Part shown: positions 1 to 64,000 of the stretch, in pieces
Position numbering within the stretch: position 1 is the stretch's first letter
Layout of the letters: each line of letters opens with the position of its first letter
Origin: Candidatus Moraniibacteriota bacterium
GTDB taxonomy: Bacteria > Patescibacteriota > Minisyncoccia > Moranbacterales > UBA2206
Direction: 5' to 3'
NCBI GenBank assembly: GCA_049303795.1
Contig: JBAQNM010000005.1
Location: 222,381-286,380, forward strand
Length of the DNA stretch: 64,000 nt
Program-made: the position numbers and the translations under genes
Notes under the pieces: model-generated
What the model was told of the DNA's origin: nothing
Seen by the model: only the letters and a program-made list of their open reading frames with translations
The model's database searches: none

Positions 1-202
<202 letters not shown>

Positions 203-262
203 TTAGTTGTTACTTAATTGCTATATTGTAAATTTAATTTTTATTATTTAAATTCGGAAAAA

Positions 263-637
263 TTAACTCCCTTCTCTCGAGAGGAAATAAAATTCAATCA
301 AAAATATTCCTGCTACAACCAAAAGACCATCCCACCAAATTAACATTCGTAAACCCTGCAAGACAAGCAGGATTATCGCTAATATTGCTAGCAGTATCCC
401 TTGGCGAAAACTTAAAACAGTATTTTCATAGACCAGCTCTCCATGCATATTCTTTTTTCGCAAGCGCAATAAAAACAAATTAAACATTCCTGCTAAAAAG
501 AAAAAAAGTGCTGAGTAGAAATATATTTTTGAAAATGAACCAGCTTCCGGATCGATGCGTAAAATTATAAACACCAAAAAAGCAAGAGAAAGAAAAGTAA
601 TTATTCGCAATATCCAAAGATAACCTTTTGATATCAT
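263..637 (-). CDS. hypothetical small integral membrane protein (3-4 TM helices)
   Basis: Hydrophobic helices in a 124-aa ORF; no recognisable family. Confidence 0.35.
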   Translation of the reverse strand: MISKGYLWILRIITFLSLAFLVFIILRIDPEAGSFSKIYFYSALFFFLAGMFNLFLLRLRKKNMHGELVYENTVLSFRQGILLAILAIILLVLQGLRMLIWWDGLLVVAGIFLIEFYFLSREGS

Positions 638-847
638 ATTTTTGGTTTTTATTGCTAAATTTTTTATTTCACCAACCTTTTTAGACTGTTAACAATCAAA
701 AACCAAGACAGGAAATGTCTCTCTGTTTTTGCTTATCTAGTGCTCTTTTTGCACCTTTCTATTATAGCTTTTTTTGAAAATTAGTGCAAGCGTAGTGCGT
801 TAAAAACTAGCAGATGCGATAACTCAACGAATCAGAAACACTTCCAA

Positions 848-1771
848 TCATCCAGCTAAGACCAAATCTCTCATTAAAAAATTCACAAAGTCCATCGGAG
901 AATCATTGAGAATTACCACATCGAAAAGATTAGCAAATGATTTCAAAACATAATCCATTGAACTATCATTCAAAAGTAAAACGTCATAAGAATCCTTGAA
1001 TTTTTCCAAATCAACAGATACTCCCTCATTCAAAAAACCGATTTTAATTATGTTATCATAATCAAATCCCTGCACCATCGATGCGTCTCCTTCACCATCT
1101 CCCAGAAGAATTATATTTTTTCGTTCCCGAATAGCTCCAAAAAAATCCATTTCTTTTATGGAAGAATAATTTTTATTAAAAGTATGAATAATCGGCTCTT
1201 GAACGCCAATTGCTTTTCCATTATCATCCCATTTTAAAACATTAGAAGCGATGTGGATATTTTTATATAGAACATTATGATTTCCAAGATACATCTGGAT
1301 AGTTTCAAATCCCAACCCAGCCGCCGACAAAATAACCAGTGGGATATTATTTTTATTCAAAAAATCCATAAATTCAACTGCGCCAGAGCGAAGTGAAATC
1401 TTTTTCGATTGCGCCACGAGTGCTAAATCTTTTTTAGATAAGCCCGATTTAATCAGTAACTCGTAATGCTCACTCCACCAACGATGCATTAACGTTTGTT
1501 TTTCTGACAAAGAAATATTCGGGTCAATTTCTGCCGGATGATATTTGTCATACAACGCCTGAGCTTTTTGCGGATAATCTGGTGTTAGATATTTTTCATC
1601 GCGCAAAATTGAAATAAGGGATGGAATTTTTGCACCATCAACAAAGCAAGATGTCAAAGTTTTGTCAAAATCAGAAACCACATGCAATTTTTCTGTGCCA
1701 GAAAGAGCAATCCGTTTTTTTATTTCAGAAAGCTTTTCCTTGTTCGTGATGATTACATTCCTAAATGACAT
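848..1771 (-). CDS. HAD-superfamily pyrimidine 5'-nucleotidase-like hydrolase
   Basis: DFDKTLT motif I and an overall cytosolic 5'-nucleotidase III-like layout (..ILSAAGLG.., ..LLGDGEGD..). Confidence 0.55.
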   Translation of the reverse strand: MSFRNVIITNKEKLSEIKKRIALSGTEKLHVVSDFDKTLTSCFVDGAKIPSLISILRDEKYLTPDYPQKAQALYDKYHPAEIDPNISLSEKQTLMHRWWSEHYELLIKSGLSKKDLALVAQSKKISLRSGAVEFMDFLNKNNIPLVILSAAGLGFETIQMYLGNHNVLYKNIHIASNVLKWDDNGKAIGVQEPIIHTFNKNYSSIKEMDFFGAIRERKNIILLGDGEGDASMVQGFDYDNIIKIGFLNEGVSVDLEKFKDSYDVLLLNDSSMDYVLKSFANLFDVVILNDSPMDFVNFLMRDLVLAG

Positions 1772-1789
1772 AAAATTTTTACTACAAAA

Positions 1790-2155
1790 TTATTCAACCC
1801 CCTCCAACATCAAAATTCTCTTTTTAAAACCACCTCTTTTGTCAGCTTTTTCTTTCTGCACTTTCCTAACCGTTTCCCAATCTAGCCCGCTGAATTCCAA
1901 GATAGTATCTAAAAGTTCCATTACGTCACCCATTTCCTCAACTAAATGCTCCCTATCTTTTGTTTCTGCCAATTCACTCGCCTCCTCTACTACTTTTTTC
2001 AATAAAAATTTAAAAAACTTTTCATCCTCTTCTAAAATTTCAGTTTTTACTTTCTTGCCAGTTATCTGCTCCACGATTTCTGAGATCTTATCTCGTACTA
2101 ATTTCGGATATTCATTTTCTTTTTCCAACTTAGTTTCAAAATGTTCGTATTTCAT
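1790..2155 (-). CDS. MazG-like nucleotide pyrophosphohydrolase
   Basis: Small all-alpha protein with a MazG/HisE-like EExxE..LxEEMGDVMELL motif. Confidence 0.55.
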   Translation of the reverse strand: MKYEHFETKLEKENEYPKLVRDKISEIVEQITGKKVKTEILEEDEKFFKFLLKKVVEEASELAETKDREHLVEEMGDVMELLDTILEFSGLDWETVRKVQKEKADKRGGFKKRILMLEGVE

Positions 2156-2206
2156 ATTTTTTTTCTTAAAAAGAGCGAGGACTTTCGTCCCCGCTCCAAA
2201 TTAAAG

Positions 2207-4132
2207 TTATTCTTTTTTATCTCCCTCTTTCGTCTCCGCATCCTTCACTTCCGATTCTGCTTTTGCTTCACCTTCTTTCGGAGCTTCTTCTGTTGCCCCT
2301 GGAGTAGGTTGCTCTGCTTGCGCCGCTTTATAAAGCTTCTCGCCAATCTTTTGCGCTTCGAGTGAAAGTTCTTCGGTGGCTTTTTTAATTGCTTCGCTGT
2401 CATCGCCATCTTTAACTTTTTTCAAAGCTTCAATTTTTTCTTCCACTGGTTTTTTCTCATCAGCAGTAATCTTATCTCCAGCATCACGCAAGGCTTTTTC
2501 AGTTGTGTAAACCAAAGTGTCGGCCATATTTTTCGCTTCAATTGATTCCTTCTTTTTCTTGTCTTCCTCAGCATGCACTTCAGCATCTTTTTTCATTTTC
2601 TCAATTTCTTCTTTGGAAAGTCCAGATGATGCTTCAATACGAATTGATTGCTCCTTGTTAGTTGCTTTATCTTTAGCTTTAACATTCAAAATTCCATTAG
2701 CATCAATATCAAACGTCACTTCGATTTGTGGAATACCACGAGGTGAGGGTGGAATACCATCAAGAATGAAACGTCCCAGAGTTTTATTATCAGAGGCCAT
2801 TTCTCTTTCTCCTTGCAAAACATGAATCTCCACGCTTGGTTGATTGTCAGCAGCAGTTGAGAAAACTTGAGATTTGGAAGTTGGGATAGTTGTATTGCGA
2901 TCAATTAGTGGCGTGCGCACTCCGCCCATTGTTTCAATTCCAAATGTTAATGGAGTCACATCAAGCAAAAGCACATCTTTCACATCACCTTGCAAAACTC
3001 CTCCTTGAATAGCAGCGCCCATGGCCACCACCTCATCAGGATTAACAGAAATATTTGGTTTTTTGCCAAAGAATTTTTCGACTGTTGCAAGTACCAATGG
3101 CATTCTAGTCATTCCTCCAACCAGCACGATTTCATTAATATCAGAAACACTCAACTTAGCATCGGCTAGCGCTTTTTTAGTTGGCTCCAAAGTCTTCGCC
3201 ACTAAATCACCTACTAATTCTTCTAGTTTTGCTCGTGTCAATTTCATCACCAAATGCTTTGGTCCATTGGCATCCGTAGTAATGAATGGCTGATTGATTT
3301 CTGTGTCCTGAGCAGTTGAAAGTTCAATCTTGGCTTTTTCCGCTGATTCTTTGATGCGTTGCAAAGCCAAAGGATCTTTGGACAAATCAATTCCTTCCTG
3401 TTTTTTGAATTCATCAATAATCCATCTGATAATCAATTGATCGAAGTCGTCTCCACCCAAATGTGTGTCGCCATTTGTTGATTTAACTTCAACAGTATCC
3501 TCGGAAACTTCCAAAATAGAAATATCAAAAGTTCCTCCACCCAAGTCATACACGGCGATTTTTTCATCTTTCTTTTTATTAAAACCATAAGCCAAAGCAG
3601 CTGCAGTTGGTTCGTTGATAATTCTACGTACATTTAGTCCGGCAATTTCTCCAGCTTCTTTGGTTGCCTTTCTTTGCGCGTCATCAAAATAAGCAGGAAC
3701 AGTAATCACGGCTTCTGTGATTTTCTCACCTAATTTTTCTTCTGCGTCAGCTTTCAATTTTGCCAAAATCATTGCAGAAATTTCTTGCGGAGTATAATCT
3801 TTATCTCCCATTGTCACTTTCACGCCGCCATTAGCTTTAACGATTTTATAAGGCATTAATTTCAAATCTCTTTGTACTTCTTCATCTTCAAATTTTCTTC
3901 CAATCAATCGTTTAATGGAAAATAAAGTATTTCCCGAATTGGTCACTGCCTGACGTTTAGCCAAAAGACCAACAAGACGCTCACCAGATTTGGAAATTGC
4001 CACCATGGAAGGTGTTGTACGATTACCTTCTTTGTTTTCAATTATAGTTGGTGAACCACCTTCTACAACTGACATTGCGGAATTGGTTGTTCCCAAGTCA
4101 ATTCCTAATATTTTTGCCATATTATTTTTCAA
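2207..4132 (-). CDS. dnaK: molecular chaperone DnaK (Hsp70)
   Basis: N-terminus [24 protein letters not shown], and a full-length 641 aa with an acidic C-terminal tail. Confidence 0.97.
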
Positions 4133-4259
4133 GTATTAGCTATATGTTTTTCAAAAAAACGCGTAGCAATACTTTTTGTTAATTTATAAATTTTTATCCT
4201 ATTAATTTAGGTCATCTGACCTATTGACTGACAAATTAATTTGTCAGTCTAAGGTCAGA

Positions 4260-4679
4260 TCACTCTTTGATCTTAACGGCGATTTTTTTCGGCTTCACCT
4301 CATCCGCTTTAGGAATAATAATTTTCAACATTCCCTTGGAAGAATGAGCGTCTGCCATGTCAGCCTTCACCGCCATTGGCAGAATTACCGAGCGAGCAAA
4401 GGATCCAGTGCGCACTTCTTTTCGATAGTAATCTTCGCGCTTCACCTCTTTCTTCTCTTCGGTCGAACCGGAAATAGTCAACACATCATTTTCAATCGAA
4501 ATTTCCACTTTTTCCGGATCAACGCCAGCGAGCGGAGTTTCCACAATCACGTTATCTTTGTCTTGATAAACATCCACTGCCGGAGTAAAATCCACCCCTT
4601 CAAACATCTCGTCCTCAAAAAATCTGTTAAGATCTCGCATTGGAGACCAATGAATAATTCCCCTGTTCATATTATTCAC
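4260..4679 (-). CDS. Hsp20/alpha-crystallin small heat-shock protein
   Basis: alpha-crystallin domain (..VDVYQDKDNVIVETPLAGV..LTISG..GMLKIIIPK). Confidence 0.85.
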   Translation of the reverse strand: MNNMNRGIIHWSPMRDLNRFFEDEMFEGVDFTPAVDVYQDKDNVIVETPLAGVDPEKVEISIENDVLTISGSTEEKKEVKREDYYRKEVRTGSFARSVILPMAVKADMADAHSSKGMLKIIIPKADEVKPKKIAVKIKE

Positions 4680-4732
4680 CTCCCTTCTAATTAAATTACT
4701 TTTTATCTAAACTTTTTTCAAAAAAATTATTT

Positions 4733-5299
4733 CTATCCCACAATCACTCTCGCCGCCCGAATCACCCTGTTATTAAGTTTATAGCCTTTCAGCACAACTT
4801 TTTTAATTTTATTTCCAGGCTCTTTTTCATCTTCTTCTTTTTTTGAGTCTTCCGCCTTTTGATTATCGGCAATTGCTTCGTGCAAATTCGGATCAAATTC
4901 ATCTCCCATTTTCACATCCATTTCAACAACTTCGTTTTCTTTCAAAATATTTTCCAATTGTTTTTGAATATACATTATTCCCACCACCCAAGCCGCCTCT
5001 TTTTGTTCTTCCGGAATATGCTCAGTAGCGCTACGGAAATTATCAATCACCGGCAACACTTGCAAAATTAAATCTTCCTTAATATATGCGCCGATATTTT
5101 TCTGATTTTCTTGTTGGCGTTTTTTATAATTCTCGAAATCAGAAAGACAACGCTTCCAGCCTTCCAGATATTCCTGCTCCTTGTTTTCAAAGACATCTTC
5201 GTTTTCAAGTTTTTCTGACACTTCAATGCTTTCTAATTTTTCTGCTTCAATATTTTCTTCAATTTTTTCATCTTCTTTTTTATTTTTTTTCTGCTTCAT
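4733..5299 (-). CDS. grpE: nucleotide exchange factor GrpE
   Basis: GrpE coiled-coil and beta-domain motifs (..YKKRQQENQKN..VLPVIDNF..GYKLNNRVIRAARVIV). Confidence 0.9.
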   Translation of the reverse strand: MKQKKNKKEDEKIEENIEAEKLESIEVSEKLENEDVFENKEQEYLEGWKRCLSDFENYKKRQQENQKNIGAYIKEDLILQVLPVIDNFRSATEHIPEEQKEAAWVVGIMYIQKQLENILKENEVVEMDVKMGDEFDPNLHEAIADNQKAEDSKKEEDEKEPGNKIKKVVLKGYKLNNRVIRAARVIVG

Positions 5300-5303
5300 G
5301 CTT

Positions 5304-6041
5304 TTAAATAAAATTTATTCCAATTAAAATTACTGCACTTGAACTTAATAATTTTTTCATATAATCCATTAGGGATTTATTTTTCGCATATTTCATCCGT
5401 TTTGGGCCAATAATTGCCAAGAGTCCTTTCTCACCTTCTTTTGTTTCGTAAGGGGAAACAATCATGGAGCAATTAGAAATACCTTTGATTGGATTTTCTT
5501 TGCCGATAAAAATTTTCGTTTCGCCAATTTTTATTTTTTGTAAAATTGTGTCGATATTCTCATCAATATAATCAAGCGCCTCTGCTACTTTGCAAAACTC
5601 ATCAATTTCTTGAAATTCCGGATTTTCCAATAGCTCACTCATTCCAAAATCATAAAATTCTTTTTCTATTCCCGTTACCGCCAAACTACCACTAAGTGAT
5701 GATAATAATTTTGCTGTTGAGCGGGATAGTCTAATGTTTTGCGCTTTTAATTTCAAAAGTTCTGCTTGCATATTTTTTTGCTCAGAGAGGGTCAACTCCT
5801 GCGCCGGCATAATTTCCGAAACAAAATAACGATAACCTCTGTCAGTCGGGATGCGTCCAGCGCTGGTATGTGGTTGATAGAGATAGCCGTCTTTTTCCAG
5901 TTCAGCCATATCATTTCTGATTGTTGCCGAGCTAAGGTCTTTGATATATTTTTCCGAGATAATCTTCGATCCAACTGGAACAGCTGAGGCGGTATATTCC
6001 TCTATCACTATTGCTAATATTTTTTGCAATCTATCTTCCAT
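5304..6041 (-). CDS. hrcA: heat-inducible transcription repressor HrcA
   Basis: N-terminal winged helix (ILAIVIEEYTASAVPVGSKII) and the HrcA family signature; first gene of the hrcA-grpE-hsp20-dnaK operon. Confidence 0.9.
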   Translation of the reverse strand: MEDRLQKILAIVIEEYTASAVPVGSKIISEKYIKDLSSATIRNDMAELEKDGYLYQPHTSAGRIPTDRGYRYFVSEIMPAQELTLSEQKNMQAELLKLKAQNIRLSRSTAKLLSSLSGSLAVTGIEKEFYDFGMSELLENPEFQEIDEFCKVAEALDYIDENIDTILQKIKIGETKIFIGKENPIKGISNCSMIVSPYETKEGEKGLLAIIGPKRMKYAKNKSLMDYMKKLLSSSAVILIGINFI

Positions 6042-6062
6042 ACTTCTATTATAACTATTGAG

Positions 6063-6089
6063 TTAGCAGTCGTCAAGCCTGAGTGCTAA
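6063..6089. promoter_or_regulatory. CIRCE operator (HrcA binding site) upstream of hrcA
   Basis: TTAGCAGTC-N9-GAGTGCTAA versus consensus TTAGCACTC-N9-GAGTGCTAA (one mismatch), about 20 nt upstream of the hrcA start. Confidence 0.8.
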
Positions 6090-6191
6090 TTACATTTTAT
6101 ACTACGTTTTTAAATTGTCAAGTATTTCAATTATAATCTAAAACGCCTTATAAAAAGGCGCTTTAGAAGATACAGTTTTTTAAAAAAATGC

Positions 6192-7217
6192 TTAAAGACC
6201 AGCCTTATTCTTATTTGCATTATGCTCATCTAATGTTCGAGAGAAAATCAAATTGCTATCAGCATCGCTTAAAAAATAATTGTAGTCTGTTATAGTTGGA
6301 TAAATTGCCGCTCTTATAGCCAATATTCCGGGATTTGAAATTGGTCCTGGTGGCAAGCCTTTATTTATATAGGTATTATAGGGCGAATCAACGCGAGTAT
6401 CTTCAAAGGAATATTGGAATTTTGGCTTAGGATCCTTAAAGACAAAACCTAGAGTCGCACAACTCTGCAGGCTTTGTAAATTTTTAATTCTATTCCAAAA
6501 TATACCAGCAATTATTTTTGCATCATTATCATCAACGCCTTTTTTATAATCAATCAATGCCTCTTTTTCAACAATTGAAGCCATAGTCACAATTTCAAAA
6601 ATTGTTTTTTTCTGATTTTTTATTTCACTCCTTAAATCATCTGTGACTTTTTTTTCAAAATTATCTAAAAATTTTCTGACAATATTCTCAGCAGTATCTT
6701 TCTTGGAATAAAAATAGGTATCAGGGTAAAGATAACCCTCGAGATTTTTTACTTTGTCAACTAGAAGAAAACTATAATCGCCAACTAGCTCGCCAGGATT
6801 ATTTACCAACGCTAAAAAACCATCCCCATCGAGACCCTTCTCATTTAATTTATTGGCAATTTCATCACTTCTTAACCCTTCTGGAAATGTAACCGAAATA
6901 AATTCTTTTTTCTCTTGAGTTATAGAATGCACTATTTCTGGAATAGTCATATTGCCCATTAGCACGTATGTTTCCGGCATAATTTTATTAAGCAGATGAT
7001 TGGTGTAGAGATAATAATAAAAGTAAATTTTTCCTGAAATCAACTTTTTCTCAACCAAATTATCAGCTATCAAGCTTATCCCCTCCCCCTTCTTTATTTC
7101 GAAAACTACAGAATCATTATTTTGACTATGAAAATAATAAACTTGATTACGAAAATAAAAAATTCCGCCAAGCAGAATGAAAATAAAAATAAGTCCTAAA
7201 AGTATTTTTTTGTTCAT
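6192..7217 (-). CDS. mltG: endolytic murein transglycosylase MltG (YceG family)
   Basis: N-terminal TM helix and the YceG signature ..SPYNTYINKGLPPGPISNPG.. Confidence 0.8.
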   Translation of the reverse strand: MNKKILLGLIFIFILLGGIFYFRNQVYYFHSQNNDSVVFEIKKGEGISLIADNLVEKKLISGKIYFYYYLYTNHLLNKIMPETYVLMGNMTIPEIVHSITQEKKEFISVTFPEGLRSDEIANKLNEKGLDGDGFLALVNNPGELVGDYSFLLVDKVKNLEGYLYPDTYFYSKKDTAENIVRKFLDNFEKKVTDDLRSEIKNQKKTIFEIVTMASIVEKEALIDYKKGVDDNDAKIIAGIFWNRIKNLQSLQSCATLGFVFKDPKPKFQYSFEDTRVDSPYNTYINKGLPPGPISNPGILAIRAAIYPTITDYNYFLSDADSNLIFSRTLDEHNANKNKAGL

Positions 7218-7238
7218 TATGATTAAATATTAAGAAGT

Positions 7239-7859
7239 TTAACTTTTAATTTCCGCCATAAAAGAAAAGCTGGAATATTTTTCTTCTTCAAACTCATCTT
7301 CCGCTTTTTTTTCAAAATAGGTCAGATTATTATCAGTCAAAACAACCATTTTTCCACCAACCTTCAGATGCTTCTTCAGTTCATCAATATTTTTTTCTGT
7401 ACCAATAGAAGAAACTAAAATACGATCAAACACTGGCCCTGTCATATAGGAAGCATCTTCATTTTCTGAAAAAAAACTGACTATACCTTTTCTTATATAG
7501 CCAAATTTCTCTACATTAATTTTTCCTGTCTTTTTCAATTCTTCATTATTTTCAACAGCAACAACGCGCCCCTTCTCACCTGCGATATAGGCAAGCAATG
7601 CTGTTGTCCAGCCAGAACCAAACGCAACGTCCAAGATCTCATTTCCTTCTTGAGGATCTAAAAGTTCAAACATAACTGCCGAAGTTAATGGATCGGGAAT
7701 CATACGACCATGACCAATTGGAATTGCGATATTAGCCTCCGCTTGCAAACGAAAGTCTTTTGGCATAAACTCGTAACGGCTTATCTCAGAAAAAGCATCA
7801 ATAATTCGCATTTGTTTCAAATAGCCTTTTTTAATTAAGCTATTAACCAATTTACTCAT
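7239..7859 (-). CDS. pcm: protein-L-isoaspartate O-methyltransferase
   Basis: SAM-methyltransferase fold with PCMT motifs (ILDVAFGSGWTTALLA .. GRVVAVE). Confidence 0.8.
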   Translation of the reverse strand: MSKLVNSLIKKGYLKQMRIIDAFSEISRYEFMPKDFRLQAEANIAIPIGHGRMIPDPLTSAVMFELLDPQEGNEILDVAFGSGWTTALLAYIAGEKGRVVAVENNEELKKTGKINVEKFGYIRKGIVSFFSENEDASYMTGPVFDRILVSSIGTEKNIDELKKHLKVGGKMVVLTDNNLTYFEKKAEDEFEEEKYSSFSFMAEIKS

Positions 7860-7874
7860 ATATTATTTAGCTTC

Positions 7875-8315
7875 TTATAATCCCATTAATTGAACAACGA
7901 TATCTCTCGTTCTTGCTCCGTCCATTTCAGCCACAAAAATACTCTGCTTTTCAGTGAGTATTAGATGGCCTTTTTCAACCGGCACAGTTTCACTAATTCC
8001 CAAAATCATTGCCTTACAATGAGAGTGCCCATTGCTTCTTCCATCGGATTTGCTTTTTTTAGCTAATTCAAAAAGATCATGCGCATAACGATCTTCTACT
8101 GGCACCAAACGATATAGTACTCGCATAAAATCCTGTAAAAGCATCGGCTCATTATGATTAATAAAAATACCCGCTGAAGTATGCGGCGCATATATCAATG
8201 CCGTGCCTTCTCGCACACCAGATTGACCAACAATCTCCTCTACTTGTTTTGTTATATCAATCAACTCAACACTACTCGTACTTTTTATTTGAATTTTTTT
8301 AAGATACACTTTCAT
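7875..8315 (-). CDS. YjbQ/UPF0047 family protein (secondary thiamine-phosphate synthase-like)
   Basis: HTSAGI..NE motif and size typical of the YjbQ family. Confidence 0.65.
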   Translation of the reverse strand: MKVYLKKIQIKSTSSVELIDITKQVEEIVGQSGVREGTALIYAPHTSAGIFINHNEPMLLQDFMRVLYRLVPVEDRYAHDLFELAKKSKSDGRSNGHSHCKAMILGISETVPVEKGHLILTEKQSIFVAEMDGARTRDIVVQLMGL

Positions 8316-8323
8316 ATATTTTT

Positions 8324-9454
8324 TTATTTTATTTTAAAAACTTTAGCAACTATTTTTGCTACTCGCAAATCAAGCGCTTCTGGTATTATCTTACCACTGG
8401 TTGGTTTTTTTATCAAACTGGCAATCGCTTCAGCAACTTTGATTTTGTGATTGTCTGTAATAACTTTCGTATTATTATCAAAAACTCCTCGAAAGATCCC
8501 CGGAAAAGCCAAAACATTATTAAGCTGATTAGGAAAATCACTGCGACCGGTAGCTACAATAAATGCTCCGCCAGCTCGAGCTCTTTCCGGCATAATTTCC
8601 GGAATTGGATTGGCCATAGCAAAAACAATGCTTTTTTTATTCATTTTGGAAATATCTTCCTCCGTCAGAATATTCGGTGCCGATACACCAATAAAAACAT
8701 CTGCTCCGGTCAAGGCGTCTCGCACATTTCCCTGCACATTTTCCGGATTAGTAATTTTGGCGATTTCCATCTTAGAACCATTCAGTCCGCCACTTCTTTC
8801 TTTATAGATAATTCCTATTCTATCAAGCATAACAATATGTTTCGCCCCAGCCTTAATTAAAAGTTTGGCAATTGCCACGCCGGCTGCGCCCGTGCCGGAA
8901 ATAACAATCTTAATTTTAGCTAAATCTTTTTTAGCAACTTTCAGAGCATTAATAAGTCCGGCCAAAACAACAATGGCTGTCCCATGTTGATCATCATGAA
9001 AAACCGGAATATCCAATTCACTCTTCAATCTTTCTTCAATTTCAAAACAGCGTGGTGCTGAAATATCCTCTAAATTTATTCCACCAAAAGTTGGCGCCAA
9101 ATATTTTATCGTCTTGATTAATTCTTCTATATCTTGCGTTGCGAGTACAATTGGAATCGCATCCACTCCAGCTAATTCTTTGAAAAGCAAAGCCTTCCCT
9201 TCCATAACCGGCAGAGCCGCCTCCGGACCAATATTTCCCAAACCTAGAACCGCCGATCCATCAGAAACTACTGCCACTGTATTTTTTCGCATTGTATAAA
9301 CTTTGGAAAGTTTTTTGTCCTTAGCAATTGCTTTGGATAACTCCGCTACTCCCGGCGTATACAAAACCGGCAAAGTTTTCTTTGTAAGTTTTATTTTACT
9401 TATTATCTCAATTTTCCCACCAAGTTTTTTTGAAAGTTGGATTGAATTTTGCAT
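8324..9454 (-). CDS. NAD(P)-dependent malic enzyme (short form)
   Basis: Malic enzyme NAD-binding and catalytic motifs (..YTPGVAE.., GxGxxG ISGTGAAGVAIAK, ..LATQDIEE..). Confidence 0.85.
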   Translation of the reverse strand: MQNSIQLSKKLGGKIEIISKIKLTKKTLPVLYTPGVAELSKAIAKDKKLSKVYTMRKNTVAVVSDGSAVLGLGNIGPEAALPVMEGKALLFKELAGVDAIPIVLATQDIEELIKTIKYLAPTFGGINLEDISAPRCFEIEERLKSELDIPVFHDDQHGTAIVVLAGLINALKVAKKDLAKIKIVISGTGAAGVAIAKLLIKAGAKHIVMLDRIGIIYKERSGGLNGSKMEIAKITNPENVQGNVRDALTGADVFIGVSAPNILTEEDISKMNKKSIVFAMANPIPEIMPERARAGGAFIVATGRSDFPNQLNNVLAFPGIFRGVFDNNTKVITDNHKIKVAEAIASLIKKPTSGKIIPEALDLRVAKIVAKVFKIK

Positions 9455-9462
9455 AAGCTAAA

Positions 9463-10404
9463 TTATTTTAACTTCAACATCTTATACGCCCCATTCGCAG
9501 CCAGTGCGCCTTCGGCCGAAGCTGTGATAATTTGACGGAATTTGTTTGATCCATTTGTAATGTCACCGGCAGCAAAAATTCCAGGAATATTTGTGCTCAT
9601 ATCCGCATTGACTTTTATATAGCCTTGCTCGTCAGTTTCCACACCAATTCTTTGCGCCAACTCAACGCCAGGCTCTGAGCCGATTTCCACAAAGACACCA
9701 TCCACATTAATATGATTTTGATCTTCATAGGCATTGTCCAGAATAATTTTTTCCACTTTTTGTTCGCCTTTGATTTCGATAATATTAGTATTTCTAATTG
9801 GCACGATTTTTGAATTAGCCGCCATTTTATCTAGCCAAATCGGTTCGGCTGAAAAACGTTCACCACGATAAATCAAATAAACCTTTGAGGCAAAATCGGT
9901 TAATTCTAAGGCCACAACCACAGCTGCATTTCCTCCACCAATCACTGAAACAACTTTATTACGAAAAAACATTGCATCACAAGTTGCGCAATAAGAAACA
10001 CCTTTTCCGGTGAACTCTTTTTCTCCGGGAATATTCATTTTGCGATATTGCGTACCCATTGCCATAATCACAGCGCGAGTTTTATAAACATTTTTAGCTG
10101 TTGTGACTTCAAAAATAGCATCCTCTTTTTTTTCAATTGAAACTATTGATTCGTTTTGTGGAGAGACTCCCAAATTTTTGGCATGCTCAGCAAAACGAGA
10201 AAGCAAATCAAATCCGGAAACAGAAATATCACCTGGCCAATTTTCAATCTGATGAATCTCGTTGATTTGTCCACCAATCTGAACACCCAAAAGTAAATGA
10301 TCCAATTTATAACGTGAAGCGTAAATTGAAGCAGCTAAACCCGCTGGTCCCGCACCAATAATAATCAGATCGTAAAGCTCATCCATATTTTTTATTTTAC
10401 GCAT
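9463..10404 (-). CDS. trxB: thioredoxin-disulfide reductase
   Basis: FAD motif IIGAGPAGLAA, redox-active CATC, and NADPH motif GGGNAA. Confidence 0.9.
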   Translation of the reverse strand: MRKIKNMDELYDLIIIGAGPAGLAASIYASRYKLDHLLLGVQIGGQINEIHQIENWPGDISVSGFDLLSRFAEHAKNLGVSPQNESIVSIEKKEDAIFEVTTAKNVYKTRAVIMAMGTQYRKMNIPGEKEFTGKGVSYCATCDAMFFRNKVVSVIGGGNAAVVVALELTDFASKVYLIYRGERFSAEPIWLDKMAANSKIVPIRNTNIIEIKGEQKVEKIILDNAYEDQNHINVDGVFVEIGSEPGVELAQRIGVETDEQGYIKVNADMSTNIPGIFAAGDITNGSNKFRQIITASAEGALAANGAYKMLKLK

Positions 10405-10711
10405 TCTCTAATGCATTTTTTAAAACTTCCTTTGCTTGCATCCCAACGAATTCTTGAACGACCTTTCCACCTTTGAAAATTTTTAAAGCAGGAATAGACA
10501 TAATACCATTTTCTTCGGCTGTCTTAGAATTTTCATCAACATTAATTTTTCCCACTTTGGCTTTGCCTTCAACTTCCTTAGCCAATTCTTCAATAACAGG
10601 TCCCATTGCTTGACAAGGACCACACCATGGAGCCCAAAAATCAACGAGCACTGGTCTTTCACTTTTCAATACCTCTTGATCAAAATTTTGATCAGTAAAA
10701 ATCATTGCCAT
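10397..10711 (-). CDS. trxA: thioredoxin
   Basis: WAPWCGPC active site in a 104-aa protein. Confidence 0.92.
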   Translation of the reverse strand: MAMIFTDQNFDQEVLKSERPVLVDFWAPWCGPCQAMGPVIEELAKEVEGKAKVGKINVDENSKTAEENGIMSIPALKIFKGGKVVQEFVGMQAKEVLKNALENA

Positions 10712-10752
10712 ATATTTTTTTATAAGTTATTAACAAATTATTTTTATTTTTC

Positions 10753-11466
10753 CTATGCGCCAAATCTTCTCTGTCTCATGGCATATTCGCGAAGAGCTTC
10801 TTCGAATTTTTCCGGCGTAAAATCAGGAAACTTATCACTAGAAAAATAGAGTTGTGCATTGGCCACATCCCACATCATAAAACCAGCGCTATTATGTGGC
10901 TCTCCTCCTGTTCTGATCATATAATCAACGACTGGCAAGTTGGCCGTCATAAGGTTTTCTTTAACAATTTCAGCCGTAATCTTGGCATCCTGAGAATATT
11001 TAGCATTTATTTTCTCAACCGCTCTCAACATATCATCTGTTCCACTATAGGCCAACATGAAATTTAAAATTCGTTTTTTGTAATTTTTAGTTTTTTCGAT
11101 CACTTCATAGATCAGTTTTTTCAGAGATTCAGGAAATTGCGCTTCCCAACGTCCAATAAAATTCACCTGCACCTCATTTTCGTGAATTTCCTTACTATTT
11201 AACAGCTTAGTGAAATATCTCTTATATATATCCAGCAATGCCTTTTTTTCTTCTAGCGGCCTCTTGGTCAAATTATCAATTGAAGATCCCCAAATCGAAA
11301 GACACTTAATGCCTTTTTTAAGTGAATAGCTGATTAATTTTTCAAAATTTTCCGCCCCCACTTCATGTCCCTTCCAAGGCGCTAGTCCTCGTTCACGCGC
11401 CCAACGTCGATTGGCGTCAGGAATAATAGCAACATGATTTGGCAAAATTTCTATACTATTTTTCAT
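10753..11466 (-). CDS. uppS: undecaprenyl-diphosphate synthase (cis-isoprenyl transferase)
   Basis: HVAIIPDANRRWA motif and the UPPS fold. Confidence 0.9.
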   Translation of the reverse strand: MKNSIEILPNHVAIIPDANRRWARERGLAPWKGHEVGAENFEKLISYSLKKGIKCLSIWGSSIDNLTKRPLEEKKALLDIYKRYFTKLLNSKEIHENEVQVNFIGRWEAQFPESLKKLIYEVIEKTKNYKKRILNFMLAYSGTDDMLRAVEKINAKYSQDAKITAEIVKENLMTANLPVVDYMIRTGGEPHNSAGFMMWDVANAQLYFSSDKFPDFTPEKFEEALREYAMRQRRFGA

Positions 11467-11481
11467 AAATTGACAATTAAA

Positions 11482-12573
11482 CTAAACTTCTCTTTTTATT
11501 ATATAATCAGCGATACCTTCAAGAAAAATTCTCGCTTCACTATTTTTAAATTCAATTTTTTTCAAAGCCAAAAGCGCTTCTGCTATTAATCTTTCTGATA
11601 ATTTTTGTGAATATTCCAGAGATCCTGTTTCTTTAATAATTTTACGAAATATTTCCAACTCTGGCAAGGTCAAATCTTTCTTGCCTAAAAGCTCTTTTAT
11701 TTCTTTTTTTTGCTCCTTAGTTCCTTTTTCCAGCGCCCTAACGATTAGTAGTGTCTGCTTTCCTTCAATTATATCAGCCCCAACCACTTTTCCCAACTTA
11801 TTTTCTTCACCAAACAATCCCAATATGTCATCTCGAATTTGAAAAGCAATGCCGATTGGTAATGAATAGTCAGTGAGAGCTTTCATCAATTCCTTATTAC
11901 TCTTTTGGCCAGCAAACACAGCGCCCAAGTGCAATGGTCCTTCAAAAGTATAGCGGGCCGTTTTCCCTTCATACATTCGCATTATCTCTTTCTCCGTTGC
12001 TATTCCCTTCGCTTCCATTAAGACATCCAACATCTCGCCGGGAATAGTTTGATAAACAATCTCTTGAATTTTCTTCAAAGCCATTAAGATTGTTTCTGCA
12101 TCAAAATCGGAATTAAAAGAAATCTCATTTGCCATGGAATAGGCGACATCACCAACAACAATCGCCATCGAATTACCAAAATGCGAAGCATCCTTTTCAT
12201 CCAGACTTAAATCTTCTCCCCAATTTTTATATATCTTATGAACAGTTGTTGTATTATGTCGGACATCATCACGATCAATAATATCGTCGTGAATCAAAAG
12301 AAAGGCATGTGCCAGCTCAATCGACATTGATGCTTTGACTATATGCTCGCCATCTTTTCCGCCTGCGGCTAAATATCCATAATATGCCAAAGCTGGACGG
12401 ATTCTTTTTCCTCCAGAAAGAACAAATTTTTCAATAACCTCCACTACTTGAACAGCCAGCGGGTCAATCTTCTTGGCTTGCTCCAGTTTTTGAGCAAAAT
12501 ATTCCTTTAAATATGGATCTAGTCTTTTTTTATAATTTTTCAAAATTTCAACTGCCGGAGCGTTTTTTTCCAT
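11482..12573 (-). CDS. trans-polyprenyl diphosphate synthase (FPP/GGPP-type); likely start at the internal Met (MEKNAP..)
   Basis: FARM motif LLIHDDIID and SARM motif FQIRDDILG; adjacent to uppS, a plausible supplier of the allylic primer. Confidence 0.8.
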   Translation of the reverse strand: MEKNAPAVEILKNYKKRLDPYLKEYFAQKLEQAKKIDPLAVQVVEVIEKFVLSGGKRIRPALAYYGYLAAGGKDGEHIVKASMSIELAHAFLLIHDDIIDRDDVRHNTTTVHKIYKNWGEDLSLDEKDASHFGNSMAIVVGDVAYSMANEISFNSDFDAETILMALKKIQEIVYQTIPGEMLDVLMEAKGIATEKEIMRMYEGKTARYTFEGPLHLGAVFAGQKSNKELMKALTDYSLPIGIAFQIRDDILGLFGEENKLGKVVGADIIEGKQTLLIVRALEKGTKEQKKEIKELLGKKDLTLPELEIFRKIIKETGSLEYSQKLSERLIAEALLALKKIEFKNSEARIFLEGIADYIIKREV

Positions 12574-12693
12574 GCACTTATTTTTAATCTTTAAGCATTC
12601 CCAGAAGAGATTTGGATAAATCCCACTACCCACGAGTATACAAGAAAACCCAGTTCGTGTCGAGCAAACAACTATTAGGTCAAACGGACATGC

Positions 12694-13422
12694 TTATCTC
12701 AAGTAATGCTCCAGTGTATAAATCCAATTTTCATCATTTTCTCCATCAGCCTCTCTGGTTTTTATTTTTTCGTTCAATAACCATTGCAAATAATTGCGAT
12801 CACGCATTGCCACATCGGAAACTTTCATTCCGACATATTTCCCAAAATTAAATTTTTTCACAAGCACCGGACGCGCAGAAACGTTCAGCATTTCAGCAAT
12901 AACCGCTTCCTCGCTTCCAGCAACTTTTAACATCTTTTCAAAATAATGTTCAAATAATTTTTCCAACACACGAATATCACCCAGCGCGTTGTGCGCCGGC
13001 GCATCAAGAACATCCAGATCATGATAATAGCGCAAATATTGCATAGCATATCGAGGAATCTCCGCTTCAACATCCAAATATTGCGCCAACTTAAATGTAT
13101 CAATTGCTTGAGCAATTTCCAGGTTTTCCCGCCTGAGCATCTCCACATCAAACGGAGCATTATGCGCCACCAAAATATGCCCGGAAGAAAAAATTTCCAC
13201 TAAAGCTTTGTGCATTTCGGAATCAAGAAAAACTTCTTTATCGGCTACCATTTTATTGGTGATATGCGAAACAGCCATCGCATCAATTTCGATTGGCACG
13301 GGCGGTTTGAAAAGCGCTTCGGATTCCTGACCTTGAATTTTATAAGCCACTTGACACAAACGAGCTTCCGGACCGGTGCCGGTTGTTTCTGTATCTAAAA
13401 AAACTAATTTTGATTTATTCAT
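12694..13422 (-). CDS. DEDDh-family 3'-5' exonuclease (DnaQ/epsilon-like)
   Basis: Exo I motif FLDTETTG, Exo II motif HNAPFDVEML and Exo III motif HNALGDIRV. Confidence 0.7.
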   Translation of the reverse strand: MNKSKLVFLDTETTGTGPEARLCQVAYKIQGQESEALFKPPVPIEIDAMAVSHITNKMVADKEVFLDSEMHKALVEIFSSGHILVAHNAPFDVEMLRRENLEIAQAIDTFKLAQYLDVEAEIPRYAMQYLRYYHDLDVLDAPAHNALGDIRVLEKLFEHYFEKMLKVAGSEEAVIAEMLNVSARPVLVKKFNFGKYVGMKVSDVAMRDRNYLQWLLNEKIKTREADGENDENWIYTLEHYLR

Positions 13423-13492
13423 ATTTAAATTCTAACCTAAAAATTCTTTTTTAGCAAAATTTAAAAGGTCATTTATTTTTTATAAATGACCT

Positions 13493-13837
13493 TCATTCTA
13501 ACACTTCCCGCTGGTTGCAAAAACTGCAATCTTCCCCGATAACAACTAGCGTTCGTTCGATAATACCGACTAGACGCAAAAAATCATGACTAGAGCCTTG
13601 AAGCTCTATGCAAGTTCTGGCCTCTTGTCGTTCTGTAAGCAAGATTTCAATTTTCCGGTCTTTTCTCCAAATGCTACAACCCATGATAATTCCTCCACTG
13701 CCTCCAATATGTCCCAATGCCGATCCGCCTTGTATTCTTTCATCATATTCGACAACAATGCCACACGCCCTTAGGGCGTTAACCACCTCGATAACCGATT
13801 CAGCCACGAAAATTTCATGCCAATGATGCTTTTTCAT
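13493..13837 (-). CDS. hypothetical protein (Gly-rich HIGGSGGIIMG loop, C-terminal CSFC)
   Basis: ORF only; no family recognised. Confidence 0.3.
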   Translation of the reverse strand: MKKHHWHEIFVAESVIEVVNALRACGIVVEYDERIQGGSALGHIGGSGGIIMGCSIWRKDRKIEILLTERQEARTCIELQGSSHDFLRLVGIIERTLVVIGEDCSFCNQREVLE

Positions 13838-13971
13838 AGCTTACCTCCTTTATTTTTAAATGTACTTGATTTTGTTTATTTTTAATCCCTCCTATGAGTT
13901 ATTTTTTAGCATTCAGTCATTTTTTTTTCAAAATCATACTATCCTAGCACAAATAGCGATAAAAGCAAGCT

Positions 13972-14018
13972 TCCCCATAAAAAGAAAGGCGCTTAGCGTG
14001 TTTACACGACTAAGCGCC
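13972..14018 (-). terminator. intrinsic terminator downstream of the receiver-like gene cluster
   Basis: About 14-bp GC-containing stem (aggcgcttagcgtg..cacgactaagcgcct) followed on the minus strand by a T-run. Confidence 0.5.
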
Positions 14019-14050
14019 TAGATTAAACCAGTTTTCCTTTTTCCGAAAAA

Positions 14051-14413
14051 TCACTTCAACATAGAGGAGATTTTAGTCACAAGTTCTTCATCAGAAAATG
14101 GCCTTTCCAGGACGCCACAGCCTTCTGCGGTAGCGATGCTCCGCTTGCTGCTCACGCCAGAAATGCAAAGTATTCCGATTGGTTCTTTTTTTCGTTGAAT
14201 CTTTTTGACTTGATTGATATGATTAACCCCATCGGTAATTGACATTGTAAAATCAATCACGAATAGATCGACTTTGTTGCGAGGAGGATTTGTTTCGTTA
14301 AACTCAACAACTTCAAATCCTAGCTCAGTAAGAACATATTTGAGCGAGCCTGATTCACCTTTAACTAAGACGATGACTTTTTTCTTACTTCCCTTTTTTT
14401 TGGCCACTATCAT
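14051..14413 (-). CDS. stand-alone receiver (REC)-like domain protein, atypical N-terminal acidic pocket
   Basis: CheY-like layout: ..DLFVIDFTMSITDG.. (Asp at the phospho-acceptor position), ..GILCISG.., C-terminal ..GCGVLERPF; the N-terminal DD pocket is replaced by KGES. Confidence 0.5.
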   Translation of the reverse strand: MIVAKKKGSKKKVIVLVKGESGSLKYVLTELGFEVVEFNETNPPRNKVDLFVIDFTMSITDGVNHINQVKKIQRKKEPIGILCISGVSSKRSIATAEGCGVLERPFSDEELVTKISSMLK

Positions 14414-14452
14414 TCCCTCCTAGTTGAAAATTATAGTTTAGTTGCCTTGATT

Positions 14453-14659
14453 TTAAAACCATCGAGATAACGCCATTATTCTATCAACAAACCCTGAAGG
14501 CTTGTCAAAACCACTTGCTTTTTTGCAATTATCGCAGACGGCATGATCAGCATTTTCTTCATCTTCAGGGCTAAGTGAAACATGCACCCATACTTTATTT
14601 TCATTTTTCACTCGCCCGCAAAATGAGCAGACGAGAATTTTCTTGTTTGGATTAGTCAT
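14453..14659 (-). CDS. small zinc-ribbon protein (CxxC..CxxC)
   Basis: CSFCG and CDNCK pairs in 68 aa; overlaps the upstream REC gene by 4 nt, suggesting translational coupling. Confidence 0.45.
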   Translation of the reverse strand: MTNPNKKILVCSFCGRVKNENKVWVHVSLSPEDEENADHAVCDNCKKASGFDKPSGFVDRIMALSRWF

Positions 14660-15033
14660 ACCTCCTCCTCGAAATTAAACCGCCCGGGAAAGATCCTTTC
14701 CAGTTCTTGCTTGAAGTCATCGAAGTTGAATTTGCTTCTTAAAAATCCATTGCATCCATTTTCCAGATAATATTTCCGATGAAATCCAGAACTTGAAATA
14801 CCAATGATTTTTGTTTCCGGCTGAATCTCACTAGCCCTCTTCAAGAATTCAACCCCCTCTCCATTAAACATTTTCAAATCAATAATCAGCAAATCCACTT
14901 TTTCTTCAGAAATAACCTCCCAAGCCTTTTGGCAATCTAAGGAATAATGAAATCCATAATCTTCTTTTGATTTTAAAAATTTCTTTATAGCACTGACCAA
15001 TCGGGCCTGACCACAAACCAATAAAATTTTCAT
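14656..15033 (-). CDS. stand-alone receiver (REC)-like domain protein, DD pocket missing
   Basis: CheY-like ..VDLLIIDLKMFNGEG.., ..IIGISS.., ..GCNGFLRSKF; N-terminus is LLVCGQ instead of the DD motif. Confidence 0.55.
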   Translation of the reverse strand: MKILLVCGQARLVSAIKKFLKSKEDYGFHYSLDCQKAWEVISEEKVDLLIIDLKMFNGEGVEFLKRASEIQPETKIIGISSSGFHRKYYLENGCNGFLRSKFNFDDFKQELERIFPGRFNFEEEV

Positions 15034-15070
15034 CCCTCTTTTTACTCCCTCTTAATTTTAACCGCTTGCG

Positions 15071-15328
15071 TTATTGCTCTTTGTTATCCTTCGACATCGT
15101 AGCGATAGCCGTTTTTGCCAAGTTGGCTGCCAGCACTTTTTCCAAAAACATTGTTCCTTCCGGCATATCCAAATCAATTACAATTAAAGTCACTCTCTCG
15201 CCAGAATTAATTAAATCAAACGCCTCTTTAATTTCAGAAAAGAAAACCACGTCTTCATGATATAAGCGAAAACGATGAACTGCTTCTTTTTTTGCCTCAT
15301 CATCAACGCAAAATACTAAGGTTTTCAT
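15071..15328 (-). CDS. short (85-aa) receiver-like domain protein with an intact DDE pocket but truncated C-terminus
   Basis: VFCVDDE .. TLIVIDLDMPEG .. then ends, with no K-box or alpha-5 segment. Confidence 0.45.
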   Translation of the reverse strand: MKTLVFCVDDEAKKEAVHRFRLYHEDVVFFSEIKEAFDLINSGERVTLIVIDLDMPEGTMFLEKVLAANLAKTAIATMSKDNKEQ

Positions 15329-15432
15329 TTTTCCACCTCGCCTTCTTTCTATTTGATTGTCAAAGAAACAAAGAGCCCACCATTAGGCTCTCTGTGATAT
15401 ATAAACATACAATTTGACTCTGGTCAACAAAA

Positions 15433-16404
15433 TTACACGATTTTTGAATCATCCTCTGGTTCTATTGTTTCTTTCAGTTCCGGAGTTTTTCCGACTTTCT
15501 TTTTAAGAAAATGAAGTAAGATAAATTGTAAAATAATTGCGATAGCTATAGAGCTATACCAAAACCAAGAAAACTCGCGACACTCATCAAAGAAATACCA
15601 AAAAGCCACTGCCAGCACTGTCCAAGCTGCCGGGAATTTCCAGCCATAGTTCTCTTCGGTATATTTGCTTCGACTGTCCAGTCCAAGCGCACCGGCAAAA
15701 ACTACCAGCGCCAAAACCCAAATCCAGCTTGGCCAACTTTGACAAGCATCTTCTGTTCCAGCAATTTCCCCGCCGCCTTCTTCACCTTGCACACCACCAA
15801 CAGCAGATGTTGGAGTTGGCTCTTCATTTCCGGTAAAACCAGTTCTACCTTCCGCTGCCAAAATTTCCGCCTCTGTTCCAGCTCCGGCATTTTCCGATTC
15901 AATCGTAAAATCAATATCAAACTTAGTTTTCAGACCTTGATATTCATTGCCAGCATCTTCATCAAATTTAATTTTTATCTTATATCGCTCGCTTTCTCCG
16001 GTTGATAGATTATCCACATAAAGAGATTCGTCGTCTGCTTCCTTGAGATTCCAGCGATCACCAGCGCCACCGATTCGATAATCATTGTCTGAAGTGCGAA
16101 TAACATACAGCTTCAATTTTTTCGCTAATTTTTTATCCCCATTAACATCAAATTTAAAATAAAGATTAGTATCATCTGTTGTACTTCTATTTTTCACGCG
16201 AATTGTTTTGGAATCTTGCCAGCCGGGATAAATATTATCCGCATCAAAAATATCATCGCCATCGATATTTGTGCCCACCGGATATTCCACATCGATCTTA
16301 TCGACCGCCTTAGCTACATTTCCCAGAGATATAAAAGCTAAAACCAAACTCATCATGAGTAATGAAATTTTTCCTAATTTAAATTTTTCCATTCTATTTT
16401 TCAT
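15433..16404 (-). CDS. secreted protein with a beta-sandwich (TasA/camelysin-like?) N-domain, an acidic Gly-rich linker and three C-terminal TM helices
   Basis: Signal peptide, a ..IRVKNRSTTDDTNLYFKFDV.. beta-rich region, and a hydrophobic C-terminal anchor. Confidence 0.35.
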   Translation of the reverse strand: MKNRMEKFKLGKISLLMMSLVLAFISLGNVAKAVDKIDVEYPVGTNIDGDDIFDADNIYPGWQDSKTIRVKNRSTTDDTNLYFKFDVNGDKKLAKKLKLYVIRTSDNDYRIGGAGDRWNLKEADDESLYVDNLSTGESERYKIKIKFDEDAGNEYQGLKTKFDIDFTIESENAGAGTEAEILAAEGRTGFTGNEEPTPTSAVGGVQGEEGGGEIAGTEDACQSWPSWIWVLALVVFAGALGLDSRSKYTEENYGWKFPAAWTVLAVAFWYFFDECREFSWFWYSSIAIAIILQFILLHFLKKKVGKTPELKETIEPEDDSKIV

Positions 16405-16427
16405 AATTATATCAAATTATTTTCATT

Positions 16428-18059
16428 TTAACCTTGGGCTTCTTCTCCGGGATTATGATCTTCTTCTTTCTTAGCTTTTTCCTCCTCCTCTTTTTTAGCT
16501 TTTTCCTCGGCTTCTTTTTTCGCTTTTTCCTCTTCAGCTTTTTTCTCAGCCTCTAATTTAGCTTCTTCAGCCTTAGCTTTTGCTTCTGCCTCCAGCTTAG
16601 CCTTCTCTTTCGCTTCTGCTTCAGCCTTAGCTTTTTCCTCAGCTTCTAATTTCGCTTTTTCTTCTTCAATATTTTCATCTTCATCCTCAACATCAGAAGC
16701 AGGATCATTTTCTGGTTCATCAATAATAGGTTCTGGTGTTGGATTTACTTTCGGCTCTTCAGTTGGAGTTGGCTCGGGAGTTGGCGTTGCATCAGGAGTT
16801 GGAGTTGGAGTTACTTCTGCATTAGGAGTTTCAGTTGGAGTTGGAGTTACTTCCAAAGCTGGATCGACTTCTGAAGCCAGAGGTGGATCGGGAGTTGGAG
16901 TTGGAATTATTTCTTCTTCGCCCTCTAAAAGACCCAGCGCAACCAACAAATTAATATCACAACTTGGATTGTCATCAACTAAATCGCCATTTTTATCTAA
17001 ACACCACTCTTCAAAGAAATTCTTAAAATCATCGACTTCAAGACTTTGACTATTATCCTCTCCTGGAGTAGGAACGGGATCATACCAATCGCCTGTTCCG
17101 TCTGGATAACGAGCAAAAGATTTTCCTGGCCAAGTTTCGTCCCAAATTCCACCAGGCATCAACATATTTTCATTACCCCTTGTATTCAAAGCATCAAAAG
17201 CATCTGAGTCACTAGCTATCTCATAATCGTATGCGTCAATCAAATTAGCGCCAGCGCCAATCTCTCCGTCATAAAGACGAACAGAATCAGACCCATTATT
17301 ATTAAGAGCAAAATCCCCGTCACCGTTCCTAAAGACCACCAAGTGTCCACCGGCAGGAACAATCGATTCCCCGGAATCAAATGGATTATTGTCATTATTT
17401 CCATTACTATTTGAAATCAAAAGCTCGTGGGAATCGTTATTGTCATATAGATACCAACCACTAACATCAATATCTAAAGATCCATTGTTATATAACTCCA
17501 CCCATTCTCCTCCCGGTTTTGGCAAAGAATCACCAAGAATTGGGTCAGGCACAAATTCATTCAGCACTACCATCCAAGAAATTTCAAACTCATCGCTTTC
17601 ATCAAAAGCGGAAAGTAGATGCGAATCAGTTGCCGTTACCCTTACTTTGCAGTTATCAGAAATATCAGTCGGCACTGTCCAAGGATAACTTCCGTCATTA
17701 TTTGTTCCGGTTACAATATTTGTCCACAAATCACCGTCACAAGCATAATCAATACCAATAAGCATTCCAGCCGTTGCTGATGGATCGGAAGAATCAGCCG
17801 TCCATTCAATATCTTGAGATGATCCAACTTGCCATTCATCGTCATCTTCCGGACTAGTCACCTCAACTTCCGGCACTATCCAATATCCAGCGGAAAAAGC
17901 GTTGCCCGTTGATGCTACAGGAGAAGCATAGAAAGATCTGGTACCAGAAATTTGACGAAAGCTAAAAGCAAATATCAAAAACAAGCTCAAAACCGCCAAT
18001 CTTTCAAATGACTTAAAAATTCTTCTATTAATTGCTGATCTTCGGATTTTTTTCAACAT
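16428..18059 (-). CDS. secreted lamin-tail-domain (LTD) protein with a PT-rich linker and an EAKAK-repeat C-terminal tail
   Basis: LTD signature VVLNEFVPDP..GEWVELYNNG..DVSGWYLYD; low-complexity PTPTPD and (EAKAK)n regions. Confidence 0.6.
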   Translation of the reverse strand: MLKKIRRSAINRRIFKSFERLAVLSLFLIFAFSFRQISGTRSFYASPVASTGNAFSAGYWIVPEVEVTSPEDDDEWQVGSSQDIEWTADSSDPSATAGMLIGIDYACDGDLWTNIVTGTNNDGSYPWTVPTDISDNCKVRVTATDSHLLSAFDESDEFEISWMVVLNEFVPDPILGDSLPKPGGEWVELYNNGSLDIDVSGWYLYDNNDSHELLISNSNGNNDNNPFDSGESIVPAGGHLVVFRNGDGDFALNNNGSDSVRLYDGEIGAGANLIDAYDYEIASDSDAFDALNTRGNENMLMPGGIWDETWPGKSFARYPDGTGDWYDPVPTPGEDNSQSLEVDDFKNFFEEWCLDKNGDLVDDNPSCDINLLVALGLLEGEEEIIPTPTPDPPLASEVDPALEVTPTPTETPNAEVTPTPTPDATPTPEPTPTEEPKVNPTPEPIIDEPENDPASDVEDEDENIEEEKAKLEAEEKAKAEAEAKEKAKLEAEAKAKAEEAKLEAEKKAEEEKAKKEAEEKAKKEEEEKAKKEEDHNPGEEAQG

Positions 18060-18094
18060 AAGCTAATAAATTATCCTTTTATTCACTTCTATGC

Positions 18095-18703
18095 CTATTC
18101 TTCATTGTTGTCAACTGAATTATCTTTTTCCTTTTCAGCCTCTCCCTCATTTTCACTATTTTCTTTTTTATTCTCTTTGCGTTTTTTCACTCTTTTCCAA
18201 TAATCAATCTTTTTACCTATTTCTTTTTCTATCTTTCGCACTTCGTCATAAATGATTATTATCGCCGGAATTATGATGAGCAAAATCAATCCTTGCGGTG
18301 TTTTGGCATAATTTACCGGATAACCGAGCAGTGGAATTGCCAGAAAAGTTTTTCCAATGATACTATCTTCTTCAATTACCTCCCTATCCTCGCCATCGTT
18401 AGCATCTCCTTTGGTTTTGAAAGTAACCTCTCCGTCTTTTTCTGCTTTAGAAATCACTCGATGCGTGACTGTCGCTCTACCATCGCTAGTTGGAACGGTG
18501 ATAATGTCGCCTTCGTTATAATTTTCCTGCGATTTGACGAAAATCAGACTGCCCGTATGAATGGCCGGTTCCATCGAACCTGACAAAACTGTATAAATTT
18601 TATAATTCCCCGGAATTGGAAAGAACGAAAACGCCACCAGAATTCCAATCATAAGCAGACAAAACAGAATTGTATTAACTATTATCTTGAAAATCTTTTT
18701 CAT
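18095..18703 (-). CDS. sipW: signal peptidase I, SipW type (archaeal/ER-like)
   Basis: N-terminal TM helix followed by ..VLSGSMEPAIHTGSLIFV.. with the catalytic Ser in SGSMEP and a C-terminal TM helix. Confidence 0.8.
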   Translation of the reverse strand: MKKIFKIIVNTILFCLLMIGILVAFSFFPIPGNYKIYTVLSGSMEPAIHTGSLIFVKSQENYNEGDIITVPTSDGRATVTHRVISKAEKDGEVTFKTKGDANDGEDREVIEEDSIIGKTFLAIPLLGYPVNYAKTPQGLILLIIIPAIIIIYDEVRKIEKEIGKKIDYWKRVKKRKENKKENSENEGEAEKEKDNSVDNNEE

Positions 18704-18818
18704 TTTTGAAACTTAAATTACTTTTTATGTCCTGGCTCTGCTCACCCCGCCTTCGCCAGCTGGCGAATTGGCGGAGTGAAGAGAGATTGGAAAATTTTCA
18801 ATCTCCACTCAACTCAAA

Positions 18819-19496
18819 TTAATTTTGAGAAGCGTCTTGTTGTAATTCGAAAGTGAAAGTTGCATTAACAGTTTCACCTTGTGTTACTAAGTCTGTGTCA
18901 ACATAAGAATTCATAAAAAGATAAGCGGATGTTCCATGAGTAAGACCTTCGCTATTGCCATCAGCAGCAATTCTAACCTTCAATGTTCCTAGGGCAGCTA
19001 ACTCAGAAAGAGAAAGAGTTCCATCTAAATCTGTATCAGCACCAACAAAAGGAGCTCCATTCATATCAGTTACCAAATAGTCATTTCCAGCAGCAGGTGC
19101 TAGAATTTCTTCAACTAAATTTTCTGAATCAGTACCAGCTATTGAAGCACCGAATCTCAATCCATTACCAGCACCGGTTGGATAAAACTTAATTTCATCT
19201 GCCAAATCAGTGTCAGCATCAAGAGCAACAGTAATATTAACATGATGAGCATCGATTGTTCCAGCATTTTCAACTTGGAAAATTCTTTGTGGAATCACTG
19301 ATCCAGGGAATAAATTAGTTTCGTTAAAAACTGCTGTAGCTGTTGGATTTTGATCATTGATTTCCAAAATCATTGTTCCAGCAGCAAAAGTGTTATCTGG
19401 ACTTGTCACAGTGCTTGTGAAATATGAGTAGGTTGCTCCTCCGGCAATTGCAGCTACTGCCACAATCGCTACGAGGCTTAATAGAATTTTTTTCAT
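18819..19496 (-). CDS. TasA/CalY/camelysin-family secreted protein with a SipW-cognate signal peptide
   Basis: N-terminus ..AIAGGATYSYFTSTVTSPDNTFAAGTM.. matches the SipW-cognate class signal-peptide pattern (GGTxAYFSD..N.F.AG); located immediately upstream of sipW. Confidence 0.7.
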   Translation of the reverse strand: MKKILLSLVAIVAVAAIAGGATYSYFTSTVTSPDNTFAAGTMILEINDQNPTATAVFNETNLFPGSVIPQRIFQVENAGTIDAHHVNITVALDADTDLADEIKFYPTGAGNGLRFGASIAGTDSENLVEEILAPAAGNDYLVTDMNGAPFVGADTDLDGTLSLSELAALGTLKVRIAADGNSEGLTHGTSAYLFMNSYVDTDLVTQGETVNATFTFELQQDASQN

Positions 19497-20084
19497 AGTT
19501 TATTTATTATTAATTATTTATTAATTACTCCTCTGAAAAGCTTGCAAAAGATTTGCAAACTATCGACCAGAGGTTCCAGACACTTTAGGTAGTCTTTGTT
19601 CACCCTCGACCAAGAATTGACTTTTGGTTTTCACCAATTAAATTTTTTAAACCCTCCTCTTGGAGGCACTTGCCCTTCTCTCGCGAAGGGCTTAAGTTAT
19701 TTAATTGAATAAAGAACAAAAAAAGCCAATCGTTAATTGTTATATTAAAATAACAGTCAACGATTGACTTTCAAAAGAGGAAACATTATTTCTCACCCAA
19801 GAAAATAATTCCATATCTTTAATTTACTAGCTATTCAGATTTAATTTATTTTTATAATTTTTCACTCCTAGGGCAATACTATCATTTCGAGATTTATTGT
19901 CAAGGAAAGTTGTCCACAGTTTTGGCTTGACAAAAGGGAAATTTGTGGTTTAAATTATTTTTGTGAAAATCTATCCGTAGTTTTTTTGACAAAACACATT
20001 TCCAATGCTTAAATATCACATTCGGTTCTTTTTAACGCTATTCAGCGAAATAGCACCCATACTAAACTTTTACAAGGAGACATC

Positions 20085-20450
20085 ATGATTAAGCGAATGA
20101 CGAATTTGACTCTTGCGGAGATAAGAAGACTACTGGAAGGAAAAGATCTCTCCCCCTGCAAAGGCAGTGCCAAAGGAATGATCTCAAACACACTTCCTCC
20201 TGGTGCGCTGTTAAATGAAATCGGCGCCATATTTATTAATGGCGACAATGAAGCGGAGAGTGATCTGGCTTCGCTCTTCGAAGGTGAATCTCATGGAACT
20301 AAATGCCTGGGTTACTTTTACCTTTCACAAAGAAGGCACGAGCTGGAACTAAAAACCCTCGACTTGATCATAGAGTTCGAAAGCGACCCCGCTAATGCGG
20401 AAACTATCGATTCTATAAAAACATTGATCAGGGCCCAATCCGGCAGATAA
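20085..20450 (+). CDS. hypothetical protein, GC-shifted, with a strong Shine-Dalgarno
   Basis: AAGGAGA 6 nt upstream of ATG; about 45% GC versus about 35% in the surroundings. Confidence 0.4.
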   Translation: MIKRMTNLTLAEIRRLLEGKDLSPCKGSAKGMISNTLPPGALLNEIGAIFINGDNEAESDLASLFEGESHGTKCLGYFYLSQRRHELELKTLDLIIEFESDPANAETIDSIKTLIRAQSGR

Positions 20451-20480
20451 AAATCGCCATCTCTCTTAACCAAAACCCAC

Positions 20481-20583
20481 GCCCGAGACTAACGTCCCGG
20501 GCTTCTTTATTTATAAACTCACGATGTTACAAAAAAATAAAAGCCCATACCGCAATGCGATATGGACTTCGTTTTATTTTTCG
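20481..20583. terminator. two hairpin and T/A-run terminators serving the convergent genes 20085..20450 (+) and 20601..21761 (-)
   Basis: gcccg..cgggc followed by ttctttattt, and a second stem (cccataccgc..gcgatatgg) flanked by A-run and T-run on both sides. Confidence 0.5.
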
Positions 20584-20600
20584 AAAAAAGGCAGATAAGC

Positions 20601-21761
20601 TTAACGCTCAATGCCCAGTTTTTTAAGGATTTCCGGATCTGGGAAATTGTCGAACTGCATGCCAAATGACAATCCCATCATATCCAGAAGCTCCCCAACT
20701 TCTTTCAAGGATTTACGGCCAAAATTTTTCGTCTCCATCAAGTTCTCTCTGGTTCTTTGAGCCAGCTCACCGACAAGCTTGAAACCTCCTCCTCCGCCAC
20801 CGAGACAGTTTTTTGCCCGGATTGACAGATCAGTTTCTCCGATCAAGGTATACAGCCCCTCTACCGGAAGAACAACCCTTATATCTTCCTTGATGATCGG
20901 TGGGCCGCTGGCTATTATCTGATACAGCCCTTGCAATTTATTTTTTCTTACCAGATATCGCAGTTTCCGGAGGGCTTTATGGAAAATCTGCCTGATCCTT
21001 TCTTCGGTAACCATCAAATCATCCCCTATTGCAGAGTAAGTTTTCTGCTCACAGCCAAGGCCACAACGTCTCCTGACTACCAGGATTTCCCGCTTAGTTA
21101 AATTTTCCAGCACGCTTTCGATAGTGCTAACGGCATTGAGTTTCTCATCCCAGATCGCTCCGATCTTTCGCCTTTGCGAGTTGGCCCAGCTTTTTCGCAG
21201 ATCTTTTTTGAGATCTAGCGCATTTTGCGGGACATCCGACTCATCACTTTTCGTGTAAAGATTGAGATTATCATGCCAAAGCTCAGAAGCCTCATCTGAT
21301 TGGTTTCTGCCAAAAATCATTTCAATCAGATTAACATAAGTCTGATCTTCGGCTCTGGCTTGAGGTCGGCTCAATGTCGAGGCAATATCATCGAGAATCA
21401 AAAACTCTTTTTCGACCTCCTCGATACCTAGATACTCTCCCAGCAATTCCTTGAGCATATCATCGAGATCGCTTGATATTACAAGCTTATGACGCGCAGT
21501 CATCAGACATGCATAGAACTTCAGCGCCGATGCGAAAACCTCCTCTTTAGTTTTCTTTTTAGTTCGCTTTAATCCAAGGCGATCAAGATCCAACCTAAGT
21601 GTTGTCGGATTGAGATTCAACCTCTCGGAAATCCAACGGCTTGCGATGCCGATGGAATGAAGAACTGCGATGATTGGATGCCTTTTTTCCTGGTTATCTT
21701 TAATTTCTCCCATCTTGATATCCCCTTTTCCATGAGTATGATTGAGTGTTATGAAAATCAC
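20601..21761 (-). CDS. chimeric transcription factor: sigma-70 region 3/4-like segment fused to an RNA polymerase alpha-subunit C-terminal domain (alpha-CTD)-like domain
   Basis: LTKREILVVRRRCGLGCEQKTYSAIGDDLMVTEERIRQIFHKALRKLR matches sigma-70 region 4.2. LSIRAKNCL..LVGELAQRTRENLMETKNFGRKSLKEVGELLDMMGLSFGM..NFP closely matches the alpha-CTD helix-hairpin-helix of E. coli ([48 protein letters not shown]..NWP). No sigma region 2 is seen. GC-shifted. Confidence 0.6.
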   Translation of the reverse strand: MIFITLNHTHGKGDIKMGEIKDNQEKRHPIIAVLHSIGIASRWISERLNLNPTTLRLDLDRLGLKRTKKKTKEEVFASALKFYACLMTARHKLVISSDLDDMLKELLGEYLGIEEVEKEFLILDDIASTLSRPQARAEDQTYVNLIEMIFGRNQSDEASELWHDNLNLYTKSDESDVPQNALDLKKDLRKSWANSQRRKIGAIWDEKLNAVSTIESVLENLTKREILVVRRRCGLGCEQKTYSAIGDDLMVTEERIRQIFHKALRKLRYLVRKNKLQGLYQIIASGPPIIKEDIRVVLPVEGLYTLIGETDLSIRAKNCLGGGGGGFKLVGELAQRTRENLMETKNFGRKSLKEVGELLDMMGLSFGMQFDNFPDPEILKKLGIER

Positions 21762-21940
21762 TTATCCGTTTTTTTATATATTCATTTGTTCAGGTACAAT
21801 CATCTATACTAACGCGTGATAGTAACATAATTATATAAATTTGTCAAACAAAAATTTAACTAGTAAAAAATTTCTTGAGTAAAGTTTGGCTTAATGATAA
21901 TATAATAGAAAGTAGGCATACTTAAATTAATCTTACCAAG

Positions 21941-23713
21941 ATGACAAATGACAAAAAAAATCTCAACAGTACCGAAATAAAAACTACTAATGCTGACCGA
22001 ACAAAAGCCAAAAAAGATCCAACGGAACAAAGATCGGAAAAATTGGACAAGATTAATCATAGCTTGTCTTCTTTTAACGCTCAAAATAATCAAAATATTG
22101 AAGAAGTTGAAAGTACTAGAAAACGAGAATTTGAAAGCAAGCTAGATCAACTAGGAATTGCAGAAATTCCAGTCAGCGAAGAAACGAAAAAGTTGATTCG
22201 TCAAAATATGGTGAGCGATACGATTGATCATGCGAAAAAAGAAAACGAACGTTTCGATCGACTTAAGATAGACAAAATAATTCTAGAGAATATAGACCAG
22301 CCAGATTCACAATTGATAAAAAGGCTTTTCGCAAAAAATGATGCTGAAATATCTGAAGATGTATTTCATAAAAGTCTAGAAAAATTAAGCAAGACAAATA
22401 TAAAATTAGAACCTCGCGAACGAATAGAAATTTTCCGCGAAGCGCTAGAATATTTTAGTAGGGAGGAAAAAGTGATCTACCCTGTTGGTCATGCTACAGG
22501 CTCTGATTCTCTTAGAATGATCATAAAAGATGGGTCTATTAAAGAAGGTGGCACCGGAGAACACGGAGAAGCTGCGGGACAATCTCGCGGAGGAAAACAG
22601 CAAGGCGTTTCCGTGGCGGAAATGAATCACGAAATGGCCGATTATGTCGAAATTTTTTATGCAAGAATGGCAGCAAATAGAGAAATTACAAAAGAAGCAT
22701 TAGAAATTGACGCAGATATTATTGATGGAAAAAATCCAATAGAAGACTTTATAGAAATTTATGTAGAGTTTACAGACACTGATAAGCTTCTAGGATCCAT
22801 GGCGAATAGAAGTGATAATGATATTGATTCTATAAAACTAAAAATCGCTCAAGAAATTGGAAAAAAACCTCGTGAAATAACTCATGAAGATATTAAAAAA
22901 AGCAAAATACTAGAGGAAATACTTTTTGGCTTCATAAAAAAAGCGGCGGGAAGAAAGCACTACATGACTGCAGAAAGAGCAAGTAGGGATTATGTCGCAT
23001 TTGATTCTATTATTAAAAACTGTGAGAAATGTAAGAATGGTGAATTTCCCGAAATAACCTTTAATGGAAAAATATATAAAGATCCTGATGAAATTATTAA
23101 TCTAAAACATGGAATATACGAACTTGAAGATGATGATCTGCCAGAAAAGAAAATACTGATTGAAATGCAGAACGAATACGCCTATTTTCTTCGACCATAT
23201 TTTGATCAAGAAAGTGGAGAATGGATGGAGCCACGCTATTCCATTTCTGAATTTAGATCTAGGAGTAGTGAAATATTGGGAGAATATGCAAAATGGATAA
23301 AAGAAGGAGAAACTTTCAAAACATTAACGATGCTTCACCCGCTAGAAAGCGACTCCGAAGATGTAAAAAGAAAAAAAATAGCGAGATTAAAGGAATTAGA
23401 TAATCAATTTCCTAGCATATTAGTCATTGAAGCAGATGAATATAAAAAAAATGGCCTAACGCATACGGAAAAAGAAGGAAGTCGTCCAGTCCCCTTTTTT
23501 GAGGTTGAAGAAAGAATTATGTCTGATATTTCTCTTTCAAACATTAAAGAAATAATAATTCCAAGATCAAAAATCGATGAAATAAAAAAGTGGCTGACAG
23601 AATCTGGAATCAAAGAAAACAATATGCCAAGAATGGTCGCATTTGAATACTTTGAAATTAAACGCCTATTAAACCATCAATTAAAAGAGCTTACAAGAAA
23701 AATCCAAGCGTAG
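21941..23713 (+). CDS. hypothetical 590-aa Lys/Glu-rich protein
   Basis: Long ORF with no recognised family; the stop codon overlaps the 3' end of tRNA-Glu on the opposite strand. Confidence 0.45.
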   Translation: MTNDKKNLNSTEIKTTNADRTKAKKDPTEQRSEKLDKINHSLSSFNAQNNQNIEEVESTRKREFESKLDQLGIAEIPVSEETKKLIRQNMVSDTIDHAKKENERFDRLKIDKIILENIDQPDSQLIKRLFAKNDAEISEDVFHKSLEKLSKTNIKLEPRERIEIFREALEYFSREEKVIYPVGHATGSDSLRMIIKDGSIKEGGTGEHGEAAGQSRGGKQQGVSVAEMNHEMADYVEIFYARMAANREITKEALEIDADIIDGKNPIEDFIEIYVEFTDTDKLLGSMANRSDNDIDSIKLKIAQEIGKKPREITHEDIKKSKILEEILFGFIKKAAGRKHYMTAERASRDYVAFDSIIKNCEKCKNGEFPEITFNGKIYKDPDEIINLKHGIYELEDDDLPEKKILIEMQNEYAYFLRPYFDQESGEWMEPRYSISEFRSRSSEILGEYAKWIKEGETFKTLTMLHPLESDSEDVKRKKIARLKELDNQFPSILVIEADEYKKNGLTHTEKEGSRPVPFFEVEERIMSDISLSNIKEIIIPRSKIDEIKKWLTESGIKENNMPRMVAFEYFEIKRLLNHQLKELTRKIQA

Positions 23714-23782
23714 CCTCAAGGGGAATCGGACCCCTGTTTTCAGGATGAGAACCTGATGTCCTAGCCGCTAGACGATGAGGCC
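23711..23782 (-). tRNA. tRNA-Glu (anticodon CTC)
   Basis: Reverse complement reads GGCCTCATCGTCTAGCGGCTAGGACATCAGGTTCTCATCCTGAAAACAGGGGTCCGATTCCCCTTGAGGCTA: 7-bp acceptor stem, D-arm, anticodon loop TTCTCAT and T-arm GGTCCGATTCC. No encoded CCA. Confidence 0.85.
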
Positions 23783-23825
23783 AATAAATTTAGTACTAAG
23801 TAGAGTTTATCTTTAGTTGGACGAT

Positions 23826-23913
23826 AGACCTGCCCGCAATGCTACGCCCGCCAGCAACGCTTCGCGTAGCAATGCGGGCTGGCATAGCGTTGCAGGCGGG
23901 CGATGAGGCCAAT
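23826..23913. repeat. GC-rich nested inverted-repeat (pseudoknot-topology) element followed by a 13-nt direct repeat of the tRNA-Glu 5' end
   Basis: 16-nt stem A (23832-47) with A' (23864-79), and 16-nt stem B (23845-60) with B' (23887-902), each with one mismatch, arranged A-B-A'-B'. cgatgaggccaat occurs at 23773-85 (the tRNA 5' end) and again at 23901-13. Confidence 0.6.
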
Positions 23914-24119
23914 GAAACATATTTTAAAATAAAACCTACAAAATTCAGTTTAGCAACAATCTTTAAAAATATCAAGAGTTTAAAAATTGCATTGGTTAAT
24001 ATATTCTGACTTGCTTCGCCATATTCAATAAATAAAAAACAAGCATTATCTCAACCAAGATAACGCTTGTTTTATTTTTTCAGCCAGATTAAGACCCAGC
24101 TAACTCATCAATCCCTAAT

Positions 24120-27100
24120 TTATTTTTTGTAAGAAAGATAGAGTTTATATCCACGATATTTTTTGTAGAGCTTGAGATCATTTTGAGTTTTTAGGCTCAA
24201 CTTGATAATCTCTTTATTTCCAACTTTTTTATATTGCCCATACACCGCCTTTAATCTTTCGAACTCCGCCATATTTGTTGTTCTGAGATTTTTTACTTGG
24301 GCATAGATAGCTTTATTAGCAGCGCTCTTATATTTTCTTTTGTATTCCTTGTATAGCTTACATTTTTTTCCACAAGAATCGTCATTATCATTACTATTGC
24401 TACTTCCACTACTTATTGAAGGCGTGCTTGACCCTGAAGCAAATTTGGTCGCATGGTTCGTTTGGAATGTACAATTTCCGCCACTTACTAGGCAAGTTGT
24501 TTCCAAATTCCAAGCAGTTTCACCATCAAATTGATAATAAACATTAAGTGTTTGGCCGTTATAGGCTGTTCCAACTGGAATAGTAATTGTAATGGCTGGA
24601 TTAAATGTAAGTCTAATGCTTGGCAAACCAATCCTGATTGCACCTGCTACATCAGTTGTTAAATCATTATTAAGATTGACTGTCACATCCTCTATGGTCA
24701 TCAGGGCCATATTTATATTTCCTCCTCCAGTTTTAGTCATTTCCGTTCCCGCTGGAAAAAATACGGTAGCGTCTCCTGTTTCCAATGTGAAATCAACATT
24801 AAATGTAATTTCAGGAGTATCAGTCGGATCTCCGCCTTCAGCACTAATATCTCCGACTAGAAAAGCGCCTTGCATTTTATCTCCAGCGCCTGAAGCTGAA
24901 TAATTATATGTTTCTTCCATGACAACTCCTTTGTTTCCAACATTATCATACGAGACTGCTTTCAAGGTTACTGAATCATGATCACTAGAAAGGTTGATGG
25001 TAATTGGACCAGAGACAGCGTCATCTTCATCATCCGGTTCACTTCCATTTAAGGTGTAATAAGTACCAGTAGCATCTCCAGCAACGTTGATCGTGACTAG
25101 TTGAGAATAGGCGTAGTCGCCACTGGCAGGAGAGGCGGTTGGGGCATTTGGACCATCCCCATCAATAATGAAATTTGTAACCCAAGAACTTGATGTATCA
25201 AATGAATTTCCAGCTAAATCCTCAACTGACACAGCTATTCCGGTTGCCTGTGAGGTATCAACATTTGTAAAAATACATTTTCCTTCGCCACTATCATAGG
25301 CGTCTGTCACTGTAATAGCAGAACTAGCTCCATTATTTACTGAATAACGACAAGTTACAGGATTAATTCCTGATCCAGTGTCAAAAACCGGAGCAGAGAT
25401 TGTGGATAAATTAGAAATAATAAATGGATTACCAGGAGTAAATGGAGTAATTAAAATTTCTCCTACTATCGGCGCAACATTAGTATCAACATCAAATGTA
25501 TGACTTGAATCTTCGACCATCTCATTACCAGCCTCATCTTGAGCCACACTAATAGTTATTGTTTTTGTTTCAAATGTATCGGTCGGCACAGCATAGTTAA
25601 AGAAAAATTCTCTTTGGCCAGGACCTTGCTGAGTAACAGATTGAGCATCACCGCTTACTGTAATTGTCGGGGTATAAGAAATATCCTCATCAAATATTAC
25701 TGTTATTTTTTGAGGACTTGATGTTGATGAATCATAGCTAGCTCCGTCTGAGTCAACTGAAGAAATGGTTGGTTTAGTTGTATCAATCACATATGATCTG
25801 TTATAGCCAAGTGAATGTTCTGAATTAGGAGTAGCCAATTCCAATACTGCATCATTGCCAGCCTCGTCCATAATAGTGCCCGCGAAATCATGTGCTGCAC
25901 GCAAAGCATCAGTACCACTATAATCAAGATTGGCTGAAGCATCTCCTGATATGACAGTATATTCAAATACCAGTGTATCCGTGCCAGATCCGCTCGTATA
26001 ATTCACCCATCGATTATTTTCCGTAACCCACAGAGCTAATTGTGGAGTGCCTGTCACGTTAACATTTTCACTAAAAGAAATTTCGATTGGTATCACAGTT
26101 CCAGCTCCATAAGTACCAACGGGATAGACTGATGTTACATTCGTAACTGTTGGCGCGATATCCTCAAAAAATTTCATTACTGTAGCTTTATTGCTATTTG
26201 CACCGTCCCTAAACATAACATAGGGTTTATTTGTTATCGGATCAAAGGCAATTCTGACCCTAGAAGCACCATATTCGGAAAACCCATCAACTCCGACTTT
26301 TGACCAATTTAAACCATCATATGTTGCTACTACAGCTTTATTATCATTATCATTATCAGTATAAGACACATATACATTATTACTTACTAAATCAAATGCA
26401 ATATGTGGGGTATATTTAGTGCCTGTTCCACCACCCCATAATCCATCTCCAACATTAACCCAATTAGAGCCATCAAATTTTTTTATTCCCTCAGCACTCC
26501 CTCCTCCACCATATTGATAGACGACATATGGTTCATCGGTATCAGGGTTAAAAGACATAGATGGATATCTTCCGTTTGTATTATTTAGTGTTTCTACATC
26601 ACTTCCAACTTGAGTCCATACTCCGCTATCTAATTTCATCACTATTATTTTATGATAAGTATTTACCCAATTATCATCATCCTGGTATTCCTTCTCTATT
26701 AAAACATATGGATCTTTGGCTATTGGACTAAAGGCGATTTGCCAAGTATCGTAACGAAAATTAGTAGCACTGTTTTCGTCATCCACATCAACATTTGTGC
26801 TTGCCCCACCAATATCATCCCAGTCTGAAGTTATTTCGTTGAATTTTTTTATACGAGCACCATGAAGTGTTAATGATGCATCGGGAATTCCCATAACATA
26901 GACCTCTTCCGTTCCTGGTTTAAAAGCTATTGATGCATAGCTCTCTTGTGATAAATCAAACATACGACTACCTACATATTCCCATGAAGTGCCATCGAAC
27001 TTCATAACACTTGTTTCTTGTGGTGAAAAAGCCCCAGTACTATCTCTGAAAGCCACATATGGTTCCCCCGTAATAGGATTAAAGGCCAAGGAAGGCCAAG

Positions 27101-27413
27101 GAAAATCTGTACTCCCTTCATTGAAACCAACATTGCCAACATTAACCCAGTTGCTACCATCATATTTCATAACAGAAATAAGGTTGGATGTTCCATCAGC
27201 AAATACAACATATGGCTCATTAGTAATTGGATTAAATACAATATCTCCATTATTAGCCACTCCTGTTCCAAATCCAGCTTGTCCAACAACTCCCCATACA
27301 TTTATTTCTGCTTTTGCCTTTCCGATTCCGCCAATAAAAAAACCAGCCACCAAAAAAACAAAAATGACTGACTTAATTAGAGCACAATAAAACTCTTGAT
27401 TTTTTTGTTTCAT
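24120..27413 (-). CDS. 1097-aa secreted cell-surface protein: beta-propeller-like repeats, Ig-like/beta-sandwich domains, Lys/Tyr-rich C-terminal tail
   Basis: Signal/anchor helix; about 8 repeats of NPITxEPYV.F.D...SVMK.DGSNW..VG (propeller blades); C-terminal KKCKLYKEYKRKYK...KKYRGYKLYLSYKK. Confidence 0.55.
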   Translation of the reverse strand: MKQKNQEFYCALIKSVIFVFLVAGFFIGGIGKAKAEINVWGVVGQAGFGTGVANNGDIVFNPITNEPYVVFADGTSNLISVMKYDGSNWVNVGNVGFNEGSTDFPWPSLAFNPITGEPYVAFRDSTGAFSPQETSVMKFDGTSWEYVGSRMFDLSQESYASIAFKPGTEEVYVMGIPDASLTLHGARIKKFNEITSDWDDIGGASTNVDVDDENSATNFRYDTWQIAFSPIAKDPYVLIEKEYQDDDNWVNTYHKIIVMKLDSGVWTQVGSDVETLNNTNGRYPSMSFNPDTDEPYVVYQYGGGGSAEGIKKFDGSNWVNVGDGLWGGGTGTKYTPHIAFDLVSNNVYVSYTDNDNDNKAVVATYDGLNWSKVGVDGFSEYGASRVRIAFDPITNKPYVMFRDGANSNKATVMKFFEDIAPTVTNVTSVYPVGTYGAGTVIPIEISFSENVNVTGTPQLALWVTENNRWVNYTSGSGTDTLVFEYTVISGDASANLDYSGTDALRAAHDFAGTIMDEAGNDAVLELATPNSEHSLGYNRSYVIDTTKPTISSVDSDGASYDSSTSSPQKITVIFDEDISYTPTITVSGDAQSVTQQGPGQREFFFNYAVPTDTFETKTITISVAQDEAGNEMVEDSSHTFDVDTNVAPIVGEILITPFTPGNPFIISNLSTISAPVFDTGSGINPVTCRYSVNNGASSAITVTDAYDSGEGKCIFTNVDTSQATGIAVSVEDLAGNSFDTSSSWVTNFIIDGDGPNAPTASPASGDYAYSQLVTINVAGDATGTYYTLNGSEPDDEDDAVSGPITINLSSDHDSVTLKAVSYDNVGNKGVVMEETYNYSASGAGDKMQGAFLVGDISAEGGDPTDTPEITFNVDFTLETGDATVFFPAGTEMTKTGGGNINMALMTIEDVTVNLNNDLTTDVAGAIRIGLPSIRLTFNPAITITIPVGTAYNGQTLNVYYQFDGETAWNLETTCLVSGGNCTFQTNHATKFASGSSTPSISSGSSNSNDNDDSCGKKCKLYKEYKRKYKSAANKAIYAQVKNLRTTNMAEFERLKAVYGQYKKVGNKEIIKLSLKTQNDLKLYKKYRGYKLYLSYKK

Positions 27414-27515
27414 TTTTTTAATTTTTTATTATAAATTATTTTTACAATTTTATTATACCACGCCTTGCCTATTTTTCAAAACTAAAAGATAATCCCTTCT
27501 CTTAGAAGGCTAAAT

Positions 27516-28802
27516 TTAAATTCTTTTCCGCACTAAACTCATCACCTCTAAAATTTGATCGAATTCAAAATAATACCGCTGATCATGTCCGCCATTGGCA
27601 ACGGTTACCTCTTTTTTAGTATGATCAAGAATTCTTTTAATTTTGAGCGAGATATTTTTTTCCAGAGTAATAGCTTCCAATTCATCGCCAACAGAAACTT
27701 GATTATGCACACGCAAAATATTTAAATAACTTTCCACACCCTCAACCTCACCCACAAATTGAAATCTAGCCAGATTATTTTTATTTTCAAAATTATGTGC
27801 CGGCTCACTACCCAGGAGAAATCCCGTCGAATATCCTCGATGAATCAGATTATCCAATTCCTCTTTTTGAGCTTGAATAATTTTTTTTAGTTTTTCTCTT
27901 GAAACTCCAGTTTCAATTGCACGAATCACTGTGCGATAAGCTCTTGTAACAATCGCCAAATAATAGGCACTTTTAGCGCGACCTTCAATTTTCAGCGAAC
28001 ACACTCCTGCATTAATTAGCTTATCGACATGCTCGATTAAATTCATATCATAACTATTGAAAAAATGCGTGCCATGCCTGTCCTCCTCGATATCCATCTC
28101 GAATCTTTTTTGATCATCGACAATGCTTATTTTTTTGACTTCCTGATACGCCCAACGGCAAGGTTGCGAGCAATCGCCCAAATTAGCACTGCGTTCCGTC
28201 ATCCATTTAGATAAAATACAGCGACCGGAATAACTCATACACATGGCGCCATGCACAAAATATTCCAAATCAATTTTTTTTGTTTTTTTTCTTATCTCTC
28301 TAATTTCAGCCAAAGTCACTTCGCGGGCCAAAATAATTCTTTTCACGCCTTGCTTTTTCCAAAAATCAACTGCGGAAAAATTTGTTGCGTTGGCTTGCGT
28401 GGAAAGATGAATTTCCGCCTTTGGCCAATATTTTTGAATAAGTAAGATTATTCCCGGATCACTGACAATAATTGCGTCAACTTTCAGTTTTCTTAGAAAC
28501 AAAATATGCGCTTTGATTTTTTCCAAATGCTGATTGTGCGCATAAATATTTAGCGTTACATAAATTTTTTTCTTAAGTTTATGGGTATATTTCACTGCTT
28601 CTTTTAAATCTTCAGCGGAAAAACGATTAATTCTCACCCGCAAAGAAAAATCCGGCACGCCACAATAAACCGCGTCCGCACCATAATGCAAGGCATATTT
28701 CAGTTTTTGCAAGTCTCCTGCCGGCGCGAGCAATTCGACTTTTGTCTTTTTTTTGCTTTGGCGAGGCAAGCCCGCCGAAGCTAAAAGTTCGATTTTTTTC
28801 AT
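27516..28802 (-). CDS. peptidase U32 family protein (collagenase-like / tRNA-modification-associated U32)
   Basis: U32 core (..YCGVPDFSLRV.. TIM-barrel part, ..E.HGTHFFNSYDMN..); N-terminal internal duplication KIELLASAG / KVELLAPAGD. Confidence 0.75.
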   Translation of the reverse strand: MKKIELLASAGLPRQSKKKTKVELLAPAGDLQKLKYALHYGADAVYCGVPDFSLRVRINRFSAEDLKEAVKYTHKLKKKIYVTLNIYAHNQHLEKIKAHILFLRKLKVDAIIVSDPGIILLIQKYWPKAEIHLSTQANATNFSAVDFWKKQGVKRIILAREVTLAEIREIRKKTKKIDLEYFVHGAMCMSYSGRCILSKWMTERSANLGDCSQPCRWAYQEVKKISIVDDQKRFEMDIEEDRHGTHFFNSYDMNLIEHVDKLINAGVCSLKIEGRAKSAYYLAIVTRAYRTVIRAIETGVSREKLKKIIQAQKEELDNLIHRGYSTGFLLGSEPAHNFENKNNLARFQFVGEVEGVESYLNILRVHNQVSVGDELEAITLEKNISLKIKRILDHTKKEVTVANGGHDQRYYFEFDQILEVMSLVRKRI

Positions 28803-28889
28803 ATTGCTTTAAATTTAAACTAATCTAACAAAAAGAGCAAACCTTTTGTCTACTCTTGAATATAAATTATTTAACGATTTAATCCTATT

Positions 28890-30041
28890 TTATGCATTTT
28901 TTCTCAACTCTTTCATTAAATCTACATAAAACTTCAAATTGTGAATAGCGGCAAGTCTCATTCCCAACATTTCTTTGGAAGAAAAAAGGTGATGCAAATA
29001 GGCGCGCGTATGATTTTTACAAAGCTCGCAATCGCAATTTTCTAAAATAGGTGAAAAATCATCTTTATATTTACCATTATTAATATTAATTGTTTCATAG
29101 AAAGTTTTACCCGCTTCAACATTAATAGCTTCGTTATCTTTTCGCAAAAATAATCTTCCGTGTCGCCCTTCTCTCGTTGGAATTACACAATCAAACATAT
29201 CCCAACCATAAGAAAAGCATTTTACAATATCTTCCGGCGTTCCCACTCCCAAGGCAAATCTGAGCGAATCTTCCGGAATATAGCTGGCGGTTTCCCTCAC
29301 CACTTCTTCCATAAATTTTCCCTCGGCATCAATATGCCTCGCGCCAAAACCATAACCATCCCAGCCTAAGGCTGGTCCGCCTTGGGCGGAAAAACCAATT
29401 TTTATTAATTCATCGGTGCAATGCTTTCTTAAATCTAGATATTGTCCTCCTTGGATAACACAAAAAATTAATGGTCGATCTTTTTCCTCAATTTTTCGCA
29501 ATTTTATTTGTCTTTTATACTCAATCATGCAACGATCAGCCCATCTAATTGTCCGCTCAACTGCTAAAGCGATTTTCTCTCGCGGATAATCATTCGGTGG
29601 TGGGTCATCCAAACATACCATCATATCCACGCCCAAATCAAATTGAATTTGAATCGCAATCTCGGGTGTTAGAATGTGTTTAGAGCCATCTGTCGGTGAA
29701 TGAAAAATAACCTCGTCATCCGTTATCTTTCCTAATTTTGGATTCTTATGAATCAATGAAAAAACTTGATAACCGCCAGAATCAGAAAGCAAAGGTTTTT
29801 CCCAATGCATAAATTTATGTGCGTCTCCTGCTTTTTTTATAATTTCCATTCCAGGATTGAGAAATAAATGATAGGTATTAATCAGTATTATCTCCAGCCC
29901 GATTTCATCCAGAATCCCATTATCAATCGAGCGAACAAATCCGCGCGTTGCCTCAGGCATAAAAAACGGAGTGCTAATCTCTCCGTTTTTAGTTATAATA
30001 CTACCTATTCTTTTTGATTTTTTAATTTCTACTTTAAACAT
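28890..30041 (-). CDS. tgt: queuine tRNA-ribosyltransferase (tRNA-guanine transglycosylase)
   Basis: LSDSGGYQVFSL, the catalytic Asp region, and the zinc site CxCxxC..H (CDCELCKNHTRAYLHHL). Confidence 0.9.
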   Translation of the reverse strand: MFKVEIKKSKRIGSIITKNGEISTPFFMPEATRGFVRSIDNGILDEIGLEIILINTYHLFLNPGMEIIKKAGDAHKFMHWEKPLLSDSGGYQVFSLIHKNPKLGKITDDEVIFHSPTDGSKHILTPEIAIQIQFDLGVDMMVCLDDPPPNDYPREKIALAVERTIRWADRCMIEYKRQIKLRKIEEKDRPLIFCVIQGGQYLDLRKHCTDELIKIGFSAQGGPALGWDGYGFGARHIDAEGKFMEEVVRETASYIPEDSLRFALGVGTPEDIVKCFSYGWDMFDCVIPTREGRHGRLFLRKDNEAINVEAGKTFYETININNGKYKDDFSPILENCDCELCKNHTRAYLHHLFSSKEMLGMRLAAIHNLKFYVDLMKELRKNA

Positions 30042-30046
30042 TACTT

Positions 30047-31951
30047 TTAATCTATAACTTCGTATCTGATATCTTTATTTTCTTCCTTTAAAAGATTTAT
30101 TCCAACAGCCCCCGCTTCAACAGAAATATTTTTATTTGTAAATAAATCCTTAGCAGAAAAAGTTCCCTTCCCTAGAAATGGCGCCTCTTGACCAGATTGA
30201 ACTACTGATGGTTTAATTTTTATTTGAAAGGCCACTTCTTTCGGAGGAGAAGTTATGCCAGCTCCCGCGCTCATATTTCCGATACTCCAAACTAGAGAAT
30301 TGGTTCTTTCATTATAGACAAGCGGAGAGCCTTCTGGAAAAATTTTTCCCGTAGCAACCACTGCCGTTGGCAAACTAGCCTCAAACTTAGCATCAGAAAC
30401 ATCATTAAATAGATTGACCGCTGTGAGATGGAGTGTAAATGTTGTCTCCTCGCCAACTTTTGGTGGAAGTGGCCCAGTATTGGGGATGTCTTTATCGTTA
30501 TAAAAACCTTTAACATTCAAGATTAATTTTGAATTCAATTTTAATTCTATTGTATTGCTCGCTATAATTTTATTTGAATTAACCGGTGTCGGTATGTCAG
30601 GACTATCAATTTTGGCTAAGCTAGAAATAATAAAGTTTTTATCATCAGTATTTTCAAGAGGGATAAAAGTTTTAATTTCAGCAGTAAAGCGAATTATACC
30701 ACTTTGCCCTGGATTAAGATTTTTCAGCTCCTTATAATCAACCGCTTTCCATGTAACCGTATTACTACTAGCGTCAAACGAACCACCTTCAAATTTCAAT
30801 TTAGTATAATCCAAGATTGCCCCATCCAGTTTTTCTGTCACAATAACATCTCTAAGGCCAATCGTTCCTTCATTTTTATATTTAATTTCGAATATTAATT
30901 TTCCCCCTTGTTCAACAATAAATTCTCGTGAACCATTAACTGTTTGTGAAAGCGTAAGCGGAGAAGCAGCGATTCTAGTTTCCGCATTTTCCACATTATA
31001 GCTTACAAAAGCGCCATTGTTATTTTCACCGATTGCTACATTTAAAACCCCAACGTAATCAAAGCCTCCCTCCAATCTTCCCGTAACAACTATTTTTCCA
31101 CTTTGTCCAGCCGCTAAGTTACCAAGATACCAAATATTATCACCCTCAGAAGTTTTTGGATTAGCCTCAGAAAGAGAAAATCCACTTGGATAATCAACCT
31201 TAATTCGAATATTGGAAAATTCAGTTGCCCCATCATTTTTATAATTAATTACGTAGTTTATCTCATCACCACTAGAAATATCTTGTGGCGCCAATATTCC
31301 CAACGTTATTGGTGATGATATAATATTTACTGGTACCTGATCTGTTGAAGCAAATTCAGTACTTACTGTTGATGGAGTATAAATCAAATCTGCCTGTATT
31401 TTTATTAAATTACCCTTAGGGCTATACGCTTTTCCTTTAAAAGTAAGCTTTCCTTCAGCATTCCCAGAAATAGTGCCCATTTCATAAACACTCAACGTTG
31501 TTCCTTCTATCTTAAAGTCAGGATTTTCCTCTGGTTTGAAATATTCCGGATAACTCAATTTAAATTTAACATTTTTTAAGCTAGCTCTATTTTCATTTTT
31601 ATACTTTATCTCATATGTAACCAGGTTTCCACTATTAACATCTACTGGCCCGCTCATAGAAACCACGACACGATCAGGAGAAAAAAATGATTGTCTAATT
31701 TTATAAAATCCAGCAATTGAACTGAGCACTAGAACAATTCCCATAATAACCAAAAATCCAGTTCCAAAAGCTGTTTTATTTTCCGAAATCAAGTGAGACT
31801 GCTTCTCCGCCCAGACATCCTTATTTTCAGCATTTTTTTTAGCTAGACTATTCTCAGCATAAATCGGATTAAATTCACTCTTCTCATGTTGCAAGATCTC
31901 ATCATCTGTTTCCTTTTTGTATAATTCGCTTTTTACTTTATTTAATGACAT
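30047..31951 (-). CDS. membrane-anchored surface protein with DUF11-type (conserved repeat domain) beta-sandwich repeats
   Basis: N-terminal TM helix followed by several about 110-aa repeats with a ..NPGQSG.I.F.. signature. Confidence 0.5.
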   Translation of the reverse strand: MSLNKVKSELYKKETDDEILQHEKSEFNPIYAENSLAKKNAENKDVWAEKQSHLISENKTAFGTGFLVIMGIVLVLSSIAGFYKIRQSFFSPDRVVVSMSGPVDVNSGNLVTYEIKYKNENRASLKNVKFKLSYPEYFKPEENPDFKIEGTTLSVYEMGTISGNAEGKLTFKGKAYSPKGNLIKIQADLIYTPSTVSTEFASTDQVPVNIISSPITLGILAPQDISSGDEINYVINYKNDGATEFSNIRIKVDYPSGFSLSEANPKTSEGDNIWYLGNLAAGQSGKIVVTGRLEGGFDYVGVLNVAIGENNNGAFVSYNVENAETRIAASPLTLSQTVNGSREFIVEQGGKLIFEIKYKNEGTIGLRDVIVTEKLDGAILDYTKLKFEGGSFDASSNTVTWKAVDYKELKNLNPGQSGIIRFTAEIKTFIPLENTDDKNFIISSLAKIDSPDIPTPVNSNKIIASNTIELKLNSKLILNVKGFYNDKDIPNTGPLPPKVGEETTFTLHLTAVNLFNDVSDAKFEASLPTAVVATGKIFPEGSPLVYNERTNSLVWSIGNMSAGAGITSPPKEVAFQIKIKPSVVQSGQEAPFLGKGTFSAKDLFTNKNISVEAGAVGINLLKEENKDIRYEVID

Positions 31952-32018
31952 ATTTTTTTGTTTAATACTTTAATTTTATTCTACCTCATTTATGACAAGT
32001 TATCAATCCTTTTTCATC

Positions 32019-32744
32019 CTAACCAGCTATCCAATTTATTAGTTCTCTCCAGATTAACTTCAGTTCATTGATGTCTTTTTCTGAAACCTCAAGCTTGGAA
32101 AAATCTCCGATTTTATTCTTCAAATAAATCCTAACTAATTTTATTCCTGAATCGCTATTTTTGATTTTTCTCGCTTCCGTTTTAGCACACTCCAAACAAA
32201 GCGTTCCACCACGTTCTGCACTGAAAAAATTATTGCCTCCCGATTCTATTTTCTGCCCGCAATCCACACAATATTTCGTCCTAATTTTATAACCCAACAT
32301 TCCCACCAATTTAAACAAAAAACCCAGAGTGACAACATCAAATTTATATTCTGGCTTAGCTTCTTCGCTTAATTTTTCCATTGTTTCTAGGTATTCCAGA
32401 AATAAGGCAAAAACTTTTTCATCTTTTTCTTGTCCTGTAATTAATTTATCAAAATAAGATAGCGCAAAAAAAACACGACTAGTTGCTGAAAAATCGGATT
32501 TTATAGAAGAAAAATTATTGGCCAAGATGACTCCTGTAATGGTACCCATCCCTCTTCGCTTAGAAACAAAAATTTCCACTTTTGTCAGTGGCTCAAGATT
32601 GCCAGCCAATTTGGCATTTGGTTTTCGCACACCACGACCAACAGCACAAACTTTCCCCTCTTCTAAGGTATAGAAATTATAAATCCGATCAATCTCGGAA
32701 ATATCATGCTTAGACAGAATGACACTGGTATATTTGAAGTCCAT
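32019..32744 (-). CDS. recO: DNA repair protein RecO
   Basis: N-terminal OB-fold and C-terminal zinc motif CVDCG..CLEC. Confidence 0.8.
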   Translation of the reverse strand: MDFKYTSVILSKHDISEIDRIYNFYTLEEGKVCAVGRGVRKPNAKLAGNLEPLTKVEIFVSKRRGMGTITGVILANNFSSIKSDFSATSRVFFALSYFDKLITGQEKDEKVFALFLEYLETMEKLSEEAKPEYKFDVVTLGFLFKLVGMLGYKIRTKYCVDCGQKIESGGNNFFSAERGGTLCLECAKTEARKIKNSDSGIKLVRIYLKNKIGDFSKLEVSEKDINELKLIWRELINWIAG

Positions 32745-32990
32745 ATCTATTATGATATAACAAAGTAGCCAAAAAATAAAATAAAAAAACGACTTGGACG
32801 ATAACGCCGAAGCCGTTTTATTAGTGCCCCCCTTTTATTAGGGGAAAAGACAAGGATTCTAGTCTTTGATGTTTTTATCTCTTGCGAGATTTTTTGTTTT
32901 TGTTTTATTTAGTTTTGTTTTTGTTTTATCCCCCACCGTTTTCAGATAAATCATCTTTTCCTGAAAATGGTGAGGGATAATCGCTATGCT

Positions 32991-33785
32991 CTATTTTTTT
33001 ATTGCCATGGAATGCTTAAACGAGGTTAACTTTATTAATCGAGAAACAGGAACTAACTGTATAATCATGAAAGGCAAAACCATTACCACTAAAACTACAA
33101 CCAATACAATATTCAGAAGATCATCATTTGCAATAAACTTATCCGCTGAAAAAGTATAATCTATTTTTACTAAACCATTGTTCGAATTAGAATTCTTTAC
33201 TGAAAGCACACTCGGTGCAAATTTAACATCCCTCTCCATCGTTGCGTTTTTATTTTGAGCAGAGAAATTCTCTGGATCACTTCCTATTTGAGCTGGAGTC
33301 ACTAATGTTCCGAATTCTTGTACAGTTATAATCCCCTCTTGCCCATTAATTTCTCCGGCAACAACCGCCACGCCAATTTCTTGATAATCAACATTTAAAA
33401 TATTCTTACGATGTGTCGGACTATTCATCCATGCTTCTTGCTGATCTTCTGCAGTAATAAAATTAATTGCTAAATTTTCTCCGGCATATCTGTAATCATA
33501 ACCAACCTTCTCAAACCAGTACCAAGGAGTAATTCCTTGTGGCGATGTATGAGCAAAATATTTATTCGTCACCATATCATTCGCCTTCAAAGTCGCTACT
33601 TCTTTTAATTTTGGACTAGCTTTTAGACTAGTAAGTCCTTCCTTTCTTCGCGCTTCATTTACATATCTAATCACGTTTTCTGAATTTATTTCGCTAGCCA
33701 ATGCGAAAGAAGCAAAAGACAAAATGAGTATCAGGCTTAAAAAAGTTGCTATCTCTATATCTATTTTTTGTTTTAATCTTTTCAT
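32991..33785 (-). CDS. CAP/SCP/PR-1 domain (YkwD-like) secreted protein with a C-terminal TM anchor
   Basis: ..NEARRKEGL..LKANDM..HTSP.G..GENLA..WMNSPTHRKNILN..YQEIGVAV. Confidence 0.7.
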   Translation of the reverse strand: MKRLKQKIDIEIATFLSLILILSFASFALASEINSENVIRYVNEARRKEGLTSLKASPKLKEVATLKANDMVTNKYFAHTSPQGITPWYWFEKVGYDYRYAGENLAINFITAEDQQEAWMNSPTHRKNILNVDYQEIGVAVVAGEINGQEGIITVQEFGTLVTPAQIGSDPENFSAQNKNATMERDVKFAPSVLSVKNSNSNNGLVKIDYTFSADKFIANDDLLNIVLVVVLVVMVLPFMIIQLVPVSRLIKLTSFKHSMAIKK

Positions 33786-33950
33786 TTTGGTTTATTCTCC
33801 CCCACTGTTTATGTTTTTAAACGAACAAAACGGGCTTTCACCCGTTTTTTCGCTTTCTTTTTTTCACTTATACAACCATTATAGCAGGTTTCTGACGTTT
33901 TGTCAAAAGCCTGATTAAAACAACCTAAGAACCAACCCTAAACTAACACA

Positions 33951-36863
33951 CTATCTCTTAATCGAAATGCCGACTTCTTCTCCCTCAATTTGAAAAACTT
34001 TTTCCAAATCAAATTGTGCAAGCTCCCCTGCTATGAGCTCAGTCGCTAAAGTTTCCTTGGAAATTAAATCACCGAATTTAGAAAATACTTCTTCCGCCCC
34101 AACATGACCAACCTGAATTCGATTGTCCACTTCGTAGTCCGCTTCTTTTCGCATTTCTTGAATGAAACGAACTATTTCTCTCGCCTGACCTTCGAGTTTT
34201 AGTTCTGGCGTGATATTAGTATCGATCATAACATTCTCAGTCTCATCGGAAAGACTCGCTCCCTTAACATTCAATTCATCATAAAGAATACTACTCCATT
34301 CTGTTTTATTAATCATCTCATCAAAAACCTGTGCATATTTCTCACGATTAAGAAACACTTCTTTAAGTGGCTGGCGAACCTTGAATTTATTCTTCGCTCT
34401 GTCCTGCAATCCCAAGGTTATAATTTCACGAAGATCCTGCATATTCTTATTTAACTTTTCATCAATCAATTTTTCATCCGCGACTGGGAAATCAGCAAGA
34501 TGCACAGATTCCTCTTCTGTTAAATTTTTGAAAATTTCCTCAGCAATAAACGGAGTGAACGAAGCCATCAATTTTGAAAGTGTAATAAGCACATAGTGCA
34601 GTGTGGCGTAGGCTTCATTTTTATCGCCATCATTTTCCGATTTCCAAAATCGCTTTCGACTCCTTCTGATATACCAGTTGGAAAGATTGTCGATAAAATC
34701 CATTATTGGTTTTGTGGCACTCGGCAAATCATAGGCCAACATATTGGTATCCATTTCCTTAATTAACTTATGTAATTTTGAAATAATCCATTTGTCCAAC
34801 AGTGCCCTTCTTGGTACTTCTTTTTTTTCATCAAAAGACCAACCATCAACATTGGCATACATCACAAAAAAACTGTAGCTTTGCCAGAGTGTTCCCAGTT
34901 TTCTTTGAATATCAGAAACGTCCTTATCAATTAACGCAAAATCCTCTCCATTAAGCAAGGGTGAGTTAAGCAACAAATACCTTAGCGCATCAGCGCTATA
35001 TTTTTCAAGAAGAATATTTGGGTCTGTATAGTTTCCCAGAGACTTCGACATCTTTTTACCATCGGCGCCAGCGATTGTTCCTGTCACAATCACATTTTTA
35101 AAAGCTTCTTTTCCAAAAATACCCACAGAAATTGCGTGCAAATAATAGAACCAGGCGCGCACTTGTCCAACATATTCCGAGATGAAATCTCCTGGAAAAT
35201 TTTCTTCAAACTTTTCTTTGTTTTCAAAGGGATAATGGAATTGGGCAAATGGCATTGAACCTGACTCAAACCAACAATCCATCACTTTTTCAATTCTCTT
35301 CATCTTCACGCCCTCCAATTCAAATTCAATTCTGTCCACATAAGGCAAATGATAGTCTGGGAGTTCTTGGCCGGAAAGCTCTTTAAGTTCCGCATAGCTA
35401 CCAATGACTTTTTCTATTACCGTTCCATCTTCTTTTACTCCCCTCCAAACCGGAATTGGTGTCGCCCAAAAACGATCCCGACTGAGATTCCAATCAGGCG
35501 CAGTCTCAATAGTATTCTTAAAACGCTTTTCCTTGAAGTGCTCCGGAAACCAATTGATATTTTTATTTTGCGCAAGCATTTCAGTTCTCTGTTCATCGAT
35601 ATTCATAAACCAACTTGGATGAGCGCGATACATGAGTTTTGTTCCGCAGCGATGGCAATGAGGGTATTCATGTTGAACATAATCAATCTTCATAACTGTC
35701 CCTTCAGAAAAAAGCGTCTTTGCAATTTCCTTATTCACTTCCCACACATTTTGTCCCGCCCATCTTCCACTAATATAATTTCCATTTTCATCTACGGTAT
35801 TTACTACCGGTAGATTTTCTTTTTTAGCGATAGCATAGTCATCCTCTCCAAAGGCTGGCGCGATATGCACAATTCCCGTTCCTTCTTCAGTTGTCACAAA
35901 ATCAGCTCCAATGACTCGATGGGCATTTTCTCCATGACTTTCAAAAAGTGAATCATATTTTAACCCTATCAAATCAACACCTTTTACATCATCATGAACT
36001 ATTTCTATTTCACTATCTTTAAAAACATCTTTAATTTTATCGCTAGCAACAATAAGCAACTCTTTTATTCCGTTAATTCTAATGGCCGTATAATTAATAT
36101 CTTTTCCTACAGCCAAAGCTACATTTGCCGAAAGCGTCCACGGCGTGGTAGTCCAAGCTATCACATAAACAGCATTTTTTGTTTTATATTTTCCTCCTGC
36201 CCATTCTTGGTTAGCTTTTAGATGAAATTTTACAAAAACCGATGGATCAGTGACAACTTTGTAGCTATTATCCATTGCCACTTCCGCTTTGGAAATCGGC
36301 GTGGCACAACGAGTACAATACATTAGGACTTTTTCGCCTTCATAAATCTTGCCTTTCTCGTGTAGAGTTTTGAAAGCCCACCAAACACTTTCCATGTATT
36401 CCTTATCCATGGTTTTGTAGGCATTCTTGAATTCCACCCAACGCCCAATTCTTTCAATTGTATTCTCCCATTCGTTTCCACCTTGAACCATCTCGCTTCT
36501 GCAAGTTTCAATATATTTTTCTAATCCAATTTTTGCAACATCCCTTTTGTCTTTAATGCCTAATTTTTTTTCTACCAAATTTTCAGCTGGCAACCCATGA
36601 CAATCCCAACCCCAACGTCTTTCAACGTGCTTTCCTTTCATTGTCCAATATCTCGGCACAACATCTTTCACAATCGAAGAAAGCAATGTTCCGTAATGTG
36701 GAACTCCGGTGATAAACGGAGGTCCGTCGTAAAAAACATAGGAATCTTTCTTGTCCCGCGAGGAAACGGATTTTTCAAAAGTCTCATCCTCTCTCCAGAA
36801 ATTAATAACCTCTTTTTCCATCTCAGAATATTTTTGCCTTGAGTCAACTTTTTTAAATGCCAT
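33951..36863 (-). CDS. ileS: isoleucine--tRNA ligase
   Basis: Class I motifs (P..HYGT.. HIGH-variant, KMSKSLGN) and the IleRS-specific WTTTPWTL editing-domain signature; 970 aa. Confidence 0.92.
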   Translation of the reverse strand: MAFKKVDSRQKYSEMEKEVINFWREDETFEKSVSSRDKKDSYVFYDGPPFITGVPHYGTLLSSIVKDVVPRYWTMKGKHVERRWGWDCHGLPAENLVEKKLGIKDKRDVAKIGLEKYIETCRSEMVQGGNEWENTIERIGRWVEFKNAYKTMDKEYMESVWWAFKTLHEKGKIYEGEKVLMYCTRCATPISKAEVAMDNSYKVVTDPSVFVKFHLKANQEWAGGKYKTKNAVYVIAWTTTPWTLSANVALAVGKDINYTAIRINGIKELLIVASDKIKDVFKDSEIEIVHDDVKGVDLIGLKYDSLFESHGENAHRVIGADFVTTEEGTGIVHIAPAFGEDDYAIAKKENLPVVNTVDENGNYISGRWAGQNVWEVNKEIAKTLFSEGTVMKIDYVQHEYPHCHRCGTKLMYRAHPSWFMNIDEQRTEMLAQNKNINWFPEHFKEKRFKNTIETAPDWNLSRDRFWATPIPVWRGVKEDGTVIEKVIGSYAELKELSGQELPDYHLPYVDRIEFELEGVKMKRIEKVMDCWFESGSMPFAQFHYPFENKEKFEENFPGDFISEYVGQVRAWFYYLHAISVGIFGKEAFKNVIVTGTIAGADGKKMSKSLGNYTDPNILLEKYSADALRYLLLNSPLLNGEDFALIDKDVSDIQRKLGTLWQSYSFFVMYANVDGWSFDEKKEVPRRALLDKWIISKLHKLIKEMDTNMLAYDLPSATKPIMDFIDNLSNWYIRRSRKRFWKSENDGDKNEAYATLHYVLITLSKLMASFTPFIAEEIFKNLTEEESVHLADFPVADEKLIDEKLNKNMQDLREIITLGLQDRAKNKFKVRQPLKEVFLNREKYAQVFDEMINKTEWSSILYDELNVKGASLSDETENVMIDTNITPELKLEGQAREIVRFIQEMRKEADYEVDNRIQVGHVGAEEVFSKFGDLISKETLATELIAGELAQFDLEKVFQIEGEEVGISIKR

Positions 36864-36883
36864 AATATTTTACGTTATATAAA

Positions 36884-37297
36884 TTAAATTGTTTCTAAAA
36901 AACTTTCCATAGTTTCGTATCTTTCTTTAAATATCAGATATAGACTTTCTGGTTTTTCAACTTTTCCAATTAGAATCAAAGGCTTCCCGAGTCCGTATGC
37001 AATACCAGCTTCAATGTGAACTGAATTGCCAGCTGGCAAAAGAACGATGACTTTCTCTGCATTTTTTAAACCATTTAAATCTTCTTCAAAAATTTCCCTA
37101 AAATATTCATCATTATAAAAATCAGCCACGGCCTCAAAGGATTCCATTTGCTTTTCTGGATGCGCCTCGGGATTATTTTTATCAGCAGGTTTTTCGCAAA
37201 AATTATAACAAGTTTTTCCTTTTTTTTGAAGTTTTTTTATCAAAATCTCGCACTGTTCCTTGTTTCTAAATTTTGAAATTATTGTATAGTCAGTCAT
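36884..37297 (-). CDS. nucleoside 2-deoxyribosyltransferase-like (PF05014-like) protein
   Basis: ..AEKVIVLLPAGNSVHIEAGIAYGLGKPLILIG.. matches the ..DsGTafEiGyAyAlgKPvi.. core. Confidence 0.5.
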   Translation of the reverse strand: MTDYTIISKFRNKEQCEILIKKLQKKGKTCYNFCEKPADKNNPEAHPEKQMESFEAVADFYNDEYFREIFEEDLNGLKNAEKVIVLLPAGNSVHIEAGIAYGLGKPLILIGKVEKPESLYLIFKERYETMESFLETI

Positions 37298-37313
37298 AGT
37301 TTTAAAAAAATAA

Positions 37314-38180
37314 TTATTTATAAAACAAAATTAAAATAACACCCATTAGCATTATAGCAGAACCAGCAATTTTTTCTTTTATATTTTTTTCTTTGAAAAA
37401 GATTACTCCCATTAAAACACTGAACAGCATGCTTGTTCTTTTTAGTGAAATAGTATAGGGAACGATTTGCATTAACATCGCCGTATTTATAGCGATGGCT
37501 GACATAGCAGCAAAAGAACCCATCAACAAGAATTTGTGCATATTATTTCTAAATTCAACTTGGATATTTTTCTTTTTGTAAATTGAAAAAATTATAAATA
37601 ATACTCCCAACGAAAGGTATATCATTGCTGACCCAAAAAAAGGATTAGAACTTCTAACCGTAAGTTTGTCCAGATTTGAAGATAGACTATAGATAAAGGC
37701 AACGGCTAACATGTAGAGTACGCCTCTATTTTTAAAACTTTTTATAATTGATTTTTCATATCTACCATCAGTATCTTTCTTTAAATTTAATATATAATAA
37801 CCAAAAACTACTAAAATTATCCCACAAACTCCCCCCCATGTTGGCAATTCCCTGAGCATTATAAAAGAAGTTAGAATTAAAAAAACTGGCGTAAAAGAAA
37901 TAATTGGATCAGCAATTGACAAATCGATTATTTCCAAAGCACTCAAATAAAGAACTGTAGCTATAAAATTAAGCGCGACAGTGCCAGCTAAAAAATAATA
38001 AAATCCGCTTTTTATTTCTGGAATACCTTGTATTAAAACTAACGCCAGCAAAAAAACAGTCGCACTTAAAAAAATACCACTGGCCAGTACATATTTGTCA
38101 ATCTTTTTTAAAAAAGATTTAGTCAGAGCTGATTGACTTGCTGTTAAAAATGCCGAAAAAATTGCCAAAGAAAACCACAT
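37314..38180 (-). CDS. EamA/DMT-superfamily permease (10 TM helices)
   Basis: Two-repeat, 10-TM hydrophobic protein of 288 aa. Confidence 0.55.
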   Translation of the reverse strand: MWFSLAIFSAFLTASQSALTKSFLKKIDKYVLASGIFLSATVFLLALVLIQGIPEIKSGFYYFLAGTVALNFIATVLYLSALEIIDLSIADPIISFTPVFLILTSFIMLRELPTWGGVCGIILVVFGYYILNLKKDTDGRYEKSIIKSFKNRGVLYMLAVAFIYSLSSNLDKLTVRSSNPFFGSAMIYLSLGVLFIIFSIYKKKNIQVEFRNNMHKFLLMGSFAAMSAIAINTAMLMQIVPYTISLKRTSMLFSVLMGVIFFKEKNIKEKIAGSAIMLMGVILILFYK

Positions 38181-38428
38181 AATTTCAGTTTATTTAAAAA
38201 ATAAAAAAAACGCCCAAAAACTTGTGTTAAGGACGATTTACATCGTGGTACCACCTTAATTCTCCGCCCAAGACGGACTTATTTCAGCTATTACGGGCTA
38301 TCCCGACAAGTTCTACTTTTCACCTTATTGGCAAATTTCTTCTTGTAGCTCCGGAGTGATAGCTCCATCAACGCTTTTCTCTATCTAATCATAATACAAT
38401 TTTTCAAAAATGCAATCAATTCCCAACT

Positions 38429-38911
38429 CTAGCGCCTTTCTAATATATTTTTATTGTTTGAATAAAATTCCCAACCAATCATTATATCTCTTTCTATTCC
38501 TGGTGCAAAATCTATCCCTGTTAAACTGTTTATCGATTGCCATTTCCATTCACTATGCTCCTTTTCATCAATCACGGGATTTTCACCGTTAACATATGAA
38601 TGCCAGAAACAAACAAATCTTAATCCGGGAATTTTTTTCTGCTCAAGATCAGGCGTTTCGATTTCATAGGTAGTGAAAAGAAGCACTCTATCGATTATTA
38701 CTCCCAACTCTTCTTCCATTTGTCTTTTTATTGCTTCTTCAAAATTTTCTCCTGATTGAACTTGCCCGCCTCCACATTCCCATTGACCAGGATATAATTT
38801 TCTGTTATTTTGTCTTTTTACAATCAAAACCTCAATGTCGTTTTCCGTTTCTCGAAAACAAATTCCAGTCACATTGACTTCAATTTTGTACTGCTTTTCC
38901 TCTCTGGACAT
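38429..38911 (-). CDS. Nudix hydrolase
   Basis: Nudix box GGGQVQSGENFEEAIKRQMEEELGV. Confidence 0.8.
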   Translation of the reverse strand: MSREEKQYKIEVNVTGICFRETENDIEVLIVKRQNNRKLYPGQWECGGGQVQSGENFEEAIKRQMEEELGVIIDRVLLFTTYEIETPDLEQKKIPGLRFVCFWHSYVNGENPVIDEKEHSEWKWQSINSLTGIDFAPGIERDIMIGWEFYSNNKNILERR

Positions 38912-38915
38912 TTTT

Positions 38916-40082
38916 TTATTTTAAACTTTTATAAACTTCTAGTGTTTCCTGTGCACATTTTTCCCAATTAAATTTTTCCACTTGCTGATAACCTTTTTGA
39001 CGATAATTATCTTTCAGATTCTCATCTTGTGAAAATTGAAACATTGCTGTGGCAATATCTTTAACATCCATAGGATTAACTAGTCTAGCAGCATCTCCAG
39101 CAATTTCCGGAATTGAAGATACGCCAGAAACAATTGCTGGAACTCCCGTAGCAAAAGCCTCCAAGACTGTTGTGCCAAATCCTTCATAGAGCGATGGCAT
39201 CACAAAAAAATCCGCTTGAGAAAAAAGCATTGGCACTTCATCTCCCACGACATAACCGGTGAAAATCAAATCTTTTTCAATTTCCAAATCTTTTGCCAGT
39301 TGCTTATGCTCTGCTGCCAACCAACCTTTCTTTCCCGCCATAATCAACTTATAGTTGAACTTCTTATTTTCACTCGCAAACATTTTTTTGAAAAGGGCGA
39401 AGGCTTCTAAGAGACGAGTGATATTCTTAACTGGTTCAATCGTCCCAAGAAAAAGAATATATTTTTCATCACTTGAAAGCTCATAACGCTTTAATATTTC
39501 TTCACGTGACACTTTTGATTTTTCCGATAGACGTTTGTCAAAACCACTATAAATTACCTGCACTTTATCTTCAGATACTTTAAACATTTCACAAACATCT
39601 TTTTTGGTTGATGCGGAAACAGCAATTAACTTATCTGCTTTATTTATCGCAAGACTCAACATCGCTTTTGTTTTAGCTCGAACAAGGGCAGGAAAAGCCT
39701 CCGGCACTTTAATCACAGCTAAATCATGAATAGTAGCAACTGTCTTTCCCCGATACGAACTAGGAATTCTACTAAGAGATGATGTAGTGTGAAGCACGTC
39801 CAGTTTTTCTTTTGTTAAAGTCGCTGTTCCTAAAATTTCACTATAGGCTCCGGGTAAATATTTTTTATAATCAGAGAATGGATAGAATTTTATTTTCACG
39901 TTTGACTGCGCAAACTTTTTGATGTCTTTTTCTCGAACGCGAAAATCAAAAAATAAAACATACTCATTTTCTTTATCAATTGCCAAAAGATGACGAATTA
40001 ATTGATACGTATAATGACCAACGCCAATTGCTTCGCCCTTATCTGGACTTAAAATTGTTCTTGCATCAATGCCTATTTTCAT
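38916..40082 (-). CDS. glycosyltransferase family 4 (GT-B, group 1)
   Basis: C-terminal ..EGFGTTVLEAFATGVPAIVS.. EX7E motif. Confidence 0.8.
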   Translation of the reverse strand: MKIGIDARTILSPDKGEAIGVGHYTYQLIRHLLAIDKENEYVLFFDFRVREKDIKKFAQSNVKIKFYPFSDYKKYLPGAYSEILGTATLTKEKLDVLHTTSSLSRIPSSYRGKTVATIHDLAVIKVPEAFPALVRAKTKAMLSLAINKADKLIAVSASTKKDVCEMFKVSEDKVQVIYSGFDKRLSEKSKVSREEILKRYELSSDEKYILFLGTIEPVKNITRLLEAFALFKKMFASENKKFNYKLIMAGKKGWLAAEHKQLAKDLEIEKDLIFTGYVVGDEVPMLFSQADFFVMPSLYEGFGTTVLEAFATGVPAIVSGVSSIPEIAGDAARLVNPMDVKDIATAMFQFSQDENLKDNYRQKGYQQVEKFNWEKCAQETLEVYKSLK

Positions 40083-40100
40083 ATATTTATTCTTATTGAA

Positions 40101-40808
40101 TTAAGAATTATTCCGATACCTTACCCCTTTATAATAACACTCTTTTCCTTGTTTCGTCCAGCTCTTAATTGGCTCAAAACTTTTTCGATGAATTTCGCAA
40201 GGGCCATACTTTTTAAGCGCTTCTAGATGTATTTTTGTCCCATAACCCTTATGTTTAGCAAGGCCATATTGCGGATAGAGTTTGTCCATTTCACAAATCA
40301 TGCGATCTCGTGTCACCTTGGCAATGATTGAAGCAGCGGAAATTGTTTTGACAAGTTTATCACCACCCACGATCGCCTTCTGTTCGAAAGATAAACTAGG
40401 AATAATTTTATTTCCGTCGATCAGCAGAATGCTTTTTCTATCTTTCATTCCCTCTTTCATTTTTCCTGAAAAATCAGTTAGCGCTTTTTTCATCGCTAAA
40501 AAACTGGCTTCCAAAATATTCAACCGATCAATAGTTAAGTGATCGCAAATGCCAATTCCAACGTGAAAATTTTCCATGATAAAATCAAATAATTTTTCGC
40601 GCTGTTTTTCCGAAAGGGTTTTAGAATCACGAATCAAATCAAATTCAGACTTTTCGCTTTCTATTGGAAAATTGGAATTTTTCAATACACAAACAGAAGC
40701 CACTACCGGTCCTGCGAGTGGCCCCCTCCCCACCTCATCTGTTCCCATAACAAAATCATACCCTTCGGCCTGCAATTTCCTTTCTAATTCAAATGTTGAT
40801 GTAATCAT
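40101..40808 (-). CDS. rnhB: ribonuclease HII
   Basis: GTDEVGRGPLAGPVVASVCV active-site motif; basic C-terminal extension. Confidence 0.9.
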   Translation of the reverse strand: MITSTFELERKLQAEGYDFVMGTDEVGRGPLAGPVVASVCVLKNSNFPIESEKSEFDLIRDSKTLSEKQREKLFDFIMENFHVGIGICDHLTIDRLNILEASFLAMKKALTDFSGKMKEGMKDRKSILLIDGNKIIPSLSFEQKAIVGGDKLVKTISAASIIAKVTRDRMICEMDKLYPQYGLAKHKGYGTKIHLEALKKYGPCEIHRKSFEPIKSWTKQGKECYYKGVRYRNNS

Positions 40809-40954
40809 AATTGCATTATAACACGTTTATTTGTCTTTGCATAAGGCTTGAAATTGACAAAATCAACTAAAAAGACTATAATTCAGTATTCTTTGACAAT
40901 CCACAATAAACCGGCAAAAATGCCAAAAAATTTCTTCAAAAAGGAGAATGCAAA

Positions 40955-41116
40955 TTGAAAAAAATAACCACCATGGATAAAAGTTTACTTATCATTATTT
41001 TTATTGCTGTAATAATTATTGTCTCATCTGGCTTTAAAAGGGAGAGTGAAACGGAAAAACAACCGATTCTCATTGATCAGAAGAAAATTCCAGAATTGGA
41101 CCACACGCCCAAATAA
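40955..41116 (+). CDS. small (47-53 aa) single-TM membrane peptide (start TTG 40955 or ATG 40973)
   Basis: AAAGGAGAA SD, then ..MDKSLLIIIFIAVIIIVSSGFKRESETEKQPILIDQKKIPELDHTPK*; the next gene follows 12 nt later with its own SD. Below the ORF-track size cutoff. Confidence 0.3.
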   Translation: MKKITTMDKSLLIIIFIAVIIIVSSGFKRESETEKQPILIDQKKIPELDHTPK

Positions 41117-41128
41117 AAGGAGTGCCCT

Positions 41129-41641
41129 ATGACAAGCACAATCGTTCTGGCCCTTTCCTTTGGAAAAGGCAATGGAAGAGGAGCAAATAAGGCGAATAAG
41201 CTTATCGCCGAAAAAGCTACCTCTCACGCGAAAACCTTCAATACATTTATTTTTGCTGATGCCAGCGTCCCAGTCAGTGAAACGGGATGCGATTCATACC
41301 GGATCATCGGAAGTGGTTGCAAGATGAAGCATGAGTCAACTGTGACCCTTTTAGAATCAGCTCTTTCTCTGTATGAAGATTCTTCGACAAAAGAAGAAAT
41401 CAGAGACATACTTATCTTTACCGCTCCACAATACTTAGCAAGAGTAGTTCGCGACGGACGAAAAATTTTCAAAAACACCGACGTTTTCGTCCATGGCACG
41501 TCCATCTTTTGGGAAAAATGGTTTTATCCCGACTCCACGCAACTCTGGACCACCTCTTTTTGGTTTTGGTGGCCAAGAGAGCTACTCATCAAGGCATTGC
41601 CCTGGAAAGCCTATTACTGGCTTTCCAAAAACGCATTATAA
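41129..41641 (+). CDS. hypothetical protein, moderately GC-shifted, strong SD; possibly DUF218/YdcF-like
   Basis: AAAGGAGTGCCCT-ATG; N-terminal ..TIVLALSFGKGNG.. glycine-rich region and Trp-rich C-terminus; family not confidently recognised. Confidence 0.35.
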   Translation: MTSTIVLALSFGKGNGRGANKANKLIAEKATSHAKTFNTFIFADASVPVSETGCDSYRIIGSGCKMKHESTVTLLESALSLYEDSSTKEEIRDILIFTAPQYLARVVRDGRKIFKNTDVFVHGTSIFWEKWFYPDSTQLWTTSFWFWWPRELLIKALPWKAYYWLSKNAL

Positions 41642-41656
41642 AAAAACAAGCGCACC

Positions 41657-41700
41657 TAGGCGATCAATGGGGATTCTCCCGTTGGCCGCCTTTTTATTTT
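41657..41700 (+). terminator. candidate intrinsic terminator downstream of 41129..41641
   Basis: Imperfect GC hairpin (ggcgatcaatgggga / tcccgttggccgcc) followed by tttttatttttcc. Confidence 0.4.
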
Positions 41701-41882
41701 TCCAAACTCTGCTATACTTAGAATAATTCTAGGACTTATGCGTTTGGCGAGAAATTATTCGCTGTTAAGCCTTCCCAAGCAAGCCTAACTTTCAGTAAAC
41801 CCGGGATAAGCTAACTTAATTTCACAAATGTCGCTTTAATAATTTTAAGGCAAATGCATAAGTCCTAAACTACTAACCTATC

Positions 41883-44800
41883 TTGCAAACCCCTTGGATT
41901 TTTCCGGGCGATGAAGATAGCCAAAAAACTATGTCTGAATCAAAAATAAAGTTTTCCCACCTTCACGTTCACACGCATTATTCTTTACTTGATGGTCTTT
42001 CTAAGATTGACGAACTGCTTGATCGCGTTCAAGAGCTTGGTATGGATTCTGTCGCCATCACTGATCATGGTGTGCTTTATGGTGCCATTGAATTTTATAT
42101 GAAAGCCAAAGCGCGAGGCATCAAACCAATCATTGGTTGCGAGATGTATCTCACACCAACTGATTTGCACAGTAAGAATCCTGACTCGGCTGATCGCAAA
42201 CGACATCATCTAATTCTTTTGGCGAAAGATGAAACCGGTTATAAAAATTTAATGCGCCTAATCACAATCGCTCACCTGGAAGGATTTTATTATAAACCAC
42301 GCATTGATAAAACTGTTCTGCGCTCTCATGCAGAAGGTCTGATTGGCCTCAGTGCTTGTGCTGAAGGTGAAATTCCTTTCGCTGCTATTTCCGGCCAGAT
42401 GGAAAAAGCAGAAAATTTGGCGCTGGAATATCAAGAAATTTTTGGTGTGGGTAATTTTTACTTGGAAATCCAGCACCATCCAACTTTTCCCTCCCAACAA
42501 ATTGCCAATGATGCCCTGATAAAAATTTCCCGAAAATATAACATTCCGCTTGTGGCCACTAATGATATTCACTATGTAAAAAAAGAAGATAATTCCATCC
42601 AAGATATTTTATTGTGCATCCAAACTAATCGCAAAGTTGAAGACAAAGACCGTATGAATTTAATGGATTTTGAACTCTATTTGAAAAGCCCGGAAGAAAT
42701 GGCGGAACATTTCAAGCACGTTCCGGAAGCATTAGCCAACACGCAAGATGTTATTGATAAATGCAACTTGGAAATTCATCTGGGCGAAACTCAACTCCCC
42801 TATTTTGGAGTGCCAGAAGGTGAAACAACTGAAACTTATCTTCGCAAAATAACCGAGGAAGGAATGATTAAACGCTTTGGCACAGACATCCTCCAGGGAC
42901 ACAAAGATCGCATGGAATATGAACTTTCTGTTATTGAAAAAACTGGCTTTGCCTCTTACTTTCTTATTGTGCAAGATCTGATCAATTGGGCAAAAAATCA
43001 AAATATCATTGTTGGTCCAGGCAGAGGTAGTGCTGCTGGTAGTTTTGTTTCCTACCTAATCGGAATCACCAATCTTGATCCAATCAAATACGAGCTACTT
43101 TTTGAAAGATTCCTCAATCCAGAAAGAATCTCGATGCCTGATATCGACATGGACTTTGCTGATGACCGGCGCGATGAAGTTTTGGAATACGTAAGACAAA
43201 AATATGGCAATGACCATGTAGCTCAAATTATCACGTTTGGAACAATGGCTGCTCGCGCTGCCATTCGCGACACCGGCCGAGCGTTAGGCATTCCCTATGA
43301 TTTTTGTGACAAAACTGCGAAGCTAATTCCCATGTTTTCTACAATCGAAGATGCTCTGGAAAATGCCAAAGAATTCAAGGATCTCTATAATACAGGTGGC
43401 GACGCCAAAAAATTAATTGATAGCGCCAAGCGTTTGGAAGGCGTGGTGCGTCATGCTTCAATGCATGCTTGCGGTGTTGTAATTACACGTGAACCAGTCA
43501 CGGAATATACCCCGCTTCAAAAAATGCAAGGCAAAAAAGAAGGTTCCGTTACTCAATATTCCTCCTCAACTAAATCTAGTTATGTGGAAAAAATCGGGCT
43601 ACTCAAGATGGACTTTTTGGGACTCAAAAATCTCACAATCATGCAAAATGCCTTGCGGATATTAAGAAAAACTAAAGGCTTGGATTTGAAGATTGATGAT
43701 ATTCCTGAAGCAGACGAAAAAACTTTCAAACTTCTGCAAAAAGCCCAAACGACTGGAGTATTTCAGTTGGAAAGTTCCGGCATGAAACGTTATTTAAAAT
43801 TATTAAAACCCACTGTCTTTGAAGATATTATAGCCATGGTAGCTCTTTACCGCCCAGGACCAATGGATTGGATTCCAGACTTCATTTCAAGAAAACACGG
43901 TGATAAAAAAATTGATTATTATCATCCAAAACTAAAAACGCTTTTGGAAAAAACTTATGGCATCGTAGTTTATCAAGAACAAGTGATGCAAGTTGCTCAA
44001 GCTCTAGCCGGATTCACTTTGGGTGAAGCGGATGTTCTGCGAAAGGCTATGGGGAAAAAAATCTTTGCACTGATTGCTGAGCAAAAAATAAAATTCATCG
44101 AAGGTTGTGTGGCGCATGGCACCGAAAGAAAAATAGCAGAAAAAGTTTTTTCTTTTATTGAACCTTTTGCTGGTTACGGCTTCAACCGCTCTCACGCTGC
44201 TTGTTATGCCATGATTGGCTATCAAACCGCCTATCTCAAAGCCCATTATCCGGCTGAATTCATGGCCGCCCTACTCACTTCCGATCAAGATGATATTGAT
44301 CGCGTTGCTATTGAAGTAACGGAATGTCGCGAAATGGGAATTGAAGTTTTACCACCGAACGTCAATGAAAGTTTTGAAGAATTTTCTGTCATTATTGATC
44401 CAGAAACAAAAATAGAAAAAATTCGTTTCGGCCTAAACGCGATTAAAAACGTTGGGCGCACAGTGGCCCATGAAATTGTGGAAGAAAGGAAGCGCAATGG
44501 AAAGTTTTTGAATTTAGGTAACTTCATTGAACGAGTTCAGTCAAAAGATCTTAATAAGAAATCAATTGAGGCTCTTGCCAAAGTTGGAGCACTGGAAGAT
44601 TTGGGCGAAAGAAATCAAATCGTTGCTTCCATTGAAAACATTCTTGCTCATGCCAAGGAACATCAGAAAAATCAATCTTCAAATCAAATCAGTCTTTTTG
44701 GAGTTTCTGAACTAGCTCTTCCAGAAATTCAATTAATACCAACTATCCCTGCCACAAAAAAACAACAACTGATTTGGGAAAAGGAACTGATGGGACTCTA

Positions 44801-45434
44801 TATTAGCGGACATCCCGCCAGTGAATTTCAAGCCTATTTTGAATATGCCGGAACACCAATTCGCGATATTGATAAAAACTTAGTCGGTCAAAACATAAGT
44901 ATTGGTGGAGTTATATCGAAAATTAAAAAGATTTTTCTTAAAAACCAAAAAACGATGCTCTTTGCAACCATTGAGGATATGTATTCCAACATCGAATTAC
45001 TTGTTTTTCCTAAGGTATTAGATGAAACCGGTTCAATTTGGGGTGAAGATAAAGTAATTTTAGCTTCAGGAAAAATTTCTGACAAAGATGGCATGTTTAA
45101 ATTATTAGTTGATAGCGTCAAAATTGTTAATCATGACGAGGTAGAAAATGCTTCACGTATTATTGCTACCAGAAAAAATCATGGCGAAAAAATTGAAAAA
45201 ATAGCTCCCATCACTTCTCCAGCAAAAATAGTTATCACTCTTCCTAATGATTCTGATCAAGAAATATTAAAAGCCCTTTCTGCACATTTCAATACTTGTG
45301 AAATTGGTCAAACAAAAATTTATCTAAAAATAAATAATACAAAACTAGAGACTCCTTTTTGTATCACGCAAAATCAAGATCTGGAAAATCAAATTAAAAA
45401 AATAATTCCCACAGCCTTGGTGGAAATTTTATAA
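41883..45434 (+). CDS. dnaE: DNA polymerase III alpha subunit
   Basis: PHP domain HLHVHTHYSLLDG, the polymerase core, and an OB/tau-binding C-terminus; 1183 aa. Confidence 0.95.
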   Translation: MQTPWIFPGDEDSQKTMSESKIKFSHLHVHTHYSLLDGLSKIDELLDRVQELGMDSVAITDHGVLYGAIEFYMKAKARGIKPIIGCEMYLTPTDLHSKNPDSADRKRHHLILLAKDETGYKNLMRLITIAHLEGFYYKPRIDKTVLRSHAEGLIGLSACAEGEIPFAAISGQMEKAENLALEYQEIFGVGNFYLEIQHHPTFPSQQIANDALIKISRKYNIPLVATNDIHYVKKEDNSIQDILLCIQTNRKVEDKDRMNLMDFELYLKSPEEMAEHFKHVPEALANTQDVIDKCNLEIHLGETQLPYFGVPEGETTETYLRKITEEGMIKRFGTDILQGHKDRMEYELSVIEKTGFASYFLIVQDLINWAKNQNIIVGPGRGSAAGSFVSYLIGITNLDPIKYELLFERFLNPERISMPDIDMDFADDRRDEVLEYVRQKYGNDHVAQIITFGTMAARAAIRDTGRALGIPYDFCDKTAKLIPMFSTIEDALENAKEFKDLYNTGGDAKKLIDSAKRLEGVVRHASMHACGVVITREPVTEYTPLQKMQGKKEGSVTQYSSSTKSSYVEKIGLLKMDFLGLKNLTIMQNALRILRKTKGLDLKIDDIPEADEKTFKLLQKAQTTGVFQLESSGMKRYLKLLKPTVFEDIIAMVALYRPGPMDWIPDFISRKHGDKKIDYYHPKLKTLLEKTYGIVVYQEQVMQVAQALAGFTLGEADVLRKAMGKKIFALIAEQKIKFIEGCVAHGTERKIAEKVFSFIEPFAGYGFNRSHAACYAMIGYQTAYLKAHYPAEFMAALLTSDQDDIDRVAIEVTECREMGIEVLPPNVNESFEEFSVIIDPETKIEKIRFGLNAIKNVGRTVAHEIVEERKRNGKFLNLGNFIERVQSKDLNKKSIEALAKVGALEDLGERNQIVASIENILAHAKEHQKNQSSNQISLFGVSELALPEIQLIPTIPATKKQQLIWEKELMGLYISGHPASEFQAYFEYAGTPIRDIDKNLVGQNISIGGVISKIKKIFLKNQKTMLFATIEDMYSNIELLVFPKVLDETGSIWGEDKVILASGKISDKDGMFKLLVDSVKIVNHDEVENASRIIATRKNHGEKIEKIAPITSPAKIVITLPNDSDQEILKALSAHFNTCEIGQTKIYLKINNTKLETPFCITQNQDLENQIKKIIPTALVEIL

Positions 45435-45447
45435 AAAAGTAACTTTT

Positions 45448-45521
45448 TTTTCAATGTGGGCGATCGAGAACTCGAATCTCGGACCTCGTCATTATCAGTG
45501 ACGCGCTCTAACCAACTGAGC
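45448..45521 (-). tRNA. tRNA-Ile (anticodon GAT)
   Basis: Reverse complement reads GGGCGATTAGCTCAGTTGGTTAGAGCGCGTCACTGATAATGACGAGGTCCGAGATTCGAGTTCTCGATCGCCCA: clean cloverleaf with anticodon loop CTGATAA. Confidence 0.85.
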
Positions 45522-45559
45522 TAATCGCCCGTAAATTATCAATATTATATATATTCCTG

Positions 45560-45632
45560 TGGACCCTATCGGGCTCGAACCGATCACCCCCTGCTTGCAA
45601 AGCAGGTGCTCTACCAAATGAGCTAAGGGCCC
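45560..45632 (-). tRNA. tRNA-Ala (anticodon TGC)
   Basis: Reverse complement reads GGGCCCTTAGCTCATTTGGTAGAGCACCTGCTTTGCAAGCAGGGGGTGATCGGTTCGAGCCCGATAGGGTCCA with G3:U70. Confidence 0.85.
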
Positions 45633-45767
45633 TATTTTCTATTTAAACTTCAAATTATAGTAGTCATCAGGCTATCCTATTAAATGCTTGTCCGCCTCGG
45701 GAGGAAGCTAAGGGCCCAAAACAACTAATTGCCATTATAAACAATAAAATTAAACTTGTCTAGCTGG

Positions 45768-48347
45768 TTATTTAAAACTCTTAACTATGCCCTGAAATTC
45801 ATCTCCTTTTTCTTCAAAATTCTTCCAAAGACTATAGCTTGGAGAAGCCATTGAAAGTAAGCATATTTTTCCAATCTTCGTATTCAAAAAAGCAAAATTG
45901 ACAGCTTCTTTCATGTTTTTTGTATGTATTGTTGTATATTTTTTGTTAGATTTTTGAAGAAGTATTTTTTCAATCTCTGTGCCGCTATCTGGAAAAAAAA
46001 CAATATTTCTTATTTTAGATTTATCAATTTCAATCGCCAAGCCAGAAAAATCATACCCTCGATTAAGCCCCCCTAAAAAAATCGTGTCCACATCGGAAAG
46101 TGTTTTGATTGCTTCAATAGTAGCCTCAGGAATTGTTGCGTTAGCATCATCATAAAATTTTATTCCCTTGAATTCTCCCACAAATTCCAAGCGATGCGGA
46201 AGATTTTTAAAACTTTCGACGCCTTTTTTAATTATCCTCTTTGGAATTTTTAGAATATTAGCAACAGCAATCGCCGCTTTGGCATTTTCCATATTATGCG
46301 CACCCAAAAGCGAAGCTTTTATATTTGCTAAATTAATTTTACTAAAATCATCTGTATTTGTTTTTTTAGCCCATTTTTTTAGCTCTTTATTTTTTCCATT
46401 ATATACAAAATGATCTTCGCGATTTTGAAAATTAATAATATTTTTTTTCGCTGCATAATATTTTTCAACACTGCCATGATAATTCATATGCTCAGGAAAA
46501 AGATTTATTACAACAGAAATATGTGGAGAGTATTTCAGATCATCTAGTTGATAGCTAGAAAGCTCTATGATAAAAATTTCATTCTCATCAATCGGTTTTA
46601 ATAAAACTTCCAACATCGGACTGCCAATGTTACCAATCAAGCGCACCTTCTTCCCGGCCTCTTTTAGAATGGCATAAATCAAAGAGGCTGTCGTGCTTTT
46701 CCCCTTACTTCCGGTCACTCCAATCGTAATATTTTTTATTTGCGAGAAAAAGATGTTAGTCGCCGTAGTATAAGGAATTTTAACCAAATTTTTATTTATT
46801 CCCGGTGATTTTATTGCAAAATCGCAATCTTCCTGTCTTTTTAGGTAATTCTTGTCTAACTTTTGGTCAGCAATAATATATTCTTTTTTTGGATAAAGTT
46901 TTTTTAAAAATTTTAAACTAGCCCTACCTTCAAGCCCATAGCCTAAGATCAATATTTTTCGCCTATCTTCAAAATCATCCAACTCTATACTTGTTTTTTT
47001 AATCATAGCGAGAAATTTTTCAGGAATATTGTTTTCTTCTGAAAAGCCTAATAATTTTTTACTTAAACCTATTTGATCTATTTTTTCAAATAATCCCACT
47101 TTTTCAAAAAATTTAATAACCCCAGCATCTCCAAATTCATTTTTTAAATAAGTCTTTCTTAAGGCCAACTTCATTTCTTCTGCTGTTCCCACACACTCAA
47201 AGGGTTTTATTCTTTTTAAACCTAATAATTCTTCAAATGTTGGCAATAATTTTTTATCCTCAAACAAACTCTTACCAAAAATATCCAACAATTCTTTTTT
47301 AGAAAGATAAGCAGAAAGCATCGTGAAAACAAATACACATTTAGGACAGTGTCCACACCATCTCTTGCCTACTAGATCATCTTTTATTTTAAAATTGGCG
47401 TTACAGCTAGAAAAAGTTTTAAAATATTTTTTATATTTGGAAAAAATCTCCACGATTTTGATTTCACTCAAAGGACGTAGAATTGAAAAGTATAAAACAT
47501 CAGTAGCTATATATTCTTTGACATAATTAGAAAACATTTTTTCAGCCAAAAAAGATTTACTCCACTGATGATTAACCCATCTGCCTAAATATTCTATATT
47601 ACCCTGGCTGGCACTATTTTCGTTAGCAGAAATGATATAACGATAATCATAGATAACAGCTGTAAAAAGACCGATAAATGCCCATTGCAGAGAAACTGGC
47701 ACATGCCCATTATATGCGTCTGGCTTATTTCTGAATTCTAATAATTTTTTATCTAATTCTCTTTTTACCACTATCTTTTTTCCGCCCACCAATGCGGCAA
47801 CTTCTTTTTGAATCTCGGCTTCATTAACAGAAAAAACAGTAAAATCTTTCGCAATTTTTTTCAAGAGTTCCATCGCTACAATAGAATCTTTGCCTCCACC
47901 ATTCATCACAAGCAATCGATCCTGCATTTTTGTTTTTATTGCTTTAGGTTTGTATTTATCATCATAAGAAAAATTAACTAGCCCACGATAATCGATTTTA
48001 TTTTTATAAAAAAATTCACCCATCCCCTCGGTATAAACTAAATTCCAAAATTCAGCCTGCTGCTTAGAAAGTTTAATATTATTTAAAATTATTTTTGAGG
48101 GACAATAAATCTTCCAATAGCTTAAGCCTAAAACCAAATGCAAACCGTCTAATATATTTTTTTGCAAATTTTCATCGAGCTTATTTTCCAAAAAGCCTTT
48201 TTTTGGAAAATATAAGGTTTCACAAAACATATATTTATCTGTTCCTTTTTTCAATCCATAATCAAAAGACAAAGTTGCCTTTGTCTTATCAATTCTATAG
48301 CCTAAAAACTCAAAAATTCCTCCGGTTTGCTTCATATTTTTACCCAT
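45768..48347 (-). CDS. bifunctional fusion: N-terminal PP-loop ATP-pyrophosphatase-like domain (MurL-like?) + C-terminal Mur ligase (MurD-type UDP-MurNAc-L-Ala:Glu ligase)
   Basis: N-terminal about 450 aa with SGGxDS-type PP-loop (LVMNGGGKDSIVA) and a CGHCPKC cysteine cluster. C-terminal about 400 aa with a Mur ligase P-loop GVTGSKGKSTTASL and MurD-like layout (ILILGYGLEGRA.. N-terminal Rossmann). Confidence 0.6.
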   Translation of the reverse strand: MGKNMKQTGGIFEFLGYRIDKTKATLSFDYGLKKGTDKYMFCETLYFPKKGFLENKLDENLQKNILDGLHLVLGLSYWKIYCPSKIILNNIKLSKQQAEFWNLVYTEGMGEFFYKNKIDYRGLVNFSYDDKYKPKAIKTKMQDRLLVMNGGGKDSIVAMELLKKIAKDFTVFSVNEAEIQKEVAALVGGKKIVVKRELDKKLLEFRNKPDAYNGHVPVSLQWAFIGLFTAVIYDYRYIISANENSASQGNIEYLGRWVNHQWSKSFLAEKMFSNYVKEYIATDVLYFSILRPLSEIKIVEIFSKYKKYFKTFSSCNANFKIKDDLVGKRWCGHCPKCVFVFTMLSAYLSKKELLDIFGKSLFEDKKLLPTFEELLGLKRIKPFECVGTAEEMKLALRKTYLKNEFGDAGVIKFFEKVGLFEKIDQIGLSKKLLGFSEENNIPEKFLAMIKKTSIELDDFEDRRKILILGYGLEGRASLKFLKKLYPKKEYIIADQKLDKNYLKRQEDCDFAIKSPGINKNLVKIPYTTATNIFFSQIKNITIGVTGSKGKSTTASLIYAILKEAGKKVRLIGNIGSPMLEVLLKPIDENEIFIIELSSYQLDDLKYSPHISVVINLFPEHMNYHGSVEKYYAAKKNIINFQNREDHFVYNGKNKELKKWAKKTNTDDFSKINLANIKASLLGAHNMENAKAAIAVANILKIPKRIIKKGVESFKNLPHRLEFVGEFKGIKFYDDANATIPEATIEAIKTLSDVDTIFLGGLNRGYDFSGLAIEIDKSKIRNIVFFPDSGTEIEKILLQKSNKKYTTIHTKNMKEAVNFAFLNTKIGKICLLSMASPSYSLWKNFEEKGDEFQGIVKSFK

Positions 48348-48353
48348 TATCTG

Positions 48354-49925
48354 CTAGCGTTTAAGCACTTGTCCATTGCGATTACCATTATATTTCCCAT
48401 CTCTAACCACAATCTCGCCATTAACCACCATAAGCTCAAGTCCTTCGGAATATTGATAAGGATTCTCTGTATTTGCTGGACTGGCAATTTTATCCTGATC
48501 AAGCACAATTATATCAGCAAAATTGCCTTTTTTCAATAGTCCACGTTTTTTCAAATTAAATTTAGAAGCTGGGCCTCCAGTCATCTTATTAATTGCCTCC
48601 TCCCAGCTTAACAGTTTTTCCTTTCGGACATATTTTTCCAACACTTTGATAAATGATCCAAAATTACGCGGATGAACTTTCTCTCCTGTCTTGGAATGAA
48701 AAATATCATATCCAGCTCCATTAGTTGCTACAAAAGACAAAGAATTTCTCAAAGCCTTTCTAATATTTTCCTCACTTAAAACTTCAATTGAGGTGATTAC
48801 CATTCCCTCAGATACAATCAAAATATCAATAACCGTGTCCTCAACTGTTTTTTCCTGACTCTTGGCAATTTCCGCGACACTATGTCTTGTCAAAGTTTTA
48901 TTAAGTGGAGATATAGCAATATTAATTTTGGAATAATCAAATTCTGACGCACGCATTTCTTCAATTACTTTCGCGCGAATAACTGGATCTTTTAAGCGAT
49001 GAAGCATTATCTTTTTTCCACCTTCAGAAACCCAAGCTGGTAAAAAAGAATAAAGCACCGATCCAGTCGAGGTGTAAGGATAAACATCAAATGTGACGTC
49101 TATACCCTCTTCCCTTGCCTGTGTAATCAATTTTAAAGCCTTATCCATTTTTGACCAATTTTTTTCGCCAATAACTTTCAAATGTGATATCTGTAATTTC
49201 ACCCCAGATTCTTTAGCAATTTTTAATGCCTCCTTAATTGCCTGCAAAAACTCTTCTTGCTCTGATCTAATATGCGTTGCATAAACGCCGTCATATTTTT
49301 TAACAATCTTAGCTAGTGCCAAAAGTTCCTCATAGGGAGCCAACCTCGCATGTGAATAAATTAATCCCGTAGACATTCCCAAGGCACCTTCTTTCATAGA
49401 TCTCTCTAGATTTTTTTCGAGCAATTCTGTTTCCTCAGGCGAAAGACTACGGACAAGATCACCAATAATACCTCTTCTTAGTGTTGCATGACCAATTAAC
49501 GTTCCAAAATTGGGTGATAATTTTTTTTCAGAAAGGATGGTAAATAAATCTTTTAAACGTAGCCAGTTGATATTTATTTTTTTAACCTCAACCCATTTTT
49601 GAATTGCATCGATCGTTTCTGGCGAAGCTAGTGGTGCAAGAGATGTTCCACAATTTCCCCCAATAATTGTTGTGATACCCTGATAAATTAAACTTTCCAA
49701 ATGTGGTGTTAAAAAAATTCGCCAATATGTATCACTATGATTATTAACATCGATAAAGCCAGGACAAACTATTTTTCCATTAACATCAATTTCTACGGAT
49801 GCCCTCTCATCACGCAATTCACCAATACTTGAAATTAAATCATCCTTAATTCCAATATCAGCACGATAGGCTGCTTCACCTGATCCGTCAATAATTATTC
49901 CGTTTTTAATAATGATATCGTACAT
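48354..49925 (-). CDS. D-aminoacylase-family amidohydrolase (N-acyl-D-amino-acid deacylase-like); start at internal Met MYDIIIKNG
   Basis: ..IIKNGIIIDGSG.. and the metal-binding GFIDVNNHSD motif typical of N-acyl-D-amino acid deacylases / D-aminoacylase. Confidence 0.7.
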   Translation of the reverse strand: MYDIIIKNGIIIDGSGEAAYRADIGIKDDLISSIGELRDERASVEIDVNGKIVCPGFIDVNNHSDTYWRIFLTPHLESLIYQGITTIIGGNCGTSLAPLASPETIDAIQKWVEVKKININWLRLKDLFTILSEKKLSPNFGTLIGHATLRRGIIGDLVRSLSPEETELLEKNLERSMKEGALGMSTGLIYSHARLAPYEELLALAKIVKKYDGVYATHIRSEQEEFLQAIKEALKIAKESGVKLQISHLKVIGEKNWSKMDKALKLITQAREEGIDVTFDVYPYTSTGSVLYSFLPAWVSEGGKKIMLHRLKDPVIRAKVIEEMRASEFDYSKINIAISPLNKTLTRHSVAEIAKSQEKTVEDTVIDILIVSEGMVITSIEVLSEENIRKALRNSLSFVATNGAGYDIFHSKTGEKVHPRNFGSFIKVLEKYVRKEKLLSWEEAINKMTGGPASKFNLKKRGLLKKGNFADIIVLDQDKIASPANTENPYQYSEGLELMVVNGEIVVRDGKYNGNRNGQVLKR

Positions 49926-49935
49926 ATTATTTTTT

Positions 49936-50958
49936 TTATTTATTTGAAATATATTCTGCCATCTCAACAAAACGATTTGAATATCCCCATTCGTTGTCAT
50001 ACCACCCAATAACTTTCACTAATTTTCCATTAGCCATTGTAAGAGGCAAATCCACAATAGCACTATTCGGATTACCTTTAAAATCCATTGAGACTAATTC
50101 CTCCTCGCTCACTGCCAAAATATTTTTCAAACCATTAACTGAAGCTTCCGAAAAAGCATTGTTGATTTCTTCTACTGTAACATCTTTTTTCAATATACCC
50201 ACAAAATCAGTTACGGAAACAACAGGAGTGGGAACTCGCATCGATATGCCATTTAAATTTCCCTCCATACCCTTAAGTGCTTTTGCCACTGTTTTTGCTG
50301 CACCTGTTGTGGTTGGGATAATATTTAGTCCAGCGGATCGAGCTTCACGCAAATCCTTACTGGGAAGGTCCAGGATACGCTGACTATTCGTATATGAATG
50401 AACGGTTGTTAAAAAACCTTTCTCTACGCCAAAATTATCATCCAAAACTTTTATCATTGGCGCTAAACAATTAGTCGTGCAAGATCCATTGGAAATAATC
50501 GCCTCGTCCTTATATTCATTCTCGTTCACACCCAAAAGATACACGGGGGTATCGTCTTTTGCGGGCGCAGATAAAATAACTTTTTTTGCGCCAGCATCAA
50601 TATGCTTCTGAGCTCCTTCCTGACTGTTAAAAACACCGCTACATTCCAAAACCACATCCACTCCCAAATCTTTCCATGGCAAATCGTTAGGATCAGTTTC
50701 CATATAATACTTTATTCTTGTTCCATCAACAATCAATTCAGAATTTTCCTCATCCACTGAAATCTCCTTATCATATTGTCCGTAGCTTGAATCATGCTTC
50801 AAAAGATGCGCAACAGTCTTAATGTCCGTCAGATCGTTTATCGCAACGACTTCAATATCTTCTTTTTCAAACGCAATTTTAAATGATGGCCGACCAACTC
50901 TTCCAAAACCATTGATAGCAATTTTAATCATAAATTTATTATTTAAAAAATTATTCAA
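49936..50958 (-). CDS. gap: glyceraldehyde-3-phosphate dehydrogenase
   Basis: NGFGRIGR-type NAD motif (INGFGRVGR) and active site ASCTTNCLAP. Confidence 0.92.
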   Translation of the reverse strand: MNNFLNNKFMIKIAINGFGRVGRPSFKIAFEKEDIEVVAINDLTDIKTVAHLLKHDSSYGQYDKEISVDEENSELIVDGTRIKYYMETDPNDLPWKDLGVDVVLECSGVFNSQEGAQKHIDAGAKKVILSAPAKDDTPVYLLGVNENEYKDEAIISNGSCTTNCLAPMIKVLDDNFGVEKGFLTTVHSYTNSQRILDLPSKDLREARSAGLNIIPTTTGAAKTVAKALKGMEGNLNGISMRVPTPVVSVTDFVGILKKDVTVEEINNAFSEASVNGLKNILAVSEEELVSMDFKGNPNSAIVDLPLTMANGKLVKVIGWYDNEWGYSNRFVEMAEYISNK

Positions 50959-50963
50959 ACCAA

Positions 50964-51236
50964 TTACATTTCAACATTATTAATTTGCCAATGTTCTCCT
51001 GCTATTTTTTTTATATTAAATTTAATATTTTCCAATGGCGTATTTTTAGTAATACTTTTTAAGCCAAACTCTAAATTTTCAATACTCATATCTTCTGCGT
51101 GTTCAGGATGACCATCATGAGCCAAGCTAACCATTCCGATTTCCAAATTGACACTTTTGATTTTGTCTATTTTTTTCTCTTGAATAATTTTTTTCAACTC
51201 ATCAATTATTTCTTTGGCAAGCATAAAATCATGCAT
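50964..51236 (-). CDS. HypA-like hydrogenase nickel-insertion protein N-terminal domain, lacking the zinc-finger; start 1 nt after the dfx stop
   Basis: MHDFMLAKEIIDEL..IKSVNLEIGMVSLAHDGHPEHAEDMSIENLEFGLK.. resembles the HypA metal-binding N-domain (MHE motif) but no CxxC..CxxC. Confidence 0.4.
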   Translation of the reverse strand: MHDFMLAKEIIDELKKIIQEKKIDKIKSVNLEIGMVSLAHDGHPEHAEDMSIENLEFGLKSITKNTPLENIKFNIKKIAGEHWQINNVEM

Positions 51237-51237
51237 A

Positions 51238-51612
51238 TTAGTTTTTCCAAAGTCCATGCACATTACAATAGGCACGAACGGTAATATGCTCAGCTTCCAA
51301 TAAAAATTCTGCCATCGGTTCATCGCCAGGATTTAGAAATTTTCGATAAGTTCTGTGTTCTGTGATAACCTCAATCCACTCAATATAGTGTTCACTTTCC
51401 ATTGGATGATTGACTTCACCTATATGCACAATTACACCAGAGCTGGTCTTTTCAACAACCGGTTTATGCTTCTCCTGGCCCTCATCTTCTGTTTTTTCAG
51501 TTTTCAATTCCATTGGAGCGCCACAACAAACCAATTCTCCCACGCCAGAGTGAACCATCTCAACGATATTTCCGCAGATATTGCACTTATAAATTTGATT
51601 TATTTCTGTCAT
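51238..51612 (-). CDS. dfx: desulfoferrodoxin (2Fe superoxide reductase)
   Basis: N-terminal desulforedoxin Cys4 (YKCNICGNIVE..CCGAPM) and a C-terminal SOR domain with His4Cys ligands. Confidence 0.85.
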   Translation of the reverse strand: MTEINQIYKCNICGNIVEMVHSGVGELVCCGAPMELKTEKTEDEGQEKHKPVVEKTSSGVIVHIGEVNHPMESEHYIEWIEVITEHRTYRKFLNPGDEPMAEFLLEAEHITVRAYCNVHGLWKN

Positions 51613-51634
51613 ATTTTTATTATTTAAAAATTAA

Positions 51635-52933
51635 TTAATGCACTGCACATGAGATACAAGGATCGTATGCGCGAATAAACGCTCTTAGTTTTTTCTCCTG
51701 CTCCTTGCTTTTTAATTTCAAAATTTGCGGAATATACTCAGCAATATCATCTTCTAAGTTTGAGAGAAATTGAGCAGTAGGCGTAATAATATTTACGTTA
51801 CGAATATAACCTCTATGATCAACCTCCACGTGATAATAAAGCGTGCCACGAGGTGCTTCCACTGCTGCCACGCCAAAACCTTCTCTAATTTCATATTTCT
51901 TAGTTAAAACTTCATTCAAATCCAAATTTAGAAGCTCCATTGTTAATTTTCTCGTTTCTTCAATAGCATGAATTACTTCAACCATCTGAGCTAAGATATT
52001 ATGAAAAGGGTTATAATCAGGAAATTTCCAGTCAAGCTCATTTAAATATTTCCCCGCATTATTTCTCAGTTTAATTTTATTATTATTGATTCTGGCAATC
52101 GCGCCTACCATATAACTCACACCTTTATGCTCAACCCGCTTAATCATCTCTTTTTGTTTTTGCAATTCTAGAAAATTAGCTTCAAATTTTTCAACGGGAA
52201 TATGTAGACCGCGATTAGAAATAATATCACCATCATAAATTGCGTATTCACCTTTTTTCGACAAACAGACATATTCTGTTTCACGATAAAAATCAGGAAC
52301 CTTTATTCTCTTAAAGAACCCTCCCAATTCCAAAGCAATTTGCAAAATATTATCAGAATCTTGTACTATTTTTTTCAATGCTTCGCGATCAGGCGCCTTT
52401 TTAAACCCACCCACTTCATTGGTTAGCGGATGTACCACTCGCCCACCGATTACTTTCACAAGTTCCATGCCATATTCGCGAATCTTAATTGCTTTTTTTG
52501 CTTCTTCAGGATGCTCTTTGACTAATTCGATATCATTATCCATATCCAAAAAATCAGCCAGTGATAAAAAAAATAAATGCAAGGCATGTGAATGAATGAG
52601 CTGCGCATATTCCAAAATTGTGCGCAATTTTTCAGTCTCAGGAGAAACCGAAACACCCATCGCATTTTCCAAGGCTTTAATTGAAGTCAAATTATGCACA
52701 ACCGGACAAATTCCACAAATACGTTGAGCAACGAGTGGCATATCTTGATATTCTCGCCCAATCAAGACGCCTTCAATCAAACGAATTCCCTCTTGCACTT
52801 GAAGTTTTGCCGATTTAACATCACCAGAGATGACACTTGCCATAAAACCAGTGTGCCCCTCCATCTTCGCAATGTGATTTATTTTTATATTCATAATGAA
52901 ATTATAACATATTATACAAAAAAATTCTAACAA
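51635..52933 (-). CDS. [NiFe]-hydrogenase large subunit (group 3-like)
   Basis: L1 motif RICGICPVVH and C-terminal L2 motif DPCISCAVH. Confidence 0.85.
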   Translation of the reverse strand: MLEFFCIICYNFIMNIKINHIAKMEGHTGFMASVISGDVKSAKLQVQEGIRLIEGVLIGREYQDMPLVAQRICGICPVVHNLTSIKALENAMGVSVSPETEKLRTILEYAQLIHSHALHLFFLSLADFLDMDNDIELVKEHPEEAKKAIKIREYGMELVKVIGGRVVHPLTNEVGGFKKAPDREALKKIVQDSDNILQIALELGGFFKRIKVPDFYRETEYVCLSKKGEYAIYDGDIISNRGLHIPVEKFEANFLELQKQKEMIKRVEHKGVSYMVGAIARINNNKIKLRNNAGKYLNELDWKFPDYNPFHNILAQMVEVIHAIEETRKLTMELLNLDLNEVLTKKYEIREGFGVAAVEAPRGTLYYHVEVDHRGYIRNVNIITPTAQFLSNLEDDIAEYIPQILKLKSKEQEKKLRAFIRAYDPCISCAVH

Positions 52934-53001
52934 GTTAAAGCTTACACTCTAAGCAATTCGATTACTGGCAATTTTATTTCATAAAAACTTAGACTTCTTC
53001 T

Positions 53002-53955
53002 TCATTTTATTTTGCAAACTCGTTCCAGCTCAGCAATATCCTCATTAGAGAAAGTAAGCTTTTCCATATTTTGATCACCCATCAAATAATACATAATTGA
53101 TTTTGGATTCTCAACATGTCCCATCCCCAAGCTATGCCCCAATTCATGAATAAGTGTCATGCGTAAATCAGCAACTTGCCTAAATTGATAAATATTAATT
53201 TCCGTCCCAGCATTAACGCCCTTTTCAAACTCCTGAGCTGTTCCATATTTTTCTTTGTAGGTTGATACGTTTGAGTTATAATCATCAACCACTTTTTTTT
53301 CTTGCGAAGCTAAGGCATTAGCTTTTTTGGCAAGTTCATTAACTTCAGCCTGCTCTTTTTGTAATTTATCATAAAAAATATCTAGATCTTTTCTTTCTTT
53401 TTGCAAATCATCCAAATCATTTTGAGATGTTTTATCGCTTTCATTCCATTTTTCAACATCTTTATTATATTGTTTCAATTGATTTTCATATTTAGCTACA
53501 CTAGAGTTATAACTTGCCAAGGCTTTATTATAGCTAATACTTAAAGCATCGTATTGATTATTAATCTTATTTTGTGATAATTTAAGTTGTTCTAGATTTG
53601 TTTCCAGCTCGTCTGTTTCATTTGACTGAATTTGCCTATCATCAAAAATCAAATTAATTTTAAAGCTGGCTTTAGGATTATAGAAAAATACCTTTCTTTC
53701 AAGCTGACCACTCCAAATATTCTGCGCCTCATCAATAATTTTCAAAAAAGAAGCTTCGTCAATGTTAAAGCGTGGGTCAATAATGCCTATTGAATATTCT
53801 ATTGGTTTCGAACACGGTAAACCTAATCCTGTAAATTCTTGGATTTTATTGCCTATCTTTACAGCTTGTTTATTTACCTCAACTTTGTTTTTAAAAATTA
53901 TTCCCCAAACAGAAAAAAGTAGAATAATTATTAGATATTGAAAAAATTTTTTCAT
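53002..53955 (-). CDS. membrane-anchored zinc metalloprotease (matrixin/M10-like HExxHxxGxxH) with a coiled-coil region
   Basis: HELGHSLGMGH zinc-binding motif plus Met-turn (SIMYY); N-terminal TM helix. Confidence 0.6.
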   Translation of the reverse strand: MKKFFQYLIIILLFSVWGIIFKNKVEVNKQAVKIGNKIQEFTGLGLPCSKPIEYSIGIIDPRFNIDEASFLKIIDEAQNIWSGQLERKVFFYNPKASFKINLIFDDRQIQSNETDELETNLEQLKLSQNKINNQYDALSISYNKALASYNSSVAKYENQLKQYNKDVEKWNESDKTSQNDLDDLQKERKDLDIFYDKLQKEQAEVNELAKKANALASQEKKVVDDYNSNVSTYKEKYGTAQEFEKGVNAGTEINIYQFRQVADLRMTLIHELGHSLGMGHVENPKSIMYYLMGDQNMEKLTFSNEDIAELERVCKIK

Positions 53956-53978
53956 TCTTTATAACAACAAATAAGATT

Positions 53979-54866
53979 TTACTTTTTAACTCCCCTCTCT
54001 CGCGCCTCCAAATCATCGCGCAAACCAAAAATTTCAGTCATATTTTGAAATTGCTCATCACTCATCATATTTTTTAGCATTGCACGCATAGCAGGAACAT
54101 TCCCTGTCGGTCGTAGTCCACGACAACCTTGACATTGCGCACGAGAACTTGGACAAGTTGCACCACAACCACCCAAAATCATTGGCCCAAAGCATGGCTT
54201 TTTATCCAATAATAAGCAACGATTTCCTGCTCTCTTGCATTCCACGCAAACGGGGGAATCAGGAATGGTGGGAACATTTCCTTTAAGTAGCTCTGGAGCG
54301 TATTGCAAAAATTCCTCACCATTAATTGGACAACCTGGAAACACAAAATCTACCTTAACAAAATTATCAATCTCGCGGATTTCCGGATTATTAATGCCAT
54401 GGATATATTTATAAACATGCTTGATCGTGCTAACTCCCTCGTGATAATTTTTAATCTCTGGCACACCACCCATTGCCGCACAATTTCCCAATGCCGCCAA
54501 CATTTTTGAACGTTTCCTTGCTTGTTTCAATGTTTTAATATTTTCTTCTGTCACTGGATTTCCTTCTATCAAAACTAAATCCAAAAGACCACCGTCATCT
54601 TCTTCGTCTTCAATCAAACGAAAATCCACTAACTCCACTGTCTTAGCAAAATCCAAAAAACGGGTGCCAAGATCCAACAATACAAATTGACAGCCCTCAC
54701 AAGAAGTAAGACTAATAATAGCCACCCGCGGTTTTTTAAATACTATTTTCTTTTTTGTTACTTTTTTAATTTTAACCTTTTCAGTAGCTGGTTTTATTTT
54801 AGTCACTTTTTTCACTTTTGGTTTTTTAACACTTGTCTTTTTTTCAGACTTTTTTTGAATTTCCAT
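53979..54866 (-). CDS. [NiFe]-hydrogenase small subunit (NuoB-like fold) with a Lys-rich N-terminal extension
   Basis: ..AIISLTSCEGCQFVLLDLG.. proximal-cluster Cys ligands (CxxC..C..GCP) and additional Cys clusters for the medial and distal FeS clusters. Confidence 0.65.
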   Translation of the reverse strand: MEIQKKSEKKTSVKKPKVKKVTKIKPATEKVKIKKVTKKKIVFKKPRVAIISLTSCEGCQFVLLDLGTRFLDFAKTVELVDFRLIEDEEDDGGLLDLVLIEGNPVTEENIKTLKQARKRSKMLAALGNCAAMGGVPEIKNYHEGVSTIKHVYKYIHGINNPEIREIDNFVKVDFVFPGCPINGEEFLQYAPELLKGNVPTIPDSPVCVECKRAGNRCLLLDKKPCFGPMILGGCGATCPSSRAQCQGCRGLRPTGNVPAMRAMLKNMMSDEQFQNMTEIFGLRDDLEARERGVKK

Positions 54867-55050
54867 TGTTTTTAAATGAATTTTTTATTTTTACTATATT
54901 TATTGTAGCATTTTTTACTTAATTTTAAAAATCATCTCTAAATAAAGCTTTGTAACTCTTAAACTTTCTGCTCAAAAAGATTTATAAACAAATAAAAAAT
55001 CCCGGACAGGGATTTTTTATTTGCTTGAAGCGATATAGAAGATTTTATTT

Positions 55051-55995
55051 CTACTGACATTTATTTACGCTGCAAACACCATTTGTTTTTACAGATGCAC
55101 AATCCCTGGTTGATGTTCCAATAGTTTTATCGCTCTTGCAATAATATTCTACAATAGAATTACCGCTACAATGATCATAGGCTGGACTAATTTGCCCTCC
55201 TATAGTTGGAGAAAAACTAACATTACCACCAACTAATGGAGTATTTCCACCATCAGTATCAGAACAACCTACACATTTATTTGTACTACAAGCGCCTCCA
55301 GACAAAATACTACCGCAATCCTTCGTATATGTTCCAAGGGTTTTATCGCTCTTGCAATAATATTCTACAATAGAATTACCGCTACAATGATCGTAGGCTG
55401 GACTAATTTGTCCTCCTATAGTTGGAGAAAAACTGGTATTTCCTCCAACCAATGGCTTGTCTCCACCATCAGTTTCAGAACAACTTCTCGTAGGAGTTGG
55501 TGAAGGCTTAGGCGTTGGTATTGGAGTTGGAGTAATTTTCGGCGTTGTTGTTGGAGTTGGAGTAGGAATCTTATCATAAGTAGGAGAAACAGAAACCCAC
55601 ACAGGCATAGAATACTGCCCAGCAGAATCTTTAACACGTAAAGTTATCCAAACTAAACTTCCTGGGTTAAATGTTTTGGTGCAAGTTTTTCCAGTGCAAA
55701 TAACAGGGCCAGAACCACATTCTCCTTGAGAATTAAACCATTCATATACATATCCAGTGCCTGAACCACCAGTTGCTCTTCCTTTAAAAGTCACCGGCAC
55801 GCCATATTGAACCTTTGCCCCATTTGCTGGATAATCAATATAAGCCGTAGGTCTCGGTAGATTAGGATTGTTTTTTAAGTATCTACCATAAACACCAGCC
55901 ATTATTCCACCAACACTAATCACTGCAATAGCAATTGCCACAATAGTGCCAGTTTTTACTTTTGTTTTAGTTTTTGTTGTTGTCGCTTGTTTCAT
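55051..55995 (-). CDS. secreted Cys-rich protein with a PT linker and a tandemly duplicated about 70-aa Cys-rich module
   Basis: Signal/TM helix; TPTPTTTPKITPTPIPTPKPSPTPT linker; two near-identical modules (SxTDGG..PLVGGN.SFSPTIGGQISPAYDHCSGNSIVEYYCKSDKT.GT.T.DC). Confidence 0.5.
   Translation of the reverse strand: MKQATTTKTKTKVKTGTIVAIAIAVISVGGIMAGVYGRYLKNNPNLPRPTAYIDYPANGAKVQYGVPVTFKGRATGGSGTGYVYEWFNSQGECGSGPVICTGKTCTKTFNPGSLVWITLRVKDSAGQYSMPVWVSVSPTYDKIPTPTPTTTPKITPTPIPTPKPSPTPTRSCSETDGGDKPLVGGNTSFSPTIGGQISPAYDHCSGNSIVEYYCKSDKTLGTYTKDCGSILSGGACSTNKCVGCSDTDGGNTPLVGGNVSFSPTIGGQISPAYDHCSGNSIVEYYCKSDKTIGTSTRDCASVKTNGVCSVNKCQ
55120..55500. repeat. tandem direct repeat (about 216 bp x about 1.8, >90% identical) inside CDS 55051..55995
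   Basis: ttttatcgctcttgcaataatattctacaatagaattaccgctacaatgatc(a/g)taggctggactaatttg(c/t)cctcctatagttggagaaaaact... occurs twice. Confidence 0.8.
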
Positions 55996-56124
55996 TTTTT
56001 TAAATTATTTATTATTTTTATTTAAATTCGGTAATATTAATTTTTTAATATTCACCTACTTTATTTTCACCTGCTAAATTATTTTTATTTATCGCTATTA
56101 TAATATCAAAAAAATACAAAAGAA

Positions 56125-57093
56125 TCAACTCTTGACTTCTCGGTATTCCTTTGCAATCTGAATCACATCCGCAGTTTTTACCTCTGGAGTGAGCTTACAT
56201 TTTTTTGAATCATTATTAATACATCCCATTCTGGCTTTGCTAGATGCTTCATCCATGAGATCTATCGCCTTGTCAGGAAATGACCTATCGGGCAACATTT
56301 TTTCTGATTGGTCTATACAGGTTTGGATAACTTTTTCTGAAATCCTAACATCATGAAAGGATTCATATTTACTTTTAATTCCTTTGAGAATTTCAAAAGT
56401 ATCTTTTTTATTAGGCTCTTTGACAAATATTGGTTGCATTCTTCTCTTAAAAGCCAAGTCGGCATGGAAATATCGGTCATATTCTTCTTTGGTAGTTGCT
56501 CCGATTATTTGCAATTCTCCTCTTGCCATTGCCGGCTTAAAAATATCTCCGACTGAAACCGATTCCCCTGAACTCTCTGCTTGAATAAGATTATGTATCT
56601 CATCAATAAAAAGAATTATATTTCTTTTCGAATTAGATATTTCATCAGTCAGCTTGCGCACTCTTTCTTCAAATTCACCACGATATTTTGTTCCAGCCAA
56701 AAGAGCATTGAGATCAAGCATTAAAACTCTTTTACCAAAAAGACTTGTTGGAACATTTTTCTCGGAAACATTATGCGCTAAGCCTTCAACAATAGTTGTC
56801 TTACCAACACCAGCGTCTCCAATAAGCACAGCGTTATTCTTAGTTCTGCGACTTAAAACCATTATCAAATGATTTATTTCTTTTTCTCTGCCAATCACCG
56901 GATCAAGCTGTTTTTTTCTAGCTAACTCAGTTATGTCTTTTGAAAAGCTGTTTATAATCGGCGTGGTAACAAAAATCTTAGTTGCTTTGTTTCTTGAAAA
57001 TCTAAATAATAAGTATCCCAAAATAACTATTGCGACTATAGCCATCCATGGAATTGGATTATCATATGCAGAAAGTAGATCTATTTTTGTCAT
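56125..57093 (-). CDS. membrane-anchored Clp/Hsp100-type AAA+ ATPase consisting of a D1-like module only
   Basis: N-terminal TM helix; ..NAVLIGDAGVGKTTIVEGLA.. Walker A, ..VLMLDLNALLAGTKYRGEFEERVRKL.., Walker B IILFIDEIHNLI; no D2 module. Confidence 0.6.
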   Translation of the reverse strand: MTKIDLLSAYDNPIPWMAIVAIVILGYLLFRFSRNKATKIFVTTPIINSFSKDITELARKKQLDPVIGREKEINHLIMVLSRRTKNNAVLIGDAGVGKTTIVEGLAHNVSEKNVPTSLFGKRVLMLDLNALLAGTKYRGEFEERVRKLTDEISNSKRNIILFIDEIHNLIQAESSGESVSVGDIFKPAMARGELQIIGATTKEEYDRYFHADLAFKRRMQPIFVKEPNKKDTFEILKGIKSKYESFHDVRISEKVIQTCIDQSEKMLPDRSFPDKAIDLMDEASSKARMGCINNDSKKCKLTPEVKTADVIQIAKEYREVKS

Positions 57094-57189
57094 GTTTATT
57101 TTTTTATTTTTTAAGCAAAATCTGCCAATAAATTAATTATACCACAACTTCCTCTTATCGCAACATTATTATATACTTAAAATACACCC

Positions 57190-58305
57190 ATGAAAATAAC
57201 AACCTCCATAAAACATACTAACAAAAAGAATATTCTTGCTCTCGGCGCCGAATCCGCTGGAAATTTTTCGGTTTTTAAGAATGGTGAAATTTATTTCTCT
57301 GAAGATTTTGGCGACTTATTAGAAGAAACTAATTGGGAGAATTATCAGATTTCAGTTTTAACTTACTTAAAAACTAACCAGATTAAGCCAGAAATAATTC
57401 TAACTGATCTTCATCCCCTATACAAAACTACGACTTGGGGAAAAGAACTAGCTAAGAAATATCACGCAAAACTTCTTCCAATTCAGCATCATCATGCTCA
57501 TATTTTTTCTGTTATTGGAGATAAAATGCTTTATTCTAAGAGCTACAAGTCAAAAACTACAAACTATGGCATTGCCATGGATGGTACTGGATATGGTACA
57601 GATGAAAAGATTTGGGGCGGAGAAGTATTTAAAGTTAAGGGAAAAGAAATTCTAAGAATCGGACATTTGGAAAATCAAATTATACTTGGTGGAGATTTAG
57701 CTGTCAAAGAGCCAGCTAGAATGTTAATTGGAGTGTTAAGTAAAATATTAAGCAACAAAGAAATCTACCCTTTCATCAGAAAATATTATACCAGAAATCA
57801 ATTTGAATTATTATACAATCAGCTCTCGCAAAATTTTAACTGCCAAGAAACTTCTAGCACTGGAAGAATTTTAGACGCTGTTTCTTTACTTTTAGGTTTT
57901 TGTAATAATGAAAGAAAACACAAGCACGAACCAATTAATTTGCTAGAAAAAAATTCAACTGTTCCCTATTCTGATTTAATACCAAAAATAATTTTTGATG
58001 AAAAAGAAAAAATATATATTTTACAAACTACTCCACTTTTTAAATATTTAATTAAAAATATAAATAAAGACAAGAAAAAATTAGCTGCCACGGCGCAACT
58101 TTACATTGCTAAAGGTTTATACGAAATTATAAAATTGAAAACTAAAAGCCAGAAACCAGAAACTTTTTTTATTTCTGGTGGTATATCAAATAATAAAATA
58201 ATTTCTTCTTTCTTGGAGTCCAAAGGCGCATATGTAAATAAAAAAATCCAACGTGGTGACGCCGGACTTTCTTTTGGGCAAGTTGTTAAATACTTATTAA
58301 ATTAG
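57190..58305 (+). CDS. HypF C-terminal Kae1/TsaD-like carbamoyltransferase domain as a stand-alone protein
   Basis: ..LALGAESAGNF.., ..DLHPLY.., ..LPIQHHHAHIFSV.., ..AMDGTGYGTDEKIWGGEV.. match the HypF C-terminal domain; no acylphosphatase, Zn-finger or YrdC domains. Confidence 0.6.
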   Translation: MKITTSIKHTNKKNILALGAESAGNFSVFKNGEIYFSEDFGDLLEETNWENYQISVLTYLKTNQIKPEIILTDLHPLYKTTTWGKELAKKYHAKLLPIQHHHAHIFSVIGDKMLYSKSYKSKTTNYGIAMDGTGYGTDEKIWGGEVFKVKGKEILRIGHLENQIILGGDLAVKEPARMLIGVLSKILSNKEIYPFIRKYYTRNQFELLYNQLSQNFNCQETSSTGRILDAVSLLLGFCNNERKHKHEPINLLEKNSTVPYSDLIPKIIFDEKEKIYILQTTPLFKYLIKNINKDKKKLAATAQLYIAKGLYEIIKLKTKSQKPETFFISGGISNNKIISSFLESKGAYVNKKIQRGDAGLSFGQVVKYLLN

Positions 58306-59316
58306 TCAGCATATCCTCGGAATCAGCTTCCCTCTAGGCACTTCGATTTTTTTGACAGAGCCAATTTTAGTTTTCAACCAAACGCCCCTGCCCGCCTCAT
58401 TACGCGAAGCATTATGGGTGGGTCTTTGCACTTCCCCAATAATCTTAGCGCTTTTATTAAATTTTTGAAGAATTTGAATAACTTTCTTAGAATCTTTTTT
58501 TGACACCGTTGCTACAAATCTACCTTCGGACGGAAAAGAAAAAACGTCAATGCCAAGTAGTTCTGAAATAGCAATTGTTTCTTTTTTAAATGACAAATTT
58601 TTTTCTTCCAAAACAAATTTGGTTTTGGATTTTTCTGCCATTTCATTGAGCACCGCCGCCATACCACCGCGTGTTGGATCTTTGCAAGAAGTTAGATATT
58701 TTGAAACTGCTTGAATTTCACAAATTAACGGTTGGCAATCGCTTTTTATTTTTGTTTGATAATTAAATCGTTTCGCCAAAAGCGCCACCGCATGTTCGCC
58801 AAGATCTCCAGAAACTATTATATCATCCCCTGCTTTTGCACCGGCATTGGAAATTATATTAGAAGCCAGCCCCACTCCCGAAGTAGTGATTTCAATTTTG
58901 TCGATCTTGCCTTTTTCCGTTACTTTAGTGTCTCCCGTCACAATTGGCACGCCCGTTTCTTTAGAAATCTTCTGAATTGAATTTATTATTTTTTCTAAAT
59001 CACTTTCCAAAAATCCTTCTTCAATTACAATACTCAAAGACAATCCAATTGGTTTGGCGCCCATCACTGACAAATCATTCAGTGTTCCACAAATCGCAAT
59101 TTTTCCAATATCGCCTCCGGGAAAAAACAACGGATCAACAATAAAAGCATCCGTCGTGAAAACTAATTTTTCTTTTCCCAAATCAAAAACTGCTCCGTCA
59201 TCAGCCGTGTTTTTCCATTTTCCTTTTACATTCAAAATGCTTCTTATGTTTCCAATAAGTTCTTCGGATTTTTTTCCTCCTCCGCCCATTTCAAGCTCGA
59301 TTATTTTGTTTTTCAT
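58306..59316 (-). CDS. hypE: hydrogenase maturation protein HypE (start at internal Met MKNKIIELEMGGGG)
   Basis: PurM-like fold and C-terminal PRIC motif. Confidence 0.85.
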   Translation of the reverse strand: MKNKIIELEMGGGGKKSEELIGNIRSILNVKGKWKNTADDGAVFDLGKEKLVFTTDAFIVDPLFFPGGDIGKIAICGTLNDLSVMGAKPIGLSLSIVIEEGFLESDLEKIINSIQKISKETGVPIVTGDTKVTEKGKIDKIEITTSGVGLASNIISNAGAKAGDDIIVSGDLGEHAVALLAKRFNYQTKIKSDCQPLICEIQAVSKYLTSCKDPTRGGMAAVLNEMAEKSKTKFVLEEKNLSFKKETIAISELLGIDVFSFPSEGRFVATVSKKDSKKVIQILQKFNKSAKIIGEVQRPTHNASRNEAGRGVWLKTKIGSVKKIEVPRGKLIPRIC

Positions 59317-59320
59317 AAAG

Positions 59321-60355
59321 TTATTCGGTGAAACGAAAATTAATACTACAACTCCCCTCCCTCGAAACCATGCACGCGCCTTGCGGATTTTCCGGTGTGC
59401 AAACTTTTCCAAAAAGTGGACAATCTTTTGATTCAATTAATCCTTGCAAAACCTCACCACAACGACAAACACTTTTTTTAGGTTTGATTTCTTTTTTTAT
59501 TTTTACAATCATCTCTCGATGAATAAATTCCGCGTCTTGCAATTGATATTTTTTTCGAATTTTTAGTCCGGAATTTTTGATTTCTCCCAAACCTCGCCAA
59601 GAAGCATTTCTAACTTCAAAAACTTCGGAAATTAAATCTAACGCTTTTTTGTTTCCATCCTTTTTCACTAGTCTCGTATATTCATTTTCAACTTTTTTTT
59701 CTCCAGCAATTATTTGCTTCAAAAGCATTTCAATCGCCAGAAGAACATCTTCTGCGCTAAATCCAGCTACCACCTGTGGGATTGGAAATTTTTCATAGAC
59801 TTCTGTGCCGATAATTGCACTGACGTGTCCTGGATTAATAAATCCGTCGATTTTGATTTTATTATTTTTCAGTAGCGCCTCCATTGCTGGCGGAAAAAGT
59901 TTGTGCGACGAAAAAACTGTAAGCTTATTTTGAATTCCCCAAGCCGTCATCACAGTTGTTGTTTCAAAGCCAATTCCCCAAAAAACTAAATTGGGAATTT
60001 TTTTGGAAAGCTCCAGCGCTTCAGTTACATCATAAACAATATGCACTTGTGCGCCCTCTTGCCTGGCATTTTCCAAGCTTCCCAAACTCCCTGGAATATT
60101 AGTGGCGTCGCCATAGCAAGCAATCGGAATACCTGAAAGTGCCAGGCCAGTTACCACATCAATTTCACTTTGATCAGTCACACAAACCGGACAACCCGGA
60201 CCAGTAATCAGTTTTATATTTTCCGGCAAAATATTTTTTATTCCGTGCTTGGCAATCGCCTCACTGTGCGTTCCGCAAAGTTCCATAAAACGAAGTGGCC
60301 GATTTATTTTTTCAGCTTTAGTTTGAATATTTTTTAATATTTTTTTATAATCCAT
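59321..60355 (-). CDS. hypD: hydrogenase maturation protein HypD
   Basis: CGTH, GPGCPVC, and C-terminal FeS Cys motifs. Confidence 0.85.
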   Translation of the reverse strand: MDYKKILKNIQTKAEKINRPLRFMELCGTHSEAIAKHGIKNILPENIKLITGPGCPVCVTDQSEIDVVTGLALSGIPIACYGDATNIPGSLGSLENARQEGAQVHIVYDVTEALELSKKIPNLVFWGIGFETTTVMTAWGIQNKLTVFSSHKLFPPAMEALLKNNKIKIDGFINPGHVSAIIGTEVYEKFPIPQVVAGFSAEDVLLAIEMLLKQIIAGEKKVENEYTRLVKKDGNKKALDLISEVFEVRNASWRGLGEIKNSGLKIRKKYQLQDAEFIHREMIVKIKKEIKPKKSVCRCGEVLQGLIESKDCPLFGKVCTPENPQGACMVSREGSCSINFRFTE

Positions 60356-60542
60356 ATTCAGATAGTTTTTCAACATAATCCTTCTCCATCTTTTCAATCG
60401 CAAAACCGGCATGCACCATCACATAATCACCAACCTTAACATCAACGATGCTTATATTTATTTCTTTTTGCACGCCCTGAAACTCAACTGTTGCCAGATG
60501 GTTATTGATTTTTATGATTTTTCCTGGAATTGCTAGGCACAT
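60345..60542 (-). CDS. hypC: hydrogenase maturation protein HypC
   Basis: N-terminal MCLAIPGK. Confidence 0.8.
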   Translation of the reverse strand: MCLAIPGKIIKINNHLATVEFQGVQKEINISIVDVKVGDYVMVHAGFAIEKMEKDYVEKLSEYGL

Positions 60543-60543
60543 A

Positions 60544-60664
60544 ATTCAGAACCACAGATTATCACATGAATTCACATGATTTCACTGATTATATTATAAT
60601 TAATTATTTTGACTTTAAAATTCAGTGCTTTCAGGATAATCAGTGTTAATCAGTGGTTCTGAAT
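60544..60664. promoter_or_regulatory. about 120-bp imperfect palindrome filling the whole hoxU-hypC intergenic space, built from 10-bp-periodic TGATTAnCAC-like units in inverted orientation
   Basis: attcagaaccac (60544-55) with gtggttctgaat (60653-64) as perfect 12-bp termini. Inside, agattatcac / atgaattcac / atgatttcac on the left mirror aggataatca / gtgttaatca on the right. Confidence 0.55.
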
Positions 60665-61714
60665 TTTCCCTATTTTTATTTTCTCCTTATCCCTCGCTAA
60701 CCTCGCCACTTCGCGCTCACTAAGCACATAATCTAAATACTTGTCTATATTTTTCTTTTTGTCTATTTTGGAAGAAATAAAAAATACAACAATATCTTTC
60801 GGATTTATTTTTTCACGCTTAGCATATTCCGTTTTAACATTTTCGATAACTTCGTCTTCCGATTTTTCCTTTTCTAATTTTATAATCTTCTCGAAACCCA
60901 AATCTGAAAGCAACTTATTTAAATTCTTTTCCGGTTTTATTTTTTGTGTTTGCGCTAAAACTTTTTCCTCTATTTCAAAATCCAAAACCGCCACCGAAAA
61001 CTTTTTGAGATCATCCAGAATCTCTACTATTTTTCTATAATCATTCTGATCAGTAAGCGCTGCAGTGGGACATGCTCGCACACAACGCCCACAAAAACTA
61101 CAATCCAGAACTTCCTCATAGGGCGTCCCAACAACGACCGCGCCTCCTCGCAGATTAAACCCAAACTTTTTTTCCGGACAAATATTAATACATCTTCGAC
61201 ATTCAATACAAAGTTCGCTATTCCTGGAAATACACGGATTTTCATTTTCCACAACTACCCGCGACCAATTATCACGAATCAAGCCCAACTCTTCTTGCCC
61301 GGTTATTTCTCCTTTCCTCGGAATGAAATGAAAATTTTCAATTTTATATTCCAACGCCAAATTTTGCAATTCGCACATTTGATTTTTCTTGCAAGTCGCG
61401 CATTTTCCAGCGTGATCTGCCCAAAGCAGTTCTAGATTTATTCTTCTGGCTTTGTTTATATCTTCACTTTCCGTAATCACTTCCATCCCGTCTTTAACTT
61501 TCAAGATGCAGGAAGGCTGTAAACTCGTACGGACAGGTTTTAAACCTGTCCCTCCACTTCTTATTCCCACCAAACACAAGCGGCAAACCGCTCCGCGCAA
61601 AAGATCTTCAAAAGCACAAAGTGTGGGAATTCTAATTTCATTTTTTCGACACACATCCAAAACAGACTCCCCGAGCTTAGCTGTATATTTTTTATTGTTG
61701 ATTTTTATTTGCAT
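60650..61714 (-). CDS. HoxU/NuoG-N-terminal-like diaphorase iron-sulfur subunit (2Fe-2S + 4Fe-4S clusters)
   Basis: 2Fe-2S ferredoxin Cys pattern (C..C..C..C), a His/Cys 4Fe-4S motif (CATCKKNQMC) and two CxxCxxCxxxCP ferredoxin motifs. Confidence 0.7.
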   Translation of the reverse strand: MQIKINNKKYTAKLGESVLDVCRKNEIRIPTLCAFEDLLRGAVCRLCLVGIRSGGTGLKPVRTSLQPSCILKVKDGMEVITESEDINKARRINLELLWADHAGKCATCKKNQMCELQNLALEYKIENFHFIPRKGEITGQEELGLIRDNWSRVVVENENPCISRNSELCIECRRCINICPEKKFGFNLRGGAVVVGTPYEEVLDCSFCGRCVRACPTAALTDQNDYRKIVEILDDLKKFSVAVLDFEIEEKVLAQTQKIKPEKNLNKLLSDLGFEKIIKLEKEKSEDEVIENVKTEYAKREKINPKDIVVFFISSKIDKKKNIDKYLDYVLSEREVARLARDKEKIKIGKIQNH

Positions 61715-61724
61715 AAATAAAAAT

Positions 61725-62912
61725 TTAAAATATTTCTAATTTTTCCACCGCGTCTCGAAATGCTGTTGCCGCAAACTTCCCCAAAGGACAAAAAGTCGTA
61801 TTTTCCAATGTCCATAAAATATCATTGACTGCTATTTTATCACGATCAGAAATTTTCCCATCCTGCAAACGCTGTGCGATTTCATCGAGACGAAAAGTTC
61901 CTTCCCGACACGGCACACACTTTCCGCAAGATTCCCGCCGAAAAAAACCAGACCAAGACAATAATAGCTCGTAAATATTAACTGTTTTATCTACCACTAA
62001 AATTGCTCCGGATCCAGTCACAGGAACATCTAATTCTTTTTCTAGAAATAATTTACCTGACGCTCCCCCAACTTGAGCAAACCAAAATTCTTTTCCTCTT
62101 TGCACGCCTCCGCCCAATTCCTCTATCGCCTCTCTTATTGTAATATTCATCGATGCCTCAAAAACTCCCTGCTTTTTTACTGCGCCACCAAGTATAAATA
62201 GCTTAGGATTAATTTTAGCATATTTTTTTCCACCATTTTTAATAATCCAGGGAATATTAGCAATTGTTTCGGCATTATTCACGACTGTCGGCTTACCAAA
62301 AAGACCACATTCTGTTGGATATGGCGGACGAATCTTCGGCTCTCCCCGATTACCTTCGATAGAATTTATCAATGCCGTTTCTTCACCGCAGATATAAGCG
62401 CCAGCTCCAGAAAAAATTTCCACTTCCAAGGAATATTCGGCGTCTAATATTTTATTTCCCAAAAACTTATTTTCATGCGCTTGAATGATTGCCTGCTCTA
62501 AAATTATTTTAGCTTTTTCATAATTACCATTAAGATAGATGTAGGCTTTTTTTGCGCCGATCGTAAGCGCAGAAATGATTATTCCTTCCAAAATTAAATG
62601 AGGATTATTTTCTGCAAGCATTCTGTCTTTATATGTTCCCGGTTCTGATTCATCCAGATTACAAATAAAATATTTTTCCTTGCTTTTTTGTGCCATAGCT
62701 AACTCCCATTTTGCACCTGTTGAAAAACCCGCACCACCCCTTCCGCAAAGTCCAGAAAGTTTTATTTCCTCCAAGGCTTTTTGTGAATTAATTTTCGAAA
62801 TAAACTTCTTAAAGGCTTCATATCCGCCAACCTTTAAATAGTCCTCAATTTTCAAAGGATTAATTTTGCCCCAATGTTCAGTTATTATTTTTATATTATC
62901 CATGTTTGTCAT
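61725..62912 (-). CDS. HoxF/NuoF-like NAD(P)H-binding flavoprotein subunit (start probably ATG at 62912 or 62903, not the track's GTG at 62927)
   Basis: GLCGRGGAGFSTGAKW (FMN/NADH site) and ESCGKCVPCREG 4Fe-4S motif. Confidence 0.85.
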   Translation of the reverse strand: MTNMDNIKIITEHWGKINPLKIEDYLKVGGYEAFKKFISKINSQKALEEIKLSGLCGRGGAGFSTGAKWELAMAQKSKEKYFICNLDESEPGTYKDRMLAENNPHLILEGIIISALTIGAKKAYIYLNGNYEKAKIILEQAIIQAHENKFLGNKILDAEYSLEVEIFSGAGAYICGEETALINSIEGNRGEPKIRPPYPTECGLFGKPTVVNNAETIANIPWIIKNGGKKYAKINPKLFILGGAVKKQGVFEASMNITIREAIEELGGGVQRGKEFWFAQVGGASGKLFLEKELDVPVTGSGAILVVDKTVNIYELLLSWSGFFRRESCGKCVPCREGTFRLDEIAQRLQDGKISDRDKIAVNDILWTLENTTFCPLGKFAATAFRDAVEKLEIF

Positions 62913-63015
62913 TCCCGTCCCGAGCACTCGGGACGGGAATCTAGTATGAAAATTTAAAATTTATGACCGGATTCCCGTTGGAATTTATCCTCGTGAAACA
63001 GGGGCGAGAATGACA
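62907..63015. mobile_element. MITE-like GC-rich intergenic element with about 17-24-bp imperfect terminal inverted repeats and an internal perfect 14-bp hairpin
   Basis: Termini tgtcattcccgtcccgag and ctcgtgaaacaggggcgagaatgaca (reverse complement tgtcattctcgcccctg..). Internal attcccgtcccgag-ca-ctcgggacgggaat (62911-40) and gattcccg repeat. Sits exactly between hoxE and hoxF. Confidence 0.4.
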
Positions 63016-63480
63016 CTATAAATACCCCTCTAAAATGCTATGGATTGAATTTTTAGTCACTCTCTCAAAAAACTTTTCATTTATCACAACTACTGGTCCT
63101 TCTCCGCAACGCCCCAGACAACTGATTATTTCCAGTTTTACCTTCGGATTAAATTCATCTCCGGCTTTAATTCTAAAATAATTTTCAATTTCACGAACAA
63201 TGCTATTTGAATCACTTAGAACACAATGCGTTCCAGAGCAAACTTTGATTACCAAATTAGCTGTTTTTTCTGTTTTAATTAAATCGTAAAAACTAGCTGT
63301 TTCATAAATTTCAGATAACGGCAGAGAAAAATAATTTGCCACTTTTTGCATATCCTTCTTGGAAATATAACTAAAAACTTTGTTAATTTCTTTTAGCGTT
63401 GCAACTATGTTTTTTTTCTCTGGATCAAAATGCAATAGAATTTTTTCAACTGTTTTATGCATAGAACTAGGTCTTGTCAT
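63016..63480 (-). CDS. HoxE/NuoE-like thioredoxin-fold 2Fe-2S subunit
   Basis: CSGTHC .. CLGRCGEGP 2Fe-2S motif. Confidence 0.75.
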   Translation of the reverse strand: MTRPSSMHKTVEKILLHFDPEKKNIVATLKEINKVFSYISKKDMQKVANYFSLPLSEIYETASFYDLIKTEKTANLVIKVCSGTHCVLSDSNSIVREIENYFRIKAGDEFNPKVKLEIISCLGRCGEGPVVVINEKFFERVTKNSIHSILEGYL

Positions 63481-64000
63481 TACTATTAAAAAGAAGCATC
63501 TTTCTCTTAACGCTTTCCTTTACTGCTTCACGCGCTTGTCCAAGAATACCGCGAATATCAAATCCCGGATCTTTGTCTCCGTGAAAGATACTACTCAAAG
63601 CATTTACAAAAGCAACGCGTGTATTAGTATCAATATTAAAACAACTAACTCCCCGCGCTATGGCCTCGCTAACCTTTCCATCTTCCCAGTCAGATGCTCC
63701 ATGCATTATTATCGGTATTTGAATTAAACTTCTGATTTTGTCCAAACGATCCCAGTCAGGTATTTCTCTCTCTTTAAAAAAGTCATGCGCATTACCGATT
63801 GCCACTGCCAAAGCATCGATTCCCGTGCTTTCTACGAAAATCTTAGCCTCTTCGGGCTTAGTCATATATTCCTCCCAATTAACTTCACCCATTTTATTCT
63901 CACTTAAATATGGAACATTCCCCAATTCTCCCTGGATGGTCACACCCTTGTCCTGACAACAATCCACTGCCTTTTTTGTTATTTCCATATTATCAACAAA
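63467..64000 (-). CDS. fba: class II fructose-bisphosphate aldolase, C-terminal part (gene continues beyond the 3' window edge)
   Basis: ..LAVAIGNAHD.. and ..IMHGASD.. class II aldolase motifs. Only the C-terminal half is present, so the true start lies outside the window. Confidence 0.75.
   Translation of the reverse strand, partial: FVDNMEITKKAVDCCQDKGVTIQGELGNVPYLSENKMGEVNWEEYMTKPEEAKIFVESTGIDALAVAIGNAHDFFKEREIPDWDRLDKIRSLIQIPIIMHGASDWEDGKVSEAIARGVSCFNIDTNTRVAFVNALSSIFHGDKDPGFDIRGILGQAREAVKESVKRKMLLFNSNDKT

Follow-up and report, generated by a model that had tools for sequence, protein, structure and literature searches.

A small GC-rich palindrome, nested within its own inverted copy, appears to occupy a leftover tRNA-Glu 5′ fragment in a Moranbacteria genome

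The 64-kb stretch of DNA analyzed here (the window) is part of a Candidatus Moranbacteria (Patescibacteria) chromosome and carries a tRNA-Glu(CTC) gene on the minus strand. The 3′ end of this gene falls at 23710 or 23711 and shares 3 to 4 nt with the stop codon of a 590-amino-acid open reading frame (21941-23713, plus strand), an overlap already described in the original prediction for this locus. In the encoded tRNA, G1-U72 forms a wobble pair and T-loop position 55 is, unusually, a C; the gene does not encode CCA. Its proximal leader contains a TAAACT −10-like box and terminates in AAATTTATT, as do the leaders of related tRNA-Glu genes. The full promoter-like site is not located directly upstream of the functional gene; it lies upstream of a remnant of the tRNA 5′ end, and a GC-rich block follows the head of this remnant (Table 1). 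The same promoter architecture precedes tRNA-Glu in the relatives L154, L161, L152, L187, L202, and L098. The terminator-like hairpin farther upstream serves a 1097-amino-acid gene, so the GC-rich block is not required as the terminator of that gene. The block was also considered as an intrinsic terminator in its own right and rejected: the terminator scan returned only 24073-24036, and the sequence after the palindrome pair, read on the transcribed strand, is TCTATCGTCC.

Two MAG assemblies that were deposited separately, GCA_049305975.1 (L001) and GCA_049296135.1 (L226), have the locus in 100% identical form, and it is therefore not a one-off assembly artifact. Every assembly found from closer strains was 100% identical and thus represents the same population. 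When the orthologous locus was sought through TGT in GTDB genomes, the DUF11-TGT-U32 synteny was kept with no tRNA-Glu after it, and no direct empty site was obtained; when it was sought through homologs of the 590-amino-acid open reading frame, the contexts were unrelated and no tRNA adjoined them.

Table 1. Features of the tRNA-Glu locus and of the tRNA-Ala leader, in window coordinates
Feature	Position	Strand	Sequence or basis
Functional tRNA-Glu(CTC)	23710..23782	-	ARAGORN; Rfam RF00005, 58.5 bits
Direct repeat, downstream copy	23769..23785	-	Reads ATTGGCCTCATCGTCTA on the minus strand; tRNA −3 to +14
AT-rich spacer and proximal leader of functional tRNA-Glu	23786..23815	-	GC 28% over 23786-23828
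Decayed continuation of the tRNA-Glu remnant	23816..23828	-	TCTATCGTCCAAC versus tRNA positions 11-23 TCTAGCGGCTAGG
Outer E copy, 3′ half	23829..23846	-	CGTAGCATTGCGGGCAGG on the minus strand
Inner E copy, 36 nt	23847..23882	+	CCCGCCAGCAACGCTTCGCGTAGCAATGCGGGCTGG; pattern match
Outer E copy, 5′ half	23883..23900	-	CCCGCCTGCAACGCTATG on the minus strand
Direct repeat, upstream copy	23901..23913	-	ATTGGCCTCATCG; preserved 5′ part of the tRNA-Glu remnant, −3 to +10
Promoter-like site, TTGATA-17-TAAACT with TG	23947..23975	-	Sequence scan and comparison with relatives
Intrinsic terminator-like hairpin and T-run, upstream 1097-amino-acid gene	24036..24073	-	Terminator scan
Small GC palindrome	45691..45705	-	TCCTCCCGAGGCGGA; directly after the tRNA-Ala remnant head
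tRNA-Ala(TGC) remnant head, exact copy of the first 12 nt	45706..45717	-	100% identical 12-mer

The 13-mer CGATGAGGCCAAT, which corresponds to positions −3 to +10 of tRNA-Glu, occurs in the whole window only at 23773-85 and 23901-13, even with one mismatch allowed, in agreement with the repeat of the tRNA 5′ end that had been predicted. The chance expectation is 0.06, and two matches were obtained in 0 of 100 shuffles. The downstream occurrence is part of the longer, 17-nt repeat copy. On the upstream side, tRNA identity resumes beyond the GC block, where 8 of 13 nucleotides are identical to tRNA-Glu positions 11 to 23, including all of the first four (TCTA; P ∼0.003 against random 13-mers of the window). 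When the block is taken out, the upstream repeat matches positions −3 to +14 at 17/17 and is recognizable to approximately +20. The GC block is therefore flanked on both sides by parts of one extended tRNA 5′ remnant and does not lie beside a repeat. At the sequence level, these alignments show the 13-mer to be the intact portion of a tRNA-Glu 5′ remnant that was split by the palindrome, designated E below, and not the target duplication of E.

In contig L098, a complete outer tRNA-Glu, whose D-loop also reads TCTATCG, has a hairpin resembling E at the same point, 10/11. The relatives L154, L161, and L152 have a tRNA-Glu identical at 71 to 72 of 73 positions and the same promoter, and they carry neither the remnant nor E. 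The notion of a DNA-level insertion footprint at the tRNA gene was upheld. Tandem duplication of the promoter together with the tRNA head was rejected as the source of the remnant, since the two upstream regions are not significantly similar for Glu (p ∼0.5); the same test on a second tRNA leader in the window, that of tRNA-Ala, gave a weak similarity (p ∼0.004, mononucleotide shuffle).

The 115 bp between the 13-mers have a GC content of 53%, compared to 27 to 32% in the flanks, and are uneven in composition. The description of the interval as GC-rich amid AT-rich surroundings holds for 72 of its 115 bases (23829-23900, 68% GC) and fails for the AT-rich remainder (23786-23828). Two 16-nt inverted repeats are present (23832-47 / 23864-79 and 23845-60 / 23887-902), and their interleaving is as originally described, but each is complementary at 15 of 16 positions, with a central A-A mismatch. 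The block consists of two copies of a 36-nt GC-rich quasi-palindrome, E (consensus CCCGCCTGCAACGCTnnGCGnAGCAnTGCGGGCAGG, 36 bp), one inverted within the loop of the other. The inner copy, which differs by 1 nt from a solo copy in L047, is oriented opposite to the outer one and sits at the center of its 4-nt loop (TG|CG). Because the copies are oppositely oriented, the left arm of one complements the left arm of the other almost perfectly, as do the right arms, yielding the A-B-A′-B′ order. The 13-mer and E have no further copy elsewhere in the window, and E is represented at one locus in the 64 kb and a further 9 kb of the host genome. The sole other intergenic GC peak in the window (18731-18791) is an unrelated terminator-like hairpin.

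The arms within a single E copy pair only imperfectly, giving a long nested hairpin, and the block as a whole is predicted to fold at minimum energy into one nested hairpin, at −53.6 kcal/mol for RNA and −24.7 kcal/mol for DNA. The pseudoknot topology read from the interleaved repeats was therefore not borne out: the interleaving is a by-product of two oppositely nested copies of E. An H-type pseudoknot was rejected on these grounds, together with the lack of compensatory variation in the hairpin register. Judging from the coordinates, loops of 0 to 6 nt would make a pseudoknot with two 15-bp stems sterically implausible.

A functional leader RNA, in which the copy of the tRNA 5′ strand and a hairpin or pseudoknot would regulate transcription, RNase P/RNase III processing, or precursor stability, appears very improbable. 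The hairpin is highly stable (z = −4.2), the leader of each of the two independent tRNA transcription units in the window repeats the 5′ end of its own tRNA, several lineages retain the exact part of such copies, and the leaders of L125 and L147 also hold an imperfect complement of the copy. These observations would fit a regulatory role, but Rfam gave no match even at an E-value of 10, the feature is absent from the closest relatives, and the syntenic locus L222 has its remnant at tRNA-Ile and not at tRNA-Ala. The same 36-nt sequence also occurs in protein genes and between phage structural genes, so no tRNA-related function is needed to account for it; the steric problem and the absence of compensatory variation between the E arms in the symmetric hairpin register likewise weigh against such a role. 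A resemblance to SRP RNA helix 5 (CCCGCAAYGCTAC) was also considered and was dropped since Rfam returned no SRP match.

The suggestion that a small mobile structured element lies at the tRNA gene was supported by copies of E in related genomes and phage contigs and by the existence of empty sites. Solo copies of 36 to 38 nt were identified in the Moranbacteria-like genomes L017 (two copies), L029, and L047, and at least 15 further copies were identified in 11 IMG/VR contigs. Phage head, portal, or tail genes are present in the IMG/VR contigs with scanned neighboring open reading frames (L204, L206, L208, L210, L213, and L214). The two E arms (CCCGCCTGCAACGC and GCATTGCGGGCAGG) form an imperfect inverted repeat and do not vary among 17 copies, with the mismatch positions conserved as well. 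Among the sequences compared, the paired-arm motif occurs 24 times versus 0 to 4 times for control motifs of the same composition. Moranbacteria chromosomes of 36% GC and phage genomes with a GC content as high as 64% carry near-identical E sequences, and one phage contig of 63% GC (L210) contains the same 72-nt form of an outer and an inverted inner copy, the latter at the same loop position. The copies that could be counted within one genome were only 2 per 21 kb in L017, 3 per 9 kb in L205, and 1 locus per 64 kb in the window.

Filled sites could be compared with uninterrupted ones. In the phage contig L205, E separates CCTCGATTC from TCTATCCTCGC, and an uninterrupted CCTCGATTC|TCTATCCTCGC junction lies ∼240 nt away; the filled site is longer by exactly 36 bp, and no target duplication is present. 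In the IleRS gene of L017, E accounts for exactly 12 additional codons, at a point where the IleRS of the window and ∼20 orthologs have a clean gap. An in-frame insert in the TGT gene of L029 contains E, and the TGT gene of the window is uninterrupted. E is also found between phage structural genes. As judged from these sequence comparisons, E is shown to be a nonautonomous mobile element that inserts cleanly and without target duplication. A target preference (^TCTATC or ^TCATCC) was seen in four copies only. No mobilizing enzyme was found beside E in the phage contigs, where only structural genes and an HTH protein were present, and no transposase was found next to the copies in L209, L210, L207, and L208. 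E is probably moved in trans via a hairpin or single-stranded DNA mechanism of the REP/IS200-IS605 kind.

E resembles several known families of small elements in part. REP/REPIN sequences are repetitive extragenic palindromes mobilized by RAYT proteins, which are IS200/IS605-like Y1 transposases. E shares with them a GC-rich, imperfect palindrome of ∼35 nt with a mostly intergenic location, sequence conservation beyond structure, insertion without target duplication, and the occurrence of paired inverted copies. It differs in that its pairs are nested in the loop, whereas REPIN pairs stand side by side, and in that it lacks the conserved GTAG/CTAC at the foot of the hairpin; GTAG is apical and present in some copies only (GCGTAGC versus GCGAAGC). 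Furthermore, no RAYT was found among the window open reading frames scanned against Pfam, and E is sparse, with one locus in 64 kb, and occurs in frame within genes and in phage genomes. The GC clusters of yeast mitochondria and the double-hairpin elements of fungal mitochondria are likewise short GC-rich mobile palindromes of AT-rich genomes. The mitochondrial GC clusters land in spacers, near rRNA and tRNA genes, and occasionally in frame in genes, as E does; unlike E, they are organellar, have other consensus sequences, and often possess short flanking duplications. E has terminal inverted repeats, as do MITEs, and lacks the target-site duplication expected of these (36 bp in L205; 12 codons in IleRS). 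Rickettsia palindromic elements are selfish DNA located in frame within protein-coding genes (PMC10969869). As with these elements, E is a palindromic noncoding sequence tolerated in frame in housekeeping genes (IleRS and TGT), but the Rickettsia elements are ∼100 to 150 bp long compared to 36 bp for E and reside in a different host phylum, whereas E is GC-rich in AT-rich hosts and also occurs in phages. No real match to E was present in the plasmid and phage isolate collections, and Rfam, both at the gathering threshold and at an E-value of 10, returned only the tRNA and no match for E. As far as the literature and Rfam were searched, E has not been described so far. Given its near identity in both groups, its self-nesting, and its presence in frame in essential genes such as IleRS and TGT, E is a candidate marker of DNA exchange between CPR bacteria and phages, and it contributes to variation in protein length in genomes that are very small.

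In a model that follows the original prediction, the locus would be one 115-bp element, a GC hairpin with an AT-rich tail, inserted in the tRNA 5′ end, with the 13-mer as a target-site duplication or as the attL/attR of an integrase-less, CIME-like remnant. The exact 13-bp direct repeat includes 3 nt of the leader, the native promoter lies upstream of the upstream repeat copy, and the insert is absent in relatives, all of which this model would explain. In addition, short-range partial duplicates of the 5′ and 3′ ends, with 1 to 6 nt of flank included, accompany many tRNAs of related contigs, as expected of att sites. Nevertheless, we consider the model unlikely. A 13-mer that is a target-site duplication is at odds with the insertion of E elsewhere without duplication (L205 and IleRS) and with the resumption of tRNA identity past the GC block. 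Moreover, the 115-bp unit has no terminal inverted repeats, and all 24 arm-motif matches are E alone, never the composite with the 43-nt AT-rich part. A 17-bp version of the model, in which a 39-bp insert came first and E afterwards, is possible and is effectively part of the question of how the remnant originated.

A related proposal, that the repeat is the attachment scar of the adjacent islet, found no support. Neither an integrase nor a transposase was detected in Pfam or PHROGs among the ∼44 of 57 open reading frames scanned (8 to 50 kb of the window), and a recombinase is absent among the open reading frames neighboring the 115 bp of bracketed DNA. The last 21 nt of tRNA-Glu have no second match in the window with 3 mismatches allowed, and homologs of the 590-amino-acid protein are not encoded adjacent to tRNAs. 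As at att sites, a repeat of a tRNA end brackets the element; it is 13 nt long (17 nt without E), spans −3 to +10 or +14, and is on the unusual 5′ side. Partial tRNA copies at att sites were reportedly sorted into sublocation classes by Williams in 2002. The att sites of integrative elements and CIME remnants resemble the window in that one end of a tRNA and a few adjoining nucleotides are repeated directly, an intact gene lying to one side and a gene fragment to the other. They differ from the window, which duplicates the 5′ end and not the 3′ end, has its repeats just 128 bp apart, lacks a recombinase, and has a fragment that is itself split by a palindrome. tRNA gene fragments have been discussed elsewhere (PMC9897764).

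The reading that we favor, with a probability of roughly 0.7, is that E landed in a leftover 5′ fragment of tRNA-Glu and that a second E later nested in it in inverted orientation, the result being genomic debris and not a pseudoknot RNA. The fragment, extending from −3 to approximately +20 with its first 17 nt exact, would lie between the native promoter and the working gene. E would have inserted in this dispensable sequence between nucleotides 10 and 11, immediately 5′ of TCTATC, and the second copy would have subsequently entered, inverted, at the center of the loop of the first. The remnant itself would stem from an earlier step in which a complete tRNA-Glu copy, together with a short leader of its own, came to lie behind the head of the resident gene. 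As its origin we favor the arrival of a replacement tRNA copy by insertion, after which the disrupted gene underwent deletion and decay, such as related contigs document step by step; the remnant of a small att-flanked integration is a nearly equally probable source. Most likely, the whole leader is transcribed from the upstream promoter, removed by RNase P, and functionless.

Certain observations fit the favored reading less well. The exact first 13 to 17 nt beside a decayed tail are also consistent with a recent event, gene conversion, or selection, and the exact stretches in other remnants (12 to 27 nt) are slightly too regular for simple neutral decay. The hairpins at the ends of exact stretches could mean that insertion and duplication are mechanistically linked and not sequential. 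Finally, the enzyme moving E was not found in the open reading frames scanned, whether in the window (∼44/57) or beside the phage copies. Overall, the feature looks like debris, the remnant of a tRNA gene head colonized by a small selfish palindrome with no evident function, and its annotation as a structured RNA or as an island attachment site would be unwarranted.

The tRNA-Glu remnant has counterparts at other tRNA genes. The tRNA-Ala remnant in the window is located 85 nt upstream of the tRNA-Ala gene (45559-45632) and 16 nt downstream of a site that by eye resembles a promoter (TAGACA-17-TATAAT, 45762-45734). After the small palindrome that follows it, a weak similarity to tRNA-Ala, likewise noted by eye, resumes (CATTTAATAGG versus CATTTGGTAGAG). 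A tRNA-Ile remnant is present in the syntenic locus L222, and similar remnants accompany many tRNAs in related contigs, with exact stretches of 12 to 27 nt. In several of them (window Glu, window Ala, L222 Ile, and L147 Ser), the exact stretch stops directly at a GC hairpin.

In related contigs, tRNA genes are interrupted at 10/11, 21/22, and 34/35 by short GC-rich inserts that can form helices, and tRNA-Glu is found nested inside tRNA-Glu. In L167 and L120, tRNA-Glu is split between nucleotides 34 and 35 by an insert bounded by the termini of E (CCCGCCTGCC...GGCGGGCAGG) that contains a second tRNA-Glu with the same anticodon. The same tRNA-in-tRNA design with other arms occurs in L116, L098, and L142, and L120 has three layers of nesting. 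The anticodon-loop target, TCATCC, resembles the TCTATC beside E in the window and in L205. A search with the arm motifs of L116 and L098 at 2 mismatches gave output that was mostly noise.

These loci raise a further alternative for the window, in which GC-clamped palindromic arms, E among them, carried a complete tRNA-Glu into the anticodon loop or another position of a resident tRNA-Glu and replaced it; the remnant with E would then be the left stump of that event and would not reflect a separate, later insertion of E. The split genes of L167 and L120, the nested loci with other arms, and the similarity of the targets speak for it. In the window, though, the E arms are adjacent and complete, forming two full copies with the tRNA outside them, no 3′ remnant follows the tRNA-Glu downstream, and solo copies at non-tRNA sites indicate that E moves by itself. 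We regard this origin of the window feature as quite improbable. More generally, and tentatively, E and its relatives might be the "empty" form of GC-clamped cassettes in Patescibacteria and their phages that are able to carry a complete tRNA gene and replace a resident of the same anticodon via the anticodon loop, after which the outer gene decays and the process repeats. If so, L116, L098, L142, L167, and L120 would be tRNA "Russian dolls," and the Glu and Ala remnants of the window would be their worn-down products. The pattern of remnants and nested tRNAs, if confirmed, would represent a new route of tRNA gene replacement.

In a bolder variant, the outer tRNA halves may still be used after excision of the insert at the RNA level. 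The transposition of tRNA introns in Thermoproteales and the split tRNAs of Nanoarchaeum have been mentioned previously (PMC10714607), and, as in these archaea, tRNA genes in the related contigs are interrupted at several positions. The hosts here are bacterial, however, and an archaeal-type bulge-helix-bulge intron was rejected because the hand-drawn junctions of the window and L167 give no 4-bp central helix of the kind that separates the two 3-nt bulges. The literature searched on CPR tRNA introns, disrupted or nested tRNAs, and palindromic elements of Parcubacteria contained nothing describing such features. The outer tRNA genes decay, which makes splicing unlikely: both outer halves are present in L116, only the 3′ half is present in L175, and only the last 16 nt are present in L115.

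Upstream of tRNA-Glu, the GC-rich block is best read, with a probability of roughly 0.7, as a new small mobile palindrome present in nested copies within a remnant of the tRNA gene head. The 13-mer CGATGAGGCCAAT was confirmed at 23773-85 (tRNA positions -3 to +10) and 23901-13; it has no third site in the window at ≤1 mismatch, and two matches were obtained in 0/100 shuffles. The 115 bp between the repeats had been described as GC rich, which holds for 23829-23900 (68% GC) but not for 23786-23828 (28% GC). Both interleaved inverted repeats of 16 nt were confirmed, although neither is perfect (15/16 complementary each), and the stop codon of the 590-aa ORF does overlap the tRNA 3′ end. Two MAG assemblies deposited separately, GCA_049305975.1 and GCA_049296135.1, carry an identical locus sequence. 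GC content is 36% across the window, nearly every gene is on the minus strand, and the neighbors of the site are TGT, a U32 peptidase, a SipW-type signal peptidase, a camelysin/TasA-like protein, and lamin-tail-domain proteins. The top relatives of TGT are from Candidatus Moranbacteria/Moraniibacteriota MAGs at ≤79% amino acid identity; the host is a Patescibacteria (CPR) bacterium without a close sequenced relative.

Coordinates of features in the window and in related contigs
Feature	Locus	Position	Strand	Remark
tRNA-Glu(CTC)	window	23710/11-23782	-	ARAGORN and Rfam
Outer E	window	23900-23883 and 23846-23829 (halves)	-	72-nt block
Inner E	window	23847-23882	+	in the middle of the 4-nt loop of the outer copy
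Islet on tRNA 3′ side	window			121-aa ORF, sigma-r4/alpha-CTD fusion protein, 590-aa ORF
IleRS-like gene	window	33951-36863		insertion spot within 34323-34697
tRNA-Ala(TGC) locus	window	45559-45762		copied 12 nt at 45706-45717
TGT gene with insert	L029	9519-10739		insert at 10350-10500
Nested tRNA-Glu	L167	~1825-2010	-	outer gene split between nt 34 and 35; arms are E termini
Nested tRNA-Glu	L120	~9200-9560	-	split between nt 34 and 35; arms are E termini; three layers
Nested tRNA-Glu	L116	~1620-1880	-	non-E arms; both outer halves complete
Nested tRNA-Glu	L098, L142			arms other than E
tRNA-Ile with 5′ remnant	L222	5650-5890		

Two features of the site stand apart from the block. The tRNA-Glu itself pairs G1 with U72 and carries, at T-loop position 55 (GGUCCGAUUCC), a C in place of the near-universal U; several related contigs (e.g., L154, L161, and L116) share this C55 variant. 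Two independent short-read Logan assemblies of the same population (L002 and L003) end at window positions 23767 and 23770, inside the tRNA and a few bases before the repeat, likely owing to tRNA k-mers common to other community members or to poor coverage of the GC hairpin.

The 24 nt at the 5′ end of the tRNA served as the query for a scan of metagenome contigs, and pattern searches across all fetched loci followed. The termini of the GC block proved to be motifs that recur elsewhere (CCCGCCTGC...GCGGGCAGG) and delimit a 36-nt GC-rich quasi-palindrome, which we call E. Solo copies were found in three Moranbacteria-like genomes (two in L017 and one each in L029 and L047), and at least 15 were counted across 11 IMG/VR contigs (51 to 64% GC); E was not found in isolate plasmid and phage collections. 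Where neighboring ORFs of the IMG/VR copies were scanned, head protease, major head, portal, and tape-measure genes adjoin E, and these contigs are true phages. Across 17 copies, the arms are invariant and even the hairpin mismatches are conserved (C-A at 3/34 and 12/25, T-G at 7/30). Variation is confined to positions 7 and 34, which change together (T/A, n = 14; A/T, n = 2; T/T, n = 1), a pattern that favors sequence recognition over selection for a simple stem.

The 72-nt block in the window consists of two E copies. The inner copy matches the solo copy of L047 at 35/36 positions, and the same nested arrangement, with the inner copy at the identical loop position, is present in the phage contig L210. 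The A-B-A′-B′ pattern that had suggested a pseudoknot arises because the two copies are in opposite orientations; A/A′ and B/B′ are near-perfect complements because each pair is the same arm taken from both copies. The two arms within a single copy pair only imperfectly. The predicted fold is a single long nested hairpin (-53.6 kcal/mol as RNA, z = -4.2; -24.7 kcal/mol as DNA), and Rfam returned nothing at this position even at an E-value of 10. The pair was rejected as a pseudoknot, and also as a bulge-helix-bulge intron or a terminator. In L210 (675-765), the nested pair is flanked by an additional inverted repeat, ACAGGCT...AGCCTGT, forming a third palindromic layer. Elsewhere in the window, an intergenic stretch at 18731-18791 (63% GC) between the camelysin/TasA-like and SipW-like signal peptidase genes holds two hairpins that are probably a terminator or attenuator unrelated to E.

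Filled and empty sites indicate how E inserts. In the phage contig L205, an ~30-nt sequence is present twice, once intact and once with GATTC and TCTATC separated by precisely the 36-nt E, with no duplication. In the IleRS-like gene of L017, E contributes exactly 12 codons (PARNASHSDAGG) at ...NLTGEE|SVHL..., where the window gene and ~20 orthologs have a clean gap; a dozen other genomes carry different short GC-palindrome-like inserts at this in-frame insertion hot spot (orthologs in L004 to L083). The TGT gene of L029 contains an in-frame insert of ~30 residues composed of E and at least two other mini-palindromes (CTCCGCTGCGGCGGAG and CCCTTTTGAAAAGGG). Copies in the phage contig L213 and in L017 are identical at 36/36 positions. 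E is mobile and inserts cleanly, without target duplication. No gene for a mobilizing enzyme was found among the window ORFs scanned or beside the copies in L207, L208, L209, and L210. The shape of E and the absence of duplication lead us to infer a candidate hairpin/single-strand-DNA mechanism of the REP/IS200-IS605 kind.

In form and behavior, E is closest to REP/REPIN sequences, Rickettsia palindromic elements, and the GC clusters of mitochondria. It shares in-frame insertion with the Rickettsia elements (PMC10969869) and differs from REPs in lacking a GTAG foot. The small structured element suspected at the tRNA was found in the form of a mobile palindrome; its proposed identity as a MITE failed on the missing target duplication. 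Searches of the published literature on E, tRNA remnants in CPR bacteria, and nested tRNA genes found no description. The value of the locus comes mainly from the breadth of the E family and the nested-tRNA loci reached through it.

The original prediction took the 13-mer for a target-site duplication, a view largely abandoned given that E inserts without one and that tRNA identity resumes after E. Without E, the sequence of the upstream copy is ATTGGCCTCATCG|TCTATCGTCCAAC and that of the gene ATTGGCCTCATCG TCTAGCGGCTAGG; the two are identical at 17/17 positions and then at 8/13 over the part after E, a grade reached by ~0.3% of random window 13-mers. This resumed identity marks the repeat as a remnant of the tRNA head (-3 to ~+20) that E split after nt 10; E did not create it by duplication. 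Three other lines of evidence fit this. In L098, an E-like hairpin likewise interrupts position 10/11 of an outer tRNA-Glu that is complete but disrupted, and the D-loop of that gene reads TCTATCG; E in L205 also has TCTATC on its 3′ side. This suggests that E may prefer TCTATC as a target, a site that the functional gene (TCTAGC) does not offer. The tRNA-Glu promoter in relatives has the form TTGATA-17-TAnnnT, with +1 16 nt later (L154, L161, L152, L187, L202, and L098), and its window counterpart (23975-23947) is upstream of the remnant, not beside the working gene. Remnant and E are both absent from L154, L161, and L152, whose tRNA-Glu genes are identical at 71-72/73 positions.

A possible origin of such remnants is visible in several contigs in which a complete tRNA-Glu with complementary GC-rich arms is located inside a second tRNA-Glu of the same anticodon. 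The outer gene shrinks across related contigs, from both halves in L116 to the 3′ half only in L175 and the last 16 nt in L115, a series that documents tRNA replacement followed by decay of the outer gene. A 5′ or a 3′ remnant is precisely what would persist after a deletion between the inner gene and either outer half. Against this route for the window remnant, the E arms there are adjacent to each other rather than flanking the tRNA-Glu gene, and no 3′ remnant was found downstream of it. Tandem duplication of promoter and head was also considered, and the comparison gave no support for it in the case of Glu.

The remnant could also be a small att-type integration remnant. It resembles att-site tRNA fragments (PMC9897764), but it derives from the 5′ end, is separated from the gene by only 128 bp, and has no accompanying recombinase: no integrase or transposase was detected among ~44/57 window ORFs (8-50 kb) compared with Pfam or PHROGs. 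The proposal that the repeat is an attachment scar of the adjacent islet was rejected, since no second copy of the tRNA 3′ end brackets the islet in the window and homologs of the 590-aa ORF in other genomes do not adjoin tRNAs. The opposite-strand islet adjoining the tRNA includes the gene for an unusual 386-aa fusion of sigma-70 region 4 with an RNA polymerase alpha C-terminal domain (20601-21761, minus strand).

Remnants are not restricted to tRNA-Glu. Among 154 tRNAs in the fetched loci, many have 5′ remnants (17 to 25 nt, including 1 to 5 nt of leader, 61 to 125 nt upstream) and many others have 3′ remnants (12 to 40 nt, 20 to 170 nt downstream); none occurred at 10 tRNAs near TGT in GTDB relatives. 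The first 12 to 27 nt are exact and the rest decayed, and GC hairpins tend to occupy that boundary. In the window, the first 12 nt of tRNA-Ala are copied exactly 85 nt upstream, 16 nt downstream of a near-consensus TAGACA-17-TATAAT promoter and between the core genes murD-like and dnaE. A small GC palindrome directly follows the copy, and a weak similarity to the tRNA may continue past it. In L222, which shares the murD-tRNA-dnaE synteny, tRNA-Ala is clean. The 5′ remnant there belongs to tRNA-Ile; it is exact over 27 nt, is preceded by that gene's own TTGACA-17-TATAAT promoter, and leads into a GC-clamped hairpin (GGGCATTTGC-TCAATC-GCAAATACCC) and a decayed continuation.

In three unrelated contigs (L087, L108, and L155), an ~110-nt GC-rich element starting GGGAATCGAAC(A/G)GGCG..., which resembles the antisense of a tRNA T-arm, separates tRNAs from their 3′ remnants. 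Between dnaE and the murD-like gene of the window, the tRNA-Ala and tRNA-Ile genes are separated by 28 nt, and rRNA genes are absent from the vicinity. Just upstream of dnaE, a 146-nt element (41722-41867), possibly MITE-like or else a structured RNA, has perfect 12-nt inverted termini (TAGGACTTATGC...GCATAAGTCCTA) and no Rfam match at the gathering threshold. An 85%-identical copy is present in the same genome downstream of rmuC/gyrB (L223, 13705-13849).

Follow-up and report, generated by a model that had tools for sequence, protein, structure and literature searches.

The 859-aa murL::murD2 ORF in a 64-kb stretch of DNA from a Candidatus Moraniibacteriota bacterium (the window, i.e., the whole stretch that was analysed) very probably encodes, judging by sequence comparisons, a bifunctional enzyme that serves early peptidoglycan synthesis by the alternative (MurD2/MurL) route. 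It is an architectural variant of an already known system. In Xanthomonas oryzae the alternative pathway of D-Glu incorporation comprises MurL, XOO_1319, and MurD2, XOO_1320 (Feng et al. 2017, reviewed in PMC8788868 and PMC5808125); the original prediction had wrongly assigned MurL to XOO_1320. Its main proposal, a single-polypeptide equivalent of MurL and MurD2 that would provide D-Glu independently of a racemase, is supported, as the MurL model is matched end to end, the MurD cutoff is exceeded, the specificity residues are of the MurD2 type, and a close relative carries murD and murI in exactly the corresponding slot. As in the Xanthomonas pair, both families are recognised by HMMs, murL and murD2 are linked (adjacent there), and the same two activities would be expected. 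The differences are the single polypeptide of 859 aa with the order MurL-MurD2 and the host, a Patescibacteria (Moraniibacteriota) bacterium, whereas the hosts named in the reviews (PMC8788868, PMC5808125) are limited to certain Gamma- and Alphaproteobacteria and a few rare actinobacteria.

All the motifs that had been reported for the fused ORF, PP-loop-like, Cys-cluster and P-loop, were located in the ORF listing and by motif position (Table 1); the first lies within the sequence LVMNGGGKDS, and WCGHCPKC occupies aa 330-337. DNA 100% identical over 12,164 bp and encoding the same 859-aa protein is present in the NCBI assembly GCA_049305975.1, and the precomputed Pfam domains of that identical protein are MurL_N, MurL_epimerase_C, Mur_ligase_M and a faint Mur_ligase_C.

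Table 1. Location of the murL::murD2 ORF, its domains and motifs, and the neighbouring gene in the window.
Feature	Position	Strand	Basis or remark
murL::murD2 fused ORF	45768..48347	minus	859 aa, ATG start (ORF listing)
MurL domain, aa 7-451	46995..48329	minus	NCBIfam NF041275
PP-loop-like motif GGGKDS, aa 150-155	47883..47900	minus	
Cys cluster SSC(315)N ... C331-x2-C334-x2-C337	47337..47411	minus	
Junction, aa 447-463 (AMIKKTSIELDDFEDRR)	46959..47009	minus	frame-joining extra G at 46990
MurD2-type (by sequence) Mur ligase domain, aa 464-856	45780..46958	minus	TIGR01087
ATP P-loop GVTGSKGKSTT, aa 543-553	46689..46721	minus	E. coli K115 equivalent conserved
FPEHMN, Glu619 = E. coli MurD Asp182 / X. 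oryzae MurD2 Glu197	46482..46499	minus	alignment to E. coli MurD
GGLNRG, Arg763 = E. coli Lys348 / MurD2 Arg358	46056..46073	minus	alignment to E. coli MurD
ASPSYS, Pro836 + Tyr838 = E. coli Ala414 + Leu416 (MurD2 Pro433 + Phe435)	45831..45848	minus	
Replaced cassette, without DNA similarity to the close relative L168	45765..48354	minus	blastn of L168 against the window
D-aminoacylase-family amidohydrolase homologue, altered active site	48354..49925	minus	523 aa from ATG; upstream, 6-nt gap; context only

The strongest new evidence for the MurL-MurD2 reading is the exact replacement of murD and murI. A close Moraniibacteriota relative (locus L168) has its flanks in common with the window from the hydrogenase genes to dnaE, and its amidohydrolase is 90% identical to that of the window. 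In blastn, L168 18-6517 corresponds to window 54892-48355 at 80.5% identity, and the similarity returns, at 98%, where L168 8761 meets window 45764. In the interval that runs from the amidohydrolase stop to the tRNA/dnaE flank, L168 encodes a canonical pair, a 476-aa MurD and a 277-aa Asp_Glu_race protein (murI) in which both catalytic Cys motifs are present; the same arrangement is repeated at this chromosomal slot in L173. murL::murD2 is a self-contained cassette occupying the place of murD and murI in close relatives, which indicates that the two D-Glu routes have been exchanged in situ. A Moraniibacteriota MurI query gave no match, either within the 64-kb window or in the 2.04 Mb that surround 162 murL loci, and no racemase, D-amino-acid aminotransferase or second MurD was revealed among the 45 larger ORFs of the window that were scanned against Pfam.

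The N-terminal half, about 450 aa, matches the MurL model NF041275 over its full length (E 1.4e-106, model positions 5-445 of 447). Its score of 356.7 bits is half of the NCBI equivalog cutoff, 700 bits, of a model built for Xanthomonadales; the protein belongs to the same family, with functional equivalence not certified by the NCBI rule. In an alignment of 32 family sequences 55 columns are invariant, and the window protein keeps every one of them; the AF2 model of this half has a pLDDT of 92.4. That MurL is a PP-loop enzyme was the admitted weak link of the original prediction, and the modelling is in agreement with it: the MurL core is predicted to have a PP-loop, QueC-like organisation, with a Rossmann-like alpha/beta fold as in QueC, TilS and NAD synthetase. 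GGGKDS follows the predicted strand 142-148, as fits a PP-loop; Gly replaces the first Ser of SGGxDS, and the motif is nearly fully conserved across the MurL family, in which C315, C331, C334 and C337 are invariant. The MurL half shares with the QueC-type PP-loop ATP pyrophosphatases (B. subtilis QueC, 3BL5, and Cap9, 9NTO) the glycine-rich xGGxDS loop and the C...C-x2-C-x2-C cluster; for MurL, too, the chemistry that has been proposed is an AMP-forming carboxylate activation. By analogy with QueC, and given the fold match, the four cysteines may form a QueC-like zinc site. Unlike the QueC-type enzymes, with which sequence identity is just 15-16% (3BL5, 9NTO), MurL has Gly for the first Ser, is extended by additional domains at both termini (455 aa versus about 190), and is reported to bring about epimerisation rather than amidation or nitrile formation.

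The C-terminal half exceeds the curated MurD threshold, scoring 264.2 bits against TIGR01087 (murD; cutoff 211.95, model positions 1-440 of 441), and its closest solved structure is S. agalactiae MurD (3LK7, E 5e-54). In the alignment the equivalents of E. coli MurD E157, H183 and K198 are conserved as well as that of K115. The ligase-half counterparts of E. coli D182, K348, A414, L416 and K319 are E, R, P, Y and N, respectively; the Glu/Arg/Pro/aromatic positions agree with those of Xanthomonas MurD2, as mapped via E. coli MurD and not via the X. oryzae sequence itself, and Tyr838 in place of Phe435 is a conservative change. According to a review of the pathway, the use of L-Glu by MurD2 is governed by Glu197 and Arg358, the E197D/R358K exchange leading to D-Glu, and the Pro433/Phe435 positions alone do not alter the specificity. 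Among 155 MurL-linked ligases, Arg occupies the 348 position in all, Pro the 414 position in 151, Tyr or Phe the 416 position in 152, and Glu the 182 position in 132, with Asp in the other 23; Lys at the K319 position occurs in none. In contrast to the window ligase, MurD of L168 and L173 (murI-linked, from sister Moranbacteria) and of L175 has D, K and A at 182, 348 and 414, and in the sister genomes it contains a recognisable MurD-like_N domain. These three proteins are 33-34% identical to the window ligase half; the MurL-linked ligases, in a within-clade comparison, are 60-70% identical to it. Residues of the MurD2 type are not fully diagnostic, since Arg at the 348 position is also present in streptococcal D-Glu MurD and some MurL-linked ligases have Asp at 182.

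The chance is very slim that the ligase half adds D-Glu like any ordinary MurD while the MurL-like domain has another job, e.g., QueC-style adenylation of another carboxylate, with D-Glu coming from a racemase elsewhere or from a host. Such a situation would accord with the passing of the canonical MurD equivalog by the ligase half, with the position of the MurL half under its own cutoff, and with the active glutamate racemase of some CPR bacteria, e.g., Saccharimonas aalborgensis (cited in PMC11974145), and the genome is viewed on this question through the 64-kb window; against it stand the whole-length match to the MurL model, the E/R/P/aromatic pattern of MurD2 as opposed to D/K/A in the murI-linked MurD of the sister genomes, the precise substitution of the cassette for murD and murI, and the link between MurL and the ligase, preserved in about 160 loci and by fusions in either order.

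The murL-murD2 fusion is common in Patescibacteria. The best 149 representative clusters (50% identity) include 94 with a MurL-MurD fusion and 10 with the opposite arrangement, MurD-MurL; of 80 genome loci about half carry fused genes, and of 80 metagenome loci 77 do. Overall, murL is fused with or adjoins a gene for a MurD-type ligase in 157 of 162 related loci, and in the split relatives murL and murD remain neighbours, the two genes overlapping by ATGA in L001 and L002. One such fused protein bears the UniProt label 'Multifunctional fusion protein', and a fusion of MurL with MurD2 is not described in the literature searched. Fusions of consecutive or linked Mur-pathway enzymes have precedents in MurC/Ddl (NF011171) and MurE/MurF (NF008896), both models matching the fused ORF weakly via the shared Mur-ligase core; they differ from it in their partner domains, neither containing an epimerase. 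Of 126 evaluable murL loci, 67 have ftsW immediately downstream, and several have mraY immediately upstream, so the murL-ligase unit takes the position of murD within the dcw cluster, a context that suggests a housekeeping role.

The fused gene is one nucleotide away from the two-gene arrangement. In the nearest split relative, L001, the end of murL and the start of murD2 overlap (ATGA) at the point of the junction; compared with it, the window has one base more and a TAG, now out of frame, at the position of the old stop. An alternative is that the fusion is not a true single polypeptide, either because of a one-base assembly error or because translation from an in-frame TTG just past the junction yields some or most of the ligase as a separate protein; the function of the pathway would be the same. 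The junction differs from that of L001 by the single extra G at 46990: without it the sequence would read ...ACA ATA TAG, with the stop precisely at the usual end of a stand-alone MurL, and the TTG lies in the ligase frame two bases after that would-be stop. One Roizmanbacteria cluster at 90% identity contains fused members of 865 aa together with split members of 448 + 417 aa, which implies either that the two states flip easily or that mis-assembly is frequent. Nevertheless, this explanation is quite unlikely. The extra base lies outside any homopolymer, and the nearby A7 run has the same base count as the matching stretch of L001; the ORF is reproduced in the NCBI assembly on identical DNA; the ancestral ATG at the junction is now ATA; and, in a by-eye reading of the sequence, no strong ribosome-binding site is seen ahead of the TTG. 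The fused state is also that of the majority of relatives, which shows that the fusion is viable.

The gene next to murL::murD2, predicted to encode a homologue of the N-acyl-D-amino-acid deacylase family, proved to be one: its product, with the motif GFIDVNNHSD at aa 56-65, matches Pfam Amidohydro_3 (84.6 bits) and the solved D-aminoacylase of Alcaligenes faecalis (1M7J, E 9e-70). This enzyme and the Bordetella N-acyl-D-glutamate deacylase (3GIP, E 9e-65) are clear homologues, their Cys96, His220 and His250 having equivalents here; carbohydrate de-N-acetylases (9KB1, 9KB3) belong to the same family. The metal-binding/catalytic set of this enzyme is His67, His69, Cys96, His220, His250 and Asp366 (1M7J numbering), and it is incomplete in the window protein. 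His63, Cys92, His218 and His248 are kept, but Asn61 stands at the His67 position of 1M7J (HMMER alignment) and Asn402 at the inferred Asp366 position, placed by the strand-8 motif and the D/N alternation among orthologues, as the PDB alignments fall short there. In the window protein and those of 18 further loci, His67 is replaced by Asn in 14 of 19, as is the inferred Asp366, and Cys96 and His220 are also lost in five. Such changes argue against ordinary D-aminoacylase catalysis.

The suggestion that this gene belongs to the same D-amino-acid module was not supported, as it adjoins murL in just 18 of the 162 loci, a set restricted to a single clade in which it keeps company with gapA. That it is a functional third member, perhaps as a hydrolase acting on N-acyl-D-Glu or on muropeptides, or as a partner in proofreading or binding, is unlikely, even though it lies on the same strand as the fused ORF across the 6-nt gap, keeps its adjacency to murL/murD in the 18 loci down to 41-47% amidohydrolase identity, precedes murD in L168, L173 and L175, even where murD is of the canonical type, and comes from a family that includes the N-acyl-D-glutamate deacylase. 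It is absent from the side of murL in about 89% of the loci, is followed by secE-nusG instead of murD in the Moranbacteria locus L174, and shows the substitutions described above. Its linkage with gapA, also upstream in 16 of the 18 loci, and with the hydrogenase/hypA block is the pattern of plain clade synteny in a compact co-directional genome.

In the proposed route the ligase domain would add L-glutamate, not D-glutamate, to UDP-MurNAc-L-Ala, with ATP converted to ADP + Pi via an acyl phosphate. The MurL domain, with its predicted PP-loop, QueC-like core and four-Cys cluster, would then adenylate the alpha-carboxylate of the terminal L-Glu, ATP giving AMP; this chemistry is taken by analogy from the Xanthomonas enzymes, and the predicted fold is compatible with AMP-forming adenylation. 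We infer the stereochemistry of the substrate, as well as channelling between the two domains, if any. Epimerisation would take place on the nucleotide-dipeptide, unlike in the canonical MurD and MurI pair, where free D-Glu is made first. If this route holds, both free D-Glu and a glutamate racemase would be dispensable to the cell.

Judged by sequence, the window, part of a Moraniibacteriota genome, contains a cassette in which MurL and MurD2 of the already known alternative route to D-Glu are fused. It is encoded by a single ORF with an ATG start, in which all the motifs quoted in the original prediction of a PP-loop/MurL-like domain joined to a Mur ligase could be located (see the table). 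In the NCBIfam scan, the MurL and murD models are each matched end to end by the fused protein; the score of its MurL half is lower than the equivalog cutoff of 700 bits, which was set for Xanthomonadales. The Pfam copy used for scanning the window is without a model for the N-terminal half, and the precomputed Pfam record of the exact 859-aa protein lists MurL_N and MurL_epimerase_C. The same protein is present in the NCBI assembly GCA_049305975.1, the DNA being 100% identical across 12,164 bp; the GC content of the window is about 36%.

Coordinates of the features discussed, and blastn blocks shared with the related locus L168
Feature	Window position (strand)	Size, residues or content	L168 position	Identity
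murL::murD2	45768..48347 (-)	859 aa; MurL half aa 7-451, ligase half aa 464-856
GGGKDS		aa 150-155 of fused protein
CGHCPKC		aa 331-337 of fused protein
GVTGSKGKSTT		aa 543-553 of fused protein
Extra G at the junction	46990
Amidohydrolase	48354..49925 (-)	523 aa
tRNA-Ala(TGC), tRNA-Ile(GAT)	45456-45632 (-)
NiFe-hydrogenase large subunit	51635-52933
Peptidase_M10 (matrixin-like)	53002-53955
NiFe-hydrogenase small subunit	53979-54866
Pro/Thr-rich, Cys-rich protein	55051-55995 (-)	314 aa
Its DNA self-match	55316-55399			92%
Hydrogenase maturation/diaphorase-like cluster	57190-64000	hypD, hypE-like AIRS protein, NuoE/F/G-like Fe-S/FMN subunits
HypF homologue	57190-58305 (+)	371 aa
Sigma70/alpha C-terminal domain protein	20601-21761 (-)	386 aa; Sigma70 region 4 aa 218-268, RNA polymerase alpha C-terminal domain aa 303-359
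blastn block, upstream flank	54892-48355		18-6517	80.5%
blastn block, slot	48354-45765		6518-8760	no similarity
blastn block	45764-45706		8761-8819	98%
blastn block, tRNAs	45632-45514		8808-8927	96%
blastn block, dnaE	45542-42001		8994-12534	89%

In Xanthomonas oryzae MurL is XOO_1319, the original prediction having swapped the locus numbers by giving XOO_1320 as MurL. XOO_1319 catalyses a one-way conversion to the D-Glu form in which ATP is used and AMP formed (PMC8788868), and MurL "lacks known conserved domains" according to both reviews (PMC8788868; PMC5808125). The PP-loop-fold relatives given for the MurL half include the nitrile synthetase ArtA, LarE, argininosuccinate synthetase, TtuA, TilS, ThiI, and NAD synthetase; among the residues invariant in the MurL family are GGGxxS, from the PP-loop-like GGGKDS, and C315, C331, C334, and C337. 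The arrangement of these four cysteines presumably resembles the QueC zinc site. What had been called the weak link of the prediction, MurL as a PP-loop enzyme, therefore probably holds. A PP-loop core in the MurL half would fit the need for an AMP-forming adenylation of a carboxylate, and its assignment is a useful addition; no solved MurL structure was found by a sequence search of the PDB.

The ligase half is of the MurD type, as predicted, since it exceeds the cutoff of TIGR01087 (264 bits versus 212, model positions 1-440 of 441). Asp182, Lys348, Ala414, and Leu416 of E. coli MurD correspond to Glu197, Arg358, Pro433, and Phe435 of MurD2; the E197D/R358K exchange turns MurD2 to D-Glu, and with K319T E. 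coli MurD accepts L-Glu (PMC8788868). At the positions of E. coli D182/K319/K348/A414/L416 the window ligase reads E/N/R/P/Y (Glu619, Asn736, Arg763, Pro836, and Tyr838). Among 155 MurL-linked ligases the first of these positions is occupied by E (132) or D (23), the second by Lys in none, and the remaining three by R (155/155), P (151/155), and Y or F (152/155). The MurD proteins of sister genomes, those of L168 and L173, located beside murI, and that of L175, read D/A/K/A/F and are 33-34% identical to the window ligase half, versus 60-70% for the MurL-linked ligases. Arg at position 348 is found in the streptococcal D-Glu MurD too. This contrast of residues and identity within the clade is the best available sequence evidence from which we infer L-Glu specificity of the window ligase.

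A related locus, L168 (ENA ERZ27247824), found through a search with the amidohydrolase encoded next to the fused gene, carries an amidohydrolase 90% identical to that of the window, and its gene order is the same on both sides of the slot: upstream, the hydrogenase small subunit, Peptidase_M10, NiFe large subunit, desulfoferrodoxin, hypA, gapA, and amidohydrolase genes, and downstream, dnaE on the opposite strand. L168 has two genes between the amidohydrolase gene and dnaE, one for a MurD of 476 aa that includes MurD-like_N and one for an Asp_Glu_race protein of 277 aa, in which both Cys motifs needed for catalysis (CNTAS and GCTHY) are present. The breakpoints between the two sequences are the stop codon of the amidohydrolase gene and that of the fused gene. 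The same slot is occupied by murD and murI in L173 (79%), and by an 840-aa fusion in L169 and L170 (81%). That one slot contains the classical pair in some close relatives and the fused gene in others is direct comparative evidence, by which murL::murD2 can be considered a substitute for murD and murI; this in-situ exchange is a useful addition as well. A Moraniibacteriota MurI probe gave no match in the window, nor in the 2.04 Mb around 162 murL loci; a tblastn search with E. coli MurI, a distant probe, gave none either, and Pfam scans covering 45 larger ORFs of the window revealed no racemase, D-amino-acid aminotransferase, or second MurD. The main reading of the original prediction, a single-polypeptide MurL-MurD2, appears sound in view of the end-to-end model matches, the specificity residues, and the murD-murI slot of the relatives.

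Several other features of the window deserve mention. The two tRNA genes are direct neighbours, located shortly downstream of the fused gene in a stretch 96-98% identical to L168; such a pair is usual in rRNA spacers, and no rRNA match was found anywhere in the 64-kb window. The Peptidase_M10 gene lies between the two hydrogenase subunit genes, an arrangement kept in several Moranbacteria contigs (L168, L171, L173, and L175), while L174 has a PDDEXK_3 gene in its place. In the HypF homologue only the two Kae1-like C-terminal domains were matched; it apparently lacks the N-terminal domains of HypF. The 386-aa protein combines two domains in an unusual pairing. The 314-aa protein has no Pfam match, and a segment of about 60 aa is duplicated within it (...DGG..PLVGGN.SFSPTIGGQISPAYDHCSGNSIVEYYCKSDKT...).

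The junction of the two halves (...IPEKFLAMIKKTSIELDDFEDRRKILILGYG) aligns with the two-gene junction of L001, the locus with the closest MurL relative (63% identity), and of L002, both of which have murL and murD2 as two genes overlapping at ATGA. Compared with L001, the window has one extra base and ATA in place of ATG; without the extra G the frame stops at a TAG precisely at the point where stand-alone MurL proteins end, and two bases past this TAG position there is a TTG in frame with the ligase. An assembly error at the junction is an unlikely source of the fusion, as the extra base lies outside any homopolymer, the ORF is present likewise in the NCBI assembly, and the fused state is common among relatives. 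A homopolymer error was considered in particular, since the junction adjoins a run of seven A residues and a run of six would restore the stop; it was downgraded, the A-run region being of the same length in L001, and the extra G is located three bases beyond it. The exact or 1-nt-variable junction pattern had no match in metagenome contigs.

One ancient fusion common to the window and to the L017-type genes of other Moraniibacteriota was rejected. The junction of the latter is 12 residues shorter, and therefore the window fusion is a separate event, probably a recent one. A further argument comes from a sliding comparison, in which the gene is a mosaic: aa 1 to ~500, which comprise MurL, the junction, and the beginning of the ligase, have their nearest match in the split L001 type (50-80% identity), and aa ~510-859 in the fused L017, L019, and L020 type (62-92%). 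This pattern suggests recombination inside murD2.

The amidohydrolase, encoded directly upstream of the fused gene with a 6-nt gap and containing GFIDVNNHSD, shares 100% identity with a partial protein filed by NCBI under Candidatus Moraniibacteriota, which places the window in a Patescibacteria (CPR) genome. The amidohydrolase is a genuine homologue of the D-aminoacylase of A. faecalis (1M7J, E 9e-70) and of the N-acyl-D-glutamate deacylase 3GIP (E 9e-65); 9KB1 and 9KB3, carbohydrate de-N-acetylases with recently solved structures, are equally close. By direct alignment its HxH motif reads NxH, with Asn61 at His67 (1M7J numbering), and Cys92, His218, and His248 are retained as the equivalents of Cys96, His220, and His250; the strand-8 Asp366 would correspond to Asn402, the PDB alignments of the C-terminal 197 aa ending before this segment. 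In the window protein and 18 orthologues (L017, L018, L020, L023, L041, L055, L075, L086-L089, L109, L112, L120, L138, L151, L154, and L160) Asn occupies the His67 position in 14 of 19 and the presumed Asp366 position in 14 of 19, and five of the 19 are also without the Cys96 and His220 equivalents (GGNSGAS, VYATYLRD). The clade looks like one drifting to a non-catalytic or altered-chemistry protein. The gene adjoins murL in 18 of 162 loci, all of one clade, with gapA upstream too in 16 of the 18; in other Moranbacteria it is followed by murD and murI (L168 and L173), murD alone (L175), or secE-nusG (L174). The adjacency is most simply read as synteny inherited within a compact genome of co-directional genes. 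The proposed membership of the D-aminoacylase in the same D-amino-acid module is not supported, in view of its one-clade adjacency, gapA company, altered active site, and other neighbours elsewhere, and the same holds for a functional link with the ligase step. We consider quite improbable a combined reading for Moraniibacteriota in which the slot between the conserved hydrogenase-gapA-amidohydrolase block and dnaE is a recombination exchange point for complete D-Glu cassettes, murD+murI versus murL::murD2, and in which the catalytically degenerate D-aminoacylase homologue always bordering it has been recruited, without hydrolytic function, as a partner of whichever ligase is its neighbour, for instance to bind D-Glu or a muropeptide, or to proofread.

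A MurL-domain search gave more than 6,800 clusters, with named matches from Levybacteria, Roizmanbacteria, and other Patescibacteria; the best 120 of them are stand-alone proteins of ~405-490 aa. The best 149 matches of a whole-protein search among 1.84 billion representatives comprise 94 MurL-MurD fusions, 10 proteins of the reverse order MurD-MurL (clusters P0155, P0160, and eight more), 37 MurL-only, and eight MurD-only proteins; one fused cluster includes the Roizmanbacteria protein PJC30237.1 (UniProt A0A2M8EWJ8, "Multifunctional fusion protein"). Of 80 species-level genome loci, roughly half have the fused gene, including those of Morani-, Staskawicz-, Uhr-, Falkow-, and Peregrinibacteria, and in the others murL is directly followed by murD; 77 of 80 metagenome loci are fused. 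The fused architecture is thus not rare. The scan of genome contigs for MurL loci yielded Patescibacteria-like loci only. ftsW lies directly downstream in 67 of 126 evaluable loci and mraY directly upstream in several; because of these neighbours the murL-murD unit can be placed in the murD slot of the dcw cluster, as the housekeeping ligase.

Two protein clusters show further forms. P0179, from Bacteroidales MAGs, contains MurL-MurD fusions outside Patescibacteria, 1246-1247 aa long, with ~360 extra C-terminal residues. P0121 (Candidatus Roizmanbacteria, 90% identity; PJC30237.1, PJE61811.1, and MDP4010753.1/MDP4010754.1) comprises an 865-aa fused version and separate 448-aa and 417-aa versions; either the two states alternate even between very close relatives, or frame errors are present in some of the assemblies.

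The literature describes the MurD2/MurL route as limited to a small number of genera and recommends it as a target for narrow-spectrum antibiotics. While the pathway is known, its fused form is present in public databases under incomplete names and, as far as searched, undescribed in publications. No mention of the pathway in CPR/Patescibacteria, or of the fusion, was found in the searchable literature, where the sole related item was an active MurI in Saccharimonas, cited in PMC11974145. Public records name the fused proteins plain "D-glutamate ligase", probably with the wrong substrate stereochemistry. With the fusion, the MurL mechanism could be studied by biochemical and structural methods on a compact construct of one gene. 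The occurrence of fusions in both domain orders is "Rosetta stone" evidence, independent of the rest, for the two activities working together, and the near-identical flanks with murD+murI or murL::murD2 represent a natural experiment in which the two routes behave as interchangeable modules. The results indicate that the MurD2/MurL route is widespread in Patescibacteria, often as one fused gene in the murD slot of the division/cell-wall cluster.

Follow-up and report, generated by a model that had tools for sequence, protein, structure and literature searches.

The hypF gene at positions 57190..58305 on the plus strand of the 64-kb stretch of Candidatus Moraniibacteriota DNA analyzed here (the window) codes for a 371-aa protein that Pfam, TIGR00143, and an AF2 model confirm to be a complete HypF Kae1-like domain standing alone, the last of the usual four domains. 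In CN-ligand synthesis for [NiFe] hydrogenases, all four domains of HypF are regarded as obligatory. The Kae1-only protein is the standard hypF form of a large CPR clade, not a peculiarity of one organism, and its architecture is already known as HypF1 of Cupriavidus necator, a precedent that an earlier, sequence-only reading of this DNA had missed. On balance, we consider it probable that the window gene specifies a minimal but working HypF similar in type to HypF1, which originated by domain loss and whose activation step would be carried out in trans, with Sua5/TsaC as a tentative candidate for the supplier.

A HypF protein consisting of the Kae1-like domain

The protein is covered by two Pfam domains, HypF_C at residues 11-110 (E 7.4e-24) and HypF_C_2 at residues 127-364 (E 4.4e-48), and has no further Pfam domain above threshold. 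The NCBIfam hypF model TIGR00143 aligns only through profile positions 386-739 of 741, which cover residues 8-367, and the resulting 237 bits, set against an equivalog cut-off of 466.1, are the score expected of half a HypF. Together with the motifs IQHHHAHIF (residues 98-106), DGTGYG (131-136), and IWGGE (141-145), these matches bear out the sequence-only reading, which had taken the gene for the C-terminal Kae1-like part of HypF on the strength of HHHAH, DGTGYG, and IWGGE. The reading frame has a stop codon just three codons 5' of its ATG (six-frame piece 57181-58302), and an AT-rich intergenic region of 96 bp (57094..57189) separates it from a divergent ClpB-D1-like gene on the minus strand (56125..57093); a six-frame HMM scan of this region revealed no remnant of N-terminal HypF domains in any frame. 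Independent NCBI MAG and Logan contigs from several samples carry the identical 371-aa gene, and the truncation is therefore not an assembly artefact.

The active site is retained. In alignments, the predicted metal ligands H100, H104, D131, and D357 correspond to H475, H479, D502, and D727 of E. coli HypF, and 35 of the 36 positions that are at least 90% conserved in 51 four-domain HypFs are kept, the exception being a Tyr-to-His change at residue 244; 55 columns are invariant among 58 clade members. Foldseek searches with the AF2 model (pLDDT 93.4) recovered HypF structures as the best PDB matches (3vth, 4g9i, and 3tsq; TMq 0.85-0.87, rmsd 2.4-3.0 A), compared with a TMq of about 0.5 for TsaD/Kae1 and 0.41-0.44 for TobZ. 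The TsaD models TIGR03723 and TIGR00329 gave 21.2 and 25.1 bits against cut-offs of 296.1 and 207.8, PF00814 gave 16.8 bits against a cut-off of 24.8, and neither of the TobZ-type domains, PF02543 (Carbam_trans_N) and PF01300, matched the protein. Tree construction placed it inside HypF, with TsaD as a distant long-branch outgroup. The tree, the TsaD model scores, and Foldseek thus decide the choice that the sequence-only reading had posed between HypF and a TsaD/Kae1/TobZ grouping, and they support its assignment to HypF, as a Kae1-like domain, over an assignment to the t6A enzyme. It very likely functions as the carbamoyl-transfer domain of HypF, an enzymatic activity predicted from these data.

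The genomic context is that of a hydrogenase maturation locus. Abutting hypF and convergent with it on the minus strand is hypE (58306..59322; TIGR02124, 339.8 bits against a cut-off of 251.6), whose product ends in PRIC, followed on the same strand by hypD (59321..60376; TIGR00075, 397.5 bits against 192.8; gene call in L005) and hypC (60345..60542; TIGR00074, 68.3 bits against 48), whose product starts with MCLAIPG. All three exceed their equivalog cut-offs, in agreement with the earlier statement that HypC, HypD, and HypE with its PRIC end are intact nearby. Beyond them, at 60650..63480, Pfam and NCBIfam models identify HoxU-like, NuoF/HoxF-like, and NuoE/HoxE-like electron-transfer subunits, also on the minus strand. 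Three further minus-strand genes lie on the other side of hypF. The first specifies the [NiFe] hydrogenase small subunit (53979..54866; Pfam Oxidored_q6, with 151 bits to a sulfhydrogenase delta model, under its cut-off), and the second specifies the large subunit (51635..52894; Pfam NiFeSe_Hases, with about 232 bits to the NCBIfam ShyA/HydA models, under their cut-offs), which ends in DPCISCAVH without a C-terminal extension. The third codes for a reduced HypA-like protein of 90 aa (50964..51236; positions 1-70 of the 112 of the Pfam HypA profile, 32 bits; gene call in L005) with an N-terminal MHD and no cysteines.

Search for the N-terminal domains

The sequence-only reading had also held that the acylphosphatase, Zn-finger, and YrdC-like domains are missing from this HypF, and we found none of them in the protein or in the 64-kb window. 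Pfam searches of about 57 ORFs of the window detected no acylphosphatase, zf-HYPF, Sua5/YrdC, or second Kae1-like domain, and the flanks of the window, about 14 kb, are likewise without acylphosphatase, HypF zinc-finger, YrdC/Sua5, and second Kae1 domains. The local search for these domains, for Sua5, and for a second hypF thus covered about 78 kb of the genome, within which there is no Sua5/TsaC gene. Searches of the window by tblastn with E. coli HypF, C. necator HypF2, and E. coli TsaC likewise revealed none of these domains, TsaC obtaining matches only at E values of at least 0.38. We scanned the six-frame translated window, together with about 90 related loci translated in the same way, with custom HMMs for the ACP, ZnF, YrdC, and Kae1 domains, the YrdC HMM having been validated by its detection of E. 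coli TsaC. In the six-frame window, the ACP HMM (PF00708) reached only E values of at least 3.2, and Pfam matched this domain neither in the protein nor in the window ORFs. The twin zinc finger (PF07503) is absent from the protein, and its best six-frame window match, at E 0.56, is the best off-target match of all of the HypF-domain HMMs; the YrdC/Sua5-like domain (PF01300) is absent from the protein as well, with E values of at least 1.1 for the YrdC HMM in the window. Among the related loci, none of those with a short-form hypF has any of the missing domains beside it.

To find a natural two-gene split of HypF, we used as the query the N-terminal part of a four-domain HypF from Moraniibacteriota. 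None was found, and the N-terminal-only matches that we followed up are frameshift fragments of full-length genes; the top of this match list is seemingly skewed to short or partial proteins, and the lengths of the matches were therefore not used. Three candidates were rejected, namely, L100 and L109 as frameshift fragments, the former accompanied by a broken hypE and the latter by several further split genes, and L101 as a broken full-length hypF.

Neighboring genes were also considered as partners and dropped. Genes for an amidohydrolase, GAPDH, a superoxide reductase, and an M10 peptidase recur in closer relatives only, and their absence from L013, L018, L024, and L035 leads us to read them as lineage synteny. 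A HAD hydrolase gene beside the short hypF of L018 and the arginase-family and arginine decarboxylase genes beside that of the Omnitrophota locus L107 are each confined to one lineage. As a separate observation, the amidohydrolase gene adjoins a MurL-MurD fusion and may be cell-wall related.

Phyletic spread and origin of the short form

The best 120 protein clusters retrieved with the window protein are all Kae1-only, with lengths of 359-505 aa, and come under the names Moraniibacteriota, Parcubacteria, or Patescibacteria; 113 of them are complete proteins beginning with Met. In the window and at all of the related loci examined, hypF is linked to hypC, hypD, hypE, and a [NiFe] hydrogenase, and at every CPR short-form locus examined, it is convergent with hypE-hypD-hypC. 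CPR genomes with a four-domain hypF (L028 and L029) have the same convergent layout, such that the short gene stands where relatives have the four-domain gene, which points to replacement rather than duplication. The closest four-domain relatives share 39-49% identity with the window protein, and four-domain hypF genes occur in CPR-like hydrogenase or hyp gene contexts at P0140/L016, which has bacterial-type gene neighbors, and at the Moraniibacteriota locus L029. No member bearing the N-terminal domains fell inside the CPR core clade in 175 of 200 NJ bootstraps, a constraint-style count that we used in place of exact-clade NJ bootstraps, which were uninformative. The clade is further marked by an almost invariant private change of Y-E-G-(E/Q) to (Y/H)-K-H-E; 30 of 33 CPR members have its His246, which all of the four-domain proteins lack. 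We propose that, in a Patescibacteria lineage, a four-domain hypF cleanly shed its acylphosphatase, zinc-finger, and YrdC-like domains while keeping its chromosomal position and so became the short gene. The literature that we searched yielded no link between HypF truncation and either CPR or DPANN.

The Kae1-only architecture arose independently in CPR, in C. necator (HypF1), and in Omnitrophota, and the HypF1 type is defined by architecture and not by a single clade. The CPR signature, K245/H246, is absent from the independent Kae1-only lineages compared, C. necator HypF1 included. At the Woesearchaeota locus L035, the longest ORF has about 160 N-terminal residues without a recognizable domain; because of this part, we dropped the locus as a clean short form and counted it as "Kae1-only or degenerate."

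Predicted mechanism and the supply of activated carbamoyl

We suggest that the His-His-Asp-Asp metal and nucleotide site of the short HypF would bind an activated carbamoyl group, most likely carbamoyl-adenylate, and would hand the carbamoyl to the cysteine that ends the adjacent HypE (PRIC). HypE would then dehydrate the carbamoylated cysteine to a thiocyanate as the source of CN ligands, which would be assembled on HypC-HypD and serve the neighboring [NiFe] hydrogenase. With the ACP, zinc-finger, and YrdC-like domains lost, activation, i.e., the conversion of carbamate or carbamoyl phosphate and ATP to carbamoyl-AMP, would have to come in trans. It counts against such a supply that free carbamoyl-AMP is expected to be labile. 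In four-domain HypFs, the N-terminal part forms carbamoyl-adenylate from carbamoyl phosphate and ATP, and the intermediate is channeled from domain to domain (PMC9654439), which likewise speaks against it. In t6A synthesis, the YrdC-type and Kae1-type enzymes are separate, and a labile acyl-adenylate is passed between them in trans (PMC9654439). By analogy with the TC-AMP that goes from TsaC to TsaD, the supplier might tentatively be sought in a stand-alone YrdC-family enzyme, Sua5/TsaC, a possibility that the sequence-only reading had raised and that we consider reasonable; the failure of C. necator HypF1 in E. coli, which has TsaC, argues weakly against a generic TsaC supply.

An arrangement that we regard as unlikely is that the short gene is an auxiliary paralogue and that the activation is left to genes elsewhere in the genome, either a four-domain hypF or a separate module with acylphosphatase, Zn-finger, and YrdC domains. 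C. necator offers a model for it in carrying HypF1 plus the four-domain HypF2, with a third HypF-like match on pHG1, and some Moraniibacteriota do have a four-domain hypF (L029), while our view of the present genome spans about 78 kb. Against this stands the position of the short gene, which is that of the four-domain gene, convergent with hypEDC. Moreover, none of six CPR species-representative assemblies with the short form has a second hypF locus among the best 80 of 596 hits, the search with the CPR-type N-terminal region turned up no intact stand-alone module, only four-domain genes that are partial or frameshifted, and short-form genomes are small.

Equally doubtful is a self-sufficient Kae1-like domain, which would either activate carbamate or carbamoyl phosphate with ATP in its ASKHA site or transfer the carbamoyl directly from carbamoyl phosphate to HypE. 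This would be compatible with the independent Kae1-only origins in CPR, Cupriavidus, and Omnitrophota, each still linked to hypCDE, with the lack of any nearby partner in the CPR and Omnitrophota loci scanned, and with the Kae1-only or degenerate form at the Woesearchaeota locus; judged from the alignment, the private K-H change of CPR could even add a candidate catalytic or binding residue. However, as the K-H signature is missing in the other Kae1-only lineages, it is no general requirement, and we know of no Kae1-type site that forms an adenylate. A YrdC-type site performs that reaction in HypF, in TobZ, and in t6A synthesis (PMC9654439).

Far less probable is that the protein is not a working HypF at all but a decaying remnant or a misread TsaD-like t6A enzyme. 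The TIGR00143 score under its cut-off and the weak Pfam TsaD match of 16.8 bits could be read in this way, but the catalytic positions are invariant across the clade, the linkage to intact hypCDE and hydrogenase genes is tight at every locus, and the TsaD model scores, fold, and tree all speak for HypF. An artefact of assembly or gene calling, for which the frameshift-split hypF genes of public assemblies (L100, L101, and L109) provide a precedent, has a negligible probability here, given the identical gene on independent contigs from several samples, the opposite-strand neighbor 96 bp upstream with no N-terminal coding remnant in any frame, and the predominance of complete, Met-initiated Kae1-only proteins among the closest clusters.

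Implications

The broader proposition, which we put forward tentatively, is that a large Patescibacteria clade and, independently, Omnitrophota and perhaps some DPANN archaea have no HypF other than the Kae1-only protein, with either a moonlighting Sua5/TsaC or a Kae1-like domain that activates its own substrate, possibly helped by Lys245/His246 in CPR. If true, CN-ligand synthesis would run without acylphosphatase, Zn-finger, and YrdC domains, and the minimal machinery would be smaller than the four-domain HypF of the textbooks. C. necator HypF1 has been a biochemical loose end because a full-length copy co-occurs with it and because it is inactive in E. coli. The CPR proteins suggest that the three N-terminal domains may be dispensable in some cells, provided that no full-length hypF is present elsewhere; should one be found elsewhere in the short-form genomes, the finding would be an ordinary one. 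The search for the missing carbamoyl-activating step is narrowed to the gene set of small Patescibacteria genomes, which also offer candidate minimal Hyp sets for heterologous hydrogenase production.

Comparison with known systems

Canonical HypFs (those of E. coli, T. kodakarensis [4G9I], and C. subterraneus [3VTH/3VTI]) have the Kae1-like fold and metal ligands in common with the window protein and act with the same partners, HypE, HypD, and HypC, whereas the window protein is without their acylphosphatase, Zn-finger, and YrdC-like domains and interdomain channel. The TsaC/Sua5 and TsaD/Kae1/Qri7 pair exemplifies the separate-protein arrangement that a Kae1-only HypF would need too. The acceptor of TsaD/Kae1/Qri7 is A37 of tRNA, in contrast to the protein cysteine that serves HypF, and the window protein lies outside the TsaD family. 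In TobZ/NodU/CmcH, a Kae1-like domain likewise moves a carbamoyl group from carbamoyl-AMP but is fused to a C-terminal YrdC-like domain, a part that the window protein lacks.

The closest parallel in architecture is HypF1 of C. necator, in which the Kae1-only form was reportedly first seen in 1998 and which, to our knowledge, is the only known exception to the four-domain HypF. The HypF1 of strain H16 (pHG1, 394 aa) has Pfam HypF_C at residues 11-111 and HypF_C_2 at residues 120-368, i.e., the same two domains with the same boundaries; the alignment with the window protein pairs its residues 1-369 with residues 1-365, and it is likewise encoded next to hypCDE, inside the hyp operon. It has been described as a truncated HypF that "likely requires carbamoyl adenylate" (PMC9100943; truncated form also in PMC5350229). 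It did not complement E. coli hypF mutants, although production of HypF1 was unconfirmed in that work (PMC5350229, PMC9100943). The two proteins share only about 26% identity; HypF1 clusters with HypF2, the four-domain paralogue of the same organism, and in 200 of 200 NJ bootstraps, at least 20 four-domain HypFs lie between HypF1 and the window protein. C. necator has a four-domain HypF2 in addition to its short form, whereas the CPR short form sits at the very place of the four-domain gene.

The hypF gene and its product

The hypF gene (57190-58305, + strand) encodes a 371-aa protein whose only Pfam domains are HypF_C (residues 11-110; E = 7.4e-24) and HypF_C_2 (residues 127-364; E = 4.4e-48), which together make up the Kae1-like domain of HypF. 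The NCBIfam hypF equivalog aligns residues 8-367 with profile positions 386-739 of 741, and its score, 237 bits where the cut-off is 466, fits the presence of only the C-terminal half. This profile coverage bears out the sequence-only reading of a HypF reduced to its C-terminal Kae1-like domain, and the motifs cited there (HHHAH, DGTGYG, and IWGGE) are all found. Six-frame translation revealed that the ATG is preceded by just three open codons in frame, and 96 bp separate hypF from its opposite-strand upstream neighbor. Independent contigs from NCBI MAGs and Logan carry the identical 371-aa gene, annotated as Candidatus Moraniibacteriota, confirming that the Kae1-only hypF is real and neither chance nor artefact.

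A phmmer search against PDB sequences retrieved HypF chains only (Thermococcus kodakarensis 4G9I, 1e-43, followed by 3VTH and 3TSP). An AlphaFold2 model computed from 58 clade members (mean pLDDT, 93.4; pTM, 0.91) was matched by Foldseek to HypF Kae1-like domains with a TMq of 0.85 to 0.87 and an rmsd of 2.4 to 3.0 Å, as against a TMq of ~0.5 for TsaD/Kae1 chains and 0.41 to 0.44 for TobZ. TsaD family models score 21 to 25 bits on the protein (cut-offs, 208 to 296). Together with the tree described below, these values exclude a grouping with TsaD/Kae1 proper, an outcome that had been raised earlier. In an alignment with 51 four-domain HypFs, every position conserved in ≥90% of them is retained except for one Tyr replaced by His, and H100, H104, D131, and D357 correspond to Escherichia coli H475, H479, D502, and D727. 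The protein is a bona fide HypF transfer domain and is under conservation.

Distribution and origin of the short form

All of the 120 top-ranking 90%-identity clusters are Kae1-only proteins (359 to 505 aa; median, 386), and their named members belong to Moraniibacteriota/Moranbacteria, Parcubacteria, Terrybacteria, or Patescibacteria; in 113, a complete domain begins no more than 45 residues after the Met start, and one carries the annotation "hypF1." When representatives at 50% identity were searched exhaustively with HMMER, 5,361 matches were obtained, the best 150 of which include 46 complete Kae1-only and 49 four-domain proteins. In a neighbor-joining tree of Kae1 domains rooted on E. coli TsaD, the window protein lies within a large Kae1-only clade, itself nested among four-domain HypFs, whose 27-member core is free of sequences bearing N-terminal domains in 175 of 200 bootstraps. 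The closest four-domain relatives (39 to 49% identity) include one from a Moraniibacteriota genome (L029); another four-domain relative, P0140, is surrounded by bacterial-type genes and has the same small-subunit, large-subunit, and HypA neighbors, and further close ones come from DPANN archaea, e.g., Aenigmarchaeota. Short HypF is the standard form of a large clade of Patescibacteria (CPR), of which we found no description in the searchable literature.

Directly downstream of hypF and convergent with it lie hypE-hypD-hypC (- strand), which pass their equivalog cut-offs, with HypE ending in PRIC, in agreement with the earlier view that they are intact. This convergence recurs in all of the CPR short-form loci examined (L009, L011, L013, L018, and L020 to L025), where hypF usually adjoins hydrogenase genes. 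CPR genomes with a four-domain hypF (L028 and L029) have the same arrangement; the short gene is therefore in a position orthologous to that of the full-length one, which points to deletion of the N-terminal part in situ and not to an additional paralogue.

Three unrelated genes split the hydrogenase/hyp cluster: an M10 (matrixin-like) peptidase (53002-53955, -), an internally duplicated Thr/Pro-rich protein (55051-55995, -; the NCBI MAG contig has a version shorter by 10 aa), and a single ClpB-D1-like AAA+ module anchored in the membrane (56125-57093, -), the divergent neighbor 96 bp from hypF, which occupies the same position in locus L020 (88% identity). Among related loci, a 485-kb patescibacterial contig (L009, 11117-12536) has a reverse transcriptase and a bAvd-like gene, a pair that is a hallmark of diversity-generating retroelements, between short hypF and hypE, and in a single lineage a HAD-family hydrolase adjoins short hypF (L018, 11112-11813). 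Elsewhere in the window are an 859-aa protein in which a MurL-type UDP-MurNAc-L-Ala-L-Glu epimerase is fused to a MurD-type ligase (45768-48347, -), beside an Amidohydro_3 protein (48354-49925) syntenic in several relatives, and a minority-strand ORF of 590 aa (21941-23713, +) that lacks any Pfam match and coincides with the only strong local GC and AT skew reversal (22-24 kb).

The missing domains and the source of activated carbamoyl

Pfam searches covered ~57 window ORFs, and the HypF and TsaC of E. coli and the HypF2 of Cupriavidus necator served as tblastn queries against the window. HMMs of the acylphosphatase, Zn-finger, YrdC, and Kae1 domains, built from the 51 four-domain HypFs, gave no match better than E = 0.56 outside the hypF ORF in the six-frame translation; the YrdC model picks up E. 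coli TsaC and is therefore reasonably sensitive. The flanks (~10 kb left and 4 kb right) hold only housekeeping genes. Hence, the ~78 kb covered contains no second hypF and no gene for an acylphosphatase, HypF zinc finger, YrdC/Sua5, or TsaD, and no YrdC, acylphosphatase, or Zn-finger gene lies within 10 kb of hypF in the CPR short-form loci examined. A CPR-type N-terminal region was also used as a query for natural split HypFs, and the N-terminal-only matches followed up included none. Three of them (L100, L101, and L109) were rejected as frameshift fragments of full-length genes; in these public assemblies, hypF is broken into an N-terminal acylphosphatase-Zn-finger-YrdC ORF and Kae1 fragments, and adjoining genes are likewise split, so that they could be mistaken for natural split HypFs.

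Because the whole transfer site and the partner HypE are retained, the window protein probably performs the last HypF step, transfer to HypE, with activation predicted to come from elsewhere. Sua5/TsaC, as first proposed from the sequence, is a natural, if tentative, candidate supplier of the activated carbamoyl group, since TsaC and TsaD are separate proteins that already work in trans, the labile acyl-adenylate being handed from one to the other (PMC9654439). The failure of the truncated C. necator H16 HypF1 in E. coli, which has TsaC, speaks weakly against generic TsaC supply, its production there being unconfirmed (PMC5350229, PMC9100943). A self-sufficient Kae1 domain is improbable. Residues 244-247 (~57919-57930), Y-E-G-(E/Q) at E. 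coli 614-617 with Gly in 88% of four-domain HypFs, are changed to (Y/H)-K-H-E in the CPR clade, with His246 in 30 of 33 members and no four-domain protein; this private signature is a possible hint of self-sufficiency but is absent from other Kae1-only lineages.

The maturation set as a whole looks pared down: short HypF, short HypA, an unextended large subunit, and neither HypB nor a maturation endopeptidase detected by Pfam in the 64-kb window. Canonical HypA has a zinc domain with two CxxC motifs. The 90-aa HypA-like protein (50964-51236, -) matches only positions 1-70 of the 112-position Pfam profile and keeps the N-terminal MHD, and as it has no cysteine, that zinc domain is missing; the reduced form recurs in related CPR loci. 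The large subunit (51635-52894, -) ends in DPCISCAVH, with no C-terminal extension for cleavage. The hydrogenase (51635-54866 and 60650-63480, -) itself looks like a mosaic: both large and small subunits best match, below cut-off, the alpha and delta models of the archaeal-type (group 3b-like) sulfhydrogenase, and linked to them, as in NAD-linked bidirectional enzymes, are NuoE/NuoF/HoxU-like electron transfer genes (60650-63480, -). At its N terminus, the small subunit is extended by a Lys-rich stretch of ~45 aa.

Comparison with HypF1 and other short forms

A third Kae1-only lineage, named Omnitrophota, has hypF first in a hypF-hypC-hypD-hypE-hypA operon adjoining a group-4-type hydrogenase, and all 200 replicates keep it apart from the CPR clade. 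In this lineage only, an arginase-family gene and a pyruvoyl arginine decarboxylase lie near hypF (L107, 8279-9911). A woesearchaeotal protein (L035) has ~160 residues without a recognizable domain ahead of the Kae1 domain, and in the relative P0169 a faint trace of an acylphosphatase persists. With HypF1, these short or degenerate lineages indicate that loss of the N-terminal domains is recurrent. HypF1 (plasmid pHG1, 394 aa), described as "an unusually truncated version" and without activity when tried for complementation of E. coli hypF (PMC5350229), has the same architecture as the window protein (HypF_C, 11-111; HypF_C_2, 120-368), and their alignment begins at residue 1. In the tree, HypF1 groups with its own four-domain paralogue, HypF2, and every one of 200 bootstraps places no fewer than 20 four-domain HypFs between it and the CPR clade. 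The window protein is a truncated HypF of the already known HypF1 type, of independent origin.

Follow-up and report, generated by a model that had tools for sequence, protein, structure and literature searches.

The palindrome between hoxU and hypC is probably one copy of a MITE-like, non-coding and apparently mobile family of repeats (here family X) and not a hydrogenase-specific control site, a reading to which we give a probability of about 0.75. The window, by which we mean the whole 64,000-nucleotide stretch that was analysed, comes from a host that protein searches place in Candidatus Moraniibacteriota, and its minus strand carries hoxE, hoxF, a hoxU-like gene, hypC, hypD and hypE in that order. 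The element belongs to family X, whose copies are dispersed, are present at some orthologous sites and absent from others, and follow a strict rule of location; at hoxU the copy has itself become the source of the stop codon. Family X is specific to Moranbacteria and related Patescibacteria, and the hoxU-hypC element is apparently a genome parasite or passenger.

The palindrome is imperfect and occupies window positions 60543-60665. Its parts and the two genes that it touches are as follows.

60543-60665, no strand: whole element (family X copy), 123 bp including AATT at each end
60547-60661, no strand: element from CAG to CTG, 115 bp
60543-60546, no strand: AATT flank, repeated at 60662-60665
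60547-60592, plus strand: 'A' arm, facing hypC; CAGAAC followed by CACAGATTAT, CACATGAATT, CACATGATTT, CACTGATTAT
60593-60620, no strand: A+T-rich central loop, differing in length and sequence among copies
60621-60661, minus strand: 'B' arm, the 5' arm in the hox-hyp transcript; CAGAAC, CACTGATTAA, CACTGATTAT, CCTGAAAG, CACTGAATTT
60662-60665, no strand: second AATT flank, within the hoxU reading frame (..AAA ATT / CAG..)
60650-61714, minus strand: HoxU-like 2Fe-2S/4Fe-4S diaphorase subunit, 354 aa (Pfam Fer2_4 and NADH-G_4Fe-4S_3)
60650-60652, minus strand: hoxU stop codon TGA, from the terminal motif CAG AAC CAC TGA (..Q N H, stop)
60345-60542, minus strand: hypC, 65 aa, MCLAIPG... (Pfam HupF_HypC on an identical protein)
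60540-60542, minus strand: hypC start codon ATG, directly adjoining 60543, 4 nt past the CTG terminus

The termini had been described in the original prediction as perfect 12-bp inverted repeats, and indeed ATTCAGAACCAC at 60544-60555 is matched perfectly by its reverse complement at 60653-60664, with no other occurrence in the 64-kb window; the inverted repeat reaches further than that, to 23 nt at 91% complementarity (60543-60565 against 60643-60665). The direct units of about 10 bp that were said to face inverted copies are likewise real. Each arm holds four units of the form CAC(n)TGATT, making eight phased units in all, and those on the plus strand start at 60553, 60563, 60573 and 60583. 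The motif CACWGATTA occurs four times in the 64 kb, against 0.82 expected, every time within the palindrome, and none of 100 shuffled sequences reached four. A profile of family X (nhmmer) recovered 60547-60661 on both strands (E values of 3e-18 and 2e-12) as its sole match, and the window holds exactly one copy of the family, which is 100% identical in two further loci, L120 and L121.

Folding of the minus-strand transcript, which had been proposed as a check, yielded a long hairpin of about -39 kcal/mol with a z-score of about -5.5 (-39.4 and -39.3 kcal/mol on the two strands, z of -5.5 and -5.6, with none of 200 shuffled sequences as stable). When Rfam was searched at gathering and at permissive thresholds, the palindrome had no match at gathering score; below threshold it drew only generic long-hairpin microRNA-precursor models, at 15-24 bits against thresholds of 46-211. 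No terminator-like site or tail was found at the palindrome.

The palindrome had also been said to abut both neighbouring genes. That is correct for hypC, whose ATG directly adjoins position 60543, leaving no space for a Shine-Dalgarno sequence between the CTG terminus and the start codon. It is not correct for hoxU: the stop codon lies inside the right arm, so that the palindrome spans the whole spacer together with the last five hoxU codons (K I Q N H), and the element supplies the last three of these codons as well as the stop (CAG AAC CAC TGA). Because HoxU proteins of relatives without the element end in ..EGKI(R/K)(M/I/L), the ..IGKIQNH end of the protein in the window is derived. The same in-element stop is used by 8 of 43 copies, the window copy included.

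By pairing termini, we identified 80 full copies of family X at 58 distinct sites in genomes and metagenomes of Moranbacteria and other Patescibacteria. A first scan used a 17-mer from the terminus, TTCAGAACCACWGATTA, against one genome per species (596 Gb) and gave 119 genome matches, with repeated matches in Candidatus Moranbacteria and other Patescibacteria on up to five contigs per genome (UBA4824). BLAST with the whole element found full-length or half copies at Moranbacteria and Patescibacteria loci only, and a metagenome scan with a longer terminal pattern added 65 further loci. A copy-number search for the 120-bp element, another of the suggested checks, thus ends at 58 distinct sites beside unrelated genes, the outcome that points to a MITE. 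Many other matches to the 17-mer (in Acinetobacter, Flavobacterium and others) were chance or coding matches without a second arm, of which about 100 or more are expected by chance. A scan of viral contigs for the terminus gave five matches, all of them a coding coincidence in a phage gene (..GSVVISGSV..), and BLAST against plasmids and phages gave just one 38-bp A+T-rich chance match.

Copies range from 67 to 203 bp with a median of about 100 bp and fall into size classes near 92, 104, 115 and 160 bp, the differences in length lying mostly in the central part. Conserved termini, (T)CAGAACCACTGATTA...TAATCAGTGGTTCWG(A), bound every copy, and each arm contains about four CAC(n)TGATT units spaced by 10-11 bp. 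Termini, CAC blocks and TGATT blocks are near-invariant across the family, with variable bases between the blocks and a variable central loop. The two arms differ consistently from each other, which makes the ends distinguishable, except that A and B calls are unreliable in the subfamily of about 160 bp, where the scores are nearly tied and nothing is built on them. The 10-bp periodicity stressed in the original prediction is therefore a conserved feature of the whole family; as judged from the sequences, it probably reflects recognition by a protein, most simply a transposase.

Some copies and relatives of the family depart from this pattern. At L048 4138-4191, inside an open reading frame at 3398-6322, one X arm lies in frame within an isoleucyl-tRNA synthetase gene and is translated as ..KIRTTDSHMKTHDCTEH.. 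G+C-rich mini-palindromes (CCGCCAGCTGGCGG, CCCGCCTGCCGGCGAGGCAGG) are nested in copies at L069 357-469, L151 3068-3190 and 5927-6090, and L168 9552-9750, which suggests that another small repeat inserts into X. Degenerate relatives of the terminus (CAGAATCACAGATTAACCTGATTTC..) occur in two assemblies labelled Desulfamplus (L067 7611-7660; L083 273-320 and 947-1029), and typical copies occur in three contigs labelled Bdellovibrionales (L030, L048 and L058); these may represent binning or labelling errors, or a wider host range.

Nearly every copy occupies the space from a stop codon to the next ATG. At 52 classifiable sites the flanking genes are co-directional in 43 cases, convergent in 7 and divergent in 2. 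Read along transcription, the upstream gene ends within the element or at a stop codon 1-7 nt (mode 2) before its terminus, and in 38 of 43 copies the downstream ATG follows the other terminus after 3-8 nt (mode 6, in 20 copies). The neighbouring genes are functionally unrelated, encoding RuvB, a pilus ATPase, an ABC transporter, isoleucyl-tRNA synthetase, POR subunits, ATP synthase and hydrogenase, with fmt, adk, glyA, rplI, rmlA and a desulfoferrodoxin gene among the others. Junctions without an element in the same operons overlap or measure at most 16 nt, and any tolerated insertion therefore becomes the whole spacer. The typical spacer is a palindromic TAA-ATTT-ATG, which is why an X copy looks like the entire intergenic region. 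The headline of the original prediction, that the palindrome makes up all of the hoxU-hypC spacer, is thus explained without invoking function, since insertions that do not destroy a gene fill these tiny junctions.

Overall, the arms show no bias in orientation, the A end being downstream in 24 copies and upstream in 19. A terminal variant is nevertheless polar along transcription: among the 43 co-directional copies, 18 read CAGAACC...GGTTCAG and 2 read CTGAACC...GGTTCTG (p = 0.0004), the 18 usually continuing with AC (for example L139 853-944 and L157 1366-1457). This polarity of 18:2 counts against a plain cut-and-paste model, which does not predict it.

Comparison of orthologous junctions revealed gain, loss and replacement, and the presence of X differs among orthologous as well as unrelated sites, in line with the MITE that the original prediction had listed as one option. 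At porD-porA, X is present in L119 and the junction is empty (TAA TT ATG) in its close relative L045; since the more distant L053 and L167 carry an orthologous copy (the loops of L119 and L053 are 87% identical), L045 seems to have lost its copy cleanly. At porG-porD, L139 has an empty site (ATATAAATTTATGG) and L119 and L147 carry an element (ATATAAAT[X]AAATTTATGG). The junction holds an X of 90 bp in the opposite arm orientation in L166, an X of 91 bp in the same orientation as L119 and L147 in L176, and an unrelated palindrome in L160. In L151 (11007-11017) the same junction reads TAAATCAGATATTTATG, the canonical empty junction plus CAGAT-like bases, possibly a sign that X was lost through recombination between CAGA ends, or an excision footprint.

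At hoxU-hypC itself, the junction is empty in L125 (TAA ATTT ATG), whose HoxU is 82% identical to that of the window, and contains three different palindromic elements in L122, L123 and L126 (HoxU 87%, 82% and 77% identical, respectively). L156, with a HoxU only 64% identical and an outgroup to these four relatives, carries an X that is nearly identical to the window copy, is oriented alike and likewise supplies the stop codon from within. Between the window and L156 the arms are 95-98% identical, the flanks 66-78% and the loop 76%, and some orthologous copies show arms that have changed less than the coding DNA around them, with loops drifting. Neutral decay would not produce such an excess of arm over flank conservation, which calls either for constraint on a resident copy or for an independent and recent insertion into that same junction. 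The empty-site junction TAAATTTATG, a palindrome composed of stop, ATTT and start, was found at two independent X targets (L125 3155-3164 and L139 6076-6085). This sequence also occurs three times in the window, against 0.78 expected, at sites 29808-29819 (which reads CATAAATTTATG on both strands) and 50929-50938; these sites may be unoccupied targets.

Prokaryotic MITEs are 50-800 bp long, with terminal inverted repeats of at least 10-15 bp and a target-site duplication of 2-10 bp (PMC11602168). Family X lies within this size range, the window copy measuring 115-123 bp and having no open reading frame of its own, and it shows terminal inverted repeats, dispersed copies and presence or absence at orthologous sites. 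For target duplication, exactly matching flanking 4-mers were found in 3 of 43 copies, the window copy being one of them, and matching 3-mers in 6 of 43; a test of 2-9 bp with offsets against shuffled pairings gave no signal (z < 2), although a target this constant and A+T-rich would hide a real duplication from the shuffle control. The AATT flanks of the window copy may represent a target duplication of 4 bp or may simply prolong the inverted repeat, and the clean empty and filled pair at porG-porD is compatible with a 4-bp AAAT duplication, other readings fitting it equally well. A search of about 0.7 Mb of family-bearing loci, covering open reading frames beside solo ends, pairs of termini at IS-like distances, and 718 open reading frames clustered all-against-all for a multi-copy transposase, revealed no autonomous partner or transposase that shares the termini.

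Other classes of element were considered and set aside. A REP or REPIN identity was rejected on the grounds that there is no GTAG or CGTC tag, that the arms contain no internal palindrome and that no RAYT-like multi-copy open reading frame occurs among the family-bearing loci. A structured regulatory RNA of the Rfam type was rejected on the missing gathering-score match and on the behaviour of the predicted pairs, described below. Fur, DnaA, parS and LexA boxes were rejected by eye, the matches being partial and the genomic distribution unfitting.

Our reading of family X as a mobile repeat suggests how the present junction could have arisen. The family would land in, or survive only in, the very short A+T-rich spacers of compact genomes. 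An element would have entered the hoxU-hypC junction and, then or later, about 12 bp of the native hoxU 3' end would have been lost along with its stop codon; in a simple scenario, insertion into TAAATTTATG would have preceded a deletion, between two AAATT repeats, of these approximately 12 bp. As it stands, hoxU runs three codons into the element and ends at the element's TGA. The 10-bp units would be putative transposase-binding sites, and the hoxEFU-hypCDE transcript would contain a stable hairpin. Translation of hypC may then be coupled to termination on hoxU, given that the stem ends 4 nt before the hypC AUG and that its base must be melted by the terminating ribosome.

The same geometry lends itself to a different account, which we regard as possible but unlikely, in which long palindromes of several unrelated families are first tolerated and later kept at stop/start junctions of these minimal genomes and the hairpin in the mRNA joins the stop codon to an AUG without a Shine-Dalgarno sequence, the ribosome reinitiating across the stem. 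The terminating ribosome would melt the stem base, in a bacterial analogue of ribosome shunting, and the conserved arms, the 2-nt and 6-nt distances and the polar subfamily would reflect selection on translation and not transposition.

We also find it rather improbable that the palindrome is an intercistronic RNA hairpin retained by the host, whatever its origin, for the role of the stem in polycistronic mRNA. Such a stem might bring stop and AUG together for coupling of genes that have no Shine-Dalgarno sequence, serve RNase III processing, or stabilize the mRNA as REP and Correia elements do. The predicted hairpin is highly stable and its geometry tight, the stop preceding the stem by about 2 nt and the ATG following by about 6 nt, too close for a Shine-Dalgarno sequence, but a constant target (TAAATTTATG) would produce such constant distances even if they serve no function. 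AGGAGG-type sites do occur in relatives at the first genes of operons, unlike at the downstream genes of elements. Although the arms are conserved above flanks and loops in orthologous copies, compensatory changes are absent from all 21 predicted pairs, which are invariant but for a few changes that break pairing, and several mismatches in the stem are themselves conserved. The RNA-processing hairpin of the original prediction therefore stands as a predicted structure in the hox-hyp transcript but gains no compensatory support for its pairing. Several unrelated palindromic families occupy the same type of junction, and the same operons recur as occupied (POR, ATP synthase, ABC transporter and hox/hyp), yet the junction works empty in the close relatives L125, L045 and L139. 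Similarly, one subfamily is polar along transcription but arm orientation overall is unbiased (19:24), and the absence of an Rfam match and of a terminator-like site also speaks against a retained hairpin.

Very improbable, in our view, is that the element acts as a portable outward promoter. Read outward, the A arm contains TGTGATAAT, an extended -10 lookalike about 7 nt inside the terminus, which would give hypC its own transcript with a very short leader. GTGAAA, 16 nt and TG-GATAAT in this arm form the sole minus-strand promoter-like match in 60300-60900 and point at hypC, but the match is 9 of 12 and not above chance, the five promoter-like sites of the region are also within chance (2.8 +/- 1.7 expected), and the pattern may not be that of the host. 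GATAAT is the commonest variant in start-side arms, yet the base that creates it is the most variable position of the family (GTTAAT, GCTAAT and GGTAAT also occur). Two orthologous copies (L023 and L040) separate divergent genes, each ATG lying about 10 nt from its terminus, with no other room for a promoter, and the CTG-end subfamily almost always has its A end toward the downstream gene; across all copies, however, the A end is downstream in 24 and upstream in 19. Promoters made at element ends have a precedent in Correia elements (PMC2649163).

The leading idea of the original prediction, an array of operators or iterons through which an H2- or redox-responsive regulator would control the hyp genes, is scarcely credible: the eight phased, sequence-conserved CAC(n)TGATT units do resemble protein-binding sites on one helix face, and some occupied operons are redox-related (hydrogenase, POR, desulfoferrodoxin), but copies also lie beside fmt, adk, glyA, rplI, rmlA, IleRS, ruvB and ATP synthase genes that share no function with them, the 64-kb window has no isolated motif outside the element, most copies sit inside operons after a stop codon and not in promoter regions, and hoxU-hypC is empty or filled with unrelated palindromes in relatives whose HoxU is 77-87% identical.

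X is not the only palindrome in these operons. A second, unrelated family, Y, fills the hoxE-hoxF spacer (window 62907-63015, 109 bp). The element is bounded by TGTCATTCCCG...CGAGAATGACA, one end forms a perfect hairpin of 14 bp (ATTCCCGTCCCGAG/CTCGGGACGGGAAT), and ATTCCCG..CGGGAAT hairpins at each end make it look more REPIN-like than X. Family Y abuts the hoxE stop codon (63016), and its terminal AATGACA offers an alternative ATG for hoxF, whose annotated start differs between two loci that otherwise do not differ (392 aa in L120 against 395 aa in L121). The same family also fills other hox/hyp junctions in L122, L123 and L126. At least four further palindromic families occur in stop-to-start spacers of the same operons in relatives, at the following positions.

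L123, 1574-1686 and 2926-3000: further palindromes
L126, 166-277, 2926-3000 and 4063-4206: further palindromes
L160, 1951-2068: further palindrome

The arms of these palindromes are also made of short periodic units (AATTTTCAATT.., CATATTAACA.., TTACGAAT..), and it seems that junction elements in these genomes generally have arms built of phased short repeats. Elsewhere in the window there are two long inverted repeats, one at 41730-41867 (30-nt arms, 83%, spanning 138 bp) just upstream of a 1183-aa open reading frame and one at 45810-45961 (27-nt arms, 81%, spanning 152 bp), neither with an Rfam match at gathering score. Two genes are unusual for hydrogenase clusters: a HypF-like gene by hypE (57190-58305, plus strand) that encodes just 371 aa with the C-terminal HypF domains only, and a Peptidase_M10 gene (about 53005-53958, minus strand) between the genes for the NiFe-hydrogenase small and large subunits, both calls being based on Pfam marks of the identical locus L120.

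As a kind of element, MITEs and palindromic repeats are well known (PMC10969869, PMC2229807). Family X is a new family of this kind, in a lineage for which we found none described: the searchable literature yielded no report of MITE-like repeats in bacteria of the candidate phyla radiation. The genomes of its hosts measure about 1 Mb and contain hardly any intergenic DNA, and in them several palindromic families repeatedly colonize the same stop/start junctions of a few nucleotides, altering gene 3' ends and coexisting with expression of the operon. This bears on the survival of selfish DNA in streamlined genomes, on the translation of downstream genes that have no ribosome-binding site, and on gene calling in metagenome-assembled genomes, where starts and stops inside repeats are easily mis-set, as in the case of hoxF. 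The hoxU-hypC element should not be read as a hydrogenase regulatory site. For a specialist, the explanation of this striking sequence is an ordinary one, and what is noteworthy is the junction rule, the colonization by several families and the polarity.

Among known repeats, bcr1 of the Bacillus cereus group is reportedly a dispersed element of about 155 bp with a stable RNA structure that inserts at the A+T-rich pentanucleotide TTTAT. We take it not to be a full-length palindrome with phased subterminal units, and presumably it has no sequence relation to X.

The Correia elements of Neisseria (CREE or NEMIS) resemble X in being non-coding palindromes of about 100-155 bp with long terminal inverted repeats and many copies; they are often co-transcribed with flanking genes, can provide promoters at their ends and can be bound or cleaved by RNase III (PMC10969869, PMC2649163). 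Both have size classes that arise from internal deletions. The two are unrelated in sequence. A TA target duplication and an IHF site characterize Correia elements (PMC10969869); in X the subterminal units are phased at 10 bp, a duplication is not demonstrable and the stop-to-start location is far stricter. The MITE Chunjie of Geobacter uraniireducens likewise has copies of variable size with conserved inverted repeats, according to what PMC10969869 relates of a 2008 study. One notable insertion into an operon is reported for it in that account (PMC10969869), whereas for X insertion between stop and start within operons is the rule, at 43 of 52 sites. X often supplies the stop codon as well, and the two differ in phylum and sequence.

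REP, BIME and REPIN sequences, associated with RAYT, are similar to X as long-lived extragenic hairpin palindromes that lie in operons without obvious target duplications (PMC3116915, PMC3733652). REPs are G+C-rich palindromes of 20-40 bp with a GTAG or CGTC tag, and a REPIN consists of two in inverted orientation (PMC3733652, PMC3116915); the arms of X, by contrast, are non-palindromic, untagged and A+T-rich. Finally, the Rickettsia palindromic elements are small palindromes of reduced genomes that add codons inside reading frames (PMC10969869), and X makes a comparable coding contribution in the C-terminal QNH and stop of HoxU and in the half-copy that lies in frame inside IleRS. Rickettsia palindromic elements typically form in-frame peptide segments inside genes, whereas X is overwhelmingly intergenic and makes contact with coding sequence at the 3' end only.
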